Assembly: GCA_964458155.1 (NCBI GenBank)
Contig: CAYWGP010000199.1
Coordinates: forward strand, 11,894 to 75,893
DNA from: an uncultured Bacteroides sp.
GTDB taxonomy: Bacteria; Bacteroidota; Bacteroidia; Bacteroidales; GCA-2748055
Length of the DNA: 64,000 nucleotides
Reading direction: 5' to 3'
In this document: positions 1-64,000 of the stretch, one piece after another
How the letters are laid out: every line of letters begins with the position of its first letter
Numbering within the stretch: position 1 is the stretch's first letter
Program-made: the position numbers and the translations under genes
The notes under the pieces: model-generated
What the model was told of the DNA's origin: nothing
Seen by the model: the letters and a program-made list of their open reading frames with translations, nothing else
The model's database searches: none

Positions 1-426
1 TGGGATCGTGGACAGCTTACATTGATCGACAGTACCCTTTCGTGGCCCAATGGGATAGCCCTGTCGCCCGATGAAAAGTATCTCTACGTGGCTAATATGG
101 AAATTTTGCAGGAAGAAGGAGAGGAGCAATACGATGTATTCTGGTTGAGATACACCCTTAATGGAAAAGGAGAAGCTGTGAAAAAAGAGGTTTTTTTCAG
201 GGCTGTTGATACCACTCTCCCGGGTGGACCCGATGGGATGAAGGTGGACAGGAACGGGAATCTTTTTGTGACCGGTCCGGGAGGCATCCTGGTACTGGAC
301 GGTGCAGGAACACATCTGGGTACCATTTCCCTGCCTGTTCCGGCCACCAACCTGGCTTTTGGTCCCAAGGAGTATGAGCTGTTTGTGACCGCCAGGTCCA
401 CCGTATACAGAATAACAATGGAATAA
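1..426 (+). CDS. SMP-30/gluconolactonase/LRE-like beta-propeller protein, C-terminal part (5' end outside window)
   Basis: The frame is open from nt 1 (WDRGQLTLIDS...), so the TTG at 22 in the ORF track is not a true start. WPNGIALSPDEKYLYVAN and GGPDGMKVDRNGNLFVTGPGG are repeat signatures I associate with SGL/gluconolactonase proteins. The gene lies directly upstream of zwf-pgl. Confidence 0.75.
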   Translation, partial: WDRGQLTLIDSTLSWPNGIALSPDEKYLYVANMEILQEEGEEQYDVFWLRYTLNGKGEAVKKEVFFRAVDTTLPGGPDGMKVDRNGNLFVTGPGGILVLDGAGTHLGTISLPVPATNLAFGPKEYELFVTARSTVYRITME

Positions 427-429
427 GCT

Positions 430-1929
430 ATGTATAAACCGAAGGATCATATACTGATTATATTTGGCGCCTCTGGCGATCTGACCAGGCGGAAACTGAT
501 TCCAGCCCTGGGCGAATTGCAAAAACTGGATCTGCTGCCCGATAAATTTGCAGTGCTTGGTGTAGGGAGAAGCAAATATGACGATAGCAGCTACAGAGCT
601 ATGATCTCCAGCCACATGGAAGATGCTGAGGCTTTGCTCCCCCTGCTTTATTACTACTCCATGGATACAAAGTCCGGAGATGATTTTGCAGGCCTGGCCC
701 GACATCTGGAAAAGATGAGCTCAGAGTTGGAGATCGATCCCAGCTATCTCTTTTATCTGGCTACACCACCATCGCTTTATGAGACCATTCCCCGGCTGCT
801 TTCGGAGCATGGACTTACCAGGGAGACCGGGGAATACTTCCGAAGGATCATTATTGAAAAGCCTTTCGGGATGGACTACCTCTCGGCCAACGAACTGAAC
901 AGGAAACTTCTTTCTCATTTGCAGGAACAACAGGTATACCGGATCGATCACTACCTGGGAAAAGAAACCGTACAGAATGTGCTGGTAACCAGGTTCTCTA
1001 ATGGGATTTTTGAACCCCTCTGGAACCGGAACTATGTACACCATGTGGAGATCACCTCCTCGGAGAGCCTGGGAGTTGGAAGCAGAGGGGGATACTATGA
1101 CAATTCTGGTGCCCTGAGGGATATGTTGCAGAATCACCTGCTCCAGCTGGTTGGACTGGTGGCCATGGAGCCACCTACAGTGATCAGTTCCGATGCCATC
1201 AGAAATGAAGTTCTGAAAGTATTCCAGTCATTCCGGCCAATTACCGGTAAGGCCATACGTGATCAGCTTATCAGGGGACAATATATGGCTTCGCATGTTC
1301 GGGGAGAGGCTATGGCTGCCTACCGGGACGAAGAGGGAGTTCCGGAGGACAGCCGGACAGAGACATATGTGGCCATGAAATTATACATCGATAACTGGAG
1401 ATGGGGTGGTGTTCCCTTCTATATACGAACGGGTAAAAGACTGCCCACCAAGGTCACCGAGATCGTGGTACATTTTAAACCCTCTCCACATAGCCTGTTT
1501 CTCGACCAGGAAGGGGACTCAAACAGGGGAAATCAACTGATTATCAGAATACAGCCTGATGAAGGAATCCTTCTTAAGTTTGGCATGAAGGTTCAGGGGG
1601 CCGGTTTTAAAGTGCAGGAAGCCAACATGGATTTTCACTATAAAAATCTGAGCGACAGCTATATCCCTGCAGCTTACCAGCGCTTGTTACTGGATTGCAT
1701 GCAGGGCGACAGCACGCTCTATACCAGGGGAGATGCAGTAGAGGCGGCCTGGCGCTTTGTGGATCCCATACTTAAGGCCTGGGAAGAGGATAAAAGCATC
1801 CCCCTCCATGGATACCCATGTGGCACCTGGGGACCCGAGGAAGCAGATATGATGTTTGAACAGGAAGGTTATACCTGGCGTTATCCTTGTAAGAACCTGG
1901 CCGATGATGGTCTATATTGTGAGCTGTAA
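430..1929 (+). CDS. zwf: Glucose-6-phosphate 1-dehydrogenase
   Basis: 499 aa. It has the N-terminal NADP-binding GASGDLTRRKL, the EKPFG motif, and the diagnostic G6PD nonapeptide RIDHYLGKE (nt 940-966). Confidence 0.95.
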   Translation: MYKPKDHILIIFGASGDLTRRKLIPALGELQKLDLLPDKFAVLGVGRSKYDDSSYRAMISSHMEDAEALLPLLYYYSMDTKSGDDFAGLARHLEKMSSELEIDPSYLFYLATPPSLYETIPRLLSEHGLTRETGEYFRRIIIEKPFGMDYLSANELNRKLLSHLQEQQVYRIDHYLGKETVQNVLVTRFSNGIFEPLWNRNYVHHVEITSSESLGVGSRGGYYDNSGALRDMLQNHLLQLVGLVAMEPPTVISSDAIRNEVLKVFQSFRPITGKAIRDQLIRGQYMASHVRGEAMAAYRDEEGVPEDSRTETYVAMKLYIDNWRWGGVPFYIRTGKRLPTKVTEIVVHFKPSPHSLFLDQEGDSNRGNQLIIRIQPDEGILLKFGMKVQGAGFKVQEANMDFHYKNLSDSYIPAAYQRLLLDCMQGDSTLYTRGDAVEAAWRFVDPILKAWEEDKSIPLHGYPCGTWGPEEADMMFEQEGYTWRYPCKNLADDGLYCEL

Positions 1930-2657
1930 TGGAAAGGAAGAGGAATTATATCTATCCTGATAAGGAAAGCCTGCTTGCCGCTTTTGTCTGTGAATTTTCC
2001 AGCACATTGAAAGAGTATGCAGAGGAGGGAAGACAACTTCATATAGCCCTTTCGGGAGGATCCACATCACTCGGCATATTCAGGCAGCTTGCAGAGCAAA
2101 CCAGCAGGGAGGAATGGTCACATGTGAGTATTTACTGGGGAGATGAACGCTGTGTCCCTCCCGATCATCCTGAGAGCAATTATGGGAATGCCAGGGAAAT
2201 TTTATTGGATCCGCTTGGACTGGACAAGGACCTGATCCACCGGATCAGAGGAGAAGAGGAGCCCCCCGGGGAAGCTGAACGCTATGGAAAGGAGCTGTTA
2301 AAGTATCTGCCCGGCGAAAATGGCTTTCCGGTATTTGACTGGATATGGCTTGGTCTTGGCTCAGACGGCCACACTGCCTCCATCTTTCCAAATGAAATTG
2401 AATTGTGGACCTCCGGATCGCCATGTGTGATAGGCCATCACCCGGTCTCAGCTCAGTCAAGAATCTCTCTGACGGGAGGAGTTCTCAATGCTGCCAGACG
2501 GGTTACTTTTATATGCTCCGGTGATGAAAAGGCGGGAGTGATCCGTGAGATTTTCATGAAGGAGGGTAATTATAATCAATATCCTGCTTTTTATGTGGAC
2601 CCGGTTTCCGGAAACCTTGAATGGTACATGGATCAGAATGCTGCCAAGCTTCTATAA
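1929..2657 (+). CDS. pgl: 6-phosphogluconolactonase
   Basis: 242 aa. Its ATG shares one base with the zwf stop (TAATG). The motifs SGGSTS, WGDERCVP and LGLGSDGHTASIFP fit the Pgl/NagB superfamily, and zwf-pgl synteny supports the call. Confidence 0.9.
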   Translation: MERKRNYIYPDKESLLAAFVCEFSSTLKEYAEEGRQLHIALSGGSTSLGIFRQLAEQTSREEWSHVSIYWGDERCVPPDHPESNYGNAREILLDPLGLDKDLIHRIRGEEEPPGEAERYGKELLKYLPGENGFPVFDWIWLGLGSDGHTASIFPNEIELWTSGSPCVIGHHPVSAQSRISLTGGVLNAARRVTFICSGDEKAGVIREIFMKEGNYNQYPAFYVDPVSGNLEWYMDQNAAKLL

Positions 2658-2659
2658 CT

Positions 2660-3940
2660 ATGAGCAATCCTTACACCCTTGAATATGCCAGGGCGCTGGA
2701 CCGGGATGATCCACTGGGAACTTTCCGGGATAAATTTGTGATCGCAGACCCTTCCATGGTCTACCTGGATGGAAATTCCCTGGGGCGACTGCCATTAAGG
2801 ACGCTGAATTCCATGGAACATACCATCAGGGAGCAGTGGGGAGAAAAGTTGATCCGGAGCTGGAACGAAGGATGGTATACCCAATCGACACGGCTGGGGA
2901 AGAAGATCGCTCACATAATCGGTGCCCGTCCCGATGAAGTGATTGTTTCTGATTCTACTTCCGTTAATCTATATAAGCTGGCCTATGGCGCGTTAAGAGC
3001 CAGGGAAGGTAAAACTGAGCTTATCTCAGACGATATGAACTTCCCATCGGACCTCTACATCCTTCAGGGATTGGTCAGACAGTTTGGCGACCGGTATAAA
3101 TTGCGCCTGTTAAAGTCGCCCGATGGGATTTCATCAGATATGACCGAACTGGTGCGGATGCTTAACCATAATACGGCCCTGATATCTTTGTCGCACGTTG
3201 CCTTTAAAAGCGCTTATATGTATGATATGGAGCGGGTTACAGAGCTGGCTCGCCTGCACGATACTCTGGTTCTCTGGGATCTGAGCCATTCAGCCGGAGT
3301 GGTCCCGGTGAATCTGAATAAGGCAAATGTGGACCTGGCAGTGGGGTGTACCTATAAATATTTGAATGGCGGACCGGGTTCACCTGCCTTTCTCTATGTG
3401 AAGAGGGAGTTACAGGAGCAAATTGAAAACCCTATTCAGGGCTGGTTTGGTGAAAGCAAACCTTTTGACTTCCATCTGCATTACCGGAAAGGGGAAGGAA
3501 TTCGCAAATTCCTTGCAGGGACCCCCCCCGTAATTTCCCTGGCGGGTCTGGGTCCTGCCCTGGATATGATCCTGGAAGCAGGTGTTGATCCCATCAGGCA
3601 AAAAAGTGTGGCACTGAGTGAATACCTGCTGTCCCTGGTAAAACCCTGGATCACGGGTAGCGGTATCCGGGTGGGTTCGCCTGAACTCATTGAGAAGAGG
3701 GGATCTCACATCTCCCTGAAGCATGCAGAGGCATATCGCATTTGCAGAGCCCTTAACGATCCGGGTCTGGGCGGCGGGGTGGTGATTCCCGACTTCAGGG
3801 AGCCTAATAATATCCGGATTGGCATCAGTCCCTTATACACCTCATATGAGGATATTTTCAAGGCTGTGACCCAGCTAAAGGAGATTATTAGAAAGAAATT
3901 TTATAAGGATTATTCACTTGACAGGGAGCAGGTTACATGA
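2660..3940 (+). CDS. kynU: Kynureninase (PLP-dependent, aminotransferase class V fold)
   Basis: YLDGNSLG, DLSHSAG and the PLP-lysine context GCTYKYLNGGPGSPAFLYV match kynureninase as I remember it. I moved the start from the track's 2621, which overlaps pgl by 37 nt, to the ATG at 2660, 3 nt after the pgl stop. Confidence 0.8.
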   Translation: MSNPYTLEYARALDRDDPLGTFRDKFVIADPSMVYLDGNSLGRLPLRTLNSMEHTIREQWGEKLIRSWNEGWYTQSTRLGKKIAHIIGARPDEVIVSDSTSVNLYKLAYGALRAREGKTELISDDMNFPSDLYILQGLVRQFGDRYKLRLLKSPDGISSDMTELVRMLNHNTALISLSHVAFKSAYMYDMERVTELARLHDTLVLWDLSHSAGVVPVNLNKANVDLAVGCTYKYLNGGPGSPAFLYVKRELQEQIENPIQGWFGESKPFDFHLHYRKGEGIRKFLAGTPPVISLAGLGPALDMILEAGVDPIRQKSVALSEYLLSLVKPWITGSGIRVGSPELIEKRGSHISLKHAEAYRICRALNDPGLGGGVVIPDFREPNNIRIGISPLYTSYEDIFKAVTQLKEIIRKKFYKDYSLDREQVT

Positions 3941-4039
3941 TTTCAGTTTATATAGATTCTATATTACTGAATTTTTAACATTCTGAATGCAACCATTGGG
4001 TCCGGTTTCCGTTTTCTATTTATATTAAAACCTGACCCG

Positions 4040-5743
4040 ATGGCTTCTTTAAATGAAATCACCGGCGTACTGGGGCGTGCACGTGCAGCTCACCTCTTAC
4101 GCAGGGCCACTTTTGGGCCCACCATTTCTGAAATCGATCAGTTTTCAGGATTAACAGTTACCGAAGCAATAAATCTCCTGCTTGACGATAGCGCTGAAAA
4201 TCCACCACCGCCTATTGATCCTCTTACCAGCTTAACCTGGGTTGACCCCACCGGTGTGGACGGTCCCCCCAAAGCCGGAGAGGTAAATAGTGAACAGGAC
4301 CAGCTCTTCGAGTACTTTCAGGCCTGGCATATGGACGTGATGCGCCAGGCTCCGCCAACACTCAAGGAACGTATTACCTGGTTCATGCATACCCATTTGC
4401 CTGCGCGATGGACCGAGATCAACCAGAGTGAGGCGGTCTACTATCAGAATTGTCTTTACAGGCACTATGCCTATGGCAGCTTTAAGGAACTTTTCAAGAA
4501 GATTTGCGTGGACAATGCCATGTTAAGGTACCTGGATGGATATTCCAACAAAAGGAATTCCCCCAATGAGAATTTTGCCAGGGAAATGTTTGAGCTTTAC
4601 AGCATTGGCAAAGGGAAGCAGGTGGCCGAAGGAGACTATACCAACTACACTGAAGATGATATTAAAGCAGCCACCCGTGTACTTACGGGCTGGGAACTGG
4701 ATGAGACATATACCTACCTGGATCCGGATACAAATCTGCCCGCAGGAAAAATGCGCAGCCATTTGGCTGGTGACGGAACGACGGAACTTGCCACGGAACA
4801 CGATGCCGGAATAAAAACCTTTACCTCAAAATTTGGAGGCACAAGCATTCAGCCCCCGGCTCTGGTGGAGGATTTTTCCACTGTGGAAGATGCCTTTGGT
4901 GAGCTGGATGAGATGATTGAGATGATCTTCTCCCAGCAGGAGACAGGCCGTTTTATAGCCAGGAAGCTCTATCGCTTTTTTGTCTACCATTTTATCACCG
5001 AGGAGGCCGAGACAGATATCATTGGTCCCCTTGCCCAGGTCCTGATTGATAATGATTACAGCATTCAGGAGCTTCTGACGGTTCTTTTGAAAAGCGAGCA
5101 TTTCTTTGACCAGGACGATGCTGTGAAAGAGAACGATAATGTGGGGGCCCTGATTAAATCGCCGGTGGATATATTTACAGGACTCTTCAGGTTGTTTGAG
5201 ATTCAGTTTCCTGACCGCGATACTGATACAATCACATTCTATCAGGATATGACATATGTGGTCTCAAAGCTGGTGGACCAGGGGCTGAATTTTTATGAAC
5301 CCTTTGAGGTGGCCGGCTATCCTGCCTATCACCAGATTCCGGGATATAACCGGAACTGGATAACTACCTATGCCCTGGCGCACAGGTACCAGTCAGGTGG
5401 AATTCTTATGCAAACACTGGAGCAGGAAAACACAAGGACCTTTATTCTGGATATAGTGGACTGGGTGGAAAATTCAGGACATATTTCTGACCCATCCGAT
5501 GCTGTGGAAATTATGGATGTGCTGGTGGCAAATCTTTTTGCCATAGAGCCCACCCAGGAACGCTACGACTACTTCCTCTATACGGTTTTTCTGGACAATC
5601 CGGAGGATCAGGCCTATGCACGTCTGTTGTGGACCCAGGAATGGAGTGCTTACCTGGGTTCGAGTGATGATACTGTGGTCCGGGCTTTGCTGGAAGGACT
5701 GCTTACTGCCTTAATTGAGACTCCTGAATTTCAACTATACTAA
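4040..5743 (+). CDS. DUF1800 domain protein
   Basis: 567 aa. MLRYLDG...NENFAREMFELYSIGKG is the characteristic DUF1800 core. It is paired with a DUF1501 gene 7 nt downstream, which is the usual arrangement. Confidence 0.8.
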   Translation: MASLNEITGVLGRARAAHLLRRATFGPTISEIDQFSGLTVTEAINLLLDDSAENPPPPIDPLTSLTWVDPTGVDGPPKAGEVNSEQDQLFEYFQAWHMDVMRQAPPTLKERITWFMHTHLPARWTEINQSEAVYYQNCLYRHYAYGSFKELFKKICVDNAMLRYLDGYSNKRNSPNENFAREMFELYSIGKGKQVAEGDYTNYTEDDIKAATRVLTGWELDETYTYLDPDTNLPAGKMRSHLAGDGTTELATEHDAGIKTFTSKFGGTSIQPPALVEDFSTVEDAFGELDEMIEMIFSQQETGRFIARKLYRFFVYHFITEEAETDIIGPLAQVLIDNDYSIQELLTVLLKSEHFFDQDDAVKENDNVGALIKSPVDIFTGLFRLFEIQFPDRDTDTITFYQDMTYVVSKLVDQGLNFYEPFEVAGYPAYHQIPGYNRNWITTYALAHRYQSGGILMQTLEQENTRTFILDIVDWVENSGHISDPSDAVEIMDVLVANLFAIEPTQERYDYFLYTVFLDNPEDQAYARLLWTQEWSAYLGSSDDTVVRALLEGLLTALIETPEFQLY

Positions 5744-5749
5744 AAGGCT

Positions 5750-7390
5750 ATGAAAAGAAGAAATTTTATACGGAACGTGGCCTATGGAAGTGCCGCTGGA
5801 TTAACACTGGGCGGGATTCCATTGAACATGCTGGCTGCAAACAGCCCCATGGCACGCTTTGCTGCAGATGCGGTTAATGATAAGGTACTGGTATTTATCC
5901 AGATGCATGGTGGGAACGACGGACTCAATACCCTGATCCCCATCTCCCAGTATGATGAATACTACAATCTCAGACCTAATATTGCCATCAGGCATACCGG
6001 AACCAGGAGTTACCTGGAAGTGGATGATACGGTGGATGAGAATGCCAGGGTGGGATTGCATCCCGAGATGCTGGCATTTAAAGAGATGTACGACCAGGAA
6101 AAGGTAGCGATTATCCAGAATGTGGGCTATCCCGATATGAACCTGAGCCATTTCAGGGGCAGGGATGTGGTTTTTATGGGTGGAGATGAATCGGAGAACA
6201 ACCAGTACCAGTCGGGTTGGATGGGTCGTTACCTGAATAATATCTATCCGGGTTATCCTGATGCCTATCCCAGCGAAACCATGGAGGATCCCATCGGGAT
6301 TGAGTTAAGCGGAACCCTCTCCCTTGCTTTTCACCGTGAGAATGGCATTCCCATTGGTCTGAATATTGGAAGCCCTGAACAGTTCTACCAGTTGATTTCC
6401 AGTGTGGGAGTGGATCCGCCCATTGCTTTCCCGGGGAGCCATGCAGGAGATGAACTCCGTTACATCATGGAGTTTGAAAAGAAATCGAACCAGTATGCGG
6501 GCCGCCTGAAGGATGTATATGATGCGGGTAGCAACTCCGGTGTGGAGTACCCCGAAGTCTATCCCTATGCTTCACCCATCAGGGCTAACAACCTGAGCAG
6601 TCAGCTGAAACTCATTGCAAGGCTGATCAAGGGGGGCGTGAAAACCAAGATCTTCCTCTGCCGCATCGGGGGCTTTGATACCCATGGCGAACAGGTGGAT
6701 GAAAATGATCCCAGCCTGGGAGTACATGCAGCATTGCTTCACAACCTTTCAGGCGCAGTGAAAGCCTTCTATGACGACCTGAACCAGCTGGGGATTGATG
6801 AGCGTGTTCTTTCCCTGACCTTCACCGAATTTGGTCGACGCGCCAAATCCAACGACAGTTACGGAACTGATCATGGAACAGCTACTCCTGTCTTTGTTTT
6901 TGGAACAAAATTGAATAGCGGCATTTACGGGGTGAATCCCGGCTTGCAGCCTGAAGACATGAATAACTATAACCTGGTTTACAACATTGATTACAGGCAG
7001 ATCTATACCTCCGTTATCCAGGATTGGTTCGAAGGAGATAATCAGGCACTCATTGATACGGGTTTCAGCCAGTGGGTCGACAGCAGATTGCCCATTGTGC
7101 ATGTTACCGGGACGCAGGATTATACTCCGGGGAAGAATCCGAACTCTCTGTATATCTATCCCAATCCGGTAAAGGATATGCTTCATATCCAGTTCAACCT
7201 TGAATTCAGGGGAGATATTGGATTACATGTTATTGATTCGTCGGGACGCCGTCTGATTTCAGTACACCGTGAGGGATTGTTCGGACCCAATGTGACAGAA
7301 CTGGATGTATCGGACCTGAAAGAGGGTATGTACCATTTGCAAATGATCCATCAGGGTAAGAGGATTCACAGCAGTTTTCTTAAGTTATAG
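5750..7390 (+). CDS. DUF1501 domain protein with twin-arginine signal and T9SS C-terminal sorting domain
   Basis: The N-terminus MKRRNFIRNVAYGSAAGLTLGG looks like a Tat signal. DUF1501 motifs are QMHGGNDGLNTLIP, GGFDTHGEQ and FTEFGRR...GTDHG. The last ~80 aa (LYIYPNPVKDMLHIQF...GMYHLQMIHQGKRIHSSFLKL, about nt 7141-7387) look like a Por/T9SS sorting domain. Confidence 0.8.
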   Translation: MKRRNFIRNVAYGSAAGLTLGGIPLNMLAANSPMARFAADAVNDKVLVFIQMHGGNDGLNTLIPISQYDEYYNLRPNIAIRHTGTRSYLEVDDTVDENARVGLHPEMLAFKEMYDQEKVAIIQNVGYPDMNLSHFRGRDVVFMGGDESENNQYQSGWMGRYLNNIYPGYPDAYPSETMEDPIGIELSGTLSLAFHRENGIPIGLNIGSPEQFYQLISSVGVDPPIAFPGSHAGDELRYIMEFEKKSNQYAGRLKDVYDAGSNSGVEYPEVYPYASPIRANNLSSQLKLIARLIKGGVKTKIFLCRIGGFDTHGEQVDENDPSLGVHAALLHNLSGAVKAFYDDLNQLGIDERVLSLTFTEFGRRAKSNDSYGTDHGTATPVFVFGTKLNSGIYGVNPGLQPEDMNNYNLVYNIDYRQIYTSVIQDWFEGDNQALIDTGFSQWVDSRLPIVHVTGTQDYTPGKNPNSLYIYPNPVKDMLHIQFNLEFRGDIGLHVIDSSGRRLISVHREGLFGPNVTELDVSDLKEGMYHLQMIHQGKRIHSSFLKL

Positions 7391-7412
7391 TTGCAAGAGC
7401 TGAAGGAGCTGC

Positions 7413-8618
7413 TTAGTCTTCCTCAAGAACAAACTGGGCAGGGGGCATTTTGATCAATAAGGGACGCTTGTATTTTCCCACGGTATAGATACCTGCAAGG
7501 ATGGCAATTCCCTGATCAGCAGTCTGGATAAGATCCCGTACCTCCACCCGGTCGTCAAAAACCCTGTTATGTGTGTACAACAGGCTGTCCGATTCAAGGG
7601 CATACTGATAGACCAAAATGGAGTTTTCGTTGGTCTGGGATGCAAACATGGTAAACTTATCCGAATCCGCATTCAGTTGAAGGGCCATTACTGCTGCCCT
7701 GTAGGTGAGTTCATACTGGGGCTCGGCGGGCATATCCTTGATGTTCTCACTGCCTAATACATCAATTTCGGCACCGGCCATGATATAGTTGTTACCTTCA
7801 TAGTATGAGGTGAGGCCAAACAGGCTTCCGGATTTCTGGATCAGAGAACTGATTCCTTCCTCAGTCTGGAAAGAGTAAATATTCCCCATGGCCGATAATG
7901 AGTTCCCGTCAAGAAAAACGGTCCGCAAAGTATAATTATAGAAGCAATTCACAAAGTATCCTGAAGCGGAGCTGTTAGTGTAGGCTCCGATAAAAAAGGG
8001 ATAATCCTGTCCCGTCTTGTTCAGGTGGCGCTGCACCTCATATTCCATATCCGTATTTACATGCAGCCTGTTACTTCGCTGAAGTTGAAAACTACTGTTG
8101 TATTTTGCTATCCAGGAGGAGTGGGTTACAAAATCATAGCCCAGGACCATGAGATTTCCCTGCTCGTCACTAAATGAGTAAAGTGGCATGGTAATATCCA
8201 GTGCGTGGGAAGCAGTTTCTGATCCGTTATCCGGGTCGATTGTGACCGCATAGGCATCAAAGGTCTGATTCATTGCCACGAAGCTCAGGGAACCATTCTG
8301 AAGGATCAGTTTCGAGGTGGGAGTCAACCACTGGTAGTCCATGGTCCAGGTGACCACTCCCGACGAAGATGTGCGAACTATGGAAGTATAGGGATATTCA
8401 ATATCTGCATTTTCATCCTTCACGGCCGAAATTATAATATATCCTCCATCGGGCATTTCCACGACGCTTTCGGGATAGAGGGCCAGCTGTTCATCCGGGT
8501 GATTATAAATTTTCACAAAACCATCTTCAGGCATGATATCCTTCTGGTTTATCTCACATGCTGAGCTTAGCAGCAGCAGGAAGAACAGCAGGGCAATATG
8601 GCTTATTTTAATTCTCAT
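7413..8618 (-). CDS. Hypothetical lipoprotein (possible beta-propeller-like)
   Basis: The track ORF runs to 8786, but that extension overlaps the upstream gene. The internal start MRIKISHIALLFFLLLLSSAC (ATG at 8618) gives a clean lipoprotein signal with a lipobox Cys and sits 4 nt after the upstream stop. I recognise no family. Confidence 0.6.
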   Translation of the reverse strand: MRIKISHIALLFFLLLLSSACEINQKDIMPEDGFVKIYNHPDEQLALYPESVVEMPDGGYIIISAVKDENADIEYPYTSIVRTSSSGVVTWTMDYQWLTPTSKLILQNGSLSFVAMNQTFDAYAVTIDPDNGSETASHALDITMPLYSFSDEQGNLMVLGYDFVTHSSWIAKYNSSFQLQRSNRLHVNTDMEYEVQRHLNKTGQDYPFFIGAYTNSSASGYFVNCFYNYTLRTVFLDGNSLSAMGNIYSFQTEEGISSLIQKSGSLFGLTSYYEGNNYIMAGAEIDVLGSENIKDMPAEPQYELTYRAAVMALQLNADSDKFTMFASQTNENSILVYQYALESDSLLYTHNRVFDDRVEVRDLIQTADQGIAILAGIYTVGKYKRPLLIKMPPAQFVLEED

Positions 8619-8622
8619 AGCA

Positions 8623-9399
8623 TTAATAAAAGCATTCAACATTGCTATAGTGCTTCTGTTTCGAAAGCGAAAAGAGAACGGAAAGATTGATTTGCAGGTC
8701 ATTAAGCATAATGTCATCCTGGGCAAAAGTCTCACCACCGCCGGTCTCAAAGCGATCAGCTTTATTGGTAATATTATTAAGCCCAATATGATAGCCTACA
8801 TTCAGGTCGAGGATCACATACCTGAGGTCAACATAGGTTCCGGCCACAGCACCTGCAGTAAACTTGGAACTTATAAAAGTCTGGTTGGATGCATCAAGTG
8901 AACCCAGCAGATTACTGTAGGCTATTGAAGCACCCGCATATGGACGGAAGCGCTGCAAGTCAAATCTGTACCGGACTTCCAGCGGAACAGCGAAGTAGCG
9001 AAGCAGATAGGGAGTCTCCTGTTCCACCGTCTCGTTGCTGAATACGATCTCATTGAGCTTACTGAAGCGGTAGGTGTAGGTACCTGGTTTCAATGCGACA
9101 ATAAGAAAGTCATTGAACCATTCAATTTGTACAAAATACTGGTTTCCAATATTTTGAAACATGCCTGAATACTCGTTAGTATAGCTGGCCCCACTCAGGT
9201 CCTCATAGATATTATAAGGTTCCAGATCAACAATCTGAGCCATATTGACTCCGCCTCCGAAGCCGATACGGAGCTGGTTTAAAAAGCCTGCCTTCTGACC
9301 ATAAATGGTGCAGCTTAGCATCAGTCCCAGCAGTATAATCAGTAATGATTGCTTGTTTCTCACTTTATCAAAAACAGATTCGGTGCAAAATGGTTGCAC
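8623..9399 (-). CDS. Putative outer-membrane beta-barrel protein
   Basis: 258 aa. It has a hydrophobic signal-like segment (LLIILLGLMLSCTIYGQ) and an alternating amphipathic strand pattern with G/Y/F-rich segments (RIGFGGGVNMAQI, YAGASIAYSN, LNVGYHIGL). The exact start is uncertain (M at 9399 or a downstream GTG). It appears co-transcribed with the lipoprotein gene. Confidence 0.55.
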   Translation of the reverse strand: MQPFCTESVFDKVRNKQSLLIILLGLMLSCTIYGQKAGFLNQLRIGFGGGVNMAQIVDLEPYNIYEDLSGASYTNEYSGMFQNIGNQYFVQIEWFNDFLIVALKPGTYTYRFSKLNEIVFSNETVEQETPYLLRYFAVPLEVRYRFDLQRFRPYAGASIAYSNLLGSLDASNQTFISSKFTAGAVAGTYVDLRYVILDLNVGYHIGLNNITNKADRFETGGGETFAQDDIMLNDLQINLSVLFSLSKQKHYSNVECFY

Positions 9400-9476
9400 T
9401 TACCTGTCTTAAACGGAGAAAAGGAAAGGATGTTTTACCTCCGGGACATTCTTTTGCCCCGGAGATATAATATTTC

Positions 9477-10445
9477 TTATATGGAAGAGATGATCTTCTT
9501 GAGGTTGGTGACACTCTGCTCCGCATATTTCATGGGCTCAGGGGGGAAGTCACTTTCTATAAACAGCTGGTCGATGCCCGCGTCGTCCACCTGGCTAAGG
9601 ATGGATTTAAAATCAATTGCACCTTCGCCGATAATGCACTGCCTTTTCATTAGCTGCATAAGCATGCCCATTTCAACACCGGGGTCAAAGGTCGTGTAAG
9701 GTTCCTCCATTGGCTTATCTATATCCTTGATATGGAGTAGTTTGACGCGTCCCGGGTACTGCTTTACCAGTTTTACCACATCAACTCCTGCCACTGCGGC
9801 CCAGAATAGATCAAGCTCAAAAGAAACCAGTTCCGGATCGGTCTCTTTTACCAGGATATCGAATAAGGTATGTCCGTCATAAACTGCAAACTCGCCGTTG
9901 TGGGTGTGGTAACCATAGCGGATCCCTCCGGCTTTGCAAAGCTCTCCAAATCCATTGTAGAGTTCTGCCGCAGCTTTGTATTCCTCTGGTGTTTGTCCAT
10001 GGAAAGCGGGACTCAGGATATACTTCTGACCGATAATATTTGCTGCCTCAATGGCTTCATCAATATTGTATTTCAGAGAATTATCTGAAATATGTGCCGA
10101 AGTTGATACCAGGCCCAGGTCGTCAAGCATCATGCGGATCTCTTTGGGAGTATGTCCGTGATAACCATAACCGCTCAATCCCATAACAGCCACCAGGGGA
10201 TTGTTTTTTATTTCTTCCTCCGGACTGAAATAATAGGGTCCGGCAAACTCCAGATTCTTATAGCCAAAGGCTGCCAGTTTCTTAATGGTACCGGTGAAAT
10301 CATCGGAGAGAGGTTTGGCCATGGTATAGAGCTGGATGCCAATATCTCTTGAAATAGCTGCTCTGCGGGAGATAAATCCTGTGTTTAGCAGGGATACTCC
10401 CGCAGCAGCTACTGCGCTACTTCTAATGAAAGTGCGTCTTTTCAT
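9477..10445 (-). CDS. Sugar phosphate isomerase/epimerase (xylose isomerase-like TIM barrel), Tat-exported
   Basis: The signal MKRRTFIRSSAVAAAGVSLL is Tat-type. The body (GYKNLEFAG..., YGYHTHNGEF, LLHIKD) resembles AP-endonuclease-2/xylose-isomerase-like TIM barrel proteins. Confidence 0.75.
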   Translation of the reverse strand: MKRRTFIRSSAVAAAGVSLLNTGFISRRAAISRDIGIQLYTMAKPLSDDFTGTIKKLAAFGYKNLEFAGPYYFSPEEEIKNNPLVAVMGLSGYGYHGHTPKEIRMMLDDLGLVSTSAHISDNSLKYNIDEAIEAANIIGQKYILSPAFHGQTPEEYKAAAELYNGFGELCKAGGIRYGYHTHNGEFAVYDGHTLFDILVKETDPELVSFELDLFWAAVAGVDVVKLVKQYPGRVKLLHIKDIDKPMEEPYTTFDPGVEMGMLMQLMKRQCIIGEGAIDFKSILSQVDDAGIDQLFIESDFPPEPMKYAEQSVTNLKKIISSI

Positions 10446-10454
10446 GTCAAAGAG

Positions 10455-10838
10455 CTATTGTATCTTGGTCATATTCATGGGGAACTCGCCGCCCTGAACA
10501 AAAAGAAAGCCCTTATACACATTTTCAGTAAATGTACCTTCCAGCTCAATGAAATTCCCTTCAACCTCGAATTCGGAAGTTAATACTCCCTCTACAATTG
10601 TAAGATCCTCAATTTCCATCTCTCCCATGGGATTGATCATCTTTGCCTTCAGGACACCTTCTACTTTGGAAATCACGAAAGTTCCGTCAATATCTACAGG
10701 AAGATCTTCAACTACATATTCCCATTCTCCCAGGTACTGGGCATGGGGATCTTTGGCGACTTTTGTGGAGGCACATGATGAAAATGCAAGGATTACTGTG
10801 AGTAAGAGTGCGAAATTTCTGATGGTGTTGTTTTTCAT
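10455..10838 (-). CDS. Hypothetical small lipoprotein
   Basis: 127 aa. It has a lipoprotein signal (LLLTVILAFSSCAS) and sits 9 nt downstream of the TIM-barrel gene on the same strand. Confidence 0.6.
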   Translation of the reverse strand: MKNNTIRNFALLLTVILAFSSCASTKVAKDPHAQYLGEWEYVVEDLPVDIDGTFVISKVEGVLKAKMINPMGEMEIEDLTIVEGVLTSEFEVEGNFIELEGTFTENVYKGFLFVQGGEFPMNMTKIQ

Positions 10839-10998
10839 AGTTCTTTTTATTGAGATTATTTAATGTGTCGAATATACACATTAAAAATGATTCAGCGCAA
10901 TAGTTTATGATGCTATTTGACATAGATTATATCAGGGCTTCGCTGGCATTGCTTGAGTATGATGACTAACTTGTCTGTTCGAACCCAAATTCAGGACT

Positions 10999-11208
10999 AT
11001 GGTACGATTTAGTAAAAAAAAACCAGATACGGTGATGGTGAAAGACAGGAAACTGATCTGTCCTGTATGTGACAGGGACCAGTTTATTGAGACAAGGGCT
11101 CAGCTGAACACAGCACTTGCCTCTCTCTTTGATGTGGACTTTGCCAATAAGGAAGCACGCTGTTTTGTATGTGCCAACTGCACCTATATTTTCTGGTTCA
11201 GGGCTTAA
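10999..11208 (+). CDS. Putative zinc-ribbon protein (two CxxC pairs)
   Basis: 69 aa with CPVC (res 21-24) and CANC (res 57-60). It ends 11 nt before the probable sialidase start. There is no family assignment. Confidence 0.45.
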   Translation: MVRFSKKKPDTVMVKDRKLICPVCDRDQFIETRAQLNTALASLFDVDFANKEARCFVCANCTYIFWFRA

Positions 11209-11219
11209 TCATAATCGGA

Positions 11220-12347
11220 ATGAAACTACTTGTTATTGGACTCGGTTTACTGTTATGCAATATGGGTATAGGCCAGACTCAGAAGCAGCTGAACTATCTC
11301 TTTGAAAGCGGAACAGATGGCTATGAGTGTTTCCGAATTCCAGCCATAGTTACAAGCACCCGGGGTACCGTTCTTGCCTTTGCTGAAGGACGTAAGAAGG
11401 GATGTTCCGATACCGGTGATATAGACCTGGTGATGAAATATTCTGAGGACCATGGCGAGAGCTGGAGCAAACTCATTGTGATATGGGATGACGGAGAAAA
11501 TGTATGCGGAAATCCAGCACCAGTTCTGGACGAAGCCACCGGTAACATCTATCTTCTATCAACCTGGAACCTTGGAGTTGACCATGAGCAGGAAATAATC
11601 CAGGGAAAGAGTCGTGATACCAGGCGTGTTTTCGTGATGAGCTCTGAGGATGATGGTCAAAACTGGTCGGAAGCAAGGGAGATCACCGCCTCGGTGAAAC
11701 AGGAAAACTGGACCTGGTATGCCACAGGTCCCTGTCACGGGATCCAGTTAAACCAGGGGCCACATAAGGGGAGACTACTGATTCCCTGTGACCACATCGA
11801 GGCCGCAACGAAAAAGTATTTTTCCCACAGTATTTATTCTGACGACCATGGAAGAAGCTGGGAGCTTGGCGGGAGCACACCCCAGGATCAGGTGAATGAA
11901 TGCACCCTGGCAGAACTTTCCGATGGAAGGGTGATTTTAAATATGCGGAATTATGACCGCACACAGAAGAACAGAAAAGTTGCTTTCAGCGAGGATGGAG
12001 GCCATAGCTGGGGTGATATTGTCTCAGATAAGGCATTGATTGAACCCATCTGTCAGGCAAGTATGTTAATGGTAAATTCTGAGGAGGATAAGACAGATGT
12101 ATTACTTTTTCTGAATCCTGCCGATACGGAGAGACGCCAGAATTTGAGCCTGCGCAGCAGCATGGATGATGGCGCCTCCTGGTCCGGATGCCTGGTGATT
12201 CACCAGGGACCCGCTGCCTATTCAGACCTCACACAGCTATCCGGGGGAAGTATTGCCTGTTTATATGAAGCCGGATTATCAAGTCCCTACCAGGGCATCG
12301 TCTATGAGGTGATCACCCTGGAGCAGATTGAAAAGGCCACTTTCTAG
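11220..12347 (+). CDS. Exo-alpha-sialidase (GH33, BNR/Asp-box repeats)
   Basis: It has the FRIP motif (CFRIPAIV) and five Asp-boxes (SEDHGESW, SEDDGQNW, SDDHGRSW, SEDGGHSW, SMDDGASW). I moved the start to MKLLVIGLGLLLCNMGIGQ (ATG 11220), which gives a signal peptide and removes the overlap with the upstream ORF. Confidence 0.9.
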   Translation: MKLLVIGLGLLLCNMGIGQTQKQLNYLFESGTDGYECFRIPAIVTSTRGTVLAFAEGRKKGCSDTGDIDLVMKYSEDHGESWSKLIVIWDDGENVCGNPAPVLDEATGNIYLLSTWNLGVDHEQEIIQGKSRDTRRVFVMSSEDDGQNWSEAREITASVKQENWTWYATGPCHGIQLNQGPHKGRLLIPCDHIEAATKKYFSHSIYSDDHGRSWELGGSTPQDQVNECTLAELSDGRVILNMRNYDRTQKNRKVAFSEDGGHSWGDIVSDKALIEPICQASMLMVNSEEDKTDVLLFLNPADTERRQNLSLRSSMDDGASWSGCLVIHQGPAAYSDLTQLSGGSIACLYEAGLSSPYQGIVYEVITLEQIEKATF

Positions 12348-13165
12348 TCCTGCAATGCTTCAATCCTCTTCACTTCATTGATCAGCAGCGGGAATGCCGG
12401 TGTGAGCATATTATGCCCGTAGCCATCCATTTCATAGAGACGGGTATCGGGATGACCAACCACTTTCATCATGCGCATCATGTAAGCGTTTTCTTCGTAC
12501 CTGCCCATCATCTCCATCTCCCGGTCGCCCGTGATCAATAGCAGGGGAGGCGCATCATTCCGCACATGAAAGAGTGGAGCCAGGTCGTCAATTACAACCT
12601 GTGTACTTTCAATTCCCTGCTCCTTTCTGACCGTGAAATGGGTGATGGTGTGACCACTGAAGGGGATCAGACCCGCAATTCGGTTGGCATCAATCTCATA
12701 TTTATTCAGCCATCGCTTATCCATACCCACCATGCTGGTAAGGTAGCCCCCTGCAGAGTGACCCGATATAAAGATCAGGTCCGGATCACCACCATACTCT
12801 TCTATGTGATTGAAAACCCAGGCCACGGCCGCCGCGGCATCTTCAATGTAGACCGGTGCCTTGACTTTTGGATAGAGGCGGTAATTGACAGCCACGACGG
12901 CCATCCCTTTTTCCTTTAATTCCCGGGGAAGAGATTTGTTTCCACCTGTCAGCCCCCCTCCATGAAACCAGACCACTGTTGGGTATCCCTGCTTATTTTC
13001 CGGACAATATAAATCGAGAACACAGCGCTCCTTGATATAATCATCAGCGACATTCTCAGAATCCGGGTAATATGGGATATTCTGCAGGGTGGTGTAGCCG
13101 GTAATCTGAGCCTCTGTGATCAGGCAGAGGGCGACAAGCAGGATGCTAAGGCAGCTTCGTTTCAT
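12344..13165 (-). CDS. Alpha/beta hydrolase, HSL-type esterase (HGGG + GxSxG)
   Basis: It has a signal peptide, the oxyanion motif VWFHGGGLTGG and the nucleophile elbow GHSAGG. It is convergent with the sialidase, and their stop codons overlap. Confidence 0.8.
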   Translation of the reverse strand: MKRSCLSILLVALCLITEAQITGYTTLQNIPYYPDSENVADDYIKERCVLDLYCPENKQGYPTVVWFHGGGLTGGNKSLPRELKEKGMAVVAVNYRLYPKVKAPVYIEDAAAAVAWVFNHIEEYGGDPDLIFISGHSAGGYLTSMVGMDKRWLNKYEIDANRIAGLIPFSGHTITHFTVRKEQGIESTQVVIDDLAPLFHVRNDAPPLLLITGDREMEMMGRYEENAYMMRMMKVVGHPDTRLYEMDGYGHNMLTPAFPLLINEVKRIEALQD

Positions 13166-13242
13166 TTTTTAGGATTTTGGGATTTATAGATTTGCGATAT
13201 TAAAGATAAAAAAGCTATTTTAGATGCATATCCTATTTACAG

Positions 13243-13956
13243 ATGAATCAGTACGCTGAGACTCTTGTTCAGGAATTAAAGCACAGGTCGATCCCGCAAA
13301 AAGCAGACTGGTGGAACAGTTACATGAAGGGTGAGATTCGGTTTATTGGAACAAGTATTCCCGAAATAAGGAAGCTTCTGAGAGAAAAGAACAGGAGTGA
13401 AGGGCTGGATCAGCTCCCTATGAATCAGCAGGTAAGTCTGGTAAATGGTTTGATGCGAAGCGAACTGGCAGAGTATAAACTGGCAGCCATCATCTACATG
13501 CAGCTCTTTTGGCTGGGAAGGCAAAAGAATACATTCCTTTTAAGTCTGATCTCCGACTGGTTCACTGAGTGTTATATCCATGACTGGAATACATCAGACT
13601 GGCTCTGCGTAAAAGTACTTGGCCCCATAGTCGATTCCGGCGATGAGGAAGTTATCTGGATCCTGAAAAGATGGAACCGTGACCCCTATTTATGGAAGGC
13701 CCGGGCCTCTCTTGTCCCTTTTGCCTGTGCGAAAAACATGGGCAGGCATTCAAAAACCATATATAGCTTTTCGGATATCCTGATCAGGCGTGATGAGCGC
13801 TTTGCAAAGACTGCCGTGGGATGGGTGATGCGTGAATACTCCAAGCTTGACGTGGACTTTGTTCTTGACTTTTTGAACAGGCATGTGAAGCACACCACCG
13901 GGGAAGTGAAAAGAAATGCCCTGAAGTACCACCGACAAAAACTAAAGGAATTATGA
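13243..13956 (+). CDS. DNA alkylation repair protein (AlkC/AlkD-like HEAT-repeat family)
   Basis: 237 aa, helical and W/K-rich. Its profile matches my memory of the DNA alkylation repair enzyme family (…WWNSYMKG…FIG…IPEIRKL…, …WVMREY…). This assignment is from recall only. Confidence 0.6.
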   Translation: MNQYAETLVQELKHRSIPQKADWWNSYMKGEIRFIGTSIPEIRKLLREKNRSEGLDQLPMNQQVSLVNGLMRSELAEYKLAAIIYMQLFWLGRQKNTFLLSLISDWFTECYIHDWNTSDWLCVKVLGPIVDSGDEEVIWILKRWNRDPYLWKARASLVPFACAKNMGRHSKTIYSFSDILIRRDERFAKTAVGWVMREYSKLDVDFVLDFLNRHVKHTTGEVKRNALKYHRQKLKEL

Positions 13957-16022
13957 GAAAACTGAATATCCTTTTTATTGCTGCATATGTGCTGTTTTTA
14001 ACAGCCTGCGATCCTGGCAGTACAAGCGGTGAGTATATGCTTCTACCTGAGCCCGAGGTGCTTGAGTTTTATGGTCCCAGCGAATTACATCCCGATTCCA
14101 TATATTACTATCGGCTGGCCGATGGAATCCCTTTGCCCATTCCTGCCGAATTTGTGGAAGGGATGGAAGAAACAAATAAGATAGCAGGGCCTCAGATAGT
14201 GTTTCGGGATGAAAAGTCACTTGTCCTGGAAGATGAAGGGTTTAGGCTGGATATTTCCAGGGATCAGGTTACCATCAGTGCGGATAAAAAAGCCGGACGC
14301 TTTTATGGATATATGACCTTTTTGCAACTGGCAGAGGATGCCAGGGAGCAGGGCCTTCTTTTACCCGAGTGTCATATTGAGGACAGGCCCAAATTATCCT
14401 ACAGGGCCATTCATCTGGATATGAAGCACCATATGGAGCATACAGAATACTATTATAAGCTCATTGACCGGTTGGCCCTGTATAAGATAAATGCAATAAT
14501 CGCCGAAGTGGAAGATAAACTGGCTTATGAACGTCGACCCATTGTAGGTTCTGCCGATGCCCTGAGTATAAAAGAGTGGCAGAAGCTGAGCGATTATGCC
14601 AAAGAACGCTTTATAGACATCAGTCCTCTGGTACAGGGACTGGGCCATGCATCCTATATCCTGAAGCATGACCGGTATAGGTATTTACGCGACAATCCGG
14701 ATAGCGACTGGGCCTTTAATCCACTCCTGCCTGAAACCTATGAACTTCAGTTCGATCTGTACCGGGATGCCATGGAGGCCATGCCAGATGGCAAATACCT
14801 GCATGTGGGCGGTGATGAGGTGCATACAACAGGACGTAACAGCGGAATGTCTGAGCTGGAATTGCAGCTCACCTGGCTGAACAAGGTATGCAGATTTGCA
14901 GATGAACACGATCGCATACCCATCTTCTGGGACGATATGCCCATCAAATATGCAGGACTCTACGACCCCATGTTCAACACCGGTCACTCCAGGTACCAGG
15001 TGGACCGCCTGTGGAAGGAAAATGAGCATAAGTTGCTGGATTACCTGGATATGTTCCCCGACAATTGTATCTATATGCGATGGAACTACAGCCATCCTGA
15101 GGCGGAAGGGAATATTAAGGCTATGGAATGGTTTACAGAACATGATCTGCCTGTGATGGGTGCAACAGCCGGGCAGACGCGCTGGAAGCTGATGCCTCAG
15201 AATGAAAGCAATATGGAGAATATCAGGTCCTTTGCCACGAGCTCCATTGATATGGAAATCGGAGGGCTCCTGCTAACACTCTGGGATGATGATTCGCCCC
15301 ACTTTGAACTTTATATGCGTGGAATTCTGGCCTTTGCCGAGTATTCCTGGTCGGGCGATATAAGAAGCAAAGAGGAAATAAAGGCGGCCTACCGGCACCG
15401 GGAGTATGGCCATGCGCTGTCGGGAGAGGAATATGGATTTGTGGATGATCTTGAACTGGCAGTTGACTGGTGGAATGCCGCCCTGTTAAAATCCAACAGT
15501 CGTAATTATCTTTCCAAGATGGAGAATCCCACCGAGGCAGTGATTGATCTGCCCTTTTTCTGGGAGAATGAAGAGGATTGGACCTCAGCATATTCGGTAA
15601 AGCTGCAGAATGCATCCTTGTCCATGCGCTATTGTAATAATGCAATCGCCAGCATTGACAGTATGAAGACATTGGCTGACCGCAATTTATATCGCCTGGC
15701 AGTATATGAACAGGTGGCCAGGTTGGTTCAGTTTTCAGGGAAAGCCATGTTAACATTGCAATATTATGACATTGCCTCAACTGAGAAGGGGAAGCAGGAG
15801 GCGCTGGATATTCTTAAGCAACTACCGCAGGAATTTCTTAGCCTGAGAGCAGCTTTTGAGGAAGTATATGGCTTAACCCGGATTCTGACAAAACCGGAAG
15901 GCTATATTCTGGACCAGGATCATCACTATCACATGGCCAATCAAAGTCTTAATTTTGACTGGCAGTTCTGGGCGGAGATTTATTTTTTGGAGAAACTAAC
16001 AGAGCAAATCAATAATCTATAG
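13953..16022 (+). CDS. Beta-N-acetylhexosaminidase-like glycoside hydrolase (GH20)
   Basis: It has a lipoprotein signal (FLTAC), the TIM-barrel start RAIHLDMKHH, and the catalytic-region motif LHVGGDEV (nt about 14799-14822). Its ATG overlaps the previous stop (ATGA). Confidence 0.8.
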   Translation: MRKLNILFIAAYVLFLTACDPGSTSGEYMLLPEPEVLEFYGPSELHPDSIYYYRLADGIPLPIPAEFVEGMEETNKIAGPQIVFRDEKSLVLEDEGFRLDISRDQVTISADKKAGRFYGYMTFLQLAEDAREQGLLLPECHIEDRPKLSYRAIHLDMKHHMEHTEYYYKLIDRLALYKINAIIAEVEDKLAYERRPIVGSADALSIKEWQKLSDYAKERFIDISPLVQGLGHASYILKHDRYRYLRDNPDSDWAFNPLLPETYELQFDLYRDAMEAMPDGKYLHVGGDEVHTTGRNSGMSELELQLTWLNKVCRFADEHDRIPIFWDDMPIKYAGLYDPMFNTGHSRYQVDRLWKENEHKLLDYLDMFPDNCIYMRWNYSHPEAEGNIKAMEWFTEHDLPVMGATAGQTRWKLMPQNESNMENIRSFATSSIDMEIGGLLLTLWDDDSPHFELYMRGILAFAEYSWSGDIRSKEEIKAAYRHREYGHALSGEEYGFVDDLELAVDWWNAALLKSNSRNYLSKMENPTEAVIDLPFFWENEEDWTSAYSVKLQNASLSMRYCNNAIASIDSMKTLADRNLYRLAVYEQVARLVQFSGKAMLTLQYYDIASTEKGKQEALDILKQLPQEFLSLRAAFEEVYGLTRILTKPEGYILDQDHHYHMANQSLNFDWQFWAEIYFLEKLTEQINNL

Positions 16023-16023
16023 A

Positions 16024-16674
16024 ATGAAACAAAGCACCGGATATATGTTTATTATTCTCCTTTGCATGACCCTGAGCTCTTTTGGCCAGCATAAGGTGAA
16101 CCTGGCAGATGCGCTGCTGGAGAAACAGATCAAGGCTGTGGACCGCGAACTCTCTGTAAATGAAGAACATCCAAATGTTGTGGAGATGAATGCAGCCGAG
16201 GGCGATGGACTTGCTGTATTCAAGGAGATAAGCTTTGTTACCGGGACCCTGGAAATTGATCTGCGGGGAGAAAACAATCCGGGTAAAAGCTTCATTGGAA
16301 TTGCCTTCAATATAGAGGATGAGGAAACCTTTGAAGCGGTTTATTTCAGGCCCTTCAATTTTGTGGCCACCGAGCAGATCAGGAAAGATCATATGCTTCA
16401 GTATATCAGTCATCCTGAATACACCTGGTATAAACTCAGGGAGGAGCGCACCGGTGAGTTCGAAAATGAAATTCCAGAACCTCCCAGTCCCGATCATTGG
16501 TTCAAAGCCACCATTAAGGTCTCAGAGAAGGTTGTTGAAGTTTTTGTGGATCATCGGGATGAAGCTGTTTTAAAGGTGGAGCGGCTCACATCAGGTAAAT
16601 CCGACAGGATCGGACTCTGGGTTGGGAACGGTTCCTCGGGCAGATTCAGAAACCTGCATGTTTCTTCAGAATAG
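16024..16674 (+). CDS. Secreted concanavalin/jelly-roll-like protein (DUF1080-like)
   Basis: 216 aa with a signal peptide ending FGQ. The C-terminal pattern IGLWVGNGSSGRFRNLHV is typical of LamG/DUF1080-type beta-sandwiches. It starts 2 nt after the GH20 stop. Confidence 0.5.
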   Translation: MKQSTGYMFIILLCMTLSSFGQHKVNLADALLEKQIKAVDRELSVNEEHPNVVEMNAAEGDGLAVFKEISFVTGTLEIDLRGENNPGKSFIGIAFNIEDEETFEAVYFRPFNFVATEQIRKDHMLQYISHPEYTWYKLREERTGEFENEIPEPPSPDHWFKATIKVSEKVVEVFVDHRDEAVLKVERLTSGKSDRIGLWVGNGSSGRFRNLHVSSE

Positions 16675-16779
16675 GCTTTTCACTATTAATGACAGGGAAG
16701 ACGATTCTTATATCCCTGTTCAGGGGAAAAAATTGCAGATCTATTAATAAGCAGGGAGTATGACGCGTTGCTTACGCTA

Positions 16780-18324
16780 TTATTTTAACTCCACTTCGCC
16801 AGTCACCTCCTCAGTTTCACCCCTGATTTCCTGATAGATGTCTATCAAAGCTTGCAGTTTACCTGGCTGGCTCTGAGCCAGGTTATTTTGCTCCCCGATA
16901 TCTTCTTTCAGATTATAGAGCTGATAGTCGGGAGCATTTCCAATTTCGATATTGACATTTCCTGAGATGGCAGGTCCCTTGTAGGGAGGAATCATAACCC
17001 AATCTTCCTTTCGCAGAGCGGTCCTGCCTGTAGCCTCCAGAATGAGATCGTCTCTTCCATGAGCTTTCTTTCCCAGGAAAACATCCAGCAGTTCTTCACT
17101 GTCATTGCTTCTGACTTCACTTCCTGCCAGTCTTGCCAGGGAAGAAAAGAGATCCAGCTGCGAAACCAGGGCATCTGAGACTCCAGGATCCATATGACCT
17201 TCCCAGTAGCTGATAAAAGGTACCCGGGTTCCTGCTTCAAAGAGGCTGTATTTACCACCCCTGAGCGGGCCCGATGGGGTATGATTGCCCACCTTTTCAA
17301 CGGCGTCGTCATAATAGCCGTCATTCAGCACCGGACCATTGTCGCTGGAAAAAATGATCAGGGTATTCTCGAGCAGTCCGTTTTCTTCCAGGGTAGCAAT
17401 AAACTCGCCAATGCACCAGTCGGCCTCCACAATCACATCTCCCCTGGGCCCCATACCGGATTTCCCCACAAAGCGTGGATGGGGGGTACGGGGAACATGG
17501 GGCTGCTGAAGTGCATAGTAGAGAAAGAAGGGTTCTTCACGGTGGGCAAGGATGTATTGCTGGGCCCTGACCAGAAAGGTGTCGGCCATATTCTCATCCA
17601 CCCACCTGGCTTCATCTCCGCCCTTCATATATCCTATGCGCGATATGCCGTTCACCACTGTATTATAGTGCCCGTGGTGCCATTTCATTTTCAACAATTC
17701 GGGATTGTCCATCCCCGTGGGTTCGCCTGGAAAATTCTGGCTGTAACTGACCTCAATGGGATCCTCAGGATCGGATCGTACCACCAGGCCGTTCTCAATA
17801 TAAACCGTAGGAACCCTGTCCTGGGTGGCAGCCATGATATAAGCATAGTCAAATCCTACTTCATTGGGTCCGGGTGCAATCTGTGCATTCCAGTCCACAT
17901 GACCATCGCCCAGTCCCAGGTGCCACTTTCCAACGATGCCTGTATGATACCCTCTCTCCTTGAACATCTTAGGAAGGGTCATTTGATCTGTTCGGATAAG
18001 TAAGGGTGCTGTTCCATCCAGGATTTTTGCTTTTTCGTTGCGCCAGGGATATACCCCGGTCAGCAGGGCATAGCGGCTGGGAGAGCAGGTGGCCGATGTG
18101 GAATAGCCATTGGTGAACCTTACTCCACCCATTGCCAGTTTATCAATATTCGGTGTATGAATCTCTGTGGCACCATAGGCACTTACATCTCCATAACCCA
18201 GGTCGTCGGCATAGATAATGACCACATTGGGCATGGAGGGAGCTTCCGTCCTTTTCTTTGAAGAATTACATGAGTTAAAGACGGTAAATGTTGTGAACAG
18301 TAAGGCGATAGTCAGAAGTTTCAT
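16780..18324 (-). CDS. Arylsulfatase (S1 formylglycine-dependent sulfatase)
   Basis: It has a signal peptide, PNVVIIYADDLGYGD, the formylglycine site SATCSPSRYALLTG, and GKWHLG. Confidence 0.9.
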   Translation of the reverse strand: MKLLTIALLFTTFTVFNSCNSSKKRTEAPSMPNVVIIYADDLGYGDVSAYGATEIHTPNIDKLAMGGVRFTNGYSTSATCSPSRYALLTGVYPWRNEKAKILDGTAPLLIRTDQMTLPKMFKERGYHTGIVGKWHLGLGDGHVDWNAQIAPGPNEVGFDYAYIMAATQDRVPTVYIENGLVVRSDPEDPIEVSYSQNFPGEPTGMDNPELLKMKWHHGHYNTVVNGISRIGYMKGGDEARWVDENMADTFLVRAQQYILAHREEPFFLYYALQQPHVPRTPHPRFVGKSGMGPRGDVIVEADWCIGEFIATLEENGLLENTLIIFSSDNGPVLNDGYYDDAVEKVGNHTPSGPLRGGKYSLFEAGTRVPFISYWEGHMDPGVSDALVSQLDLFSSLARLAGSEVRSNDSEELLDVFLGKKAHGRDDLILEATGRTALRKEDWVMIPPYKGPAISGNVNIEIGNAPDYQLYNLKEDIGEQNNLAQSQPGKLQALIDIYQEIRGETEEVTGEVELK

Positions 18325-20093
18325 TTTGAACTTAATTGAAGTATTAATGATTGAAGTGGTTTTATATCGATTCTTGTTTTTGCCCTTCCTTCCTCTATCC
18401 CGAGTTCAAGTGTTTGTTCACTCAACTGGTCGTAAAGGGTGTAAGTTCCATCCTCTAAGCCCCAGGTAGAAATAAGATCTGCAGGAACCTGGAGATCAAA
18501 GCCAAAGGTAGCGTTTGAATCAAAATTTGCAACAATGAGCAGGTGCTCTTCTTCCTTCCAGCGCACGTAGGAGAAAACCCTGTCGTTATACCACCGGGTA
18601 TGCTCCCTGTTGTAGCTGTGGATCTCGCTGTATTCTCCCATCAGTGCCTTACTGTTTTTAGTGAAATTCAGAAGGGTGGAATAAAGGCTATGCAATTGTC
18701 TCTCCTCTTCTGAAAGGGCAGCACCGTCAAATTTTCCATTGTTCATCCAGCGCTGGTGATGCGGAACTCCAATATAATCGTATATGGATGTTCTGGTTGG
18801 AGCGCCAAATCCGGGCTCCTCGGCAGCGGGTTCACCCACATCCTGACCAAAGAAGAGCATGGTGGGGGAAGATCCGATGGTGGCAGAAACTACCATGGCA
18901 GGCATCCCTTTTAGTGGGTCACCTGCAAAATCCGGACTGGCAATACGCTGTTCATCATGGTTCTCCAGGAAGTGAAGCATATGATGCTCAATGTCGGCCA
19001 GATCATTCTGGATCTGCACAATGGCATCAGTACTTCCATGTCCCTGCATAATGCTTTTCAGACTGTCGTAAAGCTGGACCTTATCGTAGAGGTAGTCCAT
19101 TTTTCCCTTGCAGATATAGTCCCTGTAAATTTGAGGCTGATAGATCTCTGCCAGCAGGAAGGCCTCGGGACTGGCCATTTTAATGGCAGAGTTCATATAG
19201 CTCCAGAATTCTACAGGTACCATTTCGGCCATGTCGTAGCGGAAGCCATCTATTCCTAAGTCCAGCCAGTATAAAGCTATATCCCTGAACTTCTTCCAGG
19301 AATCGGGCACCTCCTTATCTTTCCAAAAGTCGTAATGGGCCTGGCAGGATTCATTTTCATAGCCAGCCGGAAGGGTCTCAAAATCGTGTTTGCCATCCGG
19401 ATCCACACCAAAGTTAATCTTGACTGCCTCGTACCAGTCATTCATATCCGGCTGCGGACTCCGGGAACCATTGCCGGTCCATTTGGCCGGATTTTCATTG
19501 AAATGCCCATCGGCCCCGGGGTGATTCTCACCTCCCAGCACCTGGTATCCATCCCTCCATTGGGGCACCCTGAAGGGCTGGCCCGGGATGTAATAAAAGT
19601 TATTATCCTTCAGATACTCCCGGCTTATGTCATCGGATGCTCCAAAATCTGCCACCCCTTCAGGATTGGAAATGGAGTGGTAAACCCGGGCCACATGGTT
19701 GGGAACGATGTCGATGATTACCTTTAAGCCATGCTGGTGGGTACGCCCGATTAGTTCCTGGAACTCTTCCAGCCGCTTTGCCGGGTCCACAGCCAGGTCA
19801 GGATTTACGTTATAATAATCCTTGACGGAGTAGGGAGAACCGGCCCTTCCTTTGACCACATCAGGATCATCGCCGGGAATCCCGTACTGGCTGTAATCGG
19901 TGACCATAGCATGGTGCAGGACCCCGGTGTACCAGATATGGGTTATACCCAGGGCCTTGATGGCCTCAAGTGCCTCGTCGGTGAAGTCATTGAATTTCCC
20001 CACGCCATTTTCCTCAGGGGTTCCCCATACTTTGTTATTTGTTTCAGTATTCCCAAACAGGCGGGTAAACACCTGGTAAACATTGATTTTCAT
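18321..20093 (-). CDS. Alpha-amylase family glycoside hydrolase (GH13)
   Basis: It has the four GH13 conserved regions: DIVPNHVA, GFRYDMAEM, LLAEIY and FLENHDEQR. There is no signal peptide on this ORF as called (see the mini-ORF immediately upstream, in frame). Confidence 0.9.
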   Translation of the reverse strand: MKINVYQVFTRLFGNTETNNKVWGTPEENGVGKFNDFTDEALEAIKALGITHIWYTGVLHHAMVTDYSQYGIPGDDPDVVKGRAGSPYSVKDYYNVNPDLAVDPAKRLEEFQELIGRTHQHGLKVIIDIVPNHVARVYHSISNPEGVADFGASDDISREYLKDNNFYYIPGQPFRVPQWRDGYQVLGGENHPGADGHFNENPAKWTGNGSRSPQPDMNDWYEAVKINFGVDPDGKHDFETLPAGYENESCQAHYDFWKDKEVPDSWKKFRDIALYWLDLGIDGFRYDMAEMVPVEFWSYMNSAIKMASPEAFLLAEIYQPQIYRDYICKGKMDYLYDKVQLYDSLKSIMQGHGSTDAIVQIQNDLADIEHHMLHFLENHDEQRIASPDFAGDPLKGMPAMVVSATIGSSPTMLFFGQDVGEPAAEEPGFGAPTRTSIYDYIGVPHHQRWMNNGKFDGAALSEEERQLHSLYSTLLNFTKNSKALMGEYSEIHSYNREHTRWYNDRVFSYVRWKEEEHLLIVANFDSNATFGFDLQVPADLISTWGLEDGTYTLYDQLSEQTLELGIEEGRAKTRIDIKPLQSLILQLSSK

Positions 20094-20189
20094 CTATTCT
20101 TGTTCTGGTTTATTTTCTACTTCCTGCCGGGGCCCGCATCCACTTAGCAAGAGGACCAGGCTCATACCTGCAATAAGGATCTTTTTCAT
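20094..20189 (-). CDS. 31-aa lipoprotein signal-peptide mini-ORF, in frame with GH13 and separated from it only by TAG
   Basis: This ORF is not in the track because it is under 60 aa. My hand translation is MKKILIAGMSLVLLLSGCGPRQEVENKPEQE*. It has a perfect lipobox (LSGC). Its ATG overlaps the TGA of the upstream membrane-protein gene (ATGA). Its TAG (20096-20094) is immediately followed by the GH13 ATG (20093) in the same frame. Confidence 0.35.
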   Translation of the reverse strand: MKKILIAGMSLVLLLSGCGPRQEVENKPEQE

Positions 20190-20536
20190 CCTGCTTCTTT
20201 TTCAATATGATATCTTTTTCGCAGTGATTTCCCCCTGAATACCAGTCCGGCACATGCTGTCAGTAAAGCAACTGTTAGCAGGATAATAGCCAGCCTTCCC
20301 CAATCCTCTCCAATGGCTTTCCTGACTTCGATGTATCCGAACATGGCTCGTATCCATTCAGCAGCCCCCAGCAGAAGCAGTACCTGGATGCTTCTGGCAA
20401 GCCATGCTTTCCTGATCAGGAGCAGAAATGGGATCAATAGACTCAGAATGACAAGTGGAAAAAGATTTGCCCTTGAAAAATGGGCAGCCAGCAGTCCAAA
20501 AGAGAGTATTACTGGGAGTAATCTAAGAATGTTCAT
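20186..20536 (-). CDS. Hypothetical integral membrane protein
   Basis: 116 aa with 3-4 hydrophobic helices. It starts 2 nt after the IMPase-family stop. Confidence 0.6.
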   Translation of the reverse strand: MNILRLLPVILSFGLLAAHFSRANLFPLVILSLLIPFLLLIRKAWLARSIQVLLLLGAAEWIRAMFGYIEVRKAIGEDWGRLAIILLTVALLTACAGLVFRGKSLRKRYHIEKEAG

Positions 20537-20538
20537 AA

Positions 20539-21342
20539 TTAAAGTGTTGTGCTTATTAAGAGCTCCTTATGCAATCCCGCTCCTGAAGCAAGAATCGTAT
20601 AGTTCTGATCTACTGCCCGGTCCGACAGGTCAAACCTGATTTCCTTCCCTTCAATGTCTGTTACTGTGCCCCCTCCTTCACGGATTAGCAGCCATGGAAC
20701 TCCGATGTCCCAGATTTTTGTGGTCTGATTGAGGGCTGCCCCCAGCCTGCCATCGGCAACATAGCAAAAATCAACCAGGGAATTTGTGGAACGGATGTTC
20801 CTGACTTTTTTTGAGAGCCTTTCCAGGATTCTCATTTCCTTTTCTGTTTTGCCCGGGATATCACTGAAATCAAAGGAGTAGGATACCAGTTGTTCAGAAA
20901 GATTTTCAGAAGTTGTGACGCAGATGGCTTCATCATCCCTGGTGGCTACTCCTCCGGATTCTGCCAGATAGAGCTTTTTATCTACCGGGAGATACATGCC
21001 GCCCAGTAAGGGGGTGTCATGCCGGAAAAGCGCAATGATCACCCCGAACCAGGGCAAACCGGCAGCAAAATTGGAGGTTCCGTCCAGGGGATCCACTACC
21101 CAGGTATATTCCGAATCCCGGTTCAGATAACCGCTTTCCTCGGTAATCACATTAAAAATTTCCGGAGCTTCAGAAAGCACTGACAGAATAGTTTCTTCCG
21201 AAGCCAGGTCCGCTTCTGTTACCACCGAGCTGATGCTCTCCTTGACCCTGGCATCCATGGTTCTGCCCAGAAAGCTCATCAGGGTTTCTCCACCCTTTTT
21301 TAAGGCTGATATCAGAGTCTCTCGGGCTAGCTCGGGAATCAT
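20539..21342 (-). CDS. Inositol monophosphatase family protein
   Basis: It has the IMPase motifs TEESG...WVVDPLDGTSNF and the C-terminal W.D.GA-like motif WDIGVPWLLIREGGG. Confidence 0.85.
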   Translation of the reverse strand: MIPELARETLISALKKGGETLMSFLGRTMDARVKESISSVVTEADLASEETILSVLSEAPEIFNVITEESGYLNRDSEYTWVVDPLDGTSNFAAGLPWFGVIIALFRHDTPLLGGMYLPVDKKLYLAESGGVATRDDEAICVTTSENLSEQLVSYSFDFSDIPGKTEKEMRILERLSKKVRNIRSTNSLVDFCYVADGRLGAALNQTTKIWDIGVPWLLIREGGGTVTDIEGKEIRFDLSDRAVDQNYTILASGAGLHKELLISTTL

Positions 21343-21459
21343 GGTCTAAATTTAGTAAAACCTCTCATCTGGTATTCTCAATTTGTTGAGTAAATTTACT
21401 CAATGCATGGGGTATTTCAGCCATAGCAGGATAAGAGACATCTAATCAGTCGTATACAA

Positions 21460-22422
21460 ATGGAGAAAGAGATAAACATTGCCACAGCCCAGTTTCAAAC
21501 CCGGAAAGGGGATAAAGGGTACAACCTTGGCCGGATTGAAACACTGACGGCTGAAGCTGCCGCAAAGGGGGCACAGATAGTGAGTTTTCACGAGTTATGC
21601 ATTTGCTCATACAGTTTTTTAAAGGATCTTGACAGGAGCGAAATTTTCGATCTGGCAGAGGAGGTCCCTTCGGGTGAGAGTACCAGGGAATTAATCCGTA
21701 TAGCAGGACAATACAAGGTGGCCCTGCTGGCGGGACTGGTGGAGAGGGAGGGAGACAAGATTTACAATACCTATGTGTGTGTCACCGGCGATGGCTTTGT
21801 AGCAAAATTCAGGAAACTGCACCCCTTTATCAGTCCCTACCTTTCTGCGGGAGATCAGTATGTGGTATTTGAGCTACTGGGTTGCCGCTGTGGTATCCTG
21901 ATCTGCTACGATAACAATGTGATTGAGAATGTCAGGGCCACCGCTTTGCTCGGTGCAGAGATTATCTTCATGCCCCATGTGACCGGTTGCACACCATCAC
22001 CTATGCCCGGAAGGGGATGGGTGGAGCAAAAATACTGGGAAAACCGGGCCAGTGATCCCGATGCACTCAGGGCCGAATTTGAAGGGCCCAAGGGGAGGGG
22101 ATGGCTTATGCACTGGCTTCCTGCCCGTGCATACGACAATGGGATTTATGCCATATTTTCAAATCCCATTGGTCCCGATGGAGATCAGCTGAAGAACGGC
22201 AATTCCATGATCCTGGATCCCTATGGTGAGATCCTGGCCGAATGCCGCTCCATGGACGATGAAGTAGTTGTGGCAAAGTGCACCGCCGGTAAGCTGGTAC
22301 TGGCCGGGGGACACCGCTACAGGAAAGCCAGAAGACCTGAACTATACGGGGATATACTGGGGGCCAGCCATGAATCACTTTTAAAAGTTGAATGGATGAA
22401 GTCCGGTAATACTAAAGCCTAG
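21460..22422 (+). CDS. Carbon-nitrogen hydrolase (nitrilase superfamily)
   Basis: The Glu-Lys-Cys triad contexts are present: VSFHELC, FRKLHPF and CGILICYDN. Confidence 0.85.
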   Translation: MEKEINIATAQFQTRKGDKGYNLGRIETLTAEAAAKGAQIVSFHELCICSYSFLKDLDRSEIFDLAEEVPSGESTRELIRIAGQYKVALLAGLVEREGDKIYNTYVCVTGDGFVAKFRKLHPFISPYLSAGDQYVVFELLGCRCGILICYDNNVIENVRATALLGAEIIFMPHVTGCTPSPMPGRGWVEQKYWENRASDPDALRAEFEGPKGRGWLMHWLPARAYDNGIYAIFSNPIGPDGDQLKNGNSMILDPYGEILAECRSMDDEVVVAKCTAGKLVLAGGHRYRKARRPELYGDILGASHESLLKVEWMKSGNTKA

Positions 22423-23780
22423 ATGAAGAGGCTGGCCAGCATGGTGAAGGCCAGTCCGCAAATAGCGATAATCGATTCCATCATGGTCCAGGACCGGAGG
22501 GTTTGTTTTTCGTCCATTCCGAAATACTTGCTTACCAGCCAGAATCCACTATCGTTTACATGAGAAAGAAGGGTGGCCCCCGATGCAATGGAGATAACAA
22601 TAAGGGCCAGTTCAGGGTCGCTGGGATTAATAAAACTGAGCACAGGAGCCATAATCCCTGCAGCAGTGATCATGGCAACAGTGGCCGATCCCTGGGTGAC
22701 CCTTACGATGGCTGCCAGGATCCATGCCAGAAGAATGGGTGGAAGAGCAGAGTCTGAGATGGATTGTGCCATCATCTCACCAATGCCGCTGTCAACCAGA
22801 ATTTGCTTTAATACACCACCGGCACCTGTAACCAGGATAATAATCCCGGCAGGTCCCAGGGCCTTATTGCTCAGGTCGAGAAGTTCCTGTCTGGATTTTC
22901 CTCTGCGGATCCCAAGGAAATATACAGCCAGCAGGGCTGCAATAATCAGTGCACTAAAGGGATGCCCAAGGAATATCAGGACATCGGAAAACACAGTTTT
23001 CGCAATAATTCCCTTATCTACCAGCACCGAGGTAAAGGTGTTCACCAGAATTAATACAAGCGGTACAGCAATTAACAGGGCAATGGACCGGAAAGAAGGC
23101 AGGTCCTCTTTTGAAGAGGAGCCGGAATCATATGATTGCATCATATCCTCCGGGGGCTGGATGTTGATTTTACCTGATATGTACTTACCAAAAACGGGAC
23201 CCGCGATAATGGCAGTGGGGATACCCAGTATGAAGCCAAAAAAGATTACCCATCCAAGCTGAGCCTCAAGAATGTCGGCCACTGCAATAGGACCGGGGGT
23301 AGGTGGCATAAAGCTGTGAGTTACGGCAAGGCCCGCAAGCAGGGGTATCCCATAGTAGAGGAGCGATCTCTTTGTATCCCTCGAAAGGGCATACAGGATG
23401 GGAGCCAGGATGACCAGGCCCACATCCAGAAAGACCGGAATAGCCACAATGAAGCCTGTTAGCACCATGGCCCAGGATGCTTTGTCAACACCGAACTTTT
23501 TGACCAGGTGATGGGCCAGGGATTCAGCTCCTCCCGAGCTTTCAAGAATCTGCCCGAATATGGCTCCCAGTCCCACAACCACTGCGACGAAACCCAGTGT
23601 TCCACCCATTCCCTCCTGAATGCTTGCCATAATGTCCTGCAAAGGCATACCGGAAAGAATACCAACCAGCATGGAGCTGACAAGAAGGGAAATAAAGGCA
23701 CTGATCTTGAATTTCAGTACCATGATCAGCAGAAGGGATACTCCTGCAATAACGGTAATCAGGATATGAGCTGTGGACAT
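22419..23780 (-). CDS. GntP family permease (gluconate:H+ symporter-like)
   Basis: 453 aa and polytopic. The N-terminal and central segments are typical of GntP transporters as I remember them. It is convergent with the nitrilase gene, with a 4-nt overlap. Confidence 0.85.
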   Translation of the reverse strand: MSTAHILITVIAGVSLLLIMVLKFKISAFISLLVSSMLVGILSGMPLQDIMASIQEGMGGTLGFVAVVVGLGAIFGQILESSGGAESLAHHLVKKFGVDKASWAMVLTGFIVAIPVFLDVGLVILAPILYALSRDTKRSLLYYGIPLLAGLAVTHSFMPPTPGPIAVADILEAQLGWVIFFGFILGIPTAIIAGPVFGKYISGKINIQPPEDMMQSYDSGSSSKEDLPSFRSIALLIAVPLVLILVNTFTSVLVDKGIIAKTVFSDVLIFLGHPFSALIIAALLAVYFLGIRRGKSRQELLDLSNKALGPAGIIILVTGAGGVLKQILVDSGIGEMMAQSISDSALPPILLAWILAAIVRVTQGSATVAMITAAGIMAPVLSFINPSDPELALIVISIASGATLLSHVNDSGFWLVSKYFGMDEKQTLRSWTMMESIIAICGLAFTMLASLFI

Positions 23781-23855
23781 AGTGTAGTTATATTGGCAAG
23801 ATGAAAGTGTTTATATTCCAGGAGAGTGTTTCGTAAAGACATGAGGAACAAACAT

Positions 23856-23870
23856 ATTGAATTTTTCAAT
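23856..23870. promoter_or_regulatory. 15-nt AT-rich palindrome ATTGAA-TTT-TTCAAT in the gntP/ROK divergent intergenic region (candidate operator)
   Basis: The 6-bp arms are perfect. It lies 93 nt upstream of the ROK start and 76 nt upstream of the gntP start. ROK/NagC-type operators are AT-rich palindromes. This is purely positional inference. Confidence 0.2.
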
Positions 23871-23962
23871 CATTTCGAAGGCCATTGTGCTTCCATTTCG
23901 CATGAGATATTTGTAAAACTGGAATAAAGAAACTATCTTTCACAATGTAAGAAAGTAATATT

Positions 23963-25216
23963 TTGGATTCAAAAATAAATGAAACAGATACCAGTTTACC
24001 CAAGGGTAATGCGGTATACATTAACAGGTTAAATAAAATCAAGGTCCTGGGCCTGATCAGGGAGCGGGGAACCATCTCCAGGGCAGAGATCGTGGAGATT
24101 ACCGGACTCAGCGCTCCCACGGTATCCCGTATAGTAAAAGGGCTTAGCAAGGAAGAAAAGCTTATCGAATCAGTAGGAATGGGTGACTCAAGCGGCGGAA
24201 GGCCTCCGGTGATGTTAAAATTCAGGGGGGAGCAATCCTATGTAATCGGCATTGACCTGGGGGCAACCACCACCCGGGGGGTATTGTCGGATCTGAATGG
24301 AGAATTTATTGAGGAGATCGAGTTTCCTACAAGGCTGAGTGAGGGTTTTGAACAAATTGTGGGAGATGTGGCCTGGCTAATCCAGAAGCTTTCAGGGAGC
24401 AGCAGAAAAGTGGCTTCGGCAAGGATTTTCGGAGTTGGTATCGCGGTGGCCGGACTCGTGGATCATCAGAAGAAAAGGATTGAGTATTCCCCTGATTTTA
24501 AGTGGCATCAGGTGGATATTGCCGGGGCACTGAGGGAGAAGGTCGACCTTCCCATTATATTCGATAATGTGACGCGGCTGATGGCCCTGGGAGGGCTCAG
24601 TTATGGCAAAGGAATGAAATCCAGGGACTTCATTTGCATAAATGTGGGCTATGGCATTGGCGCAGGCGTTATCGTTAATGGGGAATTGCTGACAGGCACC
24701 CGCGGATTTGCAGGCGAATTCGGTCACATTACCATGGACAGGAATAGCAGGATACAGTGCAGTTGTGAGAAATATGGCTGCCTGGAGGCCCTTGCTTCCG
24801 GGAGGGCCATTGCTCAGGCTGCACAAAGACAACTTTCAGAAGGCAGGGAAAGCCTGCTGACAGAAATGTGCCGGGGAAATATCGATAGTGTTACTGCAAA
24901 AATAGTGGCGGAAACAGCAAGACAGGGGGATGCCCTGGCACTAAAAGTTTTCAATGAAGCCTCTGAATATCTTGGAATTGGAATAGCAAGCCTGATCAAT
25001 CTCTTCAACCCTGAAATGGTCCTGATTGGAGGAGGTGTTTCACTGGCCGGGGATATCTTTTTTGATAACATCAGGAAGGTGGTGGATCAGCATGTGATGC
25101 AATCCAGTGGAAGAGATTTACAAATACTCCCCATGGCATTTGGTGAAAATGCTGCACTGATGGGTGCTTTTGCACTGGTCCTTAACCGGGTTCTGAACCT
25201 GAGTCTTGTAACTTAA
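23963..25216 (+). CDS. ROK family transcriptional regulator (NagC/XylR-like)
   Basis: It has an N-terminal winged HTH (ISRAEIVEITGLSAPTVSRIVKGL) and the ROK zinc motif GHITMDRNSRIQCSCEKYGCLEALASG. The start is a TTG per the track, with no nearby in-frame ATG. It ends 11 nt before P1. Confidence 0.85.
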   Translation: MDSKINETDTSLPKGNAVYINRLNKIKVLGLIRERGTISRAEIVEITGLSAPTVSRIVKGLSKEEKLIESVGMGDSSGGRPPVMLKFRGEQSYVIGIDLGATTTRGVLSDLNGEFIEEIEFPTRLSEGFEQIVGDVAWLIQKLSGSSRKVASARIFGVGIAVAGLVDHQKKRIEYSPDFKWHQVDIAGALREKVDLPIIFDNVTRLMALGGLSYGKGMKSRDFICINVGYGIGAGVIVNGELLTGTRGFAGEFGHITMDRNSRIQCSCEKYGCLEALASGRAIAQAAQRQLSEGRESLLTEMCRGNIDSVTAKIVAETARQGDALALKVFNEASEYLGIGIASLINLFNPEMVLIGGGVSLAGDIFFDNIRKVVDQHVMQSSGRDLQILPMAFGENAALMGAFALVLNRVLNLSLVT

Positions 25217-25227
25217 ACAGTGTACCT

Positions 25228-27843
25228 ATGAATAAACCAACGAAACGAGCCAGGTACCTTGTCCCACTTCTGTCACTCCTTATTATATGCATGGCAGCAT
25301 GTAAGAGGGCGGGGAGTCAAGCTTGCGATTTTGCAGCCTATTATACAAGCTATGGTCAGCCCGATGAAATTACCGGGCCCTTTGCAGATGTGGTCGTCCG
25401 CTTCCCGGATGGCAAGAAACTTGTGTTTTCACGGGAAAGCAGTTATCTGCCCCTGCTGGAATACGGGGATGAAAGGTGGTTTTTTGAGGAGATCATCCCC
25501 CGCTCAGGGGACGGAGATGCAGTACAGCCCGACCGGCATAATAAATACAGTTATGTCCGGATCATTGAAAGCAAGGAGGAGGAAGTGCTGATACACTGGC
25601 GATATGTCTCTGATTTTGCCCAGCCTGGTTTTGCAGGGATCGTGCATGAGTATTATGTGGTCAGTCCCGATGGATTGGTGAGCCGTACCATACAGCCCGG
25701 CCAGGAGAAACTCCCCGATTTTACGGACCCTGGAAATACCTATACCGAAAAACTGAAGCTGAAGCATAACGGGATCCGGCAACTTTCTTTTCAGGAACCG
25801 GTTCCGGCGACAGCCGGTCTTCCTGCCATACAGGGTGTGCCCGTTATCTCGAAAGTGGACCTGCCTGATCCGGTCCTGCAGTGGTCCTTCGATGAAGGGA
25901 TATCCGAACGTGAACTCAGTCAACGCGACATATGCAGGGAAAGCAAGACAGGAACCATATGCAAGGTGGATGGGAACATTACCCTCTGGAAACCCGGTGT
26001 ATCGGGTTCAGCCCTGGCATTTGACGGCTATCACTCCAAAGTAACATTTGAGAATGCAGAACCGGCAGAGGAAGATGCCTCCTTTACCCTTGAGGCATGG
26101 GTGGCTCTGGGAGCCTATCCCTGGAAAGAGGGTGCGATCATGGATATCAGCGATGAGGATGGAGGCGTTTACATGGGAATCTCAGACCTGGGACAGCTTG
26201 TATTTATGGTCCAGGGTGGAGAAGAGTTCCATAGCCTCCGATCCGAAAAAGAGATTGAGCTTTATAAGTGGGCCCATGTGGCAGCCAGCTATAACAAGGA
26301 GTTGAACGAGCTTATCCTCTATATTGACGGAGAGGAAGAGGGAAGGAAATCCATGCAAGGGGATGTCCCCAGGCTGGTCGTTACCGATATAGTGATCGGA
26401 TTAAACAAAAAGCCCGAAGGCACCACGCAGCATGTTTCCAGGGACTATCCGCCTGAAATACGCACGCCCAAGGGCAACCAACCCATGATTTATGGAATCG
26501 AAGGCCTGATAGACGAGGCCGCCATTTACTTCGGGGCACTTGATGAACATATTCTCAGAGAAGCCTGTGCAAAAGCAGCAGGAAACCAGGTAGATCTCTC
26601 CGTTCCGGCTCTTGAACCCAGGGTGCTCCCCGGGATGGTAGACGGCGAAACCGCAGATCGGTTCGGAGCGACTTACACCACGCTACCATACCATGATTTG
26701 TGGGACGTGTTGTGGCGCACCAGTCCATGGCCCGATGTGGTGGTGCGTTTCGACCAGCTCCCCTGTAAGGTCGTATTCTGGAGAGGGCCCAATTATGGTG
26801 CAGGATGGGTCACAGAGAGCAACAGGTGGATGAGCGATCAGAGTGCAGAAATCATGTTGGAGCATGGTTGCTCAGAGCATATGGCCGATAAGCAGAACCG
26901 CTTTTCCCATATTAGGGTACTGGAGAATACCAATGCGCGGGTAGTAGTTCACTGGCGCTATGCCTCAGCAGATATCACATACGCCTTTGATAATTATCGC
27001 ACATGGACCGATGAATACTACTATATTTATCCCGATGGGATCGCAGTCAGGCACGTGAATTATCACGATGGTGAAGTAGGCTGGCAGGATGTGCAGTTTT
27101 TTGCACAGGCGGGTTCCACCCCGGAGGATCAGATCTACCTGCAGGCCCTGACGGTAGCCAACCTGGAGGGGGATATACATCAACTGGACTGGACGGACGG
27201 TGTTCCGGAAAACGAACTGGTAGATGCCTCCATATCGGTGATAAACTTCAAATCGGATTACAAAGTGCTTGTGATCTACCCTGATGGAAGCACCATAGGC
27301 ACCTGGGGTGAGATGGAGAGAGCTACACCCGAGACCCACTTTGCCGGACCCTGGAATCACTGGCCCGTGAGCCAGATGCCCAACGACGGGCGTTATGCAA
27401 TGCGCAGCGATAGGGTTACCCACAGTGCTCTTGGCGGGGCGAGTCCAAGGGAAATGGCCCTCTATGGATTTACCGATCAGGACATAAGTACCCTGGTACC
27501 CGTGGCAAAGTTCTGGAACTATCCTCCTGGGTTGAAAGTAGAGTCAGGTGTTGTTGACGAACGGTATGAAAAAGCTCAGAAAGCATATGTTATGACTGCC
27601 ACAGGAGCTGAAGTTTCACTGGTGGTTGAGGCCAGTAATAAATCACCCCTGAAGAATCCCTGTTTTGTAATTCGGAACTGGAACCGCGGAGAGGCTAACC
27701 TTACCATGGATGGCAGGGAACCTGGCCCATCAGATGATTTTAGGTACGGGTTAGTACCCACAGAAACCGGGTGTGACCTCGTTGCCTGGATTCAGACAGA
27801 AGTGAGCCAGGCTGTCACCATTCTCATTAGTGCTAAAAATTGA
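25228..27843 (+). CDS. Exported LamG-containing protein of unassigned family, paralog P1 (871 aa, lipoprotein)
   Basis: It has a lipobox (LIICMAAC) and a central LamG-like block (ALAFDGYHSKV...LEAWVALGAYPW...WAHVAASY...LYIDGEE...GLIDEAAIY). The C-terminal region carries VVVRFDQLPCKVVFWRG, GCSEHMADKQ, YYYIYPDG and WNHWPVSQMPNDGRYAMRSDRVTHSAL. It is homologous to ORFs 33373, 42084 and 47362. Confidence 0.85.
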   Translation: MNKPTKRARYLVPLLSLLIICMAACKRAGSQACDFAAYYTSYGQPDEITGPFADVVVRFPDGKKLVFSRESSYLPLLEYGDERWFFEEIIPRSGDGDAVQPDRHNKYSYVRIIESKEEEVLIHWRYVSDFAQPGFAGIVHEYYVVSPDGLVSRTIQPGQEKLPDFTDPGNTYTEKLKLKHNGIRQLSFQEPVPATAGLPAIQGVPVISKVDLPDPVLQWSFDEGISERELSQRDICRESKTGTICKVDGNITLWKPGVSGSALAFDGYHSKVTFENAEPAEEDASFTLEAWVALGAYPWKEGAIMDISDEDGGVYMGISDLGQLVFMVQGGEEFHSLRSEKEIELYKWAHVAASYNKELNELILYIDGEEEGRKSMQGDVPRLVVTDIVIGLNKKPEGTTQHVSRDYPPEIRTPKGNQPMIYGIEGLIDEAAIYFGALDEHILREACAKAAGNQVDLSVPALEPRVLPGMVDGETADRFGATYTTLPYHDLWDVLWRTSPWPDVVVRFDQLPCKVVFWRGPNYGAGWVTESNRWMSDQSAEIMLEHGCSEHMADKQNRFSHIRVLENTNARVVVHWRYASADITYAFDNYRTWTDEYYYIYPDGIAVRHVNYHDGEVGWQDVQFFAQAGSTPEDQIYLQALTVANLEGDIHQLDWTDGVPENELVDASISVINFKSDYKVLVIYPDGSTIGTWGEMERATPETHFAGPWNHWPVSQMPNDGRYAMRSDRVTHSALGGASPREMALYGFTDQDISTLVPVAKFWNYPPGLKVESGVVDERYEKAQKAYVMTATGAEVSLVVEASNKSPLKNPCFVIRNWNRGEANLTMDGREPGPSDDFRYGLVPTETGCDLVAWIQTEVSQAVTILISAKN

Positions 27844-27889
27844 ACCTTAACACCATCCGAAAATCAAGTATAACCAATAAACACATTCT

Positions 27890-28318
27890 ATGAAAAACAC
27901 ACTTACATTGCTTTGCGTCGCGACACTTATATTGGCGATTGCCTCCAGTTGTAATGATGAAGGGGAAGTAGAGCGTGTCAGGAAAGAGGTAAAAAGAGTG
28001 GGAATGGTCATTAAGATCAATCCAGAGTACATTGAAGAATATAAAGCGCTTCATGCCGATTCCAATCCCGGAGTAAGGGACCTGCTGATAGAAGCAAACA
28101 TGCGCAATTTCTCCATTTTCCTGCATCAACTGGATGACGGGAACTGGTATGAGTTTGGCTATTATGAATATACCGGTGATGATTTTGAAGCTGACATGGC
28201 AAAGCTGGATAAGCATCCCCGCAATATAGAATGGCTGAAGGTGTGCGATCCCATACAGATTCCACTTAATGGACATGAAGGCTGGGCTGAGATGGAGCAG
28301 GTTTACTTTAACAATTGA
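27890..28318 (+). CDS. L-rhamnose mutarotase (RhaM)-family protein with lipoprotein signal
   Basis: The residues after the signal (LILAIASSC) align with my memory of E. coli RhaM: VGMVIKINPEYIEEYKALH...NFSIFL...W...WAEMEQVYF. Confidence 0.75.
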   Translation: MKNTLTLLCVATLILAIASSCNDEGEVERVRKEVKRVGMVIKINPEYIEEYKALHADSNPGVRDLLIEANMRNFSIFLHQLDDGNWYEFGYYEYTGDDFEADMAKLDKHPRNIEWLKVCDPIQIPLNGHEGWAEMEQVYFNN

Positions 28319-28323
28319 ACGAT

Positions 28324-29967
28324 ATGGATTTAAATATAAATACGATTGACCTGATCATTATTGTTGTGTACCTCGTGGGCATACTCCTGGTGGGTATCCT
28401 CTCCGTGCGATTGAAAAAAATGACCAGTGAAGGATATTTCCTGGCTGGCATGGGCCTGGGATGGGTCATGGTGGGAGCAGCACTCTTCGCCTCTAACATA
28501 TCCACCATTCATCTGGTTGGCCTGGCTGCCTCAGGGTATAACGAGGGACTGGTTTGGGGGAATTTTGAATGGCTGGCAGCCATTACCCTGATCCTGCTTG
28601 GACTGGTATTTGCCCCTTTCTACTTTAAAAGCAGGATCTCCACCTTACCGGAGTTTCTGGAGAAGCGCTATGGATCCACAGCCAGAACCATCATGGCTTT
28701 CATTGCCATCATTGGTGCGCTATTTGTACATATCGGAATGAGCCTCTATGCGGGTGCGGTGGTTTTTCATGCATTCTTTGGAATCAATGTATTCACTTCT
28801 ATTCTGCTGATATCTGTAATCACCGCCATCTATACAGTACTGGGTGGATTGAAAGCAGTGGTGGTCACCGAAAGTGTCCAGACCGTTATCCTGATCATTG
28901 GTGCCATTTTGCTGACCGGTTTTGCTATTGCAGCACTACCCGATCATGGAGTAAACACCCTGGCAGAGCTGAAAGCCCAATTGAAACCGGGTCAGCTGAA
29001 TATGTTGCATTCCAAAGAGAGCCTGGGATTGCTGGGCGAAGGAGGGTTTGAGTCGGGACTCACCTGGTATGCCTGCCTGCTGGGTTATCCGGTTCTTGGA
29101 CTATGGTACTGGTGTTCGGACCAGACCATTGTACAAAGGGTCCTGGGAGCTAAAAGCAGGCATGACGCACAGATGGGACCTATTTTTGCCGGATTCCTGA
29201 AAATCCTCCCCGTATTTATCCTGGTCTTCCCCGGAGTGATTGCCTATGTTTTGTTCAGGGATATCATAGGAACAGATGCCAACCAAACGCTGCCGGTGAT
29301 GATTGATCAGCTGCTGCCAACAGGTTTAAAAGGAATAATGGCGGCCACGCTGCTGGCAGCATTAATGAGCACCATTGCTGCAGCTCTGAACAGTTCGGCT
29401 ACCCTGGTGGCAGTGGATATAGTAAAGAGGGTAAAGCCAGGCACTACTGACAGACAGCAGATAAAATACGGACGAATTGCTGCCATTGTGGTGATGCTGC
29501 TGGCCATGCTCTGGTCCACCCAGGGGGATAAATTCTCAAGTATTTTCGAGGCCATCAATAAGATAGCAGCAGCCATTGCGCCTCCGGTCGCCACTGTTTT
29601 CCTCTTTGGTGTATTCTCCAAAAGGGGAACCAACAGGGCTGCCATCGTCACCCTGGTATCGGGACTCATACTTGGCATTACTGCATTCTGTCTCGATTTT
29701 GAGCCCATCAGCGGACAAATGTACCTGACCAGGGGATTAGGCATACCTTTTATGATGCAGGCCTGGTGGCTCTTTGTAATATGCACGGTGATCTATTTTG
29801 TGGTGAGTTATACTTCTCCCAAACCTCCCGCTGAGGTGATAGAGAACTACACCTGGGATAGTCCGCTGGCGGTTATTAGCAGAGGTAAATTCGAAGGAGC
29901 AAGAGATGTCCGTCTCTGGGCGGGGATCCTTGTATTGACCCTAATAATAATGTATTTCATTTTTTAA
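28324..29967 (+). CDS. Sodium:solute symporter family (SSF/SGLT-like) sugar transporter
   Basis: It has about 13-14 TM segments and typical SSF segments (GYFLAG..., LPEFLEKRYG, WYWCSDQTIVQRVL). I prefer the ATG at 28324 over the track's TTG at 28315, which overlaps the upstream stop. Confidence 0.85.
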   Translation: MDLNINTIDLIIIVVYLVGILLVGILSVRLKKMTSEGYFLAGMGLGWVMVGAALFASNISTIHLVGLAASGYNEGLVWGNFEWLAAITLILLGLVFAPFYFKSRISTLPEFLEKRYGSTARTIMAFIAIIGALFVHIGMSLYAGAVVFHAFFGINVFTSILLISVITAIYTVLGGLKAVVVTESVQTVILIIGAILLTGFAIAALPDHGVNTLAELKAQLKPGQLNMLHSKESLGLLGEGGFESGLTWYACLLGYPVLGLWYWCSDQTIVQRVLGAKSRHDAQMGPIFAGFLKILPVFILVFPGVIAYVLFRDIIGTDANQTLPVMIDQLLPTGLKGIMAATLLAALMSTIAAALNSSATLVAVDIVKRVKPGTTDRQQIKYGRIAAIVVMLLAMLWSTQGDKFSSIFEAINKIAAAIAPPVATVFLFGVFSKRGTNRAAIVTLVSGLILGITAFCLDFEPISGQMYLTRGLGIPFMMQAWWLFVICTVIYFVVSYTSPKPPAEVIENYTWDSPLAVISRGKFEGARDVRLWAGILVLTLIIMYFIF

Positions 29968-29985
29968 TAAAAGAAGGAGGTTAAA

Positions 29986-31008
29986 ATGAGACAGGCAATA
30001 ATGACATCCCCCGGTGTAATTGAATACAGGGAGATACCCATACCCGAATCGCTGGGACCTGAAGAGATCCTGCTAAAGATAGAACGCATCGGTGTGTGCG
30101 GAAGTGATATGCATGTATTCCATGGAGAACATCCGGCCACATCCTACCCGGTGGTGCAGGGGCATGAGTATTCGGCCACAGTACATGCGGTTGGGGAGAA
30201 GGTGAAAAGTATAGAGGCAGGAATGAAAGCCACAGCCTGGCCCCAGCTGGTCTGCAGGAAATGCGGACCCTGTCTTCGCGGACAGTACAATGCCTGCCAG
30301 GAACTGAAGGTCCAGGGATTCCAGGCACCAGGTGTAGCCCAGGACTATTTTGTAGTTCCGGAAGAACGCGTTATTCCCATCCCCGGTTCCATGAGCCTGG
30401 ACCAGGGGGCCCTGGTGGAGCCTGCAGCAGTTGGAGCCCACTCCACCGGCCGGACCACGGGTATAGAAGGGAAAAATGTGGTTGTTTCCGGGGCCGGTAC
30501 CATAGGCAACCTGGTGGCACAGTTTGCCAGGGCCAGGGGTGCTGCAAAAGTTTTGATTACAGATATTAGCGATTACCGGCTGGAGATAGCCCGGGAATGT
30601 GGTATCGATGGGGTGTTGAATGTGACAAAGACTCCTTTTGAGGAAGGTATTAAAGAGTTCTTTGGTGGCGAAGGATTTCAGGTGGGATTTGAGGCGGCAG
30701 GGGTACAGCAATCACTGGATGTCCTGATGGCCCACGTGGAGAAGGGTGGTGACATTGTAATTCTTGGAGTTTATTCGGAGAATCCTACGGTGAATATGTA
30801 CTTCCTGGGCGAGCATGAACTGAATGTATTTGGTTCCATGATGTACCGCAAGGAAGATTATGAAGAAGCTGTAAAGATGATTGACGCCGGGAAAATAAAA
30901 ACAACTCCGCTTATTTCAAGGCATTTTAGCTTTGAAGAGTACCTGGATGCATATAAATACATTGAAAAACAGGGCGATCGTACCATGAAGGTGATGATCG
31001 ATCTCTAA
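29986..31008 (+). CDS. Zinc-dependent medium-chain alcohol/polyol dehydrogenase
   Basis: The catalytic Zn ligands are GVCGSDMH and GHE. The structural Zn site is CRKCGPCLRGQYNAC, and the Rossmann motif is VSGAGTIG. Confidence 0.85.
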   Translation: MRQAIMTSPGVIEYREIPIPESLGPEEILLKIERIGVCGSDMHVFHGEHPATSYPVVQGHEYSATVHAVGEKVKSIEAGMKATAWPQLVCRKCGPCLRGQYNACQELKVQGFQAPGVAQDYFVVPEERVIPIPGSMSLDQGALVEPAAVGAHSTGRTTGIEGKNVVVSGAGTIGNLVAQFARARGAAKVLITDISDYRLEIARECGIDGVLNVTKTPFEEGIKEFFGGEGFQVGFEAAGVQQSLDVLMAHVEKGGDIVILGVYSENPTVNMYFLGEHELNVFGSMMYRKEDYEEAVKMIDAGKIKTTPLISRHFSFEEYLDAYKYIEKQGDRTMKVMIDL

Positions 31009-31018
31009 ATTGAATATC

Positions 31019-32188
31019 ATGAAACAATTTAACTATCATCAAAGCACAGAGATTGTATTCGGAAGCGGGCGTATTGCCGAGGCTGGAGAGCATATTCTGA
31101 AATACGGAAAGAGATGCTTAATGGTGACTACCCCGGATGCGCCTCTTCAGGCCCTGTATGAGCGGGTAAAGACTATTCTCACCAGTGCTGGCGTAGAAGT
31201 GGCACATTTTGACGGGGTGATCCCGAATCCCACCACGGAGACCAGTGCTGCAGGATCGAAAATGGCCCTTGAATTCAAAGCGGATGTTATTCTCGGTCTG
31301 GGCGGTGGTTCCAGTATGGATGCAGCAAAGGCCATTGCTGTTGAAGCGACCCATGAGGGATCGGCATGGGACTATTTATTTTACAAAGAGCCAGCCCCGG
31401 AGCCCTCTAAAGTACTCCCGGTGGTGGCAATCAGCACCACATCCGGCACAGGCTCGCAGGTGACCCAGGTATCGGTGATCACCAATTCTGCGGAAAGGGA
31501 CAAATCGGCACTTTATAATCCGGTGATTTTTCCAAAGGTAGCCATCGTCGATCCGGAATTGATGTTAACTCTGCCTGGATCTGTGACTGCCCCCACCGGA
31601 TTTGACGTATTCTGTCACTCCTTCGAGAGCATGATCAATCCCGGGACCGGGGCCTATGTAAGCCTCCTGGCAAAAGAGGCGATCCAGCTGGTTGTAGAAT
31701 ACCTTCCCAGAGTGCTTGAGAATGGCTCTGATCTGGAAGCCCGTGAAAAAATGGCCTGGGCCGACACACTGGCAGGACTCTGTATAGCTAGTGCAGGTGT
31801 TACACTTCCCCATGGGATGGGGATGGCCGTGGGAGGAATGTATCCCCATGTGGCACATGGCGAAGCACTGGCCATCCTGTATCCGGCCTGCACCAGGTTT
31901 ACGGCGGGTGTGGCGGTAAAGGAATATGCCTTTATGGCCAGGGCCATCAATCCTGATTTAAATACAATGCCGGATCAGGAAGCGGCCGGGCAGGCGTATA
32001 CTGAAATTGTTGGCTTCCTGAAATCTCTTGGTTTGTACAAAGGACTCAGGCAGGTTGATATGCCGGAAGATGAGATAGAGGCACTGGCCAGGCAAAGCAT
32101 GGTCCTTCCCGATTATGAGGGCAATCCGAGAGTGGCGAGCTATGAAGAAATGGTGGAGTTAGTGAGGGAAGCCTATTTTCAGTCATAG
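31019..32188 (+). CDS. Iron-containing (group III) alcohol dehydrogenase
   Basis: It has GLGGGSSMDAAKAIA and downstream His-rich metal site contexts (FCHSFE, LPHGMG). I prefer the ATG at 31019 over the track's TTG at 31010. A lactaldehyde-reductase-like role is inference only. Confidence 0.8.
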   Translation: MKQFNYHQSTEIVFGSGRIAEAGEHILKYGKRCLMVTTPDAPLQALYERVKTILTSAGVEVAHFDGVIPNPTTETSAAGSKMALEFKADVILGLGGGSSMDAAKAIAVEATHEGSAWDYLFYKEPAPEPSKVLPVVAISTTSGTGSQVTQVSVITNSAERDKSALYNPVIFPKVAIVDPELMLTLPGSVTAPTGFDVFCHSFESMINPGTGAYVSLLAKEAIQLVVEYLPRVLENGSDLEAREKMAWADTLAGLCIASAGVTLPHGMGMAVGGMYPHVAHGEALAILYPACTRFTAGVAVKEYAFMARAINPDLNTMPDQEAAGQAYTEIVGFLKSLGLYKGLRQVDMPEDEIEALARQSMVLPDYEGNPRVASYEEMVELVREAYFQS

Positions 32189-32215
32189 ATAGTACGAAGG
32201 CTTAATAATACTGTT

Positions 32216-33295
32216 ATGAGAAAAATCTTCATGTTTTCAATACTTGGCTTGATTTGCTGGTTTCCCTATCTGGGGCATTCTCAAACCTTCGACCTGGGAG
32301 AGATAAATTCCGCCAGATATAAGGTTTATATACCCGCTGACTGGAACGGGGGATTGCTTATTTATGCGCATGGTTATGAGGAAATTGGGGAAGAGATTGA
32401 AGAGTTTAGCAGGGAAGTGGACGACTTTATGGAGATTTTTACTTCCCGTGGATTTGCCTTCGCAGCCTCAGCCTACAAGAGACAGGGACTGATTATAAAG
32501 GATGGAATAGAAGATTCGGAAGCGCTCAGATCCTATTTTGAGTTTAAGTACGGTAAACCTTCTCTTTGTATCATAACTGGGCATTCCATGGGAGGGATCA
32601 TATCTCTGGCTAACATAGAAAAATATCCGGCAGAATACGATGGTGCAATGCCCCTGTGTGGCTGGTTGTCTCCGGTCTACTCACTCCTCAGAAATGGACT
32701 GGATATGCTGGCAACATACGATTATCTCTTTGGTAAAAACGATGGTGAAATTGTGAATGGCCTGGATTATATTGATGCTGAGTCGATCCGGGAAAATCTT
32801 TCGCGGAAACCGGAACTAACGTCTCTGTTCGCTGAACACTTCCGTATAAGGAAAGATGATATGCCCGGGGTGATAGAATTCAACCAGCTGGTACTAAAGG
32901 AAACCGTTACCTGGCTTGGAGGCCTGCCGGCAGGCAATTCTCAAACCATTTACGACGGGTTTGGCAGCGACAACAGTGCCATTAACAGGGATATCCTGAG
33001 ATATCAGGCAGATCCCGGAGCAAGGGAATATTATATGCAGTATTACACTCCCTCCGGGAATCTTTCTGATCCCGTTTTAGCCCTGCACACCCTCTATGAT
33101 GAGCTGTTGCCCGTATCTAATTACCGGTATTATGATGAGCTTACCGATATACAGGGGACAGGTGATTTTTACGTACAACAATATGTTATTCGTGACGGGC
33201 ATTGCGAATTTACCACCGGGGAGATGGCAGATGCCTTTGATCAATTATTGCTTTGGATCAGGGAAGGTCAGCGCCCGGACCCTGTTTACCGGTAG
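32216..33295 (+). CDS. Secreted alpha/beta hydrolase (GHSMGG nucleophile elbow)
   Basis: It has a signal peptide (…PYLGHSQ) and ITGHSMGG. I recognise no finer family. Confidence 0.65.
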   Translation: MRKIFMFSILGLICWFPYLGHSQTFDLGEINSARYKVYIPADWNGGLLIYAHGYEEIGEEIEEFSREVDDFMEIFTSRGFAFAASAYKRQGLIIKDGIEDSEALRSYFEFKYGKPSLCIITGHSMGGIISLANIEKYPAEYDGAMPLCGWLSPVYSLLRNGLDMLATYDYLFGKNDGEIVNGLDYIDAESIRENLSRKPELTSLFAEHFRIRKDDMPGVIEFNQLVLKETVTWLGGLPAGNSQTIYDGFGSDNSAINRDILRYQADPGAREYYMQYYTPSGNLSDPVLALHTLYDELLPVSNYRYYDELTDIQGTGDFYVQQYVIRDGHCEFTTGEMADAFDQLLLWIREGQRPDPVYR

Positions 33296-33372
33296 ATATT
33301 TGATTCTACTGTTCATTGGAAATATTAACTGGAAGACCAGCATTTAGTGAAACGTTCTAACAGCCTGGAAAC

Positions 33373-35526
33373 ATGAAGAGATTAAGCTTTTTTCTAGTGA
33401 TGGTAATGATCATCGGATTGCCTTTCACACTTTTAGCACAGGGTGATAAAGACTTTTTTCTGTGGTGGGATTTTAATGACAAAAAAGAGATCCCCAACCT
33501 GCATGTTGATATGTCAGAAGAAGAGGAGGAGGCTCCTCTTGCTTCAACAAAAGAAATTGTTAGCTCAAGCAATTTTGAAATACACGGCCTTGCCAGATAT
33601 GTTGACGGTGTAAAGGGCACAGCAATGAAATTTGATGGATTTTCATCCTATATAAATGGATGGCCGGATTTACCAGAAGTATTTGATGAAGAAGGTTATG
33701 AAACGGATCCAATGCCGGAAGAAATAAGCATCGAAGCCTGGATAGCCATTGGTGCATATCCATGGAACTGGGCTCCGATTTTAACTATTGGGAAGTATAA
33801 AATTACCGGCTTCTATTTTGGCATAGATTCCCGGGGCCGTGTAGGATTTCATATGTCCGACGCAACCTCGGTATGGCATGAATGCAATTCAAAACTAAAC
33901 TCCGAGACTCGTTTGGGCCTCGATATTCATAAATGGTACCATGTAGTTGGTACATACAGTCCTAAAAAAGGGTTGGCCGTTTATATTAATGGTGAACTGG
34001 CAAATACGTATAATGATTTTACCTTTGATTATGGTATAGCTTATAGCAACATGGATGAAGGATTCTCAATAGGCAAGAATAGTGTTGACCTGCCACCCTC
34101 GGATCCCATACGCGATTGGGCAACGTACCCTTCCAGCTACACATTTGACGGTATTATTGATGAATTGATAGTCCACAAGAAAGCCCTTACCAAAGATGAG
34201 GTACGCAGGCAATATACATCTCTTATACCGGAACATGATCCTCCATTTGAATCCAGGAAATTTCCAACCGTTAAGTCCTCGGGCAGATTTGGCGCGAATT
34301 ACACTCGCTTGAAATTTTACCCTGAATGGGATGCAATCTGGCCCGTTGGCGATTACATGGATGTAGTGGTTCAGTTTGATGAACTCCCGACAAAAGTGAT
34401 GTTCTGGAGAGGCACCAGGTATTCAGCCTGCCAGGTTTCAGAAAATGGCAAATGGATGGCAGATCAAAGCAGGGAAACAGGGTCCAACTGGTTCCTTGGA
34501 GAAGATTCAAGAGACAATATACCGACAGGTTGTGTGGAACACATGAGTGATGTGCAATGCCGGAGTTCCCGGGTTGCCATTATAGAGAATAATGATGCAA
34601 GGATACTGGTTAACTGGAGATACCTCCAGATGGACGTAAAATTCAGGCAGCTGGATCTGCCCAATGAAACAGGTTTTGGAGAATGGGGTAATGAATATTA
34701 CTATATCTATCCAGATGGCGTCACAGTTCGAAAAGTACTACCGGGAAGAGGTGGCTGGCAGGAAACTATTTTCCTCAATGAACCGGGTACGCGTCCAGAA
34801 GACAATGTGGAATTGGAAGCCTGCGTCTTACTAAACATGAAAGGGGAGAGCAGGTCTTATACCTGGGAACATGGATATCCGGTTTTTGACCTGGATGATG
34901 CACTTATCCAACTCACTAATTTCAAATCTGAGTACAAGCCCTATATGATTTTCCGTGAAGGAGGAGGATTTGATGTATTTAATTTAGAAGTCAGGCCTCA
35001 ATATTCACACTTTCCCTGGTGGAATCACTGGCCCGTTGCCCAGATAATCTCAGATGGACGCAGTGCAAATGCTCCGGACAGGGCTGCACATTCATCCTTA
35101 AGCTGGGGAGACCCAAATGGTGATGCTGCCTTATATGGAATGACCAATCAGGATCCTGCTAAGCTGGTTGAACTGGCCAAATCGTGGAACCGGCCTCCAA
35201 AAATGAAAGTTTTAGGAGAGGGCATTATTCACAAAGGGTATGACTATACTGAAAGAGCTTATGTATTAGATACAGAGGATAAGGAGGCAGCCATTGAGCT
35301 TGAATTTGACGCAAGTGAAAGTAATCCCCTGTATAATCTGGCTCTGGTAGTGAATAACTGGGGTGGTCAGGAAGTAAGTCTAAGATTAAATGGGGAAGAT
35401 GTTGCCCCGGGAAAAGATTTCAGAACCGGAATTGAATATGATGTTGAAGGGAATATGAAATTAATTGTATGGATAAAGCATAAATCCAAAAACAAAACAA
35501 GGATAAGTTTATCACCTGTTATCTAA
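33373..35526 (+). CDS. Exported LamG-containing protein of unassigned family, paralog P2 (717 aa)
   Basis: It has an SPI-type signal (LPFTLLAQG), IEAWIAIGAYPW, VVVQFDELPTKVMFWRG, GCVEHMSDVQ, YYYIYPDG, WQET, and WNHWPVAQIISDGRSANAPDRAAHSSL. Confidence 0.85.
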   Translation: MKRLSFFLVMVMIIGLPFTLLAQGDKDFFLWWDFNDKKEIPNLHVDMSEEEEEAPLASTKEIVSSSNFEIHGLARYVDGVKGTAMKFDGFSSYINGWPDLPEVFDEEGYETDPMPEEISIEAWIAIGAYPWNWAPILTIGKYKITGFYFGIDSRGRVGFHMSDATSVWHECNSKLNSETRLGLDIHKWYHVVGTYSPKKGLAVYINGELANTYNDFTFDYGIAYSNMDEGFSIGKNSVDLPPSDPIRDWATYPSSYTFDGIIDELIVHKKALTKDEVRRQYTSLIPEHDPPFESRKFPTVKSSGRFGANYTRLKFYPEWDAIWPVGDYMDVVVQFDELPTKVMFWRGTRYSACQVSENGKWMADQSRETGSNWFLGEDSRDNIPTGCVEHMSDVQCRSSRVAIIENNDARILVNWRYLQMDVKFRQLDLPNETGFGEWGNEYYYIYPDGVTVRKVLPGRGGWQETIFLNEPGTRPEDNVELEACVLLNMKGESRSYTWEHGYPVFDLDDALIQLTNFKSEYKPYMIFREGGGFDVFNLEVRPQYSHFPWWNHWPVAQIISDGRSANAPDRAAHSSLSWGDPNGDAALYGMTNQDPAKLVELAKSWNRPPKMKVLGEGIIHKGYDYTERAYVLDTEDKEAAIELEFDASESNPLYNLALVVNNWGGQEVSLRLNGEDVAPGKDFRTGIEYDVEGNMKLIVWIKHKSKNKTRISLSPVI

Positions 35527-35539
35527 ACAGTCTCATGAT

Positions 35540-37276
35540 ATGAAACGAATTTCAATTATCACAGGTATTTGCGTATTATTCATTGGAATATCCGGGCTTT
35601 CCGCCCAGATTATTCCTGTAAGCTCAGGGTACAATCAGAATATCGAGTGGGAAAGCGTATTTACAGATGGTCCTCCGGGAAAGGTAAACAGGGCCGTGGT
35701 GGATTCAGACGGTAATTATGCAGTAATTTTTATGCCGGATGACCAATCCCGCATCCATAAAATTGATGAAAATAACGGCGAAAGAATCTGGACCGTTACC
35801 ATAGAAAATACAGCCGGCTTTGGTATTTCTGAGATTAATGATACCGGACGTTGTGATTACATAGTCAGCGGCGGTATAGGTGAAACGCAGGAAAGATGGG
35901 TTGCCAGGCTAAACGGAGATGATGGATCGACTATGTGGAGCAAAACTTATTATTCAGATGGCGGAACCTGGGAATATGATGCGGTAAGAATGACGATCGT
36001 CGGATCGGATGGCTATATCTATGGTTCCGGTTTTATAAGGGGGGAGGAGCAGCAGACTATTTTCATGGATTATGGTGGTGAAGCTACTGTTATGAAAATA
36101 GACCCGGACAACGGCGATGAGATCTGGACACATTCCAATCCAAATACAGCTTATGCACTCGCGCTTGTAGAAGCTTCAGATGGTCATCTCTACTATGGCT
36201 CCGCAGTGCATGACGAAGATCTGACACTCACAAAGCTGAATAAAGATGGTGACGAAATCTGGACCAGGAGTCTGGCCGGAACCGATATGATCATTCCTTC
36301 TGATATGGCTATCGATCTGGGAGATACCATCTATTATGCCGGTCATGCCGGTAGAAGAGGCGCAGGCCATCCTTATGACTATTCCAGTGTAAAATTGGAT
36401 ACTGCTGGAAATGTTTCCTGGGTGAAACATTATGCGAATCCCCGCGGATACAGCTTAAGTTATATACGCAGTGAATTATACGGGATTAAAGTCGGGCCTC
36501 ATGGTGTTTATTTATTTGGAGGAACCGGAGATGAAAACGAAAGCTACAGTGTTGAAAATCCTCCATTTGTATCATCAGATATCTGGAATGGCTGGGTGAT
36601 TATTACAGACCGGGATGGTCAAATAATAAGAAGCGATGTATATTGTCAGGATGAGGTAAATACTGCAACTGAATATGGTTGTATTATTGATGGGGGATAT
36701 GTAATATTCAATGATACCGACGCGCAGGGGGATACAGAAGTTGGTGTATTGAAAATTGTATTTGACAGCATACCGGGTAGTGGCACTAAATATGAGTTAA
36801 CAACAAGTTCAGGTTCAGGAGGATCTGTATTCCCGGAAGGAATAAATAATTGTGAAGCTAATACCATTGCACCAATTGTTGCCACAGCTGACGAAGACTA
36901 TAGATTTGATCACTGGTCGGGCGATATCAGTGGCTCAGAAAATCCAAAGACAGTAGTCATGGACTCTGATAAAAGTATCACCGCACACTTTGTGTTAACA
37001 ACCGGGACAGCTCCGGAACAAGCAGAAATTCAAAACATTATTGCTTACCCTAATCCTGCCAGAGGAGAAAGCCTTTCTATTCAGATCACAGATGTTCAAT
37101 CCATGATAAACATTGAAATAATAGATGTTAATGGCCGGTCGGTACTTAATAAAAATGAACAGATCGATGGAAATCGGCTGCTCCAGGTGCCAATTATAGA
37201 AATGCCTGATGGCATCTATTTTTTATCCGTAAGCTCGGACCAGTTCAGGCATAATCAAAAACTGGTAATTCGATAG
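35540..37276 (+). CDS. T9SS-secreted beta-propeller-repeat protein with InlB-B-repeat-like domain
   Basis: It has repeated D(S/G)DG.(Y/L)Y..G units (DSDGNYAV, GSDGYIYGSG, ASDGHLYYGS). One bacterial-repeat domain is present (GGSVFPEG...YRFDHWSGD...ITAHF). The C-terminal sorting domain is IAYPNPARGESLSIQI...GIYFLSV. Confidence 0.7.
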   Translation: MKRISIITGICVLFIGISGLSAQIIPVSSGYNQNIEWESVFTDGPPGKVNRAVVDSDGNYAVIFMPDDQSRIHKIDENNGERIWTVTIENTAGFGISEINDTGRCDYIVSGGIGETQERWVARLNGDDGSTMWSKTYYSDGGTWEYDAVRMTIVGSDGYIYGSGFIRGEEQQTIFMDYGGEATVMKIDPDNGDEIWTHSNPNTAYALALVEASDGHLYYGSAVHDEDLTLTKLNKDGDEIWTRSLAGTDMIIPSDMAIDLGDTIYYAGHAGRRGAGHPYDYSSVKLDTAGNVSWVKHYANPRGYSLSYIRSELYGIKVGPHGVYLFGGTGDENESYSVENPPFVSSDIWNGWVIITDRDGQIIRSDVYCQDEVNTATEYGCIIDGGYVIFNDTDAQGDTEVGVLKIVFDSIPGSGTKYELTTSSGSGGSVFPEGINNCEANTIAPIVATADEDYRFDHWSGDISGSENPKTVVMDSDKSITAHFVLTTGTAPEQAEIQNIIAYPNPARGESLSIQITDVQSMINIEIIDVNGRSVLNKNEQIDGNRLLQVPIIEMPDGIYFLSVSSDQFRHNQKLVIR

Positions 37277-37316
37277 TACTGATAATCGAGCTATTAATTG
37301 ACTCAATATATTAAAT

Positions 37317-38999
37317 ATGATGAAAGCCCTTACTTTTTCATTCCTTCTTTCCCTTGTCCTTTTTTCATGTGATAAAACAGTATACAAAACTATCTCCAGG
37401 GATGATTATGTGGATAAAATGAAAGCTGCCTGGATCGGTCAGATGATCGGTGTGGGCTGGACAGAATCCACCGAATTTAAGTATGTAGGCGAAATTATTC
37501 CTTCCGGTGAGGTCCCGGAATTTGACAGCAAAGCAGTCAACGCATTCGATCAGGATGATATCTATGTTGAAATGACCTTTATCAGGACCCTGGAACAATA
37601 TGGCATAGATTGCTCCATAAGGCAGGCTGGAATAGACTTTGCCAATTCTGGATATATGGTGTGGGGGGCAAATGAAATGGCCCGTGAAAATTTGCGAGAT
37701 GGCATCGCTCCTCCGGAATCGTCACACCCGGAATATCACAAAGGTGCCGACTGGATAGACTATCAGATCGAAGCCGATTTCTCTGGGATCTTATGCCCCG
37801 GCATGCCTTCCCAGGTAATTGACCTGGGTGAAAAATTCGGAAGGATAATGAATTATGGCGATGGTCTTTATGCGGGCCAGTTCATAGGTGGTATGTACGC
37901 TGCTGCATATTTTGAGAGTGATATTCAAAAGATCATTGAAGCAGGCCTGGCCTGCATACCTCCGCAGAGTCAGTATGCAGAATGCATCAGGGATGTTGTT
38001 CAATGGCACGAAGAAGATCCGGTGAACTGGGAAAATACCTGGCAGCTGATTGAAGATAAATATCGAAAGGATCCCGAATACCAGAAATACAAGGCTGTTA
38101 ATGACAACTACTGGGTTGAGATGGATGCCAAGCTTAATGCTGCATACATTGTTATGGGCTTACTTTACGGGAATGGGGATATTGACGAAACCATCATCAT
38201 ATCCATGAGATGTGGCAGAGATTCAGATTGCAACCCATCCAACGCCGCAGGAGTTCTTTTCGCTTCGCTCGGAATGGAAAATATCGACAGGAAATATTAT
38301 GAGCAGCTCGATTATGAAACAAAATTTTCCTATACCGATTACAATTTCAATGAACTGCTTCAAACTTGCACAAAACTTACTGAGCAGTACATTCTCAATT
38401 CCGGGGGAAAGATAATAGAAGGACCAGATGGAGAAGCCGTCTATCATATTCCGGAAAAAGCTGTAATCCCCTCAGAATTTCAGACAAGCTGGGAACCCGG
38501 GGACTTTGATCCTGAGAACAGGTATACCAGAGAGGAGCTCTCACAGATCTCTTACTACCCGGCCCGAATCTATGACGAGCACATAAGTACATGGATACCT
38601 GAAACCTGGAAAATTTCCCATTCAGCAAAAACCGGCCAGGAGCTCTCCACCTCATGGAAGGGAAAAGAGGGAGTGGTTCTTAGTTCTGTGTATAAGCAAA
38701 GCAAGGGTCCCTTGATTTACATTGATGGCGTTGAGTTTGAAGAAGGAAAAAAGCATTTCCTTAGCTTTTCGGTCAGCCACGAAGATGAAGGCAGCTGGGA
38801 ATTGATCGTATCCATTAATGACCGTGAATATATCAGGGAAGCAATCAACAGGGAAAGCTGCATGGATGGTTGGAAAGAATTCAAAATTGATATAAGCGAT
38901 CTCGCCGGATCAGAGGTTTATGCCGAAATACAACAGGAGTACAACGGCAATGAAAAATCAACTGCCTACTGGCATGCCCTTAAATTTATCAGTGAGTAA
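37317..38999 (+). CDS. Exported ADP-ribosylglycohydrolase (ARH)-fold protein with C-terminal beta-sandwich, ARH-1
   Basis: It has a lipobox (LVLFSC). ARH-like motifs are AAWIGQMIGVGWTESTEF, AFDQDDIYVE, and LYGNGDIDETIIISMRCGRDSDCNPSNAAGVLFASLG. About 170 extra C-terminal residues follow. Confidence 0.7.
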   Translation: MMKALTFSFLLSLVLFSCDKTVYKTISRDDYVDKMKAAWIGQMIGVGWTESTEFKYVGEIIPSGEVPEFDSKAVNAFDQDDIYVEMTFIRTLEQYGIDCSIRQAGIDFANSGYMVWGANEMARENLRDGIAPPESSHPEYHKGADWIDYQIEADFSGILCPGMPSQVIDLGEKFGRIMNYGDGLYAGQFIGGMYAAAYFESDIQKIIEAGLACIPPQSQYAECIRDVVQWHEEDPVNWENTWQLIEDKYRKDPEYQKYKAVNDNYWVEMDAKLNAAYIVMGLLYGNGDIDETIIISMRCGRDSDCNPSNAAGVLFASLGMENIDRKYYEQLDYETKFSYTDYNFNELLQTCTKLTEQYILNSGGKIIEGPDGEAVYHIPEKAVIPSEFQTSWEPGDFDPENRYTREELSQISYYPARIYDEHISTWIPETWKISHSAKTGQELSTSWKGKEGVVLSSVYKQSKGPLIYIDGVEFEEGKKHFLSFSVSHEDEGSWELIVSINDREYIREAINRESCMDGWKEFKIDISDLAGSEVYAEIQQEYNGNEKSTAYWHALKFISE

Positions 39000-39000
39000 G
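38949..39000 (+). repeat. Copy A of a 52-nt imperfect direct repeat (the true 3' end of the ARH-1 gene)
   Basis: aatgaaaaatcaactgcctactggcatgcccttaaatttatcagtgagtaag matches 42018-42069 at 47 of 52 positions by hand alignment. Confidence 0.85.
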
Positions 39001-39077
39001 GAAATGATGGTATTTCAATAGTGCCCCGGATTACTTACTGACAACAGACTCTGCATTACTCCACAGCTCATATGAGC

Positions 39078-42002
39078 TTATTTGAAGTGTACTATTTTTT
39101 TGGAATATGTACCTTCTGAACATTGCATTACACAATAATATACCCCATTCGCTAATTCTGCCCCGGAAATTTGGGTACTATATAAACCGGGCTTGTGTTT
39201 GGCATCTACCAGACAGCTTAAAAGGCGACCATTCGTATCAAATAAGTTAATCACCACATGCTCTTCACGGCTAAGTTCATAATAGATAGTTGTTAAACTG
39301 GTAAACGGATTCGGATAGGCATCATGCATTGTGAATGATAAGGACTCAGGTATTGGAATACCTGAAGGGATGTCAATATCATTTTGTGCTCCGGGTGTTT
39401 TTCTATGCGCTGTATTCTGCCAGAAAATAGACACCCTGTTATCCTGCATTGGATCAGATAGGGAGATTGAATTACCAGATACGGGCCAGGGATAAACAAC
39501 TTTGTACTCAATGTGATCGATCAACTGACTGGAATCGTTATATAAAGATATTTGATCGCCCCTTTTACTTAATCCAAAGCTAAAATCACCGATTGCAGAT
39601 GTTGTATTATATTTTCCTCTGAAGTCTTCAATATCTGCACAAACCACAAGATATTCATGTGAATTCAATTCAATTCCCGAAGGGAAGATAAACGGCTCAT
39701 TTCCATCATCAGTAAGCTGCCAGTTTGATAAGTCGATATTAATTTCTTTAGGGTTATAGAGCTCAATCCAATCATTTGTTTCTGAGTCTGTATAGCAGAT
39801 TTCATTTATAACAACTCTTTCGAAATCCTGCAAAGGTCCAAAGATTGCAGTTAGCGTTTTATTTTCGTTCATGCTACATGCAATTGAAATATCGGATGAT
39901 TCGATGCCTTCCCATCTCAAAAATTCAAAGCCTAAATCGGGAATAGCCGACAAAGTAAGCTCTAGTTCCTCGAAATATTTGCCGCTAAAAGGATAGTCTT
40001 TAATGATTTGGTTGTTTATTTTAACACTACCTCCCTTATTGGGCACAGAGACTATTAGTTCCTTCATGTTCCCACTCAGGTTAAAAAAATGTTTGTAATG
40101 TTCAATTATATGTTCAGCTCTGTTTTCCAGGAAGCTTTTAGCAGTATTCCTGTTTTCTTCTATATACCAGCTGCCACTGGCATCCCAACGATTTTCATGA
40201 TTTCCAATCTCATTAATAATTAAATCAGCCCTTGCATCAACCCATGGCTTAGAATTTTCAGGCTTAAAATTGGTAGCCATTAAATCACAAAGGCTTGCTA
40301 TAAACAGGTTTTCAAATTCCTTATTCTCTAACAAACTCCTTAATATAAAAGTAGACCAGGGAGGGTTTGGCCAGGTTTCTGATCCATCTGGTTCTGTTGC
40401 AATTTCCAGGGTGTTATATGTGGCATCAAATCCATCATCTTCCCAGGCGGCTAGGCCTGCATCAATATCAAAAACAATCCATCGCCATTTTCCTTTTTCT
40501 CCTTTTTCCCGCCAAAACTTCATGTTATTCCCCGGCCAATCAACATTTGCCATAAATATTTCAGCATTCTGATAGGTAGCAAAGTAGGCGATATCTATCA
40601 TTGTTTTGGCAGTTTGGTAATTCGCTTCAAGGCTTAAATCATGATCTTGCAGAAAATGCGTCAACTCAGCATATTTGTCAATATCACCGGCAATAGGCCA
40701 ACCTGGGTGATAAAAGGGTTCATCGGTTTCAAAACCATTGAGAACATCAATGCTGTCCGCATCAATATTAAAATTATCAGCAACATAATGCTCATTGATT
40801 TTTTCCATCATGTTTAGTATTCCCCAGTATTCTCCGTTAATGAATACTATAACCGGCTGAAAAGCCTGTACTGCTAAAATATCCTGAACCAATCCATTGC
40901 CAGTGGCATCGAAAATATTGTAATCCCCATTATCATTTCGCATGATGAACGATTCGAAACTGTCAATATCCTTTTCTTTGAATAATCGAAATTCGAATTT
41001 TCCGTTTCCATATTTTCTTCTGGCGAACAAAGCCAGGGATTGTTGATAGTCATACCCTGTACCTGATTCGTTACCAAATATTTTCATGCCTGCATTTGAT
41101 TCCAGACCCAAAGAATTTTCGGAATCGTAAAACTCAAAATAAACTTGTTTCTCAAGGATTCCGGGATTGAGGTTAAATAATCCGTTTTCGCCAAAAAGCT
41201 CCTCAGGGTCGGCTGAAATAGAAATCATGGGTAGATTCAGATCATCCACATCAGATGCCATAATATAACTTTTTGTGACAATGGGGCCCGGAAGTTTTCC
41301 TTCCTCGAAAATCCGTGCCTTTATTACAATACTTGATGAAACACTTATTGGCGAACTGAATATAGATGAGGATGCCTCAGGCAAGGATCCATCAGTGGTA
41401 TATCTTATACTTGATCCAGATTCCGAACTCAATGAAACAGATGTTCCACTTCCACTTATATAACCTCCTGTTAAAGAGAAAATTGGTTTTTCGCCAATTA
41501 TTCCTGTAATGCCATTATTGCCATTTGCTTCACCAGGTGTTGGTGCATCAAATAAAGTGAAATTTTGAAAATCATTAAAATCACGACCATATGAAATATC
41601 GCCATATAGTTGAATTGCTGAAATACTGTCAATAACAAGGCCTGCTGGATTTGAAAGGAATATGGATTCGCCTTCTGATTTTATCTTAAAATTGGTGTGT
41701 AAATTACCAGGATCAAATCTATTTTTTCCAGAAGCAAATATTAACAAAAATTGCCCTGATTCTATTGAAACCTGAGGGAATATCCATTTATTTAGTTCGT
41801 TAACATCATCAGACAAACTGAATCCTGCTAAGTCCACAGTCTCAGTACCCACATTGACCAATTCAATCCAATCAACGAAATCCCTGTCTTCATCAGCAAC
41901 AGTGCTGAAATTCAAAGACATAATTTCATTTAAAAAAATCTGTGCAAAAGATATTTTAATTGAGATTAGTAGAATGAAAATGATAAGTTGAAACTTCAGC
42001 AT
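39078..42002 (-). CDS. T9SS-secreted CotH kinase-family protein with two lamin-tail domains
   Basis: The N-terminal LTD is LNEIMS...DWIELVN...LAGFSLSDD. A CHB_HEX_C-like segment is present (IRYTTDGSLP). The CotH core is MKIFGNESG...FINGEYWGILNMMEKINEHYV...WRWIVFDIDAGL. The second LTD is VINEICY...DWIELYNP...LSNWQLTDD. The C-terminal sorting domain is AYPNPFTSLTTIYYEL...GVYYCVM. Confidence 0.8.
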   Translation of the reverse strand: MLKFQLIIFILLISIKISFAQIFLNEIMSLNFSTVADEDRDFVDWIELVNVGTETVDLAGFSLSDDVNELNKWIFPQVSIESGQFLLIFASGKNRFDPGNLHTNFKIKSEGESIFLSNPAGLVIDSISAIQLYGDISYGRDFNDFQNFTLFDAPTPGEANGNNGITGIIGEKPIFSLTGGYISGSGTSVSLSSESGSSIRYTTDGSLPEASSSIFSSPISVSSSIVIKARIFEEGKLPGPIVTKSYIMASDVDDLNLPMISISADPEELFGENGLFNLNPGILEKQVYFEFYDSENSLGLESNAGMKIFGNESGTGYDYQQSLALFARRKYGNGKFEFRLFKEKDIDSFESFIMRNDNGDYNIFDATGNGLVQDILAVQAFQPVIVFINGEYWGILNMMEKINEHYVADNFNIDADSIDVLNGFETDEPFYHPGWPIAGDIDKYAELTHFLQDHDLSLEANYQTAKTMIDIAYFATYQNAEIFMANVDWPGNNMKFWREKGEKGKWRWIVFDIDAGLAAWEDDGFDATYNTLEIATEPDGSETWPNPPWSTFILRSLLENKEFENLFIASLCDLMATNFKPENSKPWVDARADLIINEIGNHENRWDASGSWYIEENRNTAKSFLENRAEHIIEHYKHFFNLSGNMKELIVSVPNKGGSVKINNQIIKDYPFSGKYFEELELTLSAIPDLGFEFLRWEGIESSDISIACSMNENKTLTAIFGPLQDFERVVINEICYTDSETNDWIELYNPKEINIDLSNWQLTDDGNEPFIFPSGIELNSHEYLVVCADIEDFRGKYNTTSAIGDFSFGLSKRGDQISLYNDSSQLIDHIEYKVVYPWPVSGNSISLSDPMQDNRVSIFWQNTAHRKTPGAQNDIDIPSGIPIPESLSFTMHDAYPNPFTSLTTIYYELSREEHVVINLFDTNGRLLSCLVDAKHKPGLYSTQISGAELANGVYYCVMQCSEGTYSKKIVHFK

Positions 42003-42017
42003 TTGTGATGCATATAA

Positions 42018-42068
42018 AATGAAAAATCAACTGCCTACTGGCATGAGCTGAGATTTATCAGCGAGTAA
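42018..42068 (+). pseudogene. Orphan 3' gene fragment (16 codons + stop) homologous to the end of ARH-1; copy B of the direct repeat
   Basis: It translates as NEKSTAYWHELRFISE*, against NEKSTAYWHALKFISE* at 38949-38999. The frame is closed by a TAA immediately upstream (42015-42017). Differences are two synonymous, one conservative (K>R) and one A>E. Confidence 0.7.
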
Positions 42069-42083
42069 GCAGGAGTGATCTGC

Positions 42084-44903
42084 TCAAGCCTTTATTTCAA
42101 TATCCAGTGCTTCTGTCGCTTGTCTGTCGATCCAGATAAGCAGTTTATAAGAACCATCCGTATCTCTAACGATGCCCTGTTTGCAATCAACCTGCTTTCC
42201 ATCAATGCTAACCCGTGCCCTTTGTTTTGAGTTCCATTGTTTGAAGATCATGCAGATGTTTTCTACAGGGCTGTCCTCATTCCCAAGTACAGTCATGGAT
42301 ATCTCATCCGCTTCTTTTTCAAAAACATAGGCACGTTGCGCTTTATCGTATTTCCCGGTGCATCCTCTTACTGCACTTAGAAGCGGAGGCTCTAACCACG
42401 AAAGTGCCAGGGGGATCAGCTCCAGGGGAGCCTGCCTGAGCATCCCTTCCAGTAAGATTTTTGACTGGTAAGGCCTGTTCCCAAACTGAGCATCGTAATC
42501 AGGGGGATAGATATGGGACAGGGAGCTGTGACAGGTTCTGTCAGGATAGCTGGCATAGCGTCCATCTGAAGGCATCTGAGATACCGGCCAGTGGTTCCAC
42601 GTAGGGAAAATAGCATATTCGGTTATCTCCCCTCCATAAACATTTGACCATTGGATCTCCTCCACGATGGTTACCGGGTCATATTCGCCTTTATAGTTAA
42701 TATGATGAATATTGGATCCTTCAGGACCTTCAATTCCGTCAGGGGGTAAGGGATTCCAGTCATAGCTATCATATGCTCCGTCTATGCGGACAATGGTAAA
42801 GGTTTCCTCCCGTTCAATGAGATCATGCGGATGCTGGTCGGGTCCGAATATGGCCATGGATTCCTGCCACTCATGGATCCTTTCACCGCTCGTCCATAAA
42901 TGTTCCACCTTGGCGGCTACTCCATCCGGGTAGATATAATAGTACCAGTCGGCCACATCATACCAGCCTGTTTCCTCCACGTAGTTTGCCTTGATTTTCT
43001 TTACATCGACCAGGGGGAACCTGTAATGAACCACCACCCTTGCAGCAGTGTTTTCTATGATTCTTACGTGGTTGTACAGGCATTGCTTATCTGACATCGG
43101 TTCCTGGCATCCTTCGCCTCCCGAGGTGCTCCAGGTCTCGTTAAACTCATTGCTGTACCAGAAGTTGTTCTCATTGACCATCATCGGAATATAGCTTACT
43201 CCTCGCCAGAAAACGAACCTGGAGGGATTATCGTCAAATTCGACAATAACATCCGCATGATCCCCGAATCTCCACATATTATCCCAGCTATCATAGAATT
43301 TGAGATTGGTATAATATCCGCCAAAGGATTTCCTGTTTTCTCCCAGGGGAAGTACCCGTTTATCAAGATCGGCTGTGGCATCAGGTGCATATAAGGCAAA
43401 AGCAGACTGGATTTCATCCTGTGACAGGGCCACATCGTAAATTTTCACTTCATCGATGAGGCCATCCAGGGAATAAGCCCCCGGAAAGGTATTTTCTCTA
43501 ACAGGATCTGTGGGCCTGCGCTCTTTTCCTTTTCCAATCTGAATATCTTTTGAGGATAATTCAATTTCCGCCTTTGCAACCTGTTTTTCATCTGTAAGCC
43601 TGCCATCCACATAGAGCATCATCTTCCCGGATGTCTGGCTGTAGGTTGCCGAAATGTGGTACCAGGTCTTTCTCTCCAGGAAGACATCCGATGTAAGTTC
43701 CTCCCACACCCCTCCGACTCTCAATTTAAAACCCGGATGACCATGACCGTTTATCCCAAGGAAATACCCGGTATCATCCTCCTTCAGGTACTTCACAACA
43801 AATTCAATTTCATCGAAGTCAATTTCCTGCTCAACATCCACATCTCCTTCCTGGTTTTCCGGATCGCCCCCAACAAGTCCAATGGAAAGATCTCCTTCCC
43901 GCTTGGCAAGGTCGGTAATATCATACTCACCTCTGAACAGGCGAACCTCCTCAGGTACATCATCTGCCTGCTGCACGATGGGGCACCAGCTCCAGGGATA
44001 GGCGCCGATGGCCACCCATCCCTCGAGAGTGATCTCAGCTGAAGGTTTCACGGCTTCATCCGAAGGTATCTGAACGGCGGTTTTGTATCCGTCAAATTGT
44101 AAGGAAGTTCCTGAAACTCCCTTTTTCCAGATGGTCTTATCTCCAGGGACGATGGATTCAGCATTAGTTCTGGATTCTTTCGTAAGATCTCCACCGGCTT
44201 CATCAAATTTAAACCATGCCAGGGGCTCACGGATAGACTCTTTTATTATGGGATTTCCTTCAGTAATTTCTGCCTCAGCATTGCTCGTTGCCTCTGTTCT
44301 TTCCGTTTCTACGATCCCTCTTTGTGACAGCATAAATATCTGGGTAATCCTGTTACCCGGATCATTCCAATCATCAATCTTTTCAGTACCGGTTTTAATG
44401 ACGCGCGTGACCATCCCCTCACTGGTCAATGTAAAATATTCATCAACAAACTGGTTTGCCGCAGCCCCGGTATGCGGATTTGTCCCTTCAAAATCAGGAA
44501 GGTACCTCCAGTGGATAGTAGCCTCTGTCTCGGAACTTTCAATAAGGGATACATGTGAATAGGTATTTACCCTGTCCGGCATCATATCGCTCCCATCTCC
44601 CCTGCGGGGAATAATCTCCTCCACGAAGAACTTCTTCCCAGAAGCATTTTCCCAGTACGGAAGGTAGCTTGCCCCTCTCCAAAAAATGAATTTTCCCGTG
44701 CCTGATCCCAGGTCTACCACAATATCTGCGAAATCGCCAGTTCGATCAAACTGCTCCCAGTCTGCACCGCTTAGCAGGCGGGTATGGTAAGCTCCAAAAT
44801 CTCCCTCCTGCACGCTATCCTGGTTTGTACAACTGCTAAGAGCCATTGAAAGCAATGTGATCATTACCAGGCCAACTAATGATATTTCACCCCTGTTTTT
44901 CAT
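42084..44903 (-). CDS. Exported LamG-containing protein of unassigned family, paralog P3 (939 aa, lipoprotein)
   Basis: It has a lipobox (SMALSSC) and an N-terminal module like that of P1 (ADIVVDLGSGTGKFIFWRGASYLP...YSHVSLIES...IHWRY). Other shared motifs are LEGWVAIGAYPW, VIVEFDDNPSRFVFWRG, GCQEPMSDKQ, YYYIYPDG, WQES, and WNHWPVSQMPSDGRYASYPDRTCHSSL. Confidence 0.85.
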   Translation of the reverse strand: MKNRGEISLVGLVMITLLSMALSSCTNQDSVQEGDFGAYHTRLLSGADWEQFDRTGDFADIVVDLGSGTGKFIFWRGASYLPYWENASGKKFFVEEIIPRRGDGSDMMPDRVNTYSHVSLIESSETEATIHWRYLPDFEGTNPHTGAAANQFVDEYFTLTSEGMVTRVIKTGTEKIDDWNDPGNRITQIFMLSQRGIVETERTEATSNAEAEITEGNPIIKESIREPLAWFKFDEAGGDLTKESRTNAESIVPGDKTIWKKGVSGTSLQFDGYKTAVQIPSDEAVKPSAEITLEGWVAIGAYPWSWCPIVQQADDVPEEVRLFRGEYDITDLAKREGDLSIGLVGGDPENQEGDVDVEQEIDFDEIEFVVKYLKEDDTGYFLGINGHGHPGFKLRVGGVWEELTSDVFLERKTWYHISATYSQTSGKMMLYVDGRLTDEKQVAKAEIELSSKDIQIGKGKERRPTDPVRENTFPGAYSLDGLIDEVKIYDVALSQDEIQSAFALYAPDATADLDKRVLPLGENRKSFGGYYTNLKFYDSWDNMWRFGDHADVIVEFDDNPSRFVFWRGVSYIPMMVNENNFWYSNEFNETWSTSGGEGCQEPMSDKQCLYNHVRIIENTAARVVVHYRFPLVDVKKIKANYVEETGWYDVADWYYYIYPDGVAAKVEHLWTSGERIHEWQESMAIFGPDQHPHDLIEREETFTIVRIDGAYDSYDWNPLPPDGIEGPEGSNIHHINYKGEYDPVTIVEEIQWSNVYGGEITEYAIFPTWNHWPVSQMPSDGRYASYPDRTCHSSLSHIYPPDYDAQFGNRPYQSKILLEGMLRQAPLELIPLALSWLEPPLLSAVRGCTGKYDKAQRAYVFEKEADEISMTVLGNEDSPVENICMIFKQWNSKQRARVSIDGKQVDCKQGIVRDTDGSYKLLIWIDRQATEALDIEIKA

Positions 44904-44914
44904 TTCAGACCATT

Positions 44915-47326
44915 TTATAGATTTGCTAATTCTTCCGTGTTAATCTCGATGATACTATCTTCAATCCCATCTGAACTCGCCCTGACCAGAATCTTTCCTG
45001 GATTTTGAGTGGAACTTACAAGCAGAAGGCAAAGGCCATGGAATGCTGATCGTTCACTGGCCTGGTAACTTTCAATACAGGTAGGGTCTCCATTGCCCAC
45101 ACATTTAAGGATACCCTCACCTTCAATGGAAAATTCAACCAGGTTATTTGCATTGGGGCAAATATTTCCATCCGCATCCATAATCTTCACCGTGATAAAT
45201 GCCAGGTCCTGTCCATCGGCATGAATGCTGGTCCTGTCCGCTTCCAGGCCGATTTTTGCTGCCGGTCCGGCTGTCTTTATCTCCTTTTCAGAGAGGACCT
45301 CGCCATCCCTGTTGAATCCCACAGCCCTGATACTGCCGGGCTGGTATACTACATCATCATAGATGTACCGGTAGGCCCCTTCCTGTTTTTGTTTCCGGCC
45401 CTTTGACACCCCATTGACAAAGAGTTCAACTTCGCTACAATTTGAGTAGATATAAACAGGAGTAGGCTCTCCTTCCCGGCCTTCCCAATTCCAGCTTGGC
45501 AGAAGGTGTATCATCGGATCATCCGTCCACTGACTCTGGTAGAGGTAAAAGCGATCCTTTTTAAATCCGCACATATCTACAATTCCAAAATAGGAGCTGT
45601 GTGCTGGAAAGTACCCTTCTTCATAAGGATCGGGTTCACCGTGATAGTCAAATCCCGACCATACAAACTCTCCTGCCATCCACGGTGCTTTCTGAAGTTC
45701 AAACTCCACATCCGGTAAGGCTCCAAATCCGGTATTTACTATGTCGTAAGATGTGATCTGCTTTGATTCGTGCAAATATCCGCTATACACTTCTTTTACC
45801 GGGAAATGATATTCTCCCCTGGTACTGAGTGTGGCACTGGATTCGGTAGATAACAGGGGCAGATTCGGAAATTCTGCGTGCATTTTATCGTAGCGGTCCT
45901 GCCAGTAATTCATGCCAAATACATCAAAACACTTCTCTAACTCTGAATCAAATTTTGTGGTTAAATGAACTCCTGCGTTTACAGGTCGGGTCGGATCCAT
46001 CTCCCTGCAAATATCTGATAACAGCTTTGCATGTTTTTTGCCTTCCTCAGTATCCAGATCAGGAATCTCATTCCCGATACTCCACATAATTATGGATGGA
46101 TGGTTCCTATCCCGCCGAATCAATGCTCTTGTATCTTTTTCCGCCCATTCTTCAAACCAGATATTATAAGCGTTTGGGACCCCGTACTTTGAAACGGACC
46201 ATTCATCAAAGGTTTCGTCTATAACAAGGATACCAAGCTCATCACACAATTCAAGCTGCTCTGGCGATGGCGGGTTATGGGCCGTGCGTATAGCATTTAC
46301 TCCCATCTCCTTCATGATCTCTAACTGACGTTCTGTGGCTCTTTTGTTCACTGCGGCACCCAGAGGTCCCAGGTCATGGTGCAGATTCACCCCTTTCAAT
46401 TTCAAATGTTTCCCGTTCAGGAAAAAGCCCTTGTCAGAATCGAAGTGGAAGTAGCGCACCCCAAATGTTGTTTCATATTCATCCACTACCTTTCCTTCAT
46501 GAAGTACTGAGGAAACGGCCTTGTATAAATAGGGGGAATCAACAGACCATAGTTCTGGGTCCGTGATCTCCAGCTGCTGAACTATTTCTGTTTCTTCTTC
46601 TGCATCAAGCGTTATGTTGTCCTTTGTTTTTTTTGTCAATACATCTCCATTGGAATCTAAAATTACCGTCGACAGCTCCACACCGGCTGAATAGGATGCT
46701 GAATTATTAATCCATGTTTTCACTTCTATTTCTGCATGATCCTCGCTAATATGCGGTGTGGTGATGTAGCTTCCCCAGTGAGCAACATGGATGGGATTTG
46801 TATAGCTAAGCCAGACATTCCTGTAGATGCCAGATCCCGGATACCACCTGGATGAATAATCCTGGTTTTCTACACGAATGGCAATAATATTTTCCCTGTC
46901 CCTTTCTATTTTGTCCGTCAGGTCAATATAAAATGAGGTGTACCCGTAGGGCCAGCCCCCCACATATTCGCCGTTAAGCCATATCTTAGAATTCCTCATG
47001 ATGCCGTCGCATTCAAGCACCAGGTTCTCAGTACCCGGACGCACTTTGAACGATTTACGGTACCATGCAACTCCCGGGTAAGGCAAATATCCTCCTTTGT
47101 AATTCACCTCTTCAGTGAATGGCCCTTCGATGGCCCAGTCATGGGGCAGATCAAGCACTCTCCACTCAGAATCATCGAAGTTGACGTAAGGCGCATTTTC
47201 CATATCACCATGTGAAAACTTCCATTCCGAATTAAAGTTAAGCCGGAGCCTGGTTTGCTCGGCTGTTGAGCTGTCACAAGCGTTAAGCAGAGATAAGATC
47301 AGCGTTAGAAGGAAAATTTTTTTCAT
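44915..47326 (-). CDS. Glycoside hydrolase family 2 (beta-galactosidase/glucuronidase-like)
   Basis: It has a signal peptide, a sugar-binding N-domain (WRVLDLPHDW), the acid/base region RNHPSIIMWSIGNEI and WSGFDYHGEP. Confidence 0.9.
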   Translation of the reverse strand: MKKIFLLTLILSLLNACDSSTAEQTRLRLNFNSEWKFSHGDMENAPYVNFDDSEWRVLDLPHDWAIEGPFTEEVNYKGGYLPYPGVAWYRKSFKVRPGTENLVLECDGIMRNSKIWLNGEYVGGWPYGYTSFYIDLTDKIERDRENIIAIRVENQDYSSRWYPGSGIYRNVWLSYTNPIHVAHWGSYITTPHISEDHAEIEVKTWINNSASYSAGVELSTVILDSNGDVLTKKTKDNITLDAEEETEIVQQLEITDPELWSVDSPYLYKAVSSVLHEGKVVDEYETTFGVRYFHFDSDKGFFLNGKHLKLKGVNLHHDLGPLGAAVNKRATERQLEIMKEMGVNAIRTAHNPPSPEQLELCDELGILVIDETFDEWSVSKYGVPNAYNIWFEEWAEKDTRALIRRDRNHPSIIMWSIGNEIPDLDTEEGKKHAKLLSDICREMDPTRPVNAGVHLTTKFDSELEKCFDVFGMNYWQDRYDKMHAEFPNLPLLSTESSATLSTRGEYHFPVKEVYSGYLHESKQITSYDIVNTGFGALPDVEFELQKAPWMAGEFVWSGFDYHGEPDPYEEGYFPAHSSYFGIVDMCGFKKDRFYLYQSQWTDDPMIHLLPSWNWEGREGEPTPVYIYSNCSEVELFVNGVSKGRKQKQEGAYRYIYDDVVYQPGSIRAVGFNRDGEVLSEKEIKTAGPAAKIGLEADRTSIHADGQDLAFITVKIMDADGNICPNANNLVEFSIEGEGILKCVGNGDPTCIESYQASERSAFHGLCLLLVSSTQNPGKILVRASSDGIEDSIIEINTEELANL

Positions 47327-47361
47327 GTCCAGGATTTTTGCTGTAGGGGGATGGATGCGTC

Positions 47362-49515
47362 TTATTGCTTATCAATAATAAATTCATTCACTTCTTCAGA
47401 ATCTGTCCTGATCCAAATGACCAGGTCAGTGCTTTCAAGGCCGGAACGAAATCCGTACCTGAAGTCTTTTCCCCTTTTCATTCTCTTTCCGTTGACCGTC
47501 AGAGTGATATCGGACACTCCCCAATTGTTGATCACAAAAGCAGGATTATGAAGGGGAGCATCCTGGGAGGCCTCAAGCTCAAATTGCAGTTTTCCCGATT
47601 TTGCCAGATCGATGATATAGGATTTTTCACTCTGATCATAGACTGCAGCTTTAATTAGCGGACTATCATGTGAAATAGCCGGAGGACTGATCCAGTTCCT
47701 TGCCAGTGTAACAAGATCGGCCTTGTCACGGTCTGTTAGTCCCACGAGCATAATTTTTGTGACCGAGTTATCTGTCATTTCCATGGCTTCCCAGTGCCAG
47801 TGACTGAGTGATGAATGTGCGGGGCGATCTGCAAACATGGCAGATCTTCCATCCGTGGGCTTAACAGATACCGGCCAATGGTTCCACCAGGGGAAAACGG
47901 AAACATTCCTTCGAATTTCACCTGCATAGATGTCTGAATAGGGATTATCCATGGGTCTTACTATGGAAAATGGATAGTACCTCGATTTGGTATTTATGAC
48001 TTTAATATTGTGACCTTCCGGCTCCTGGGGAAGAAAGGGAGGGATGTCATGTTCCCATGAATAGGTATGCCCATCGCCTTTCATATTCATAAGTGTCAGT
48101 GCACCATATTCCAGAATATCTTCTGGGGTTTGTCCCGGGCTCAGGACCATGATACTCTCCTGCCACTCGTGTGCTGCCCTTGGTGCATTGGAATACAATA
48201 CATCCTTTCTGATCCCTGTCATGTCCGGATACATGTAATAGGTCTCTTCAACCCAATCGCCCCAGCCTGTAAGTGGATCTGTAAAAGCAAAATTATTCCA
48301 GTTGTCTACCAGGCCATAACGCCAGAGAACAACCACCCTGGCATCATTGCTTTCAATGATTTTTACATAAGAGTAGGTGTTTCGCTTATCTGACATTGGC
48401 TCGCAGCTTCCATGTTCATTCCATCCTTCATCAAAAGCATTATTGAACCATATCCCATTCTCTGTCACAAAATTCGGGATGTAGTTGGTCCCTCTCCAGA
48501 AAACGAATTTGCAGGGCGATTCATCGAATTGAACTACAACGTCTGCATTGTCACCTACATGCCAGGGGGCATCCCAGGCGGGGTAATAGTCGAGGGTAGT
48601 ATTGACCGCACCAAACCTGCCTGGTCCATCCGGACCGCTGGGCAATGTGCGGTCTGGTAATTGCGGAGCAAGATCTGCAATATTCCCGCTGACAATAGAG
48701 GAAAAGTACTTTGAAGATAAAGAAGTATCGTAAATTTTCACTTCATCTATTATTCCATCAAAGAAGGAGTGGTGATCCTGTGTCCCATAGGGCCGCAGGG
48801 TACCGAAAGGCTTAGCTTTTTCCCTGCTTCTGCCAATCAGCACCGACAGATTCGATACAGATTCATCAATATCGATCCCAAGGGCAGGAACAAATTTTCC
48901 CTGAATCTCTTTTGTTCCGACTAACTTGCCATCCAGGTATATGAGCATCCCTTCTTTTTCAGAATAAACGGCAGCCACATGGGTCCATTTATTTAGAGGC
49001 AAAGTTTGAGGGACAACAAGTTCTTCCGTTTGTCCCCTTGTTGCCAACCTGAAGTTCAGCTGTCCAAGCGCATCAATATTAAAGGAGTATCCATTGTGGT
49101 AGCCGATATCAATATCGTGTTTGTTGTCAATTATCGGGCACAAATGAGTTGGATAGGCTCCCAGGGCGATCCAGGCTTCAAGACTAAAATCATTTAATAC
49201 ATGCGGTGCTTTTTCACCATCTATTTCTATAAAGGATGTGTATCCGTCCAATAGAACAGCATTATTGGAAACACCTGCTACACTTTCATAGTATTTACCC
49301 AGTATCTCACTCTTCAATCCATTTACTTCATCAGTAACATAGGCCATCTTTTCTTTGGGAAGGAATGTTTCCCCCCGCTCCATTTTTACCTCATTCCTCT
49401 TGATCTCTATGTCATCAAAACTTATCCATAGAAGAGGTTTCTCATCTACTTGTCCATTCGCGGATTGAAGAAAACAAATAGCAATTCCCAGCACTAAAAT
49501 TATTTGATGTCTCAT
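47362..49515 (-). CDS. Exported LamG-containing protein of unassigned family, paralog P4 (717 aa)
   Basis: It has an SPI-type signal (LQSANGQ), LEAWIALGAYP, VVVQFDESPCKFVFWRG, SCEPMSDKR, YYMYPD, WQES, and WNHWPVSVKPTDGRSAMFADRPAHSSL. It lies immediately downstream of susD. Confidence 0.85.
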   Translation of the reverse strand: MRHQIILVLGIAICFLQSANGQVDEKPLLWISFDDIEIKRNEVKMERGETFLPKEKMAYVTDEVNGLKSEILGKYYESVAGVSNNAVLLDGYTSFIEIDGEKAPHVLNDFSLEAWIALGAYPTHLCPIIDNKHDIDIGYHNGYSFNIDALGQLNFRLATRGQTEELVVPQTLPLNKWTHVAAVYSEKEGMLIYLDGKLVGTKEIQGKFVPALGIDIDESVSNLSVLIGRSREKAKPFGTLRPYGTQDHHSFFDGIIDEVKIYDTSLSSKYFSSIVSGNIADLAPQLPDRTLPSGPDGPGRFGAVNTTLDYYPAWDAPWHVGDNADVVVQFDESPCKFVFWRGTNYIPNFVTENGIWFNNAFDEGWNEHGSCEPMSDKRNTYSYVKIIESNDARVVVLWRYGLVDNWNNFAFTDPLTGWGDWVEETYYMYPDMTGIRKDVLYSNAPRAAHEWQESIMVLSPGQTPEDILEYGALTLMNMKGDGHTYSWEHDIPPFLPQEPEGHNIKVINTKSRYYPFSIVRPMDNPYSDIYAGEIRRNVSVFPWWNHWPVSVKPTDGRSAMFADRPAHSSLSHWHWEAMEMTDNSVTKIMLVGLTDRDKADLVTLARNWISPPAISHDSPLIKAAVYDQSEKSYIIDLAKSGKLQFELEASQDAPLHNPAFVINNWGVSDITLTVNGKRMKRGKDFRYGFRSGLESTDLVIWIRTDSEEVNEFIIDKQ

Positions 49516-49544
49516 CTTGTTCTTATTTAAATATACCTGATCCT

Positions 49545-51050
49545 TTAATATCCGGGATTTTGTATCAGATTGTCGTTCAAATCAAGTTCTGCCTGCGGAA
49601 TGGGCTGGAATTCGCTCCTTCCATTTTTAAATGTGGCGAAGTTCTGATCGCGGATTGAGTCACTGGCCTGGTAGAGGCCCCAGCGTTTCTGGTCAAAAAA
49701 TCTGACTACTTCCCCGGACAATTCCATTATTCGTTCATGCATAATTTGCTCGCGGAAGGCATCCTTATCCAGGCCTGGCTGTGTAACTGAGAGTTTCTCC
49801 ATATTCGATCTTTCCCTCACCATATCCACATACTGATATGCCTCTGAAGTCTTTCCGTTCTCATTTAAAGTCTCCGCATAGGACAATAATACATCCGCAT
49901 AGCGGATGATAATGAAATCTGTTCCTCCGTCAAATTCATCTGTTTCGCCATTCTCAATAACATTCTGTTCTGTGTATTTATAGAACGATGTATTGATTTC
50001 AGGATTTACGAACTCGTTTTCCCACCATGAATAGGGTTGCCCTACAAAGAGTTTTGGTGAGTTTGGATGAAATATGGTCTCATCCAATCTTGGATCAGGT
50101 AATCCGTCTTTGTCATTTTCAATCAAGAACCTTTCATATATGTAAGGTGTTGACTGAACATCACCAAAGGTTCCCAGCTCGCCATCGGGACTGAACGCCA
50201 AATGCATGAAATTTCTGTTTGTTTCACTTGCGGGACCATCGTGCAGAAAGTTTGCCGCGAACAGAGCTTCCGGATTCACTACATTTCGGTCATAAAAATT
50301 ATCGGCGAAATTAGCTTGCAATGAATACTCATTACTGGTATAAACATCTTCAAAATAAGGTTCTGCATCCAAAAATTTATGCTGCTGCATGCATACTTTA
50401 CCCAGAAGTGCCTGGGCCGTTCCTTTTGTTACCCTGCCATAATCAGCTACAGTATATTCACTGGCCAGTGGAAGACTAGGAATTGCTTCCATTAATAATT
50501 CTTCGATCAACCCATAAATCTCTCCACTCTCAGCCCTAGCAGGACGATCATCCGGTTGTTGGATCCTGTCCACATAGGCAATGTTCTCTCCAAAAATATG
50601 TACCAGGTAATAATAAGCGAGAGCAACAAGGTATTGAGCCTCCCCTTGAATGGCTGCCACATTGGGCCCATCCACATCCGGTGCTCTGTCGATCACCTGG
50701 TACGCCCTGCTTATCATTGCATAAAAATGATCCCACAGGACCTTGTTCATATATAAATTTGAATCAATTACTTTAAAACGAGACGGAGAATAATATTCAT
50801 TGGTTCCCTCGCCTGTCCCTTCATCAGATAAACCGGTTAAAACAACCTGAACATTCCCGGCAAACAGGCCATCCAGTTGCATGGCATCATAGGCAGCTAT
50901 TACACCCTGGAACAGATCCGTTTCTGTTTTCCAGAATGATTCCTCACTCATAGCATTTGGATTTTCCAGGTCCAGTTCTGTGCATGCTGCGGCAAAAAGT
51001 AAAAGCAGGATGCTGAAAAATGTGATAGTGTATGTTTTCATGATCTTCAT
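49545..51050 (-). CDS. SusD/RagB family nutrient-binding outer-membrane lipoprotein
   Basis: It has a lipobox (LLFAAAC) and TPR-like helical SusD features (…YYLVHIFG…, C-terminal NPGY). It sits 21 nt downstream of the SusC-like gene. The start could be 51050 or 51041. Confidence 0.9.
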   Translation of the reverse strand: MKIMKTYTITFFSILLLLFAAACTELDLENPNAMSEESFWKTETDLFQGVIAAYDAMQLDGLFAGNVQVVLTGLSDEGTGEGTNEYYSPSRFKVIDSNLYMNKVLWDHFYAMISRAYQVIDRAPDVDGPNVAAIQGEAQYLVALAYYYLVHIFGENIAYVDRIQQPDDRPARAESGEIYGLIEELLMEAIPSLPLASEYTVADYGRVTKGTAQALLGKVCMQQHKFLDAEPYFEDVYTSNEYSLQANFADNFYDRNVVNPEALFAANFLHDGPASETNRNFMHLAFSPDGELGTFGDVQSTPYIYERFLIENDKDGLPDPRLDETIFHPNSPKLFVGQPYSWWENEFVNPEINTSFYKYTEQNVIENGETDEFDGGTDFIIIRYADVLLSYAETLNENGKTSEAYQYVDMVRERSNMEKLSVTQPGLDKDAFREQIMHERIMELSGEVVRFFDQKRWGLYQASDSIRDQNFATFKNGRSEFQPIPQAELDLNDNLIQNPGY

Positions 51051-51071
51051 TTTTTAATTTAGTTGCCGGGG

Positions 51072-54000
51072 CTAAAAGGTCAGATTTATACCAAAATTTA
51101 ATGTTCGCACAGCAGGGTAGCCTCTTGGATCAATTCCCGGAGTAAAAACATCCGTCCCGGTAAATTCAGGATCAAGTCCCTTGTATTTGGTGAGCGTAAG
51201 AAGATTATGACCGCTCAGGTATAATCTGAAGTTGCCAACACGATTCTCAGGCAAGGTTATGCCGAGTTGAACATTTCTCAGGCGCACATATGCACCGTTA
51301 TCCAGGAATCGTGTGCTTGGAAGATTATTTCCATGTCCATTATCCCAAATGGGCCTGGGATCAGAACCGGCTCCGTCAATATACGGATCAAAATAGGCAG
51401 GATAATTGGAGAAGTGTCCCCACTCACCGCTGGTCATCTCAGCATAATAGGTGTTATATACATCCCTCCCGGAAACTCCCTGGATAAAAACTGTCAGGTC
51501 AAAGATTTTATAAGCCAGATATATGTTCAAGCTATACTCCAGCATAGGTATAGGGTTCCCTGTAATGATGCGGTCATCATCCAGGCTGATCTTCCCATCT
51601 GGTTCCCCTGTAAGATTTCCTTCTGCATCGCGGCCGTTAGTGTCCCTGTATTTTGCGTCACCAACTTCTGGAGGATCACCTGCAACTTCAAAATCCGGTG
51701 GAAGCGCATCTATTTCTTCCTGTGTATAAATACCCAGGTATTCCAATAAATAGAATTTTCCTAATTGATTTCCAATTCTTGCGATAGTTCTTCCGTCTGT
51801 AGATATATCCGTTAATCCAAAGCCCAAATCCGTAATTTCATTGCCGGTATGCGAGAGGTTCGCAGTGATGGAGTAGCGGAAATCTCCACTTAATTTGCGA
51901 TAAGACACTGCTGCTTCCCAACCCTGTCTTGTCATCGAGACTGCATTAATTGTAGCAAATGCCGGCCATCTTGTGCCAATGGTACTGGGTATCGGCATTT
52001 CTGCCAGCAAATCATTCATGGTACCAAAATAATAATCACCATTAAAGGCAAGCTTCCCGTTAAGGGCCTCAATATCAAGCCCTATATTCGTTTCCGTCAA
52101 TTCTTCCCATGAAATATTCCTACTGTTTATCTGTTCTGACCTGGTTGCTCCGATCACACTTTCACTGGTTGGCCCCAGGTTATAATTAACACCTGCATCC
52201 CAATAATCCGAGCCAGTGGCCCTCCTGTCCATGATCGTCGAGTATTGATAATCACCAATGCTGGCATTTCCAACTTCTCCATAACCAAGTCTTAATTTGA
52301 GTTGTCTTATAAAACCTAAATCAAAGAAATTTTCTTTTGAAATATCCCATCCACCCGAAACAGAGGGGAAGGTACCCCAGCGATTTTCCGAGGAGAATTT
52401 TGAAGAACCGTCGCTGCGTACGATCGCTGTTAAAAAGTATTTATTATCATAGTTGTATGTCATCCTTCCCAAAATGGAGATTATGGCCGACTCGTACTCT
52501 GTCCCACCAACTGAAACTTTTCCAGTGCTGTTGCTGAGCTGCCAGAAATTCACTTCATCATCATATCCTCCCACGCTTACAGCTGCAATATTATCACCCC
52601 GGTCAGATTGTGAAGTATAGGTCGCCATCAGTGAGAAAGAGTGTTTTCCAATGGTTTTGGAATAGCTCAGCCTGTTTTCAAGGAACAATCCGTATTCCTT
52701 TGCTTCCTGCTGGGCCAATCCTGAAAAATGATCTGTGGACATTCTGAGTCTCCCCGCCTCATTGTATCTTTTAAAATTATTAAAAGAGGCTCCCAAGCCA
52801 ACACTAAGCCTGTAATCAAACCCTTCCAGGATTTCAAAATTAAGGTAGATGTCTCCAAGAATATTCACGATTTCCGTAAAATTGGTGTATAGATTCATGA
52901 CCCCAATTGGATTCTCACTCCAGGTCTGTGCTTTATTGAATTCCCCGATTCCATAACCGCTGGGCTGTGATGAATCATAAACAGGAATAACAGGCAGCAT
53001 TTCATAGGCCGCCGAAAAAGGGCCAATGATATCTCCGGAATATTCCTCAACACTTTCGCTTCCGGCCAGGCCCTTTGTTTTTGCGTACCCAAGGGTAAGG
53101 TGCTGACCGACAGTAAATTTTTTTCCAATGGCAAACTCCGAATTCACACGGGTAGAAATCCTGTTGAAATCCGGACCTTCGATGGTTCCGTCCTGGTATA
53201 AATAATTAAGGGAGAAGAATACATTGTGTGAATCTCCCCCACCTGATATGCTCAGGTTCACATCACTCATGAAGGCATTTTCGCTGTAGACTTCTTCCTG
53301 CCAGTCGGTATTCAAATCCGGATTAAAATCCACATCGGCCAATGATTGCCGTGGCGCTCCAATAGCATCATGTGCAGCATTAATAATCCTGGCCCAACCA
53401 TAATTGTCTGTAAGAGGGATCCGAGCAGTGATCTCCTGCAGAGCTGTTTTTACAGCAAGATTTATTTTGGGTTTCCCATTAACCCCTTTTTTTGTAGTAA
53501 TGATGATTACTCCATTTGCAGCCCGGTTTCCATAGATGGCCGAAGCTGAAGCATCCTTCAGAATCTGTACAGATTCAATATCATTGGAATTTAGAACGGG
53601 GCTGTCACCCGCTAAAATGCCATCTATTACATATAAAGGATTATTGCCGCCGAAGAACGAGGTACCCCTGATTTTAATATCCCCTATACTACCAGGTTGT
53701 CCCGTCGTATTCACACTTACCCCTGCAACAAGACCCTGAAGTTTACCCGTTAGTGTTATAGCACTACTATTATTAAGTTGTTCCACATCTACTGTAGCTA
53801 CTGCACCTGTAATTTCCCCCTTTTTCTGGGTCCCATAGCCAACAACAACAAGTTGATCAATTTGGACCAGATCCCGTTTAAGAGATATATTTATAAGCGT
53901 GCGATCCTGTATTTCCAATTCATTTGTCTGATATCCGACATAGCGGAATACCAAAATGTCATTTTCCGGACTGGAAGGTGTGATTGTATAGGATCCCTCA

Positions 54001-54158
54001 CTATCTGTTATAGTTCCATTCGTTGTACCCTTGACTATTACACTCACACCGGTAAGAGGCAGATTATTCTCATCAAGAACTGTCCCACTAACTGTTCTCT
54101 GGGCATAGGACCCCAGGAAGATACTAATGCCCAGTATCGACAGGAAAAGCTTTTTCAT
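51072..54158 (-). CDS. SusC/RagA family TonB-dependent outer-membrane transporter
   Basis: 1028 aa. It has an N-terminal carboxypeptidase-regulatory-like domain (VSGTVLDENNLPLTGVSVIVKGT), the TonB-box region DQLVVVGYGTQKK, and a terminal aromatic residue (GINLTF). Confidence 0.95.
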   Translation of the reverse strand: MKKLFLSILGISIFLGSYAQRTVSGTVLDENNLPLTGVSVIVKGTTNGTITDSEGSYTITPSSPENDILVFRYVGYQTNELEIQDRTLINISLKRDLVQIDQLVVVGYGTQKKGEITGAVATVDVEQLNNSSAITLTGKLQGLVAGVSVNTTGQPGSIGDIKIRGTSFFGGNNPLYVIDGILAGDSPVLNSNDIESVQILKDASASAIYGNRAANGVIIITTKKGVNGKPKINLAVKTALQEITARIPLTDNYGWARIINAAHDAIGAPRQSLADVDFNPDLNTDWQEEVYSENAFMSDVNLSISGGGDSHNVFFSLNYLYQDGTIEGPDFNRISTRVNSEFAIGKKFTVGQHLTLGYAKTKGLAGSESVEEYSGDIIGPFSAAYEMLPVIPVYDSSQPSGYGIGEFNKAQTWSENPIGVMNLYTNFTEIVNILGDIYLNFEILEGFDYRLSVGLGASFNNFKRYNEAGRLRMSTDHFSGLAQQEAKEYGLFLENRLSYSKTIGKHSFSLMATYTSQSDRGDNIAAVSVGGYDDEVNFWQLSNSTGKVSVGGTEYESAIISILGRMTYNYDNKYFLTAIVRSDGSSKFSSENRWGTFPSVSGGWDISKENFFDLGFIRQLKLRLGYGEVGNASIGDYQYSTIMDRRATGSDYWDAGVNYNLGPTSESVIGATRSEQINSRNISWEELTETNIGLDIEALNGKLAFNGDYYFGTMNDLLAEMPIPSTIGTRWPAFATINAVSMTRQGWEAAVSYRKLSGDFRYSITANLSHTGNEITDLGFGLTDISTDGRTIARIGNQLGKFYLLEYLGIYTQEEIDALPPDFEVAGDPPEVGDAKYRDTNGRDAEGNLTGEPDGKISLDDDRIITGNPIPMLEYSLNIYLAYKIFDLTVFIQGVSGRDVYNTYYAEMTSGEWGHFSNYPAYFDPYIDGAGSDPRPIWDNGHGNNLPSTRFLDNGAYVRLRNVQLGITLPENRVGNFRLYLSGHNLLTLTKYKGLDPEFTGTDVFTPGIDPRGYPAVRTLNFGINLTF

Positions 54159-54366
54159 AGCTATGAACTATTTAGTTAAAGGAATATGTATAACAATATT
54201 AAGCCAAATTACATTAAGGGAAGTCTTAATATACTCCAAAATAGTTAGGATATGAGTCAGTGGTTTTGGGCGAAGCCTACGGTTTGGTGTACTGGAACTT
54301 CACCAGCTTGCATTATTAAAGAACCATTATGATTTGTATTCTAACCTTTTGTATACCTATATTTCA

Positions 54367-54374
54367 TATATTTG
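54367..54374 (+). promoter_or_regulatory. Candidate Bacteroidota -7 promoter element TATATTTG (consensus TAnnTTTG)
   Basis: This is an exact match to TAnnTTTG, 44 nt upstream of the ATG at 54418, in the 259-nt divergent intergenic region. It rests on motif and position only. Confidence 0.25.
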
Positions 54375-54417
54375 GTTAGATGCTATAGAATTAGAGTACT
54401 AACCAAAACAATATGAT

Positions 54418-55209
54418 ATGAAGAAACTTTTTACGCTAAGTATTGCAATTTTTTGTGTTGTTGCCATAAATGCACAAATGACCGAATCCGGAAATGGATT
54501 TTCGGAAGATTTCAATTATGCTGATGGTACCGTTTACGACGATGTAGCCTATGATAGCATTGGAGCTGAATGGGGTGAATGGGCCTTTGGGGAAGATTCA
54601 ATAGTTCTAGCCTACACTGAAGATGGGAAGCTAAAATGGGATCTGGATACTTCAGGGGAAACTGCTATAGGTTTATGGGAACTTGAAATGGATCTTACGG
54701 GGTATACAGATATTACATTTAAGTACCAGTTCCCTGCAGATGCTGAATTTGGGATTTGGGTTGAAGACGGTACTACAGGCGCTGGAGGAGAGCTATTCCC
54801 AGAAGATTTTATTTTGGGATTAGATCAATTAATGGAATATACCCTCGATTTGACTGCTGCAGAATTTGCAGAAGTAGATTTGTCAAATGTTGCAGAGATC
54901 TGGATAATGGGTTTTACTGCAGCCGGTGGTACATTCTACCTTGATGATATCGTAATTGGAGCTGTAGGTGTTTCAGGTATAGAAATGAAGGAAATCAAAA
55001 ACAATTTAAGTATTTACCCCAATCCGGCTTCTTCAGAATTTTCGATTGGTGTTGATGCTGAATCTGTATCGATTTTAAATATTTCCGGACAGGAGGTATT
55101 TTCTATGCAGGATTATCAGAAGGGATCATCCATTGATATCAGCGAACTTGCGAAAGGATATTACATTGTCAATGCTGATGGCAGAGCTCAAAAATTGGTG
55201 GTGAAATAG
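54418..55209 (+). CDS. T9SS-secreted small protein with acidic CBM-like beta-sandwich
   Basis: It has a signal peptide (VVAINAQ) and an acidic, aromatic-rich roughly 170-aa domain. The C-terminal sorting domain is LSIYPNPASSEFSIGV...GYYIVNA. It is divergent from susC. Confidence 0.7.
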   Translation: MKKLFTLSIAIFCVVAINAQMTESGNGFSEDFNYADGTVYDDVAYDSIGAEWGEWAFGEDSIVLAYTEDGKLKWDLDTSGETAIGLWELEMDLTGYTDITFKYQFPADAEFGIWVEDGTTGAGGELFPEDFILGLDQLMEYTLDLTAAEFAEVDLSNVAEIWIMGFTAAGGTFYLDDIVIGAVGVSGIEMKEIKNNLSIYPNPASSEFSIGVDAESVSILNISGQEVFSMQDYQKGSSIDISELAKGYYIVNADGRAQKLVVK

Positions 55210-55241
55210 ACAAGATCAGTTCTGAAACACATTAAAATTTG

Positions 55242-55281
55242 AAACCCAGATTGCATTTGAAAATGCAATCTGGGTTTTTTG
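55242..55281 (+). terminator. Rho-independent terminator
   Basis: aaacccagattgcattt-ga-aaatgcaatctgggttt forms a near-perfect hairpin followed by a T-run (tttttt g ttt). It begins 33 nt after the stop at 55209. Confidence 0.8.
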
Positions 55282-55321
55282 TTTCGATATTCCACAGGAA
55301 GCCCTTAAGGTCAATTCAGGT

Positions 55322-56668
55322 ATGAAAAAAGAAACTCGGGTTTTGGGATGGTCCTTAATAGTAGCATTGGGAGGTTTCCTTTTTGGTTTCGACACTGCTG
55401 TTATTTCCGGCGTTGAAAAATCTATACAGCAATTGTTTCAGTTAAACTCCTTCTGGCAGGGAATTACAATTTCCTCGGCATTGATAGGCACAGTATTAGG
55501 TGCCCTGACAGCCGGAAAACCTGCTGATAGGTATGGAAGAAGGTTAGTGCTATTCGTTGTTGCAATTCTGTATGCTGTTTCAGCGTTTGGAAGTGCCACA
55601 ACATCAAGCCATTCCTTATTTATCATATTTCGTTTACTGGGAGGACTGGCTGTAGGGGCTTCCTCAGTTGCCGGACCCATGTATATTTCGGAGATCTCCC
55701 CGGCCAGGGTGAGAGGCCGTATGACCGGCCTGTTTCAATTCAATGTAATCTTTGGAATTTTAATGGCCTATATCTCAAACTATTTATTGAGGGAAACAGG
55801 AACTGAACCCTGGCGTATTATGCTTGGTGTGGAAGGATTGCCAGCGCTCTTGTTTTTCTTTTTGCTTTTTTTGGTTCCCCGGAGTCCCCGCTATCTGGTT
55901 AAGATCAACCAGATTGAGGAGGCAAGAAGTGTATTATCTTTAATCGAAGAAAATGATATTGAAGCGGAGATAGAAGAGATAAAAGATGGATTGATCATTG
56001 GAAAAACCAGTAGTCAGAATTTACTTTCCCGGAATTATATGAAGCCAATTTCAATTGCATTTCTGGTTGCCATGTTTAACCAGTTTTCCGGAATCAACGC
56101 AATACTTTACTATGCCCCGAGGATTTTCGAATTAACTGGACTTTCTTTTGCCGATTCGATGTTTCAGCCCGTATTGATTGGTATTACTAATGGAATTTTC
56201 ACTATGCTTGGCCTGCTAATCATTGATAAGGTGGGCCGAAAAAAGCTCTTGATTGTCGGTTCAGTCGGAATGTCCGTATGTTTAGGATTTATATCCAGGT
56301 TATTTTACTTACAGGATTTCTCGGGATATGGAGTTTTAGTTTTTCTCTTGATCTATATCATGTTCTTTGCCTTTTCAACAGGAGCGGTTATCTGGGTATT
56401 AATTGCTGAGGTCTTCCCCACCACTGTTCGTGGAAAAGGGCAGGGACTGGGCAGTTTTACACACTGGTTTTTCGCGGCAGTAATTACCTTTTTATTTCCA
56501 ATAATTGTAGAAAGCGGAAGTTCAGGAAGTGGTCATTCTTTTGCCTTCTTTTCGGTCATGATGATCGTACAGGCTTTGGTGGTCTGGAAATATTTCCCCG
56601 AAACAAAAGGAAAATCACTGGAACAGCTGCAAAAGGATATTTCAAGCAAAAAAGATGCTTCAGTTTAA
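55322..56668 (+). CDS. MFS sugar porter family transporter
   Basis: It has 12 TM segments and the sugar-porter motifs GRRLVL, VPRSPRYL and FPETKGKSLEQL. Confidence 0.9.
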   Translation: MKKETRVLGWSLIVALGGFLFGFDTAVISGVEKSIQQLFQLNSFWQGITISSALIGTVLGALTAGKPADRYGRRLVLFVVAILYAVSAFGSATTSSHSLFIIFRLLGGLAVGASSVAGPMYISEISPARVRGRMTGLFQFNVIFGILMAYISNYLLRETGTEPWRIMLGVEGLPALLFFFLLFLVPRSPRYLVKINQIEEARSVLSLIEENDIEAEIEEIKDGLIIGKTSSQNLLSRNYMKPISIAFLVAMFNQFSGINAILYYAPRIFELTGLSFADSMFQPVLIGITNGIFTMLGLLIIDKVGRKKLLIVGSVGMSVCLGFISRLFYLQDFSGYGVLVFLLIYIMFFAFSTGAVIWVLIAEVFPTTVRGKGQGLGSFTHWFFAAVITFLFPIIVESGSSGSGHSFAFFSVMMIVQALVVWKYFPETKGKSLEQLQKDISSKKDASV

Positions 56669-57676
56669 TTGTTTTACTGAATCTCTGAATTTCAAGGTAG
56701 GTTGCAGGAATACCTGCCTGGATTTTATCTCCTCATTATTGATCAGGCTGAAAATTAGTCTGACTGCTATATTACAAATATCATATACAGGTTGCTTTAC
56801 ACAGGTGAGTGGTGTTGAAAGGTAATCAAGATAGGGATGGTCATCAAAAGCTATCAGGGATATATCTTCTGGTATTCGAAAATTATTTTCTTTAAGCGCT
56901 TTCATACACCCCAGGGCAATGGTGTTACTCATAGCAAAAATGGCGCTTGGCTTAGGCTTGCTTTGCAATAATAACAAGGTTTCAGTATATCCGTTATTAA
57001 CTGAAAAATCATATCCGGAAATACTACTAATTCTAATTCCTTCCTCCTCTAGCGCTGCCTTAAATCCTTTGATCCTGAGTTTATTCGGCATAGAGGATTC
57101 TATTCCCTGGATACATGCAATGTTAGTGTGACCATTCTTGATGAAGTGCTTCGTTGCCTGGTAGGCCCCCAGGTAATTATCAGTCGATACAAAGGGGATC
57201 TCCAATCCTTCAATGTAACGATCCAGGCAGACAAGCGGTATCTTAAGATCCTGAATGAGCCTGAGTTGATCCGGACTATTGCCACAGGGTGAAATGATGA
57301 TCCCTTCTACATTCCTGGAACTCATCTGTTTAAGCTCTTGCTCTTCTATCTCCTGGTTTTCATTACAGTCACTGATCAGCGTTGCATAGCCCATTTGCTG
57401 CAATTCCATATTTATCAAACCGGCGATTCGGGAAAAATAGGGATTCATCAGGGAAGGAATGATCAAGGCAATGGTCCTTGTCCTGCCTGATTGAAGATTA
57501 ACGGCGATCTGGTTGGGTATATAATTCAGTGCTTCGGCTGCCTCATATATTTTCTTCTGAGATTTTTCACTGATCCGGTATTGCTTTGCCTTACCATTCA
57601 ATACCCTCGAAACCGTCGTAATGGAAAGGCCTGTGCTTTTTGCAATATCCTTAATATTTGTCTTCCTGCGATCCAT
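56660..57676 (-). CDS. LacI family transcriptional regulator
   Basis: It has an N-terminal HTH (IKDIAKSTGLSITTVSRVLNG) and a periplasmic-binding-protein-like effector domain. It starts 7 nt after the upstream beta-helix gene stop. Its 3' end overlaps the MFS gene by 9 nt (convergent). Confidence 0.9.
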   Translation of the reverse strand: MDRRKTNIKDIAKSTGLSITTVSRVLNGKAKQYRISEKSQKKIYEAAEALNYIPNQIAVNLQSGRTRTIALIIPSLMNPYFSRIAGLINMELQQMGYATLISDCNENQEIEEQELKQMSSRNVEGIIISPCGNSPDQLRLIQDLKIPLVCLDRYIEGLEIPFVSTDNYLGAYQATKHFIKNGHTNIACIQGIESSMPNKLRIKGFKAALEEEGIRISSISGYDFSVNNGYTETLLLLQSKPKPSAIFAMSNTIALGCMKALKENNFRIPEDISLIAFDDHPYLDYLSTPLTCVKQPVYDICNIAVRLIFSLINNEEIKSRQVFLQPTLKFRDSVKQLN

Positions 57677-57683
57677 ACATCAT

Positions 57684-59243
57684 CTATTGCAGGATGTGTG
57701 GTATTGCATGCTCGCTTAATCCAGGCTTCACAAAATACATGCCTTTGGAAAGATGAGTCAGATCAATGGTTGAGGCCCCATTCTGTATATTCTGCATATG
57801 TACCACTTTCCCGCTTTGATCAAGAATAGTAATTAATTGATTTGGCCGTTTCGGGCTTTTTCTACTTTCTACGTGCACAATTCCAGATGAAGGATTCGGA
57901 TAGACAAAATACGTTTCAATATCATGGCTGGACCTGATACTTGCAATAAAACTACTTTCAAAAGCACCTGCATCCGGTGCATTACCCTGCGGTACGGGAT
58001 TTCGGTCCAGGTCAAATGAGTACCTGGATGCTTCAGCCATGTCGATAGCAGGACTTCCCTGGAGTAAGTGTAAATCACGCTCTTCATAATTTACGAAAAG
58101 AGGATCGGCTACAATCTCTCCCTCCCCCAGGGGATATCCTTTTGGATTGGACAGGCTATTATCCACCGAGAAGTAAATATTATCACTGGTCGAAGACCCG
58201 GGATTTTCCCACTCAAAGGCTGTAACTCCATTTGCCAGCACAAAAATATTATTACGGACAGAAGCCTGGGGAATGAGGTGATGAAGACTGATGCACCAGT
58301 TAAAATCCGTATTGGCAGGAAGCACCCTGAGAATGGTGTTGTTTTCGATGATAGCATCTGCTCCAATTGGCCCGTCAATAAACCACTGGTAATCATCGCT
58401 GTAATTATAACAAATTTCTATCTCTCCCCAGGTGCAATCCTCGCATTCAGAGTCATCGTATGATTCAAGAAATCCCTGGTTTCCAAGACTGATATTATGA
58501 TGTATCTTCCAATTGGTATGAATTCCTTCATCGTCAAGCTCGATTGCACCCCCATCAAAACCATAATTGTTTGGTGCCAGGAATCCCTCAATGACATTGA
58601 ATGAAATTTCGCCATTATATCCTGCCCCTACAATGGCCATGGGTCCCCACCATTCATTGATTCCTCCACCCGGGGCATGCATGTGGTTATTTCTTATTAG
58701 TACATCGTGAGCATATAATCTTACTGCAACCCGACATCCCTCGAATTCACAGTGCTGAACTATTATATGATGGTCTTCGCGGTCGAAGGAGGCAATACCT
58801 GCAACTGTGCGGGGTCCGCTAAGGCCACAATTATTTATATAGAGGTTTTCAATTGTGATGTAACTTGCTGAAATGCGAATTGCATTGCCATCGTTTATCT
58901 CCGGATCTGGATTGCTTATGGCTGGCATATTGCCAGAGCCATATGCAGTGAAGACAATCGGACTTTCTTCTGTGCCGGAAGCATTAATCTCGAAAGATCC
59001 GGACCAGCTTGAACCCCGTTCAAAAAATACTGTATCACCCGGTGAGAAGTTGTACATATCAATATCATCGAGGGAATCCCATGGATCCTGCGCACTTCCA
59101 TCACCAATCGCCGAGCCATTGACTGAAGAAACATAATATTTCAATGGTGTTTCTGCCAGACTGCTGCCTTTCAGTTTATCATTCTTGCAGTTAACGAAAA
59201 GAAATGATAGTGTAAGCAGGAGGTATAAAGATTGTTTTTTCAT
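57684..59243 (-). CDS. T9SS-secreted right-handed parallel beta-helix protein (pectate-lyase fold)
   Basis: It has a signal/lipobox-like N-terminus (SFLFVNC) and PbH1-type repeats (ITIENLYINNCG, IIVQHCEFEGC, VLIRNNHMH, ISFNVIEG). The C-terminal sorting domain is YFVYPNPSSGIVHVE...GMYFVKP. Confidence 0.7.
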   Translation of the reverse strand: MKKQSLYLLLTLSFLFVNCKNDKLKGSSLAETPLKYYVSSVNGSAIGDGSAQDPWDSLDDIDMYNFSPGDTVFFERGSSWSGSFEINASGTEESPIVFTAYGSGNMPAISNPDPEINDGNAIRISASYITIENLYINNCGLSGPRTVAGIASFDREDHHIIVQHCEFEGCRVAVRLYAHDVLIRNNHMHAPGGGINEWWGPMAIVGAGYNGEISFNVIEGFLAPNNYGFDGGAIELDDEGIHTNWKIHHNISLGNQGFLESYDDSECEDCTWGEIEICYNYSDDYQWFIDGPIGADAIIENNTILRVLPANTDFNWCISLHHLIPQASVRNNIFVLANGVTAFEWENPGSSTSDNIYFSVDNSLSNPKGYPLGEGEIVADPLFVNYEERDLHLLQGSPAIDMAEASRYSFDLDRNPVPQGNAPDAGAFESSFIASIRSSHDIETYFVYPNPSSGIVHVESRKSPKRPNQLITILDQSGKVVHMQNIQNGASTIDLTHLSKGMYFVKPGLSEHAIPHILQ

Positions 59244-60622
59244 TATTCGATGCTAAATGAATATACTTTCGCCTGTGTAAGCTTAATTTTAATGCTGATA
59301 TTTTCTTCATTGATTTCTTTGTCGAACTTGAGATGTTCATCAGTTATCGAATTTAAAATAGATTCAGAAGCAGCAATTTGCTCTCCATCGCTATTCAACA
59401 GGCTAACAGTAACTGATCCGCCCTTCTCAACATCAGCGCTTAGTTTCAATGCCCCACCTTTGTAATTGAATAACTTTGTTACGATAAGGCCTTCTTTGCT
59501 AAGGTTTTTCTGCACATACCCGGCAAATCCATCCGGACGCAGGCTTGCCAGGCAAAGAAAACCATTTCTCCAACCGAAATGTAACCAATCGCTGCCACCA
59601 TAATAGAGCATAATTCTGTCATCCTGAAAAACTGGAGAAGCACATGCGTAAACGCAACCATAGTCATAGTCCAGCTTCTTTTCGGAATTAGGTATAAGCG
59701 GAGTACCCTCATCGATGCGATACCAATTTCTGGTATCAGGACTCCATGTTAATTCTGTCCAGACTCTATCGGTACTTTGCTGATAAATGGTTAGTAAACC
59801 CAGATATACCCCCTTATAATAGAATATGGGCATGGAGTAAGTTTGCAGGTCCTTGCTTGTTCCGTGTAAAACCACCTCTTCCTTTGTCCAGTTGATAAAA
59901 TCATCGCTTTCAATGCGCGCAACTTCCCGTCCAAATTTACGTCCCCATGTTCGCGTTATCCCTACATATTTATTTAATGTTGGAGCCCATATTGCATTAT
60001 TGTGTGTATCTCCGGCTACACTTACTCCCTTCACCTTCTTCTTTTTACCCCAATGAATACCATCAGCAGAAAAGGCTACAGCCATACCCTGAAAAATAAC
60101 TTTGTATCGCTTAGCAGGGTCTGTTTCGTGCAAATCTTTCATTACTCCTGCACCATGAGGACCGCGCCAGACAATGTTGTTGTTTTTGCTGCCATTGTAT
60201 TCAACCATTCCCAGCTCAGGTTTCTCCCAATTAATTCCATCTAAGGAAGTGGCATAGCATATTCCCATTTCCCTTTCAGGGTGTTCTTCGTATGGCTTAT
60301 CTCGTTGTTCCAGCGTCATTCCTTTTGCACTGGAATCTACAATAAAAGGACTGTACCAGCACTTATATAATTCCTCTTCTTTGTCAAAAATCATATTTCC
60401 ATAGAGGTTGTCATAGCGCATCTCCCATTCATTCTCTTCTCCAAACAGCGGATTGGCAGGGTGTTTTTCTACTTTTCCAACTTCCAGTTTTACATTCTCA
60501 GTTTTTTCGATAATTCGCCCATCCAGCAATAAAAACCTGGTGGAATCAGGAATACATTCACCCCTCCCAAAGGCCCAGAGCATGAATAAGGAAAGGAATA
60601 TTACTTTAGTTCTCATAAGCAA
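59243..60622 (-). CDS. Secreted predicted beta-propeller glycoside hydrolase-like protein (GH43/32/130-type fold; family not assigned)
   Basis: It has a signal peptide and repeated S.DG(I).W blades (SLDGINWEKP, SADGIHWGKK, DFINWTKE, DTRNWYRI). The N-terminal NPLFGEE..W resembles five-bladed propeller GHs. The fold call is from pattern only. Confidence 0.45.
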   Translation of the reverse strand: MLMRTKVIFLSLFMLWAFGRGECIPDSTRFLLLDGRIIEKTENVKLEVGKVEKHPANPLFGEENEWEMRYDNLYGNMIFDKEEELYKCWYSPFIVDSSAKGMTLEQRDKPYEEHPEREMGICYATSLDGINWEKPELGMVEYNGSKNNNIVWRGPHGAGVMKDLHETDPAKRYKVIFQGMAVAFSADGIHWGKKKKVKGVSVAGDTHNNAIWAPTLNKYVGITRTWGRKFGREVARIESDDFINWTKEEVVLHGTSKDLQTYSMPIFYYKGVYLGLLTIYQQSTDRVWTELTWSPDTRNWYRIDEGTPLIPNSEKKLDYDYGCVYACASPVFQDDRIMLYYGGSDWLHFGWRNGFLCLASLRPDGFAGYVQKNLSKEGLIVTKLFNYKGGALKLSADVEKGGSVTVSLLNSDGEQIAASESILNSITDEHLKFDKEINEENISIKIKLTQAKVYSFSIE

Positions 60623-60630
60623 TCAGCAGG

Positions 60631-62121
60631 CTAAAAATCGCTGTTTATAATGTAGGTTATTTCGCCGTAGATATCTTCATCAAAAATGTCAACAAAGATC
60701 TCCTTAACAGATACTAATTTTTCACCATCGAAAAAGCCTTCAAAATTGGCTACATGGCCATCGTCATCCCAAATTTCCCAACGCACCCGGTCTCCTTCCT
60801 GTACATACTCAACAAACATATCTTCGTTGAATTTTCCGCCGGAAATGCTTGCTTTTTCATGGCCAATAAATTGCATAGTGTGGTCAGCTCCTCCATAAGT
60901 AAAGGGGATCGTTTTATCTTTTACAGGCGATGCGTCATTTCTCCGAATTTCAACCCGACCACCATTTTCAAGAATTGCTGTTTTGGCTATTGCCGCTATC
61001 CGATCTTCAATTTCTGACAGAGGAGTAGCTATTTGCACATCATCACGGGTAAAGCAGACATATTGATTGTTAAACTCTTCGATCATTTCCCTGGGAAGAC
61101 ACTTCGTTCCCTGGATCACTCCAATAAGTCCGGCGCATGTGGCTGCCTGATTGTCACAATCATATCCTGCACTTACCGCTATACCAACCGTTTTCATAAA
61201 ATCACCTTCGCCATACAGTATGGCCATAATACCGCATAATCCGTTATTCAGGGAGGACACCACGCTTACTGGCGCTTCATACGAACCTTTTTTGTATCTG
61301 TAATACTTGTCATGGATCATTTTTCGTGTATCCCGCCAATTGTCATTCTCTTTGTGCCATTTAACTACATCCCGTATACCCTCGGCAAAAGGACCTTCGT
61401 TGGGGATGGCATCGATGGCCATCTGCACCAGTTTTTCAACATCCTTTTCGAAAAAGGCTGCACTGATCATAACACCATAGGCTATGGTTGGATGTGTACC
61501 CCAGTCGTCGTTGGTAATCCTCGCTCCCCACAGCGCCCTCTCCCCGGCCTTTTTTGTCATTCCGGGATAGAACGCACTCCATATTTCGTTGACCAGTTGA
61601 GGATCAATCTGAAACCAGTTCCTGTTGTTTTCCTTGCGTCCTGTTTCGGGGGCAACTAATCCTTTGCTCATTAGCGATCGGGCTGTATGATTAGCCACCC
61701 AGATTCTTCGGTTAATATGCTGTTTCCACATTTCGGTGATCTCCGGATAGCTTAGGTCGAGACCGTATTTTTCCACGGCATGCAAAGTAATAAACTCGAT
61801 ATCTGTATCATCATCTGCAATGGCCCCTTCAACAGCATCTATGAAAATAGGAATGAACCCGCGCCAGTCGTACCGGTTTAAAAGGATTGATTCATCGTCT
61901 TTGTATGTATACACCCTGTTAACAAGAAAAGGTACAGCTTCGTCCACATACTTGTTTTCAAAGGGAAGACCATAATAGTTGCCGACCAGCTGTCCGAGCC
62001 AAAAAGCCGAAATTTTATCATGAAGCTCTTTTTCACTTATGGCTCTCTCCTGGCCATTTCCCCTGGTGGTGAATGCCAGAGAAATAATCAAAATCCCTGC
62101 AATTGTTTTTAAATAGCCCAT
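60631..62121 (-). CDS. Exported ADP-ribosylglycohydrolase (ARH)-fold protein, ARH-2
   Basis: It has a signal peptide (TTRGNGQ). ARH-like motifs are FWLGQLVGNYYGLPFENKY, IADDDTDIEFITL, and LYGEGDFMKTVGIAVSAGYDCDNQAATCAGLIGVIQG. An extra C-terminal domain of about 110 aa follows. Confidence 0.7.
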   Translation of the reverse strand: MGYLKTIAGILIISLAFTTRGNGQERAISEKELHDKISAFWLGQLVGNYYGLPFENKYVDEAVPFLVNRVYTYKDDESILLNRYDWRGFIPIFIDAVEGAIADDDTDIEFITLHAVEKYGLDLSYPEITEMWKQHINRRIWVANHTARSLMSKGLVAPETGRKENNRNWFQIDPQLVNEIWSAFYPGMTKKAGERALWGARITNDDWGTHPTIAYGVMISAAFFEKDVEKLVQMAIDAIPNEGPFAEGIRDVVKWHKENDNWRDTRKMIHDKYYRYKKGSYEAPVSVVSSLNNGLCGIMAILYGEGDFMKTVGIAVSAGYDCDNQAATCAGLIGVIQGTKCLPREMIEEFNNQYVCFTRDDVQIATPLSEIEDRIAAIAKTAILENGGRVEIRRNDASPVKDKTIPFTYGGADHTMQFIGHEKASISGGKFNEDMFVEYVQEGDRVRWEIWDDDGHVANFEGFFDGEKLVSVKEIFVDIFDEDIYGEITYIINSDF

Positions 62122-62145
62122 AATACAGTTATAAAAGTGACTACA

Positions 62146-63036
62146 CTATTCATCATTAATAGTATATCCTGATACAAAGTTCCAGATTAATTCACCCGTA
62201 TTTGAGCCCTGATAATTAAGGTCAAACCACAGATGATCACCCCCGATAATTTTGTAATGTTCCACTGAAACCTCATTATTCTTGTGTGTGTAGCGGTAGT
62301 GTTCGATTGTTGTTCCATTATCATCAACACTGTTCTCTACCGGGCTTGTACCCGTATTATTAAAATCATTCCAAAAATTGAGTATTGCCTCCACAGAATT
62401 GTAATCGTCGCTACCATTGTAAGGTAATACATCGTCCGATGTGCCATGAAGTATGATGACAGGCATTGGGTGAGAAGGAGTGCAATCAAGGTCCAACATT
62501 GTTCCTGAAACTGCACCCACTGCAGCTATCAGATCGCTATGATAACATGCAAGGGCGTAAGAAAACATGCCACCGTTCGAATAACCACAGGCATATATCC
62601 TTTCCGGATCAATCATGTAGTCAGATGAAAGCTTGCTTATAAGTGCCTCCATGAAACCAAGATCATCCGCATTGCTCTTATTATCAGGAGAATTCAATGC
62701 TGCATTCCAGTGTGAAAATCCGTTTATAAGGGTGCCCTGGGGATAGACCAGAATGAAATTTCCTGATTCGGATGTTGCGCGCATATCAGCATATTGCATG
62801 AATTCTTTTGCATCTCCACCAAAACCATGAAAATTGAATAAAAGAGGGACCTTCGAACCAGGATCATAGGAATCCGGGACGTATACTATATATTCTCTTG
62901 TCACACCATCGTGTTCCAGGGTTTGCATTACCTGGTTTGAATTGGTTAACGCATCTGAACTATCCGTATTCTTGCAGGCAAAGAATAGAATTGATAGGCT
63001 TAGCAGGAGAAAGAAAGATTGTTTTGTCATGATCAA
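62146..63036 (-). CDS. Secreted esterase, PHB-depolymerase/LpqC-like (CE1-type alpha/beta hydrolase)
   Basis: It has a lipobox (ILFFAC), LLFNFHGFGGD, and the nucleophile elbow CGYSNGGMF. Confidence 0.7.
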   Translation of the reverse strand: MIMTKQSFFLLLSLSILFFACKNTDSSDALTNSNQVMQTLEHDGVTREYIVYVPDSYDPGSKVPLLFNFHGFGGDAKEFMQYADMRATSESGNFILVYPQGTLINGFSHWNAALNSPDNKSNADDLGFMEALISKLSSDYMIDPERIYACGYSNGGMFSYALACYHSDLIAAVGAVSGTMLDLDCTPSHPMPVIILHGTSDDVLPYNGSDDYNSVEAILNFWNDFNNTGTSPVENSVDDNGTTIEHYRYTHKNNEVSVEHYKIIGGDHLWFDLNYQGSNTGELIWNFVSGYTINDE

Positions 63037-63055
63037 GGATTTTTACTGAATTGGC

Positions 63056-64000
63056 TCATTGGATTATGGAGAGCATATCAATAGTTTTCTCAGTAGCGTC
63101 TTCATCACCCTGAATGATGAGTGTATGAGAGCCGGAGCTTAATCCCAGCTTTTCAAATATTTTGACATAGTATTGCCCATGGGTATGATGGGAAGCCAAA
63201 TTGAAATCACCATAGGGAACCCCATCAAGCGTTATAGTTACTTTGCCTCCTTTTGGGCCGCGGTAAGCATAATACTGAATTGCCGTTCCGGTGAATGTTA
63301 TTTCAGCCTTGCAGTTTTCGTAGCCAAATGCAAGTGTTGCACCTGAGGCGTTCCAATTATCGCCATGTGATTCAAATCCCGTAAAGATCCAGCGTGGATC
63401 ACTATCCTCTATGGTAAGCCAGGGTACAGTAATTTCGGGAACAGCTGCTGTGATTATGCCCGATTCCATTTCAGGTATGATCCAATTATCTCCTTCAATT
63501 GATCCACCCATTGACCCGAGCACTATGTCATCGATGATCCCAAGTCCCCTTTCAGCCATATCGGTGAAATTATCCAGCGGTATGGGCATATTATAGCGCG
63601 AGCGTTCAATATAGTAGCCATCCGAGAAGTCGCTTTTATTGAAGTGGGACTGAAGTCCCTCATGACCGTAAAGCAAACCCAGGAGACCACCCCAGGTTGA
63701 TGTTGGATTGTCTGAATCCCAGCCGCACATACAGCCAATACGTATGGTCTTTTTATAGTCACCTTCACCATAGAAGAGGCTGACCATGGATGCAGCAAAG
63801 TTTATCCCCGAATCCCATGGATACCTGTATGTATATCCCGCAGTTACGGTATGTTGATAACGCTGTGCTACCTGGTCCCTGGTAAGTTCCCAGTTATCCT
63901 TATCAGGATTAGTCTCGTAAGCTGCTTTGACAAAATCATACATATCAGCAATATAAGACCAATCGGGTATTCGTTGCCGGGCCTGTTCAGCCAGCCAGAT
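63056..64000 (-). CDS. ADP-ribosylglycohydrolase (ARH)-fold protein with C-terminal beta-sandwich, ARH-3 (5' end outside window)
   Basis: The frame stays open upstream of the track's Met (IWLAEQARQRIPDWSYIADMYDF...) and aligns with internal regions of ARH-1 and ARH-2, so the gene is N-terminally truncated by the window edge. The motif is FYGEGDYKKTIRIGCMCGWDSDNPTSTWGGLLGLLYG. A CBM-like tail is present. Confidence 0.7.
   Translation of the reverse strand: MWLAEQARQRIPDWSYIADMYDFVKAAYETNPDKDNWELTRDQVAQRYQHTVTAGYTYRYPWDSGINFAASMVSLFYGEGDYKKTIRIGCMCGWDSDNPTSTWGGLLGLLYGHEGLQSHFNKSDFSDGYYIERSRYNMPIPLDNFTDMAERGLGIIDDIVLGSMGGSIEGDNWIIPEMESGIITAAVPEITVPWLTIEDSDPRWIFTGFESHGDNWNASGATLAFGYENCKAEITFTGTAIQYYAYRGPKGGKVTITLDGVPYGDFNLASHHTHGQYYVKIFEKLGLSSGSHTLIIQGDEDATEKTIDMLSIIQ

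Follow-up and report, generated by a model that had tools for sequence, protein, structure and literature searches.

In this study, we describe a GH13 (alpha-amylase family) gene of an uncultured Bacteroidales bacterium which has been cut off from its lipoprotein signal peptide and linker by a recent and real nonsense mutation. A GAG (Glu) codon of the ancestral lipoprotein gene has become TAG, the change is common to all sampled members of the population, and a signal-less enzyme is probably still made. The gene was found in a window of 64,000 nt, by which we mean the whole stretch of DNA that was analysed; all parts of the locus are located on its minus strand (Table 1). A 31-codon open reading frame (ORF) with the translation MKKILIAGMSLVLLLSGC GPRQEVENKPEQE is closed by TAG at 20096-20094 (minus-strand reading), and the ATG directly behind it opens the GH13 ORF in the same frame. 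The first-pass annotation had pointed to this lipobox-bearing mini-ORF, in frame with the GH13 start codon and separated from it by TAG, and both the minus-strand reading and the ORF listing agree with it. It had also stated correctly that the mini-ORF ATG overlaps the TGA stop of the upstream membrane-protein gene (shared ATGA, 20189-20186) and that the GH13 protein as encoded from 20093 has no signal peptide.

Table 1. Features of the GH13 locus, in the direction of transcription, with window coordinates.
Feature	Position	Strand	Basis or remark
Inositol-monophosphatase-family gene, first of the conserved block	20539..21342	-	profile match, synteny
Gene for 116-aa hydrophobic (membrane) protein, conserved	20186..20536	-	synteny in relatives
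8-nt direct repeat GATGAAAA, copy 1, at signal-peptide start	20183..20190	-	repeat comparison
Detached lipoprotein signal peptide and linker of GH13, 31-codon ORF (MKKILIAGMSLVLLLSGCGPRQEVENKPEQE, then stop)	20094..20189	-	ORF listing, homology
TAG nonsense codon	20094..20096	-	GAG (Glu) in closest intact relatives
ATG directly behind TAG, same frame, opening the 590-aa GH13 ORF	20091..20093	-	matches family junction ATG/GTG
8-nt direct repeat GATGAAAA, copy 2, at internal start, 96 nt from copy 1	20087..20094	-	repeat comparison
GH13 (alpha-amylase family) gene, 590 aa, intact, no signal peptide as encoded	18321..20093	-	Pfam PF00128
Sulfatase lipoprotein gene	16780..18324	-	own lipoprotein signal; ATG overlaps GH13 stop (ATGA)

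The peptide encoded by the mini-ORF consists of an n-region MKK, a 12-residue hydrophobic core ILIAGMSLVLLL and the lipobox L-S-G-C, followed by the linker. All elements by which we defined a lipoprotein signal, namely a positive n-region, a hydrophobic core of 7-22 residues and a lipobox [LVI][ASTVI][GAS]C, are present, and the peptide gives partial matches to the N-termini of several NCBIfam lipoprotein models. By these standard features it is predicted to be a lipoprotein signal of the SPase II type; here and throughout, signal-peptide status was judged by lipobox inspection and homology. Across 43 aligned orthologues, the lipobox cysteine (C18) does not vary. Neither do the GH13 regions DIVPNH (I), DGFRYDMAE (II), LLAEIY (III) and FLENHDE (IV), which we take, from general knowledge of GH13 enzymes, to contain the catalytic Asp, Glu and Asp. 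The 590-aa ORF matches Pfam Alpha-amylase (PF00128) with 74.7 bits at a cut-off of 22, and no NCBIfam equivalog reaches its cut-off for this protein. Among solved structures the best GH13 matches are only distant (E 1e-14). The AlphaFold2 model of an intact homologue (P0001) is poor, with a mean pLDDT of 64, and places the junction methionine in coil, four residues ahead of the first strand.

Concerning the neighbourhood, the order of genes encoding a GntP permease, a nitrilase-family protein, an IMPase-family protein, the 116-aa membrane protein, GH13 and the sulfatase is kept in relatives; the membrane protein itself matches no Pfam or NCBIfam family. Three consecutive junctions have abutting or overlapping stop and start codons (20186-20189, 20091-20096 and 18321-18324). 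The sulfatase, which had been described as an exported operon partner 4 nt downstream of GH13, does carry its own lipoprotein signal; its gene does not lie 4 nt downstream, as its start overlaps the GH13 stop by 4 nt. Elsewhere in the window, ORFs 7413-8786 and 8623-9399 overlap, but they match no family in common, and so nothing points to another broken gene.

A protein search with the 590-aa GH13 retrieved homologues from uncultured Bacteroidales and Bacteroidota with 73-87% identity. Most of them are about 620-622 aa long, which equals 31 + 1 + 590. About 85 of the best 120 homologues, of about 620 aa, consist of a signal, a lipobox cysteine, a polar linker of about 13 aa and then E-MKINVYQVF; the N-terminus of P0001, MKRIIIAGMLMALGLSGCGPSQEVESKPEQEEMKINVYQVF, is an example of this fused form. 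Reading at the DNA level, we found an in-frame lipoprotein signal with lipobox cysteine fused to GH13 in 76 of 80 GTDB species representatives (one genome per species). These species span Bacteroidales, Flavobacteriaceae, Lentimicrobium, Marinilabiliales and Cytophagales. The remaining four comprise two with a lipobox-like cysteine and two (L016, L019) without any signal. The alignment with orthologues that had been proposed at first pass shows signal and linker continuous with (E)MKINVYQVF. Intact orthologues of the DNA comparison set (L004, L006) are 87-88% identical to the window GH13. Still closer is P0283, a member of the same 90% cluster, which is intact and 97.8% identical and has the N-terminus MKRILIAGMSLVLLLSGCGPRQEVENKPEQEEMKINVYQVF; it shares 30 of 31 residues with the mini-ORF and has Glu where the window has TAG (...KPEQEEMKINVYQVF). 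Since intact orthologues begin with sequence homologous to these 31 residues, the arrangement is not due to chance, and the coincidence allowed for at first pass is refuted. Judged by this homology, the mini-ORF is the detached N-terminus of GH13, neither a coincidence nor an independent gene.

The first-pass annotation had further considered that the mini-ORF is a genuine micro-lipoprotein gene. The source record lists it as a gene (P0271), its signal and lipobox are ideal and it is translationally coupled on both sides. Against this reading, the separate ORF is found in the population of the window only; in every relative, P0283 included, the same stretch is the N-terminus of GH13. Moreover, the mature part would be just the low-complexity linker. 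We consider a micro-lipoprotein gene highly improbable.

At the nucleotide level, the window has caagaaTAGATGaaa in place of the caagaaGAGATGaaa of its nearest relatives with available DNA, a single G-to-T exchange which turns GAG (Glu) into TAG; at the stop position, L004 reads caagaaGAGATG and the window caagaaTAGATG. The mutation is recent, since P0283 is nearly identical in both enzyme and mini-ORF and still has Glu at this position. With 2.2% amino-acid divergence from this intact relative, the signal region of the window carries one lesion only and no second one. Of the two causes named together at first pass, nonsense mutation and sequencing error, the former is thus strongly supported. 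An error of sequencing or assembly, with an ordinary lipoprotein GH13 as the true gene, would be of a plausible type, as GAG and TAG differ by a single base. However, when 241 million metagenome records were scanned with a degenerate pattern for Glu-stop-MKIN[VI]YQVFT, a single contig (L086) was retrieved, which has the same TAG and an identity of 99.97% to the window. Exact look-up of the 116-aa membrane protein found seven contigs (L093-L099) from seven sample accessions produced by different pipelines (three JGI, two ENA, two Logan), and TAG is present in all seven. An exact look-up of the 590-aa protein in the contig index gave no match, although the cluster table lists this protein from an NCBI contig. 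The seven contigs fall into three haplotypes: the window type, one with 19759 T>C (three contigs) and one with 22215 G>T. Some of the seven accessions may share reads or a study, so the independent observations number fewer than seven and represent at least three haplotypes. In the population as sampled, the TAG allele has reached fixation or is close to it, and we regard the probability of an error as practically nil.

A further proposal was programmed read-through or recoding of the TAG, which would yield a full-length lipoprotein beside a short cytoplasmic form. The ORF behind the stop is intact and in the same frame, and basal near-cognate read-through occurs at a low level at any stop codon, though nothing points to it here. 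Nevertheless, a stop at this position is absent from all of approximately 200 orthologous loci or proteins, and among the 241 million metagenome records the combination E-stop-MKIN was found only in the population of the window. The long ORFs of the window end in TAG (17), TAA (19) and TGA (9). As TAG closes 16 other ORFs there, the codon is not reassigned, and to our knowledge neither a Pyl system nor reassignment of TAG is known in Bacteroidales. The window contains no tRNA gene that could encode a suppressor, which is uninformative on suppression. Programmed read-through is in our judgement very improbable, and the nonsense mutation is retained as the explanation.

Regarding the fate of the enzyme, ribosomes translating the 116-aa membrane-protein gene would couple into the signal-peptide ORF via ATGA and terminate at TAG. 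They would then restart at the abutting ATG, or initiation would take place there directly in an A-rich context devoid of a Shine-Dalgarno sequence. Adjacent or overlapping stop-start pairs are a classical set-up for coupled translation, and initiation that is independent of Shine-Dalgarno sequences and takes place in A-rich contexts is typical of Bacteroidota. The product would be a 590-aa enzyme without export signal that stays in the cytoplasm. Through the second ATGA overlap, translation would run on into the sulfatase gene without polarity. Processing of the 31-aa product would leave a lipopeptide of 14 residues, a by-product and not the product of a conserved gene. We conclude that translation of GH13 probably starts at the ATG behind the TAG and yields an enzyme without signal that remains in the cytoplasm. 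The 590 codons of its frame are uninterrupted, and dN/dS is 0.074 against the intact L006 and 0.102 against the intact L004, compared to 0.06-0.16 for pairs of intact genes. Because the mutation is young, these low values mostly reflect the history before the mutation and are no proof of present function.

The same youth lends some weight to the view that GH13 is an incipient pseudogene. Export would have been lost, the enzyme would be left without substrate or be poorly translated, and the frame would be intact only because too little time has passed. A single lesion in the signal region and an intact relative as close as P0283 fit such a course, dN/dS cannot resolve selection after the mutation, and the sulfatase, as operon partner, is still an exported lipoprotein. 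On the other hand, the TAG allele is common to three haplotypes, and the TAG abuts an ATG which is conserved family-wide. Lineages with older losses of the signal keep a full-length GH13: in seven such relatives (L002, L016, L019, L001, L090, L091, L092) dN/dS amounts to 0.05-0.13. We therefore regard decay of the gene as unlikely. The enzyme of the window is probably still functional though relocated, since the signal-less form is normal in the wider family and relatives have repeatedly reached the same state.

Comparison of sequences shows that no fewer than ten different lesions have removed the signal in close relatives, each of which has an intact GH13. In L001 the signal is cleanly deleted and the stop of the membrane gene overlaps the ATG of MKIN. 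A clean deletion is likewise seen in L092, here with a GTGA overlap and a GTG start, and for P0078 the same overlap is indicated by gene coordinates only. L002 and L003, from two samples, carry a TGY-to-TGA change just past the lipobox cysteine together with a 1-nt deletion in an A-run. L087 has an internal deletion of about 75 nt, and P0027 an in-frame deletion of the hydrophobic core and the cysteine. Deletions in L090 and L091 left spacers of 12 and 10 nt, respectively, and part of the linker remains in L091. Nothing is left of the signal in the species representatives L016 and L019. In a neighbour-joining tree, the signal-less forms are scattered among intact ones. Distant members of the family (35-48% identity; representatives below 50%) mostly have no signal and start with M-x(2-10)-[VI]IYQL, like the 590-aa ORF of the window. 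Counting signal-less homologues from protein N-termini alone was tried and turned out to be partly misleading, since in two of nine 'short' forms checked by DNA or coordinates (L088/P0049, L089/P0063) the signal is intact and in frame, and the gene callers had simply picked the internal ATG. As to the origin of the deletions, a stretch of 5-8 nt (ATGAAR) is common to the signal start and the internal start, which are 93-99 nt apart. The clean deletions in L001 and L092 are possibly what slippage between the two repeats would give; such slippage would automatically keep the ATGA or GTGA overlap with the upstream gene.

The start codon at the junction of linker and catalytic domain is a feature of the family. 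We counted in-frame start codons between codons -15 and -4 ahead of the Tyr of YQVF in 78 species representatives with a lipobox cysteine (the 76 above and the two with a lipobox-like cysteine), which, being related, do not count as independent observations. ATG is present there in 61 of them and GTG in another 10 (71 of 78). The share expected for ATG is approximately 23%, based on a Met frequency of 2.2% in the gene body; the rest of the linker has 0.9% Met. The position of the junction start codon shifts among clades (MKIN-, MKKKE-, MNQNH-, MTxxELKKKE-). In a clade without junction Met, the Val found there is encoded by GTG in all 11 loci, with variable flanking codons, and GTG makes up one third of the Val codons of the gene body. 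As a control, the neighbouring sulfatase lipoprotein of the same genomes has Met at the equivalent junction in one of 15 loci. Taken together, these counts appear to reflect selection that keeps a start codon where signal-linker and domain meet. An enrichment of A upstream of the internal start (51%, compared to 47% upstream of the true start and 31% within the gene) would suit an initiation region of Bacteroidota but was set aside as evidence, as the composition of the linker, rich in Lys, Glu, Asn and Gln, explains it equally well.

A junction start beside the signal-peptide start could possibly give two proteoforms. Alternatively, it could be kept while lineages toggle between exported and cytoplasmic states. 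Carried further, the former suggests a tentative view of the family, to which we give clearly less than even chances. GH13 of Bacteroidota would have a working internal ATG or GTG, and intact genes would make both the exported lipoprotein and a cytoplasmic form. The signal would have been lost again and again because the short form already works, by a nonsense mutation here and by slippage between the RTGAA starts elsewhere, and the window would represent a 'short-form-only' allele. The cytoplasmic and exported isoforms suggested at first pass do not stand as products of read-through; they may hold for the family by way of the conserved internal start, with the window keeping the short form only. 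In the literature searched, we found no description of a dual-start design in this GH13 family of Bacteroidota.

For annotation, the GH13 gene should be described as a lipoprotein gene that a nonsense codon interrupts and whose product likely lacks the signal, and not as a native cytoplasmic amylase behind a small lipoprotein gene. Predictions of the cell-surface glycan-degrading enzymes of the host organism change accordingly. As the cases of L088 and L089 inflate database counts of 'signal-less' homologues, such counts need to be checked at the DNA level. With many independent losses, a plausible deletion mechanism and a conserved junction codon, the family offers a compact natural experiment on the relocation of an enzyme. 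The recurrent losses and the junction start codon merit a short follow-up.

Loss of signal peptides is known from other bacteria. Among orthologues of Enterobacterales such losses are frequent and recent, at the level of species, and in most cases the signal has been deleted as a whole (Hönigschmid et al. 2018, Genome Biol Evol, PMC5952966). The deletions in L001, L087, L090, L091 and L092 resemble these losses. In contrast to those events, which were described at the protein level, the loss in the window is due to a nonsense codon and the signal region is fully present; moreover, the protein is a lipoprotein glycoside hydrolase of Bacteroidota with a conserved junction start codon. In Lactobacillus crispatus, natural alleles of pulA (a type I pullulanase of GH13) with disrupted signals exist, and an intact signal is reported to be required for robust growth on glycogen (discussion of bioRxiv 10.1101/2022.03.29.486257, which cites its ref. 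46 for this). Here too, natural variation removes the export signal of a GH13 enzyme and the catalytic part stays. The pullulanase, however, belongs to another phylum and subfamily and is a secreted, S-layer-anchored enzyme whose loss of signal is regarded as a loss of function, whereas the signal-less state recurs in relatives of the window and is the norm in the wider family.

In-frame internal starts are a recognised class of bacterial N-terminal proteoforms with changed location (review PMC13515050). The GH13 family resembles them in having ATG or GTG exactly at the junction of signal-linker and domain, a likeness that we draw from sequence. The window differs, as its long form is abolished and at most one proteoform is left. 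With adjacent or overlapping stop and start codons at three junctions, the locus also resembles operons with termination-reinitiation (ATGA, TAGATG), except that its middle junction arose by mutation inside a gene and not as an intergenic junction. The mutation in the window adds one more case to a kind of event that is already known, and a nonsense codon that detaches a signal peptide would not surprise a specialist; the dual-start mechanism, if present, would also be of a known kind.

In two relatives' loci the DNA-level reading of the GH13 alpha-amylase-family orthologue reveals a lipoprotein signal that is fully intact and in frame with the enzyme (L088, 1402-1500; L089, approximately 959-1057). 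The public gene calls for both nevertheless begin at the internal ATG, where the linker meets the catalytic domain, and give proteins of 588 and 591 aa. Signal-less members of the GH13 family are therefore overcounted in protein databases. For the junction Met of GH13, sulfatase orthologues provided the control. The sulfatase of the window (16780-18324, minus strand) carries a Met just ahead of its domain start (residues 28-35, APSMPNVV), at a site occupied by L, R, P or Q in 14 orthologues. The Met in the window sulfatase is probably a trivial substitution.

In the Bacteroidales clade, a gene encoding a 116-aa protein always lies directly upstream of GH13 and is translationally coupled to it, and the pairing is also found in the relatives' loci L001, L002, L004, L088, L091 and L092. 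No Pfam or NCBIfam family was matched by this protein. In L002 (1928-2536), the IMPase and membrane-protein genes are separated by an inserted YdjC-family gene, and a hybrid two-component regulator replaces the sulfatase downstream of GH13; this altered gene order belongs to the lineage whose GH13 signal region bears the TGA-plus-frameshift lesion. The GH13 operon is undergoing remodelling in some relatives.

Elsewhere in the window, two ORFs within 7413-9399 (minus strand; starts TTG 8786 and GTG 9399) overlap by approximately 160 nt in different frames, with a weak outer-membrane beta-barrel match in the upstream ORF only. The overlap probably reflects an over-extended ORF start and not a frameshift. 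The polysaccharide-utilisation-type cluster also holds two Laminin_G_3 proteins and one GH2.

Features of the window and their positions
Feature	Position	Strand	Remarks
116-aa protein	20186-20536	-	about four hydrophobic segments
Polysaccharide-utilisation-type cluster	39078-54158	-	SusC-like, SusD-like, Laminin_G_3, GH2 and CotH/lamin-tail genes
974-aa CotH/lamin-tail-domain protein	39078-42002	-	type IX secretion C-terminal sorting domain
SusD-like protein	49545-51050	-	
SusC-like TonB receptor	51072-54158	-	

Two distant members of the GH13 family are fusions with further modules: in P0121 (1448 aa) the long N-terminal region is a putative module resembling a GH31-type glycosidase, and P0122 (905 aa) combines a lipoprotein signal with a putative, esterase-like C-terminal extension.

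Follow-up and report, generated by a model that had tools for sequence, protein, structure and literature searches.

The CotH gene of this locus is bracketed by two copies of a short sequence, and the question arises how one of them, an orphan copy of a neighbouring gene's 3′ end, came to lie on the far side of CotH. The locus lies in a stretch of 64 kb (referred to as the window) from an uncultured member of the Bacteroidota; loci of relatives and further public contigs are given by numbers with the prefix L. With a probability of about 0.78, we consider the repeat to be a recombination scar from the entry of a CotH module into the junction between the ARH gene and the gene P3, anchored on homology at the ARH end. 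The case is a clear but ordinary recombination scar in a sugar-utilisation locus and represents no new mechanism or class of element. It offers a well-documented gene gain in a polysaccharide-utilisation locus of uncultured Bacteroidota without mobile-element machinery, and the data set includes both the empty and the occupied junction, an intermediate that was trimmed less, and the context in which the cargo is likely native.

Layout of the locus and the 52-nt repeat

The following features of the window were distinguished:

32216 to 33372, plus strand: putative hydrolase gene, 359 aa, together with its downstream 77-nt spacer (from the contexts of L023-L025 and L028-L031; blastn, 65-68% identity)
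37317 to 38999, plus strand: ARH gene, intact open reading frame of 560 aa with an ADP-ribosylglycohydrolase domain (Pfam ADP_ribosyl_GH, PF03747, E = 4e-26) and a C-terminal domain, ending in copy A
38949 to 39000, plus strand: copy A, the functional ARH 3′ end, NEKSTAYWHALKFISE and stop, plus G (from comparison of the repeat and of ends across loci)
39001 to 39077, no strand: spacer between the ARH and CotH stops ('A flank'), homologous to the L016 and L022 spacers by alignment
39078 to 42002, minus strand: CotH-family gene, 974 aa, with LTD, CHB_HEX_C, CotH kinase-like domain, LTD, and a T9SS sorting tail (Pfam CotH, LTD, Por_Secre_tail)
42003 to 42017, minus strand: residual 15 nt of the CotH 5′ leader (junction sequences, alignment)
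42018 to 42069, plus strand: copy B, an orphan non-coding ARH 3′ end, NEKSTAYWHELRFISE and stop, plus G (from the repeat and cross-locus comparison)
42070 to 42083, no strand: ancestral short spacer between convergent ARH and P3 stops, conserved in position in CotH-less loci (alignment; L004 and L012 sequences)
42084 to 44903, minus strand: P3, 939 aa, Laminin_G_3/pentaxin-like (Pfam; synteny in L012, L016, L021, L022, and L026)

The 52-base repeat described in the earlier note was confirmed as real. Its two copies, 52 nt each, bracket the minus-strand CotH reading frame and are identical at 47 of 52 positions in an ungapped alignment, the first 28 nt being exactly the same. Copy A comprises the final 16 codons of the ARH open reading frame, the stop codon, and one extra base. 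Copy B is directly preceded by a TAA (42015-42017), is now contained in the 81-nt spacer between P3 and CotH, and is followed after 15 nt by the minus-strand P3 stop. Over its first 7 nt (AATGAAA), copy B overlaps the CotH leader at a microhomology deletion joint, as seen in the alignment and in overlapping blast segments (42018-42024). In the window, P3 is located upstream of CotH on the same strand; in CotH-less relatives it is convergent with ARH. Bacteroidota-like features were also noted, i.e. T9SS tails and SusC/SusD.

Searching for the 28-nt core with up to three mismatches recovered only two sites in the 64-kb window, namely copies A and B, and 100 dinucleotide-preserving shuffles yielded no match (chance expectation 0). 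An independent public contig (L003) is 100% identical over CotH, copy B, and P3, and L016 displays the same layout. Two further public contigs (L001 and L002) cover ARH and copy A. All three stop at window positions 39033-39035, inside the ARH/CotH spacer, and none crosses this point, as might be expected of an assembly artefact. A misjoin was nevertheless rejected for the repeat itself; continuity at 39033-39035 is supported by the orthologous arrangement in L016 and L022, whose spacers run through the point. The artefact reading is already refuted for the repeat itself, and the probability that an assembly artefact or chance similarity lies behind it is practically nil.

Unoccupied junctions in CotH-less relatives

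It had been proposed to look for strains in which ARH ends about 15 nt from the P3 stop and CotH is absent. Such loci were found in three relatives: (i) L012, with about 86% nucleotide identity; (ii) L004, with about 85%; and (iii) L013, with about 77%. All three lack CotH, and 13-15 nt separate the stops of ARH and P3. In sequence, their ARH ends belong to the copy-B type, and copy B together with its downstream flank aligned to the ARH/P3 junctions of L012 and L004. Since copy B and its flank share homology with the ARH ends and downstream flanks of the CotH-less relatives, copy B is, as judged from these alignments, the displaced original ARH end of an ancestral ARH/P3 junction. This supports the earlier suggestion that copy B was left over from an ARH end formerly adjacent to P3. 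In metagenome-assembled genomes, short orphan gene ends of this kind allow gene gain to be polarised.

Unoccupied junctions were seen only in diverged relatives. In principle, the CotH-less loci could also be secondary losses via recombination between the two copies; single empty sites give no direction here, because a copy-to-copy loss would recreate the same junction exactly.

Other occupied loci and secondary trimming of the window

The succession of ARH, CotH, orphan end, and P3 is not private to the window genome. It was found in the same order, and less trimmed, in L016, a locus from another sample with about 80-88% identity. In L016, ARH is followed by a rhaM pseudogene and CotH, then by 117 nt, the orphan ARH end (55-61 nt), and P3. 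Full-length ARH orthologues with 77-87% nucleotide identity are present in L012, L004, L013, L016, and L021. In L021, L022, and L026, CotH adjoins P3 without an orphan remnant. Pieces of the rhaM pseudogene were still detectable in the L016 and L022 counterparts of the spacer 39001-39077 (blastn, tblastn). We also considered the flank after copy A as a rhaM 3′ end, which would agree with the spacing in L022, but dropped this candidate for want of sufficient sequence similarity.

The junction sequences indicate that the window derives from an L016-like state via two microhomology deletions. One of them removed the rhaM pseudogene, and the other the approximately 117 nt between leader and copy B, at the 7-nt AATGAAA repeat. 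The full CotH leader of about 30 nt is common to L016 and to the native hydrolase>CotH context in L023-L025. The joint in the window is the 7-nt AATGAAA, that in L016 at most ACAAT, which needs a 1-nt gap. It had been noted earlier that homology stops abruptly at the 5′ edge of copy B. The edge at 42018 is indeed sharp, but because the window later lost rhaM and the 117 nt, it is a secondary deletion joint at AATGAAA and not the original joint. Similarly, the proposal that recombination had brought in about 3 kb with CotH was right about the arrival of CotH but not about the size, as the arriving module was larger, consisting of leader, CotH, rhaM, and about 117 nt. In a blastn search with 7-nt words, the 117 nt of L016 matched only themselves, and local alignments to the hydrolase 3′ end, the P3 end, and the ARH flank did not rise above those of shuffles.

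The frequent deletions in these spacers would also suit a different history, in which a second full-length ARH gene once stood between CotH and P3 (ARH / rhaM / CotH / ARH / P3 after a tandem ARH duplication) and was then mostly deleted, leaving copy B as its final piece. ARH has been duplicated or relocated in this group: L016 contains a second, internally deleted ARH upstream of a 717-aa Laminin_G_3 gene, and the sole ARH of L021 is located upstream of the 717-aa Laminin_G_3 gene. L013 carries a tandem PQQ duplication. We regard such a deleted paralogue as very unlikely, as at least three events would be required, no locus retains more than about 61 nt of a second copy, and the 117 nt beside the L016 remnant are without ARH similarity.

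Comparison of ARH ends across loci

The ARH ends differ in one characteristic codon. A derived alanine codon (GC[CGA]) was found in window copy A, L016, and L022, and only in ARH genes next to the CotH module. Most other ARH ends and both orphan copies have GAG (Glu), with L004 having GGA (Gly); the Glu-type orphan copies match the empty sites L012 and L013. The flank GGAAAyrATGGT...CTCCACAGC downstream of the Ala codon was likewise present only in the window, L016, and L022. Because both the Ala codon and this flank are restricted to these three loci, the left joint appears to have a single origin. ARH convergent on a full-length rhaM-CotH, and with it a donor for copy A and its flank, was found in no locus examined. 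The copy-A end may have come in together with CotH, or it may be the recipient's own sequence.

Compared with the functional end of L012, window copy B shows 3/52 differences and the orphan copy of L016 shows 1/52. The functional ARH end of L016 departs from the consensus at 10/52 positions. The orphan copies of the window and L016 differ from each other at 4/52 positions, and the two copies of the 28-nt core in L016 at 5/28. When substitutions were polarised with outgroups, only three could be assigned to the copy-B branch; two others fell on that of copy A and make up the Glu>Ala codon. The earlier interpretation that copy B 'diverged while it was coding' could not be sustained, because the polarised substitutions are too few. 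Purifying selection on copy B, which had seemed better conserved than neutral DNA should be, was considered and dropped as well; the 4/52 differences between window and L016 fit the 85-88% identity of the co-inherited CotH-P3 tract.

These comparisons also bear on an in-situ duplication of the target. According to this alternative, a CotH-rhaM fragment entered at breaks that spanned the ARH stop with a stagger of about 55-62 nt, either by non-homologous insertion or through template switching during replication. The two copies would once have been the same recipient sequence, copy A would later have undergone the Glu>Ala change, and the ARH bodies would have been reshuffled by homologous recombination. 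Such an origin would agree with the position of the left joint, which in the window, L016, and L022 lies exactly 1 base past the stop of ARH, with the lack of any donor locus having ARH beside rhaM, and with the fact that window copy A departs from the L012-type consensus in the Ala and Leu codons only. However, no standard enzymatic process would account for a target duplication longer than 50 nt. Moreover, the functional copy in L016 is further from the consensus (10/52) than the supposedly neutral orphan (1/52), the opposite of what would be expected unless extra recombination steps are invoked. On balance, we consider an in-situ duplication unlikely.

As a side observation, the L016 orphan is almost identical to the L012 end (1/52), which is still a little odd.

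CotH as apparently imported cargo

As suggested in the earlier note, the G+C content of 39.0-42.0 kb was profiled against its surroundings; it falls to 0.36-0.39 exactly between the repeats. CotH itself has a G+C content of 0.371 and a GC3 of 0.319, compared with 0.43-0.47 for the flanking genes. A G+C content of 0.36-0.37 was found for CotH in every locus, and its native-context neighbours in L023 and L024 are at 0.34-0.41.

Divergence at fourfold sites between the window and L021, L022, and L026 amounted to 0.20, 0.23, and 0.24 for CotH, as against 0.85, 0.50, and 1.03 for P3. For GH2, PQQ, the 717-aa Laminin_G_3 gene (33373-35526 in the window), and ARH, values ranged from 0.33 to 0.87. Relative to L024, the divergence was 0.54 for CotH and 1.53 for the 717-aa Laminin_G_3 gene; the hydrolase was saturated.

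Among the relatives, CotH occurs in at least four different contexts. In seven loci (L023-L025 and L028-L031), the order is hydrolase>CotH>rhaM or hydrolase>CotH>LamG>rhaM. Hydrolase>CotH>rhaM in lower-G+C lineages is the deepest and likely the native context of CotH. In the window, which has a single CotH copy, the position behind the 359-aa hydrolase gene is vacant. Owing to its low G+C content, its lower fourfold-site divergence than that of its neighbours, and its several contexts, CotH looks imported and laterally exchanged between lineages. Such a pattern shows that CotH-family secreted proteins swap between lineages faster than their neighbours.

Search for mobile-element and RNA signals

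The target-site duplications of transposons and insertion sequences are identical direct repeats of 2-14 bp with terminal inverted repeats just inside them. In the window, the only gene in the insert is CotH, Pfam scans of the large open reading frames at 20-64 kb revealed no transposase, integrase, or recombinase, and no inverted repeats joining the two ends of 39001-42017 were detected. With a repeat that is 52 nt long and imperfect, a transposon-type target duplication was rejected, in line with the earlier note, which had reported no such genes or inverted repeats and had argued against a simple target-site duplication.

An integron gene cassette, for which an attC-like structured recombination site and an IntI integrase would be expected, was also rejected: besides the lack of an integrase in the scan, the ARH/CotH spacer showed no significant secondary structure (fold z = −0.6) and no Rfam match. 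The Rfam scan of 36-45 kb returned only one chance-level eukaryotic match, and in promoter and terminator scans the number of sites did not exceed that in shuffles. On account of these negative Rfam, promoter/terminator, and fold results, neither copy gives any sign of a structured RNA or a terminator.

The layout bears some resemblance to elements that integrate into gene 3′ ends (phage and ICE att sites, cis-mobilisable elements), in that an intact gene is found at one end and a displaced partial 3′ end at the other, with an identical core followed by divergent sequence. The 52-nt repeats could accordingly be read as attL and attR of a small non-autonomous integrative cassette that targets, and restores, the ARH 3′ end at the 28-nt core and is mobilised in trans by a recombinase encoded elsewhere; the several contexts of CotH and its younger age relative to the flanks would fit. 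Unlike in such elements, neither the insert nor the window at 20-64 kb encodes an integrase or transposase, CotH is not accompanied by a conserved att core where it occurs in other contexts, and the cargo comprises one or two ordinary polysaccharide-utilisation-locus genes. Even with up to six substitutions allowed, the 28-nt core was not found around CotH in L021 and L023-L031; it is restricted to ARH ends and the two orphans, and in none of the 11 other CotH loci is CotH flanked by it. Given also the 5/28 core differences between the L016 copies and the absence of significant secondary structure and of an Rfam match, we consider an att-type origin highly improbable.

Proposed course of integration and comparison with known systems

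Returning to the homology-anchored scar, we found at this locus an intact resident gene, foreign DNA, a same-orientation orphan end on the original flank, an unoccupied junction in relatives, and an insert whose history differs from that of its flanks. The mechanism of integration and the order of events are our reconstruction, which is limited because gene histories in the group are heavily mosaic. In the ancestral state, ARH and P3 would have been convergent with stops 13-15 nt apart, as in relatives. The incoming module, with a short leader, CotH, and rhaM, would have entered this junction, with roughly the final 55-62 nt of ARH as the anchor for integration. Through this anchoring, a complete ARH 3′ end (copy A) would have come to lie left of the insert, and the original ARH end would have stayed on the P3 flank, right of the insert, as the non-coding orphan (copy B). 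The layout may later have spread between lineages by ordinary homologous recombination, followed in the window by the trimming described above.

One-sided-homology integration or a single crossover is the most likely route. In the first case, a linear fragment would have paired homologously in ARH and formed an illegitimate joint at its other end; in the second, a circular intermediate carrying an ARH end would have integrated. Either event would leave a homologous stretch on each side of the insert. Integration with one-sided homology is characterised by microhomology joints of 3-10 bp, and a single crossover can be recognised by the duplication of the homologous stretch (PMC3240628). Homology-facilitated illegitimate recombination (de Vries and Wackernagel 2002; Prudhomme et al. 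2002; as summarised in PMC3240628) resembles the present case in its single homologous anchor, here the ARH 3′ region, with a non-homologous far end, possibly in short microhomologies at or near the joints, and in foreign DNA from a related lineage. In the experiments, however, it usually deletes recipient DNA and leaves no duplicate (PMC3240628), whereas here 52-61 nt of the anchor were kept on both sides and the original joint has been partly erased by later deletions. It further counts against a homology-anchored scar in general that the original illegitimate joint is not cleanly readable, with only the gapped ACAAT as a possible microhomology in L016, and that the adjoining 117 nt match nothing. 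The Campbell-type single crossover of a circular molecule has given rise to lacZ duplications of 109-950 bp (PMC3240628) and likewise duplicates exactly the homologous stretch directly on either side of the insert. Compared with those cases, the homology here would be very short (about 55-62 nt), and no circular donor or replicon remnant is visible.

Orphan 3′ ends that result from module displacement have been described for T6SS and Rhs loci (PMC5361080). As far as the displacement of Rhs, CDI, and T6SS effector-immunity modules is summarised there (PMC5361080, citing Jackson et al. 2009), the likeness extends to several points: the module joins via homology in a conserved resident gene, which keeps a complete end; the old end is pushed downstream in the same orientation; no dedicated recombinase takes part; and the distribution among relatives is patchy. 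In contrast to those systems as outlined in that source, the window-type orphan is only 52-61 nt long, there was one displacement and no array, there is no sign of orphan reuse, and the cargo is the convergent, unrelated CotH with rhaM rather than a toxin tip with its immunity gene.

A more far-reaching interpretation, which we regard as quite improbable, would treat CotH (+rhaM) as a 'portable cassette' that moves without a recombinase of its own between polysaccharide-utilisation loci in related Bacteroidota from sediments. The 28-nt core of the duplicated ARH ends is unusually conserved, and these ends would then act as homology arms that can be used repeatedly, or as a cryptic recombination site acted on in trans, in the gain, swap, and precise loss of the gene. 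If this were true, the presence of CotH would be a reversible polymorphism at the population level.

Finally, some minor features were noted in the spacer 39001-39077. It contains an inverted copy (10/11) of the ARH stop region at 39031-39041 as well as the palindrome GCTCATATGAGC at 39066-39077, which corresponds to a hairpin downstream of CotH in relatives.

The CotH gene is bracketed by a direct repeat

The 3′ end of an ADP-ribosylglycohydrolase-family gene (ARH) recurs on the far side of the neighboring CotH-family gene as a gap-free direct repeat of 52 nt (47/52 identical), the first 28 nt of which match exactly. Searched with up to three mismatches, this 28-nt core occurred at two sites only in the window, and it had no match in 100 dinucleotide-preserving shuffles, which bears out the repeat described in the earlier note. 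The features concerned are:

37317-38999, plus strand, ARH, 560 aa, ADP-ribosylglycohydrolase family
38949-39000, copy A, the last 16 codons of ARH plus its stop and one base
39078-42002, minus strand, CotH gene, 974 aa, with LTD, CotH, and T9SS sorting domains, between copies A and B
42018-42069, copy B, an orphan ARH 3′ end, ending 15 nt short of the P3 stop
42084-44903, minus strand, P3, a Laminin_G_3 gene

The surrounding locus is of the polysaccharide-utilization type, with SusC/SusD, GH2, several lectin-like and T9SS-secreted proteins, sugar transporters, and LacI and ROK regulators. In window 20-64 kb, neither a transposase nor an integrase was found. Rearranged gene families recur within the same locus, as seen from two further ADP-ribosylglycohydrolase-family ORFs on the minus strand (60631-62121 and 63056-63943, the latter matching the domain in its C-terminal part only) and a stretch resembling the L-rhamnose mutarotase gene rhaM (approximately 27986-28137, between genes 25228-27843 and 28315-29967). 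The NCBI protein for the CotH gene (P0001, 947 aa) begins 27 codons downstream of the start of the 974-aa ORF (41922-42002). Four relatives (L016, L021, L022, and L026) conserve the longer N-terminus with its ATG, so the signal peptide is probably truncated in the public annotation.

Relatives without CotH preserve the undivided junction

Scans with the ARH protein yielded three relatives without CotH, as the earlier note had predicted. In L012 (~86% nucleotide identity), 13 nt separate the ARH end from the P3 stop; its positions 1-3892 align with window 35116-39000 and 3841-5256 with window 42018-43435. L004 (~85%) has the same junction and also lacks window 42401-54307 (~12 kb; L004 4552-4590), a loss that takes most of P3, GH2, a Laminin_G_3 gene, SusD, and SusC and leaves the last 330 nt of P3 beside ARH. 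In L013 (~77%), ARH is followed by a P3-like remnant. The ARH C-termini read HELKFISE* (L012), HGLTFTSE* (L004), and HEIKIIKE* (L013). The corresponding reading in copy B is HELRFISE*, with 3 of 52 positions differing from the L012 end, and the sequence 3′ of this copy is homologous to that following functional ARH ends in the CotH-less relatives. These empty sites and homologous flanks support the proposal that copy B is a displaced ARH end at the old ARH/P3 junction.

The L013 contig carries a tandemly duplicated PQQ-repeat gene (632-1794 and 1862 onward). Its metagenome assembly, GCA_003359195.1, contains this CotH-less ARH/P3-type junction alongside a CotH-bearing PQQ/CotH/P3 locus (L027), on contigs of diverged lineages.

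A less trimmed occupied site

L016, a 40.5-kb metagenome contig (~80-88% identity), has the gene order of the window (ARH, CotH, orphan ARH end, P3). Its ARH-CotH interval is longer by 374 nt, which represent a rhaM pseudogene (11756-12080; residues 1-98, 63% amino-acid identity to rhaM of L024, in-frame stop), and 117 extra nt, without a match to anything searched, separate the CotH leader from the orphan copy. This copy comprises 55 contiguous nt, perhaps 61, and differs from the functional L012 end at 1 of 52 positions, versus 10 of 52 for L016's own functional end. A second, internally deleted ARH copy (4783-5861) lies upstream of L717, a 717-aa Laminin_G_3 gene, as does the only ARH of L021 (11008-12690).

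By this comparison, the window derives from an L016-like state through two deletions. The first occurred between two AATGAAA repeats (the alignment segments overlap at window 42018-42024), so that the abrupt 5′ limit of copy B is secondary and not the original joint. The second removed the rhaM remnant, leaving the palindrome 39066-39077, which corresponds to a hairpin 3′ of CotH in all relatives.

Using L012, the L016 orphan copy, and other ARH ends, we polarized the five differences between copies A and B. Two fall on the copy-A branch (a Glu>Ala codon), the third position of a Leu codon changed on both branches, and K>R and a synonymous Ser change fall on the copy-B branch. Provided that L016 shares the insertion, the changes in copy B postdate loss of coding; the earlier argument that copy B diverged while coding is thus unsupported, yet the conclusion it led to, a remnant ARH end, holds. 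Nothing indicates a present function: scans gave copy B neither an RNA family nor a promoter or terminator signal, and its degree of conservation accords with the tract around it. Lying antisense within the 81-nt P3-CotH spacer, it is probably co-transcribed with both genes. The 28-nt identity could permit precise loss of CotH, regenerating the empty junction.

CotH in other contexts

Close homologues of CotH occupy several layouts. In L022, ARH converges on CotH with a rhaM remnant of ~100 nt (32 codons; 9946-10030) between them, and P3 ends directly at the CotH start (TAAATG). Different parts of rhaM survive in L016 and L022; none was detectable between ARH and CotH in the window. In L021, L026, and L027, CotH converges on a PQQ-repeat gene without an adjoining ARH. 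No orphan copy was found in these three loci or in L022. In L026, a leader of 32 nt still follows the P3 stop; deletion between AATC repeats in such a spacer could have given the close TAAATG junction seen in L021 and L022. In the CotH tree, the window and L016 carry the orphan copy, which one subclade (L021, L022, and L026) lacks; this fits a single loss.

The order is hydrolase>CotH>rhaM in L023-L025 (hydrolase, a 359-aa putative hydrolase gene) and hydrolase>CotH>LamG>rhaM>SusC>SusD in L028-L031 (61-63% amino-acid identity); hydrolase>CotH is the most deeply conserved CotH adjacency. L016 shares the ~30-nt leader of this context, and the window shares part of it.

Lateral exchange of CotH

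In every locus, CotH has a G+C content of 0.36-0.37. Its flanking genes lie above this in the window (0.43-0.47) but at 0.34-0.41 in L023 and L024, where the context is native. Judged by their flanks, the CotH-bearing loci are not monophyletic.

Divergence at fourfold-degenerate sites between the window and each relative (L717 at 33373-35526)
L021: CotH 0.20; P3 0.85, PQQ 0.62, L717 0.60, ARH 0.70
L022: CotH 0.23; P3 0.50, GH2 0.33
L026: CotH 0.24; P3 1.03, GH2 0.87
L024: CotH 0.54; L717 1.53, hydrolase saturated
L016: CotH 0.44; P3 0.41, ARH 0.83, PQQ 0.66, L717 0.75, GH2 0.77

Together, these patterns argue that CotH is a laterally exchanged module within a highly mosaic region. For L016, the low values of both CotH and P3 indicate that the CotH/orphan copy/P3 tract was shared more recently than the rest. 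Against L021, L022, and L026, synonymous divergence of CotH is 0.20-0.24, yet amino-acid identity is just 86-89%, in contrast to P3 (82-89% at 0.5-1.0), a pattern that looks like relaxed or diversifying evolution of the CotH protein.

Formation of the scar

These alignments show that the ancestral ARH/P3 junction was interrupted 52-61 nt 5′ of the ARH stop and that a leader-CotH-rhaM module now lies inside it, with a complete ARH end on the left. The recombinational origin of a ~3 kb CotH import suggested earlier is supported, with the amendment that, judging from L016, the module also held the leader and rhaM. The left joint arose once, since the Ala codon and a common flank occur in the window, L016, and L022 only.

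Integration through a homologous stretch leaves that stretch on both sides of the insert, and we infer such a route here. It may have been (i) a single crossover with a circular molecule, for which experimental duplications measured 109-950 bp (PMC3240628); or (ii) homology-facilitated illegitimate recombination with the illegitimate joint inside the anchor region, where joints usually show 3-10 bp microhomology and deletion of recipient DNA is usual (PMC3240628). As no donor with ARH adjoining an intact rhaM was found among the relatives' loci, the repeat could also stem from in-situ duplication of the recipient's own ARH end or from decay of a second ARH paralogue. Site-specific integration at the 28-nt core is disfavored: no recombinase was found in window 20-64 kb, the core flanks CotH in none of the 11 other CotH contexts, and L016's two copies differ at 5 of 28 core positions. 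Module displacement is known to leave orphan 3′ ends in T6SS effector-immunity and Rhs loci (PMC5361080). The repeat is best supported as an insertion scar whose general kind is known and whose setting is new.

Assembly support

Among public contigs near-identical to the window, L003 (ENA ERZ27295567) provides an independent copy of CotH, copy B, and P3 (100% identity over 39033-44260). L001, from the same sample, and L002 (JGI 3300004113), both with ARH and copy A, reach 39035 and 39033, respectively. The ends of L001 and L002 and the start of L003 thus fall within 3 nt in the ARH/CotH spacer in two samples, and L001 and L003 overlap by these 3 nt only. All three termini fall within the right arm of an inverted 10/11 copy of the ARH stop region (38989-38999 versus 39031-39041). 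In L016 and L022, the orthologous spacer continues through this point, so the join is evolutionarily real. L001 matches the window at 99.96% identity over 9084 nt; its first 354 nt are unmatched upstream of 29952, beside a sodium:solute symporter gene, an edge that appears to be a strain-level replacement breakpoint.
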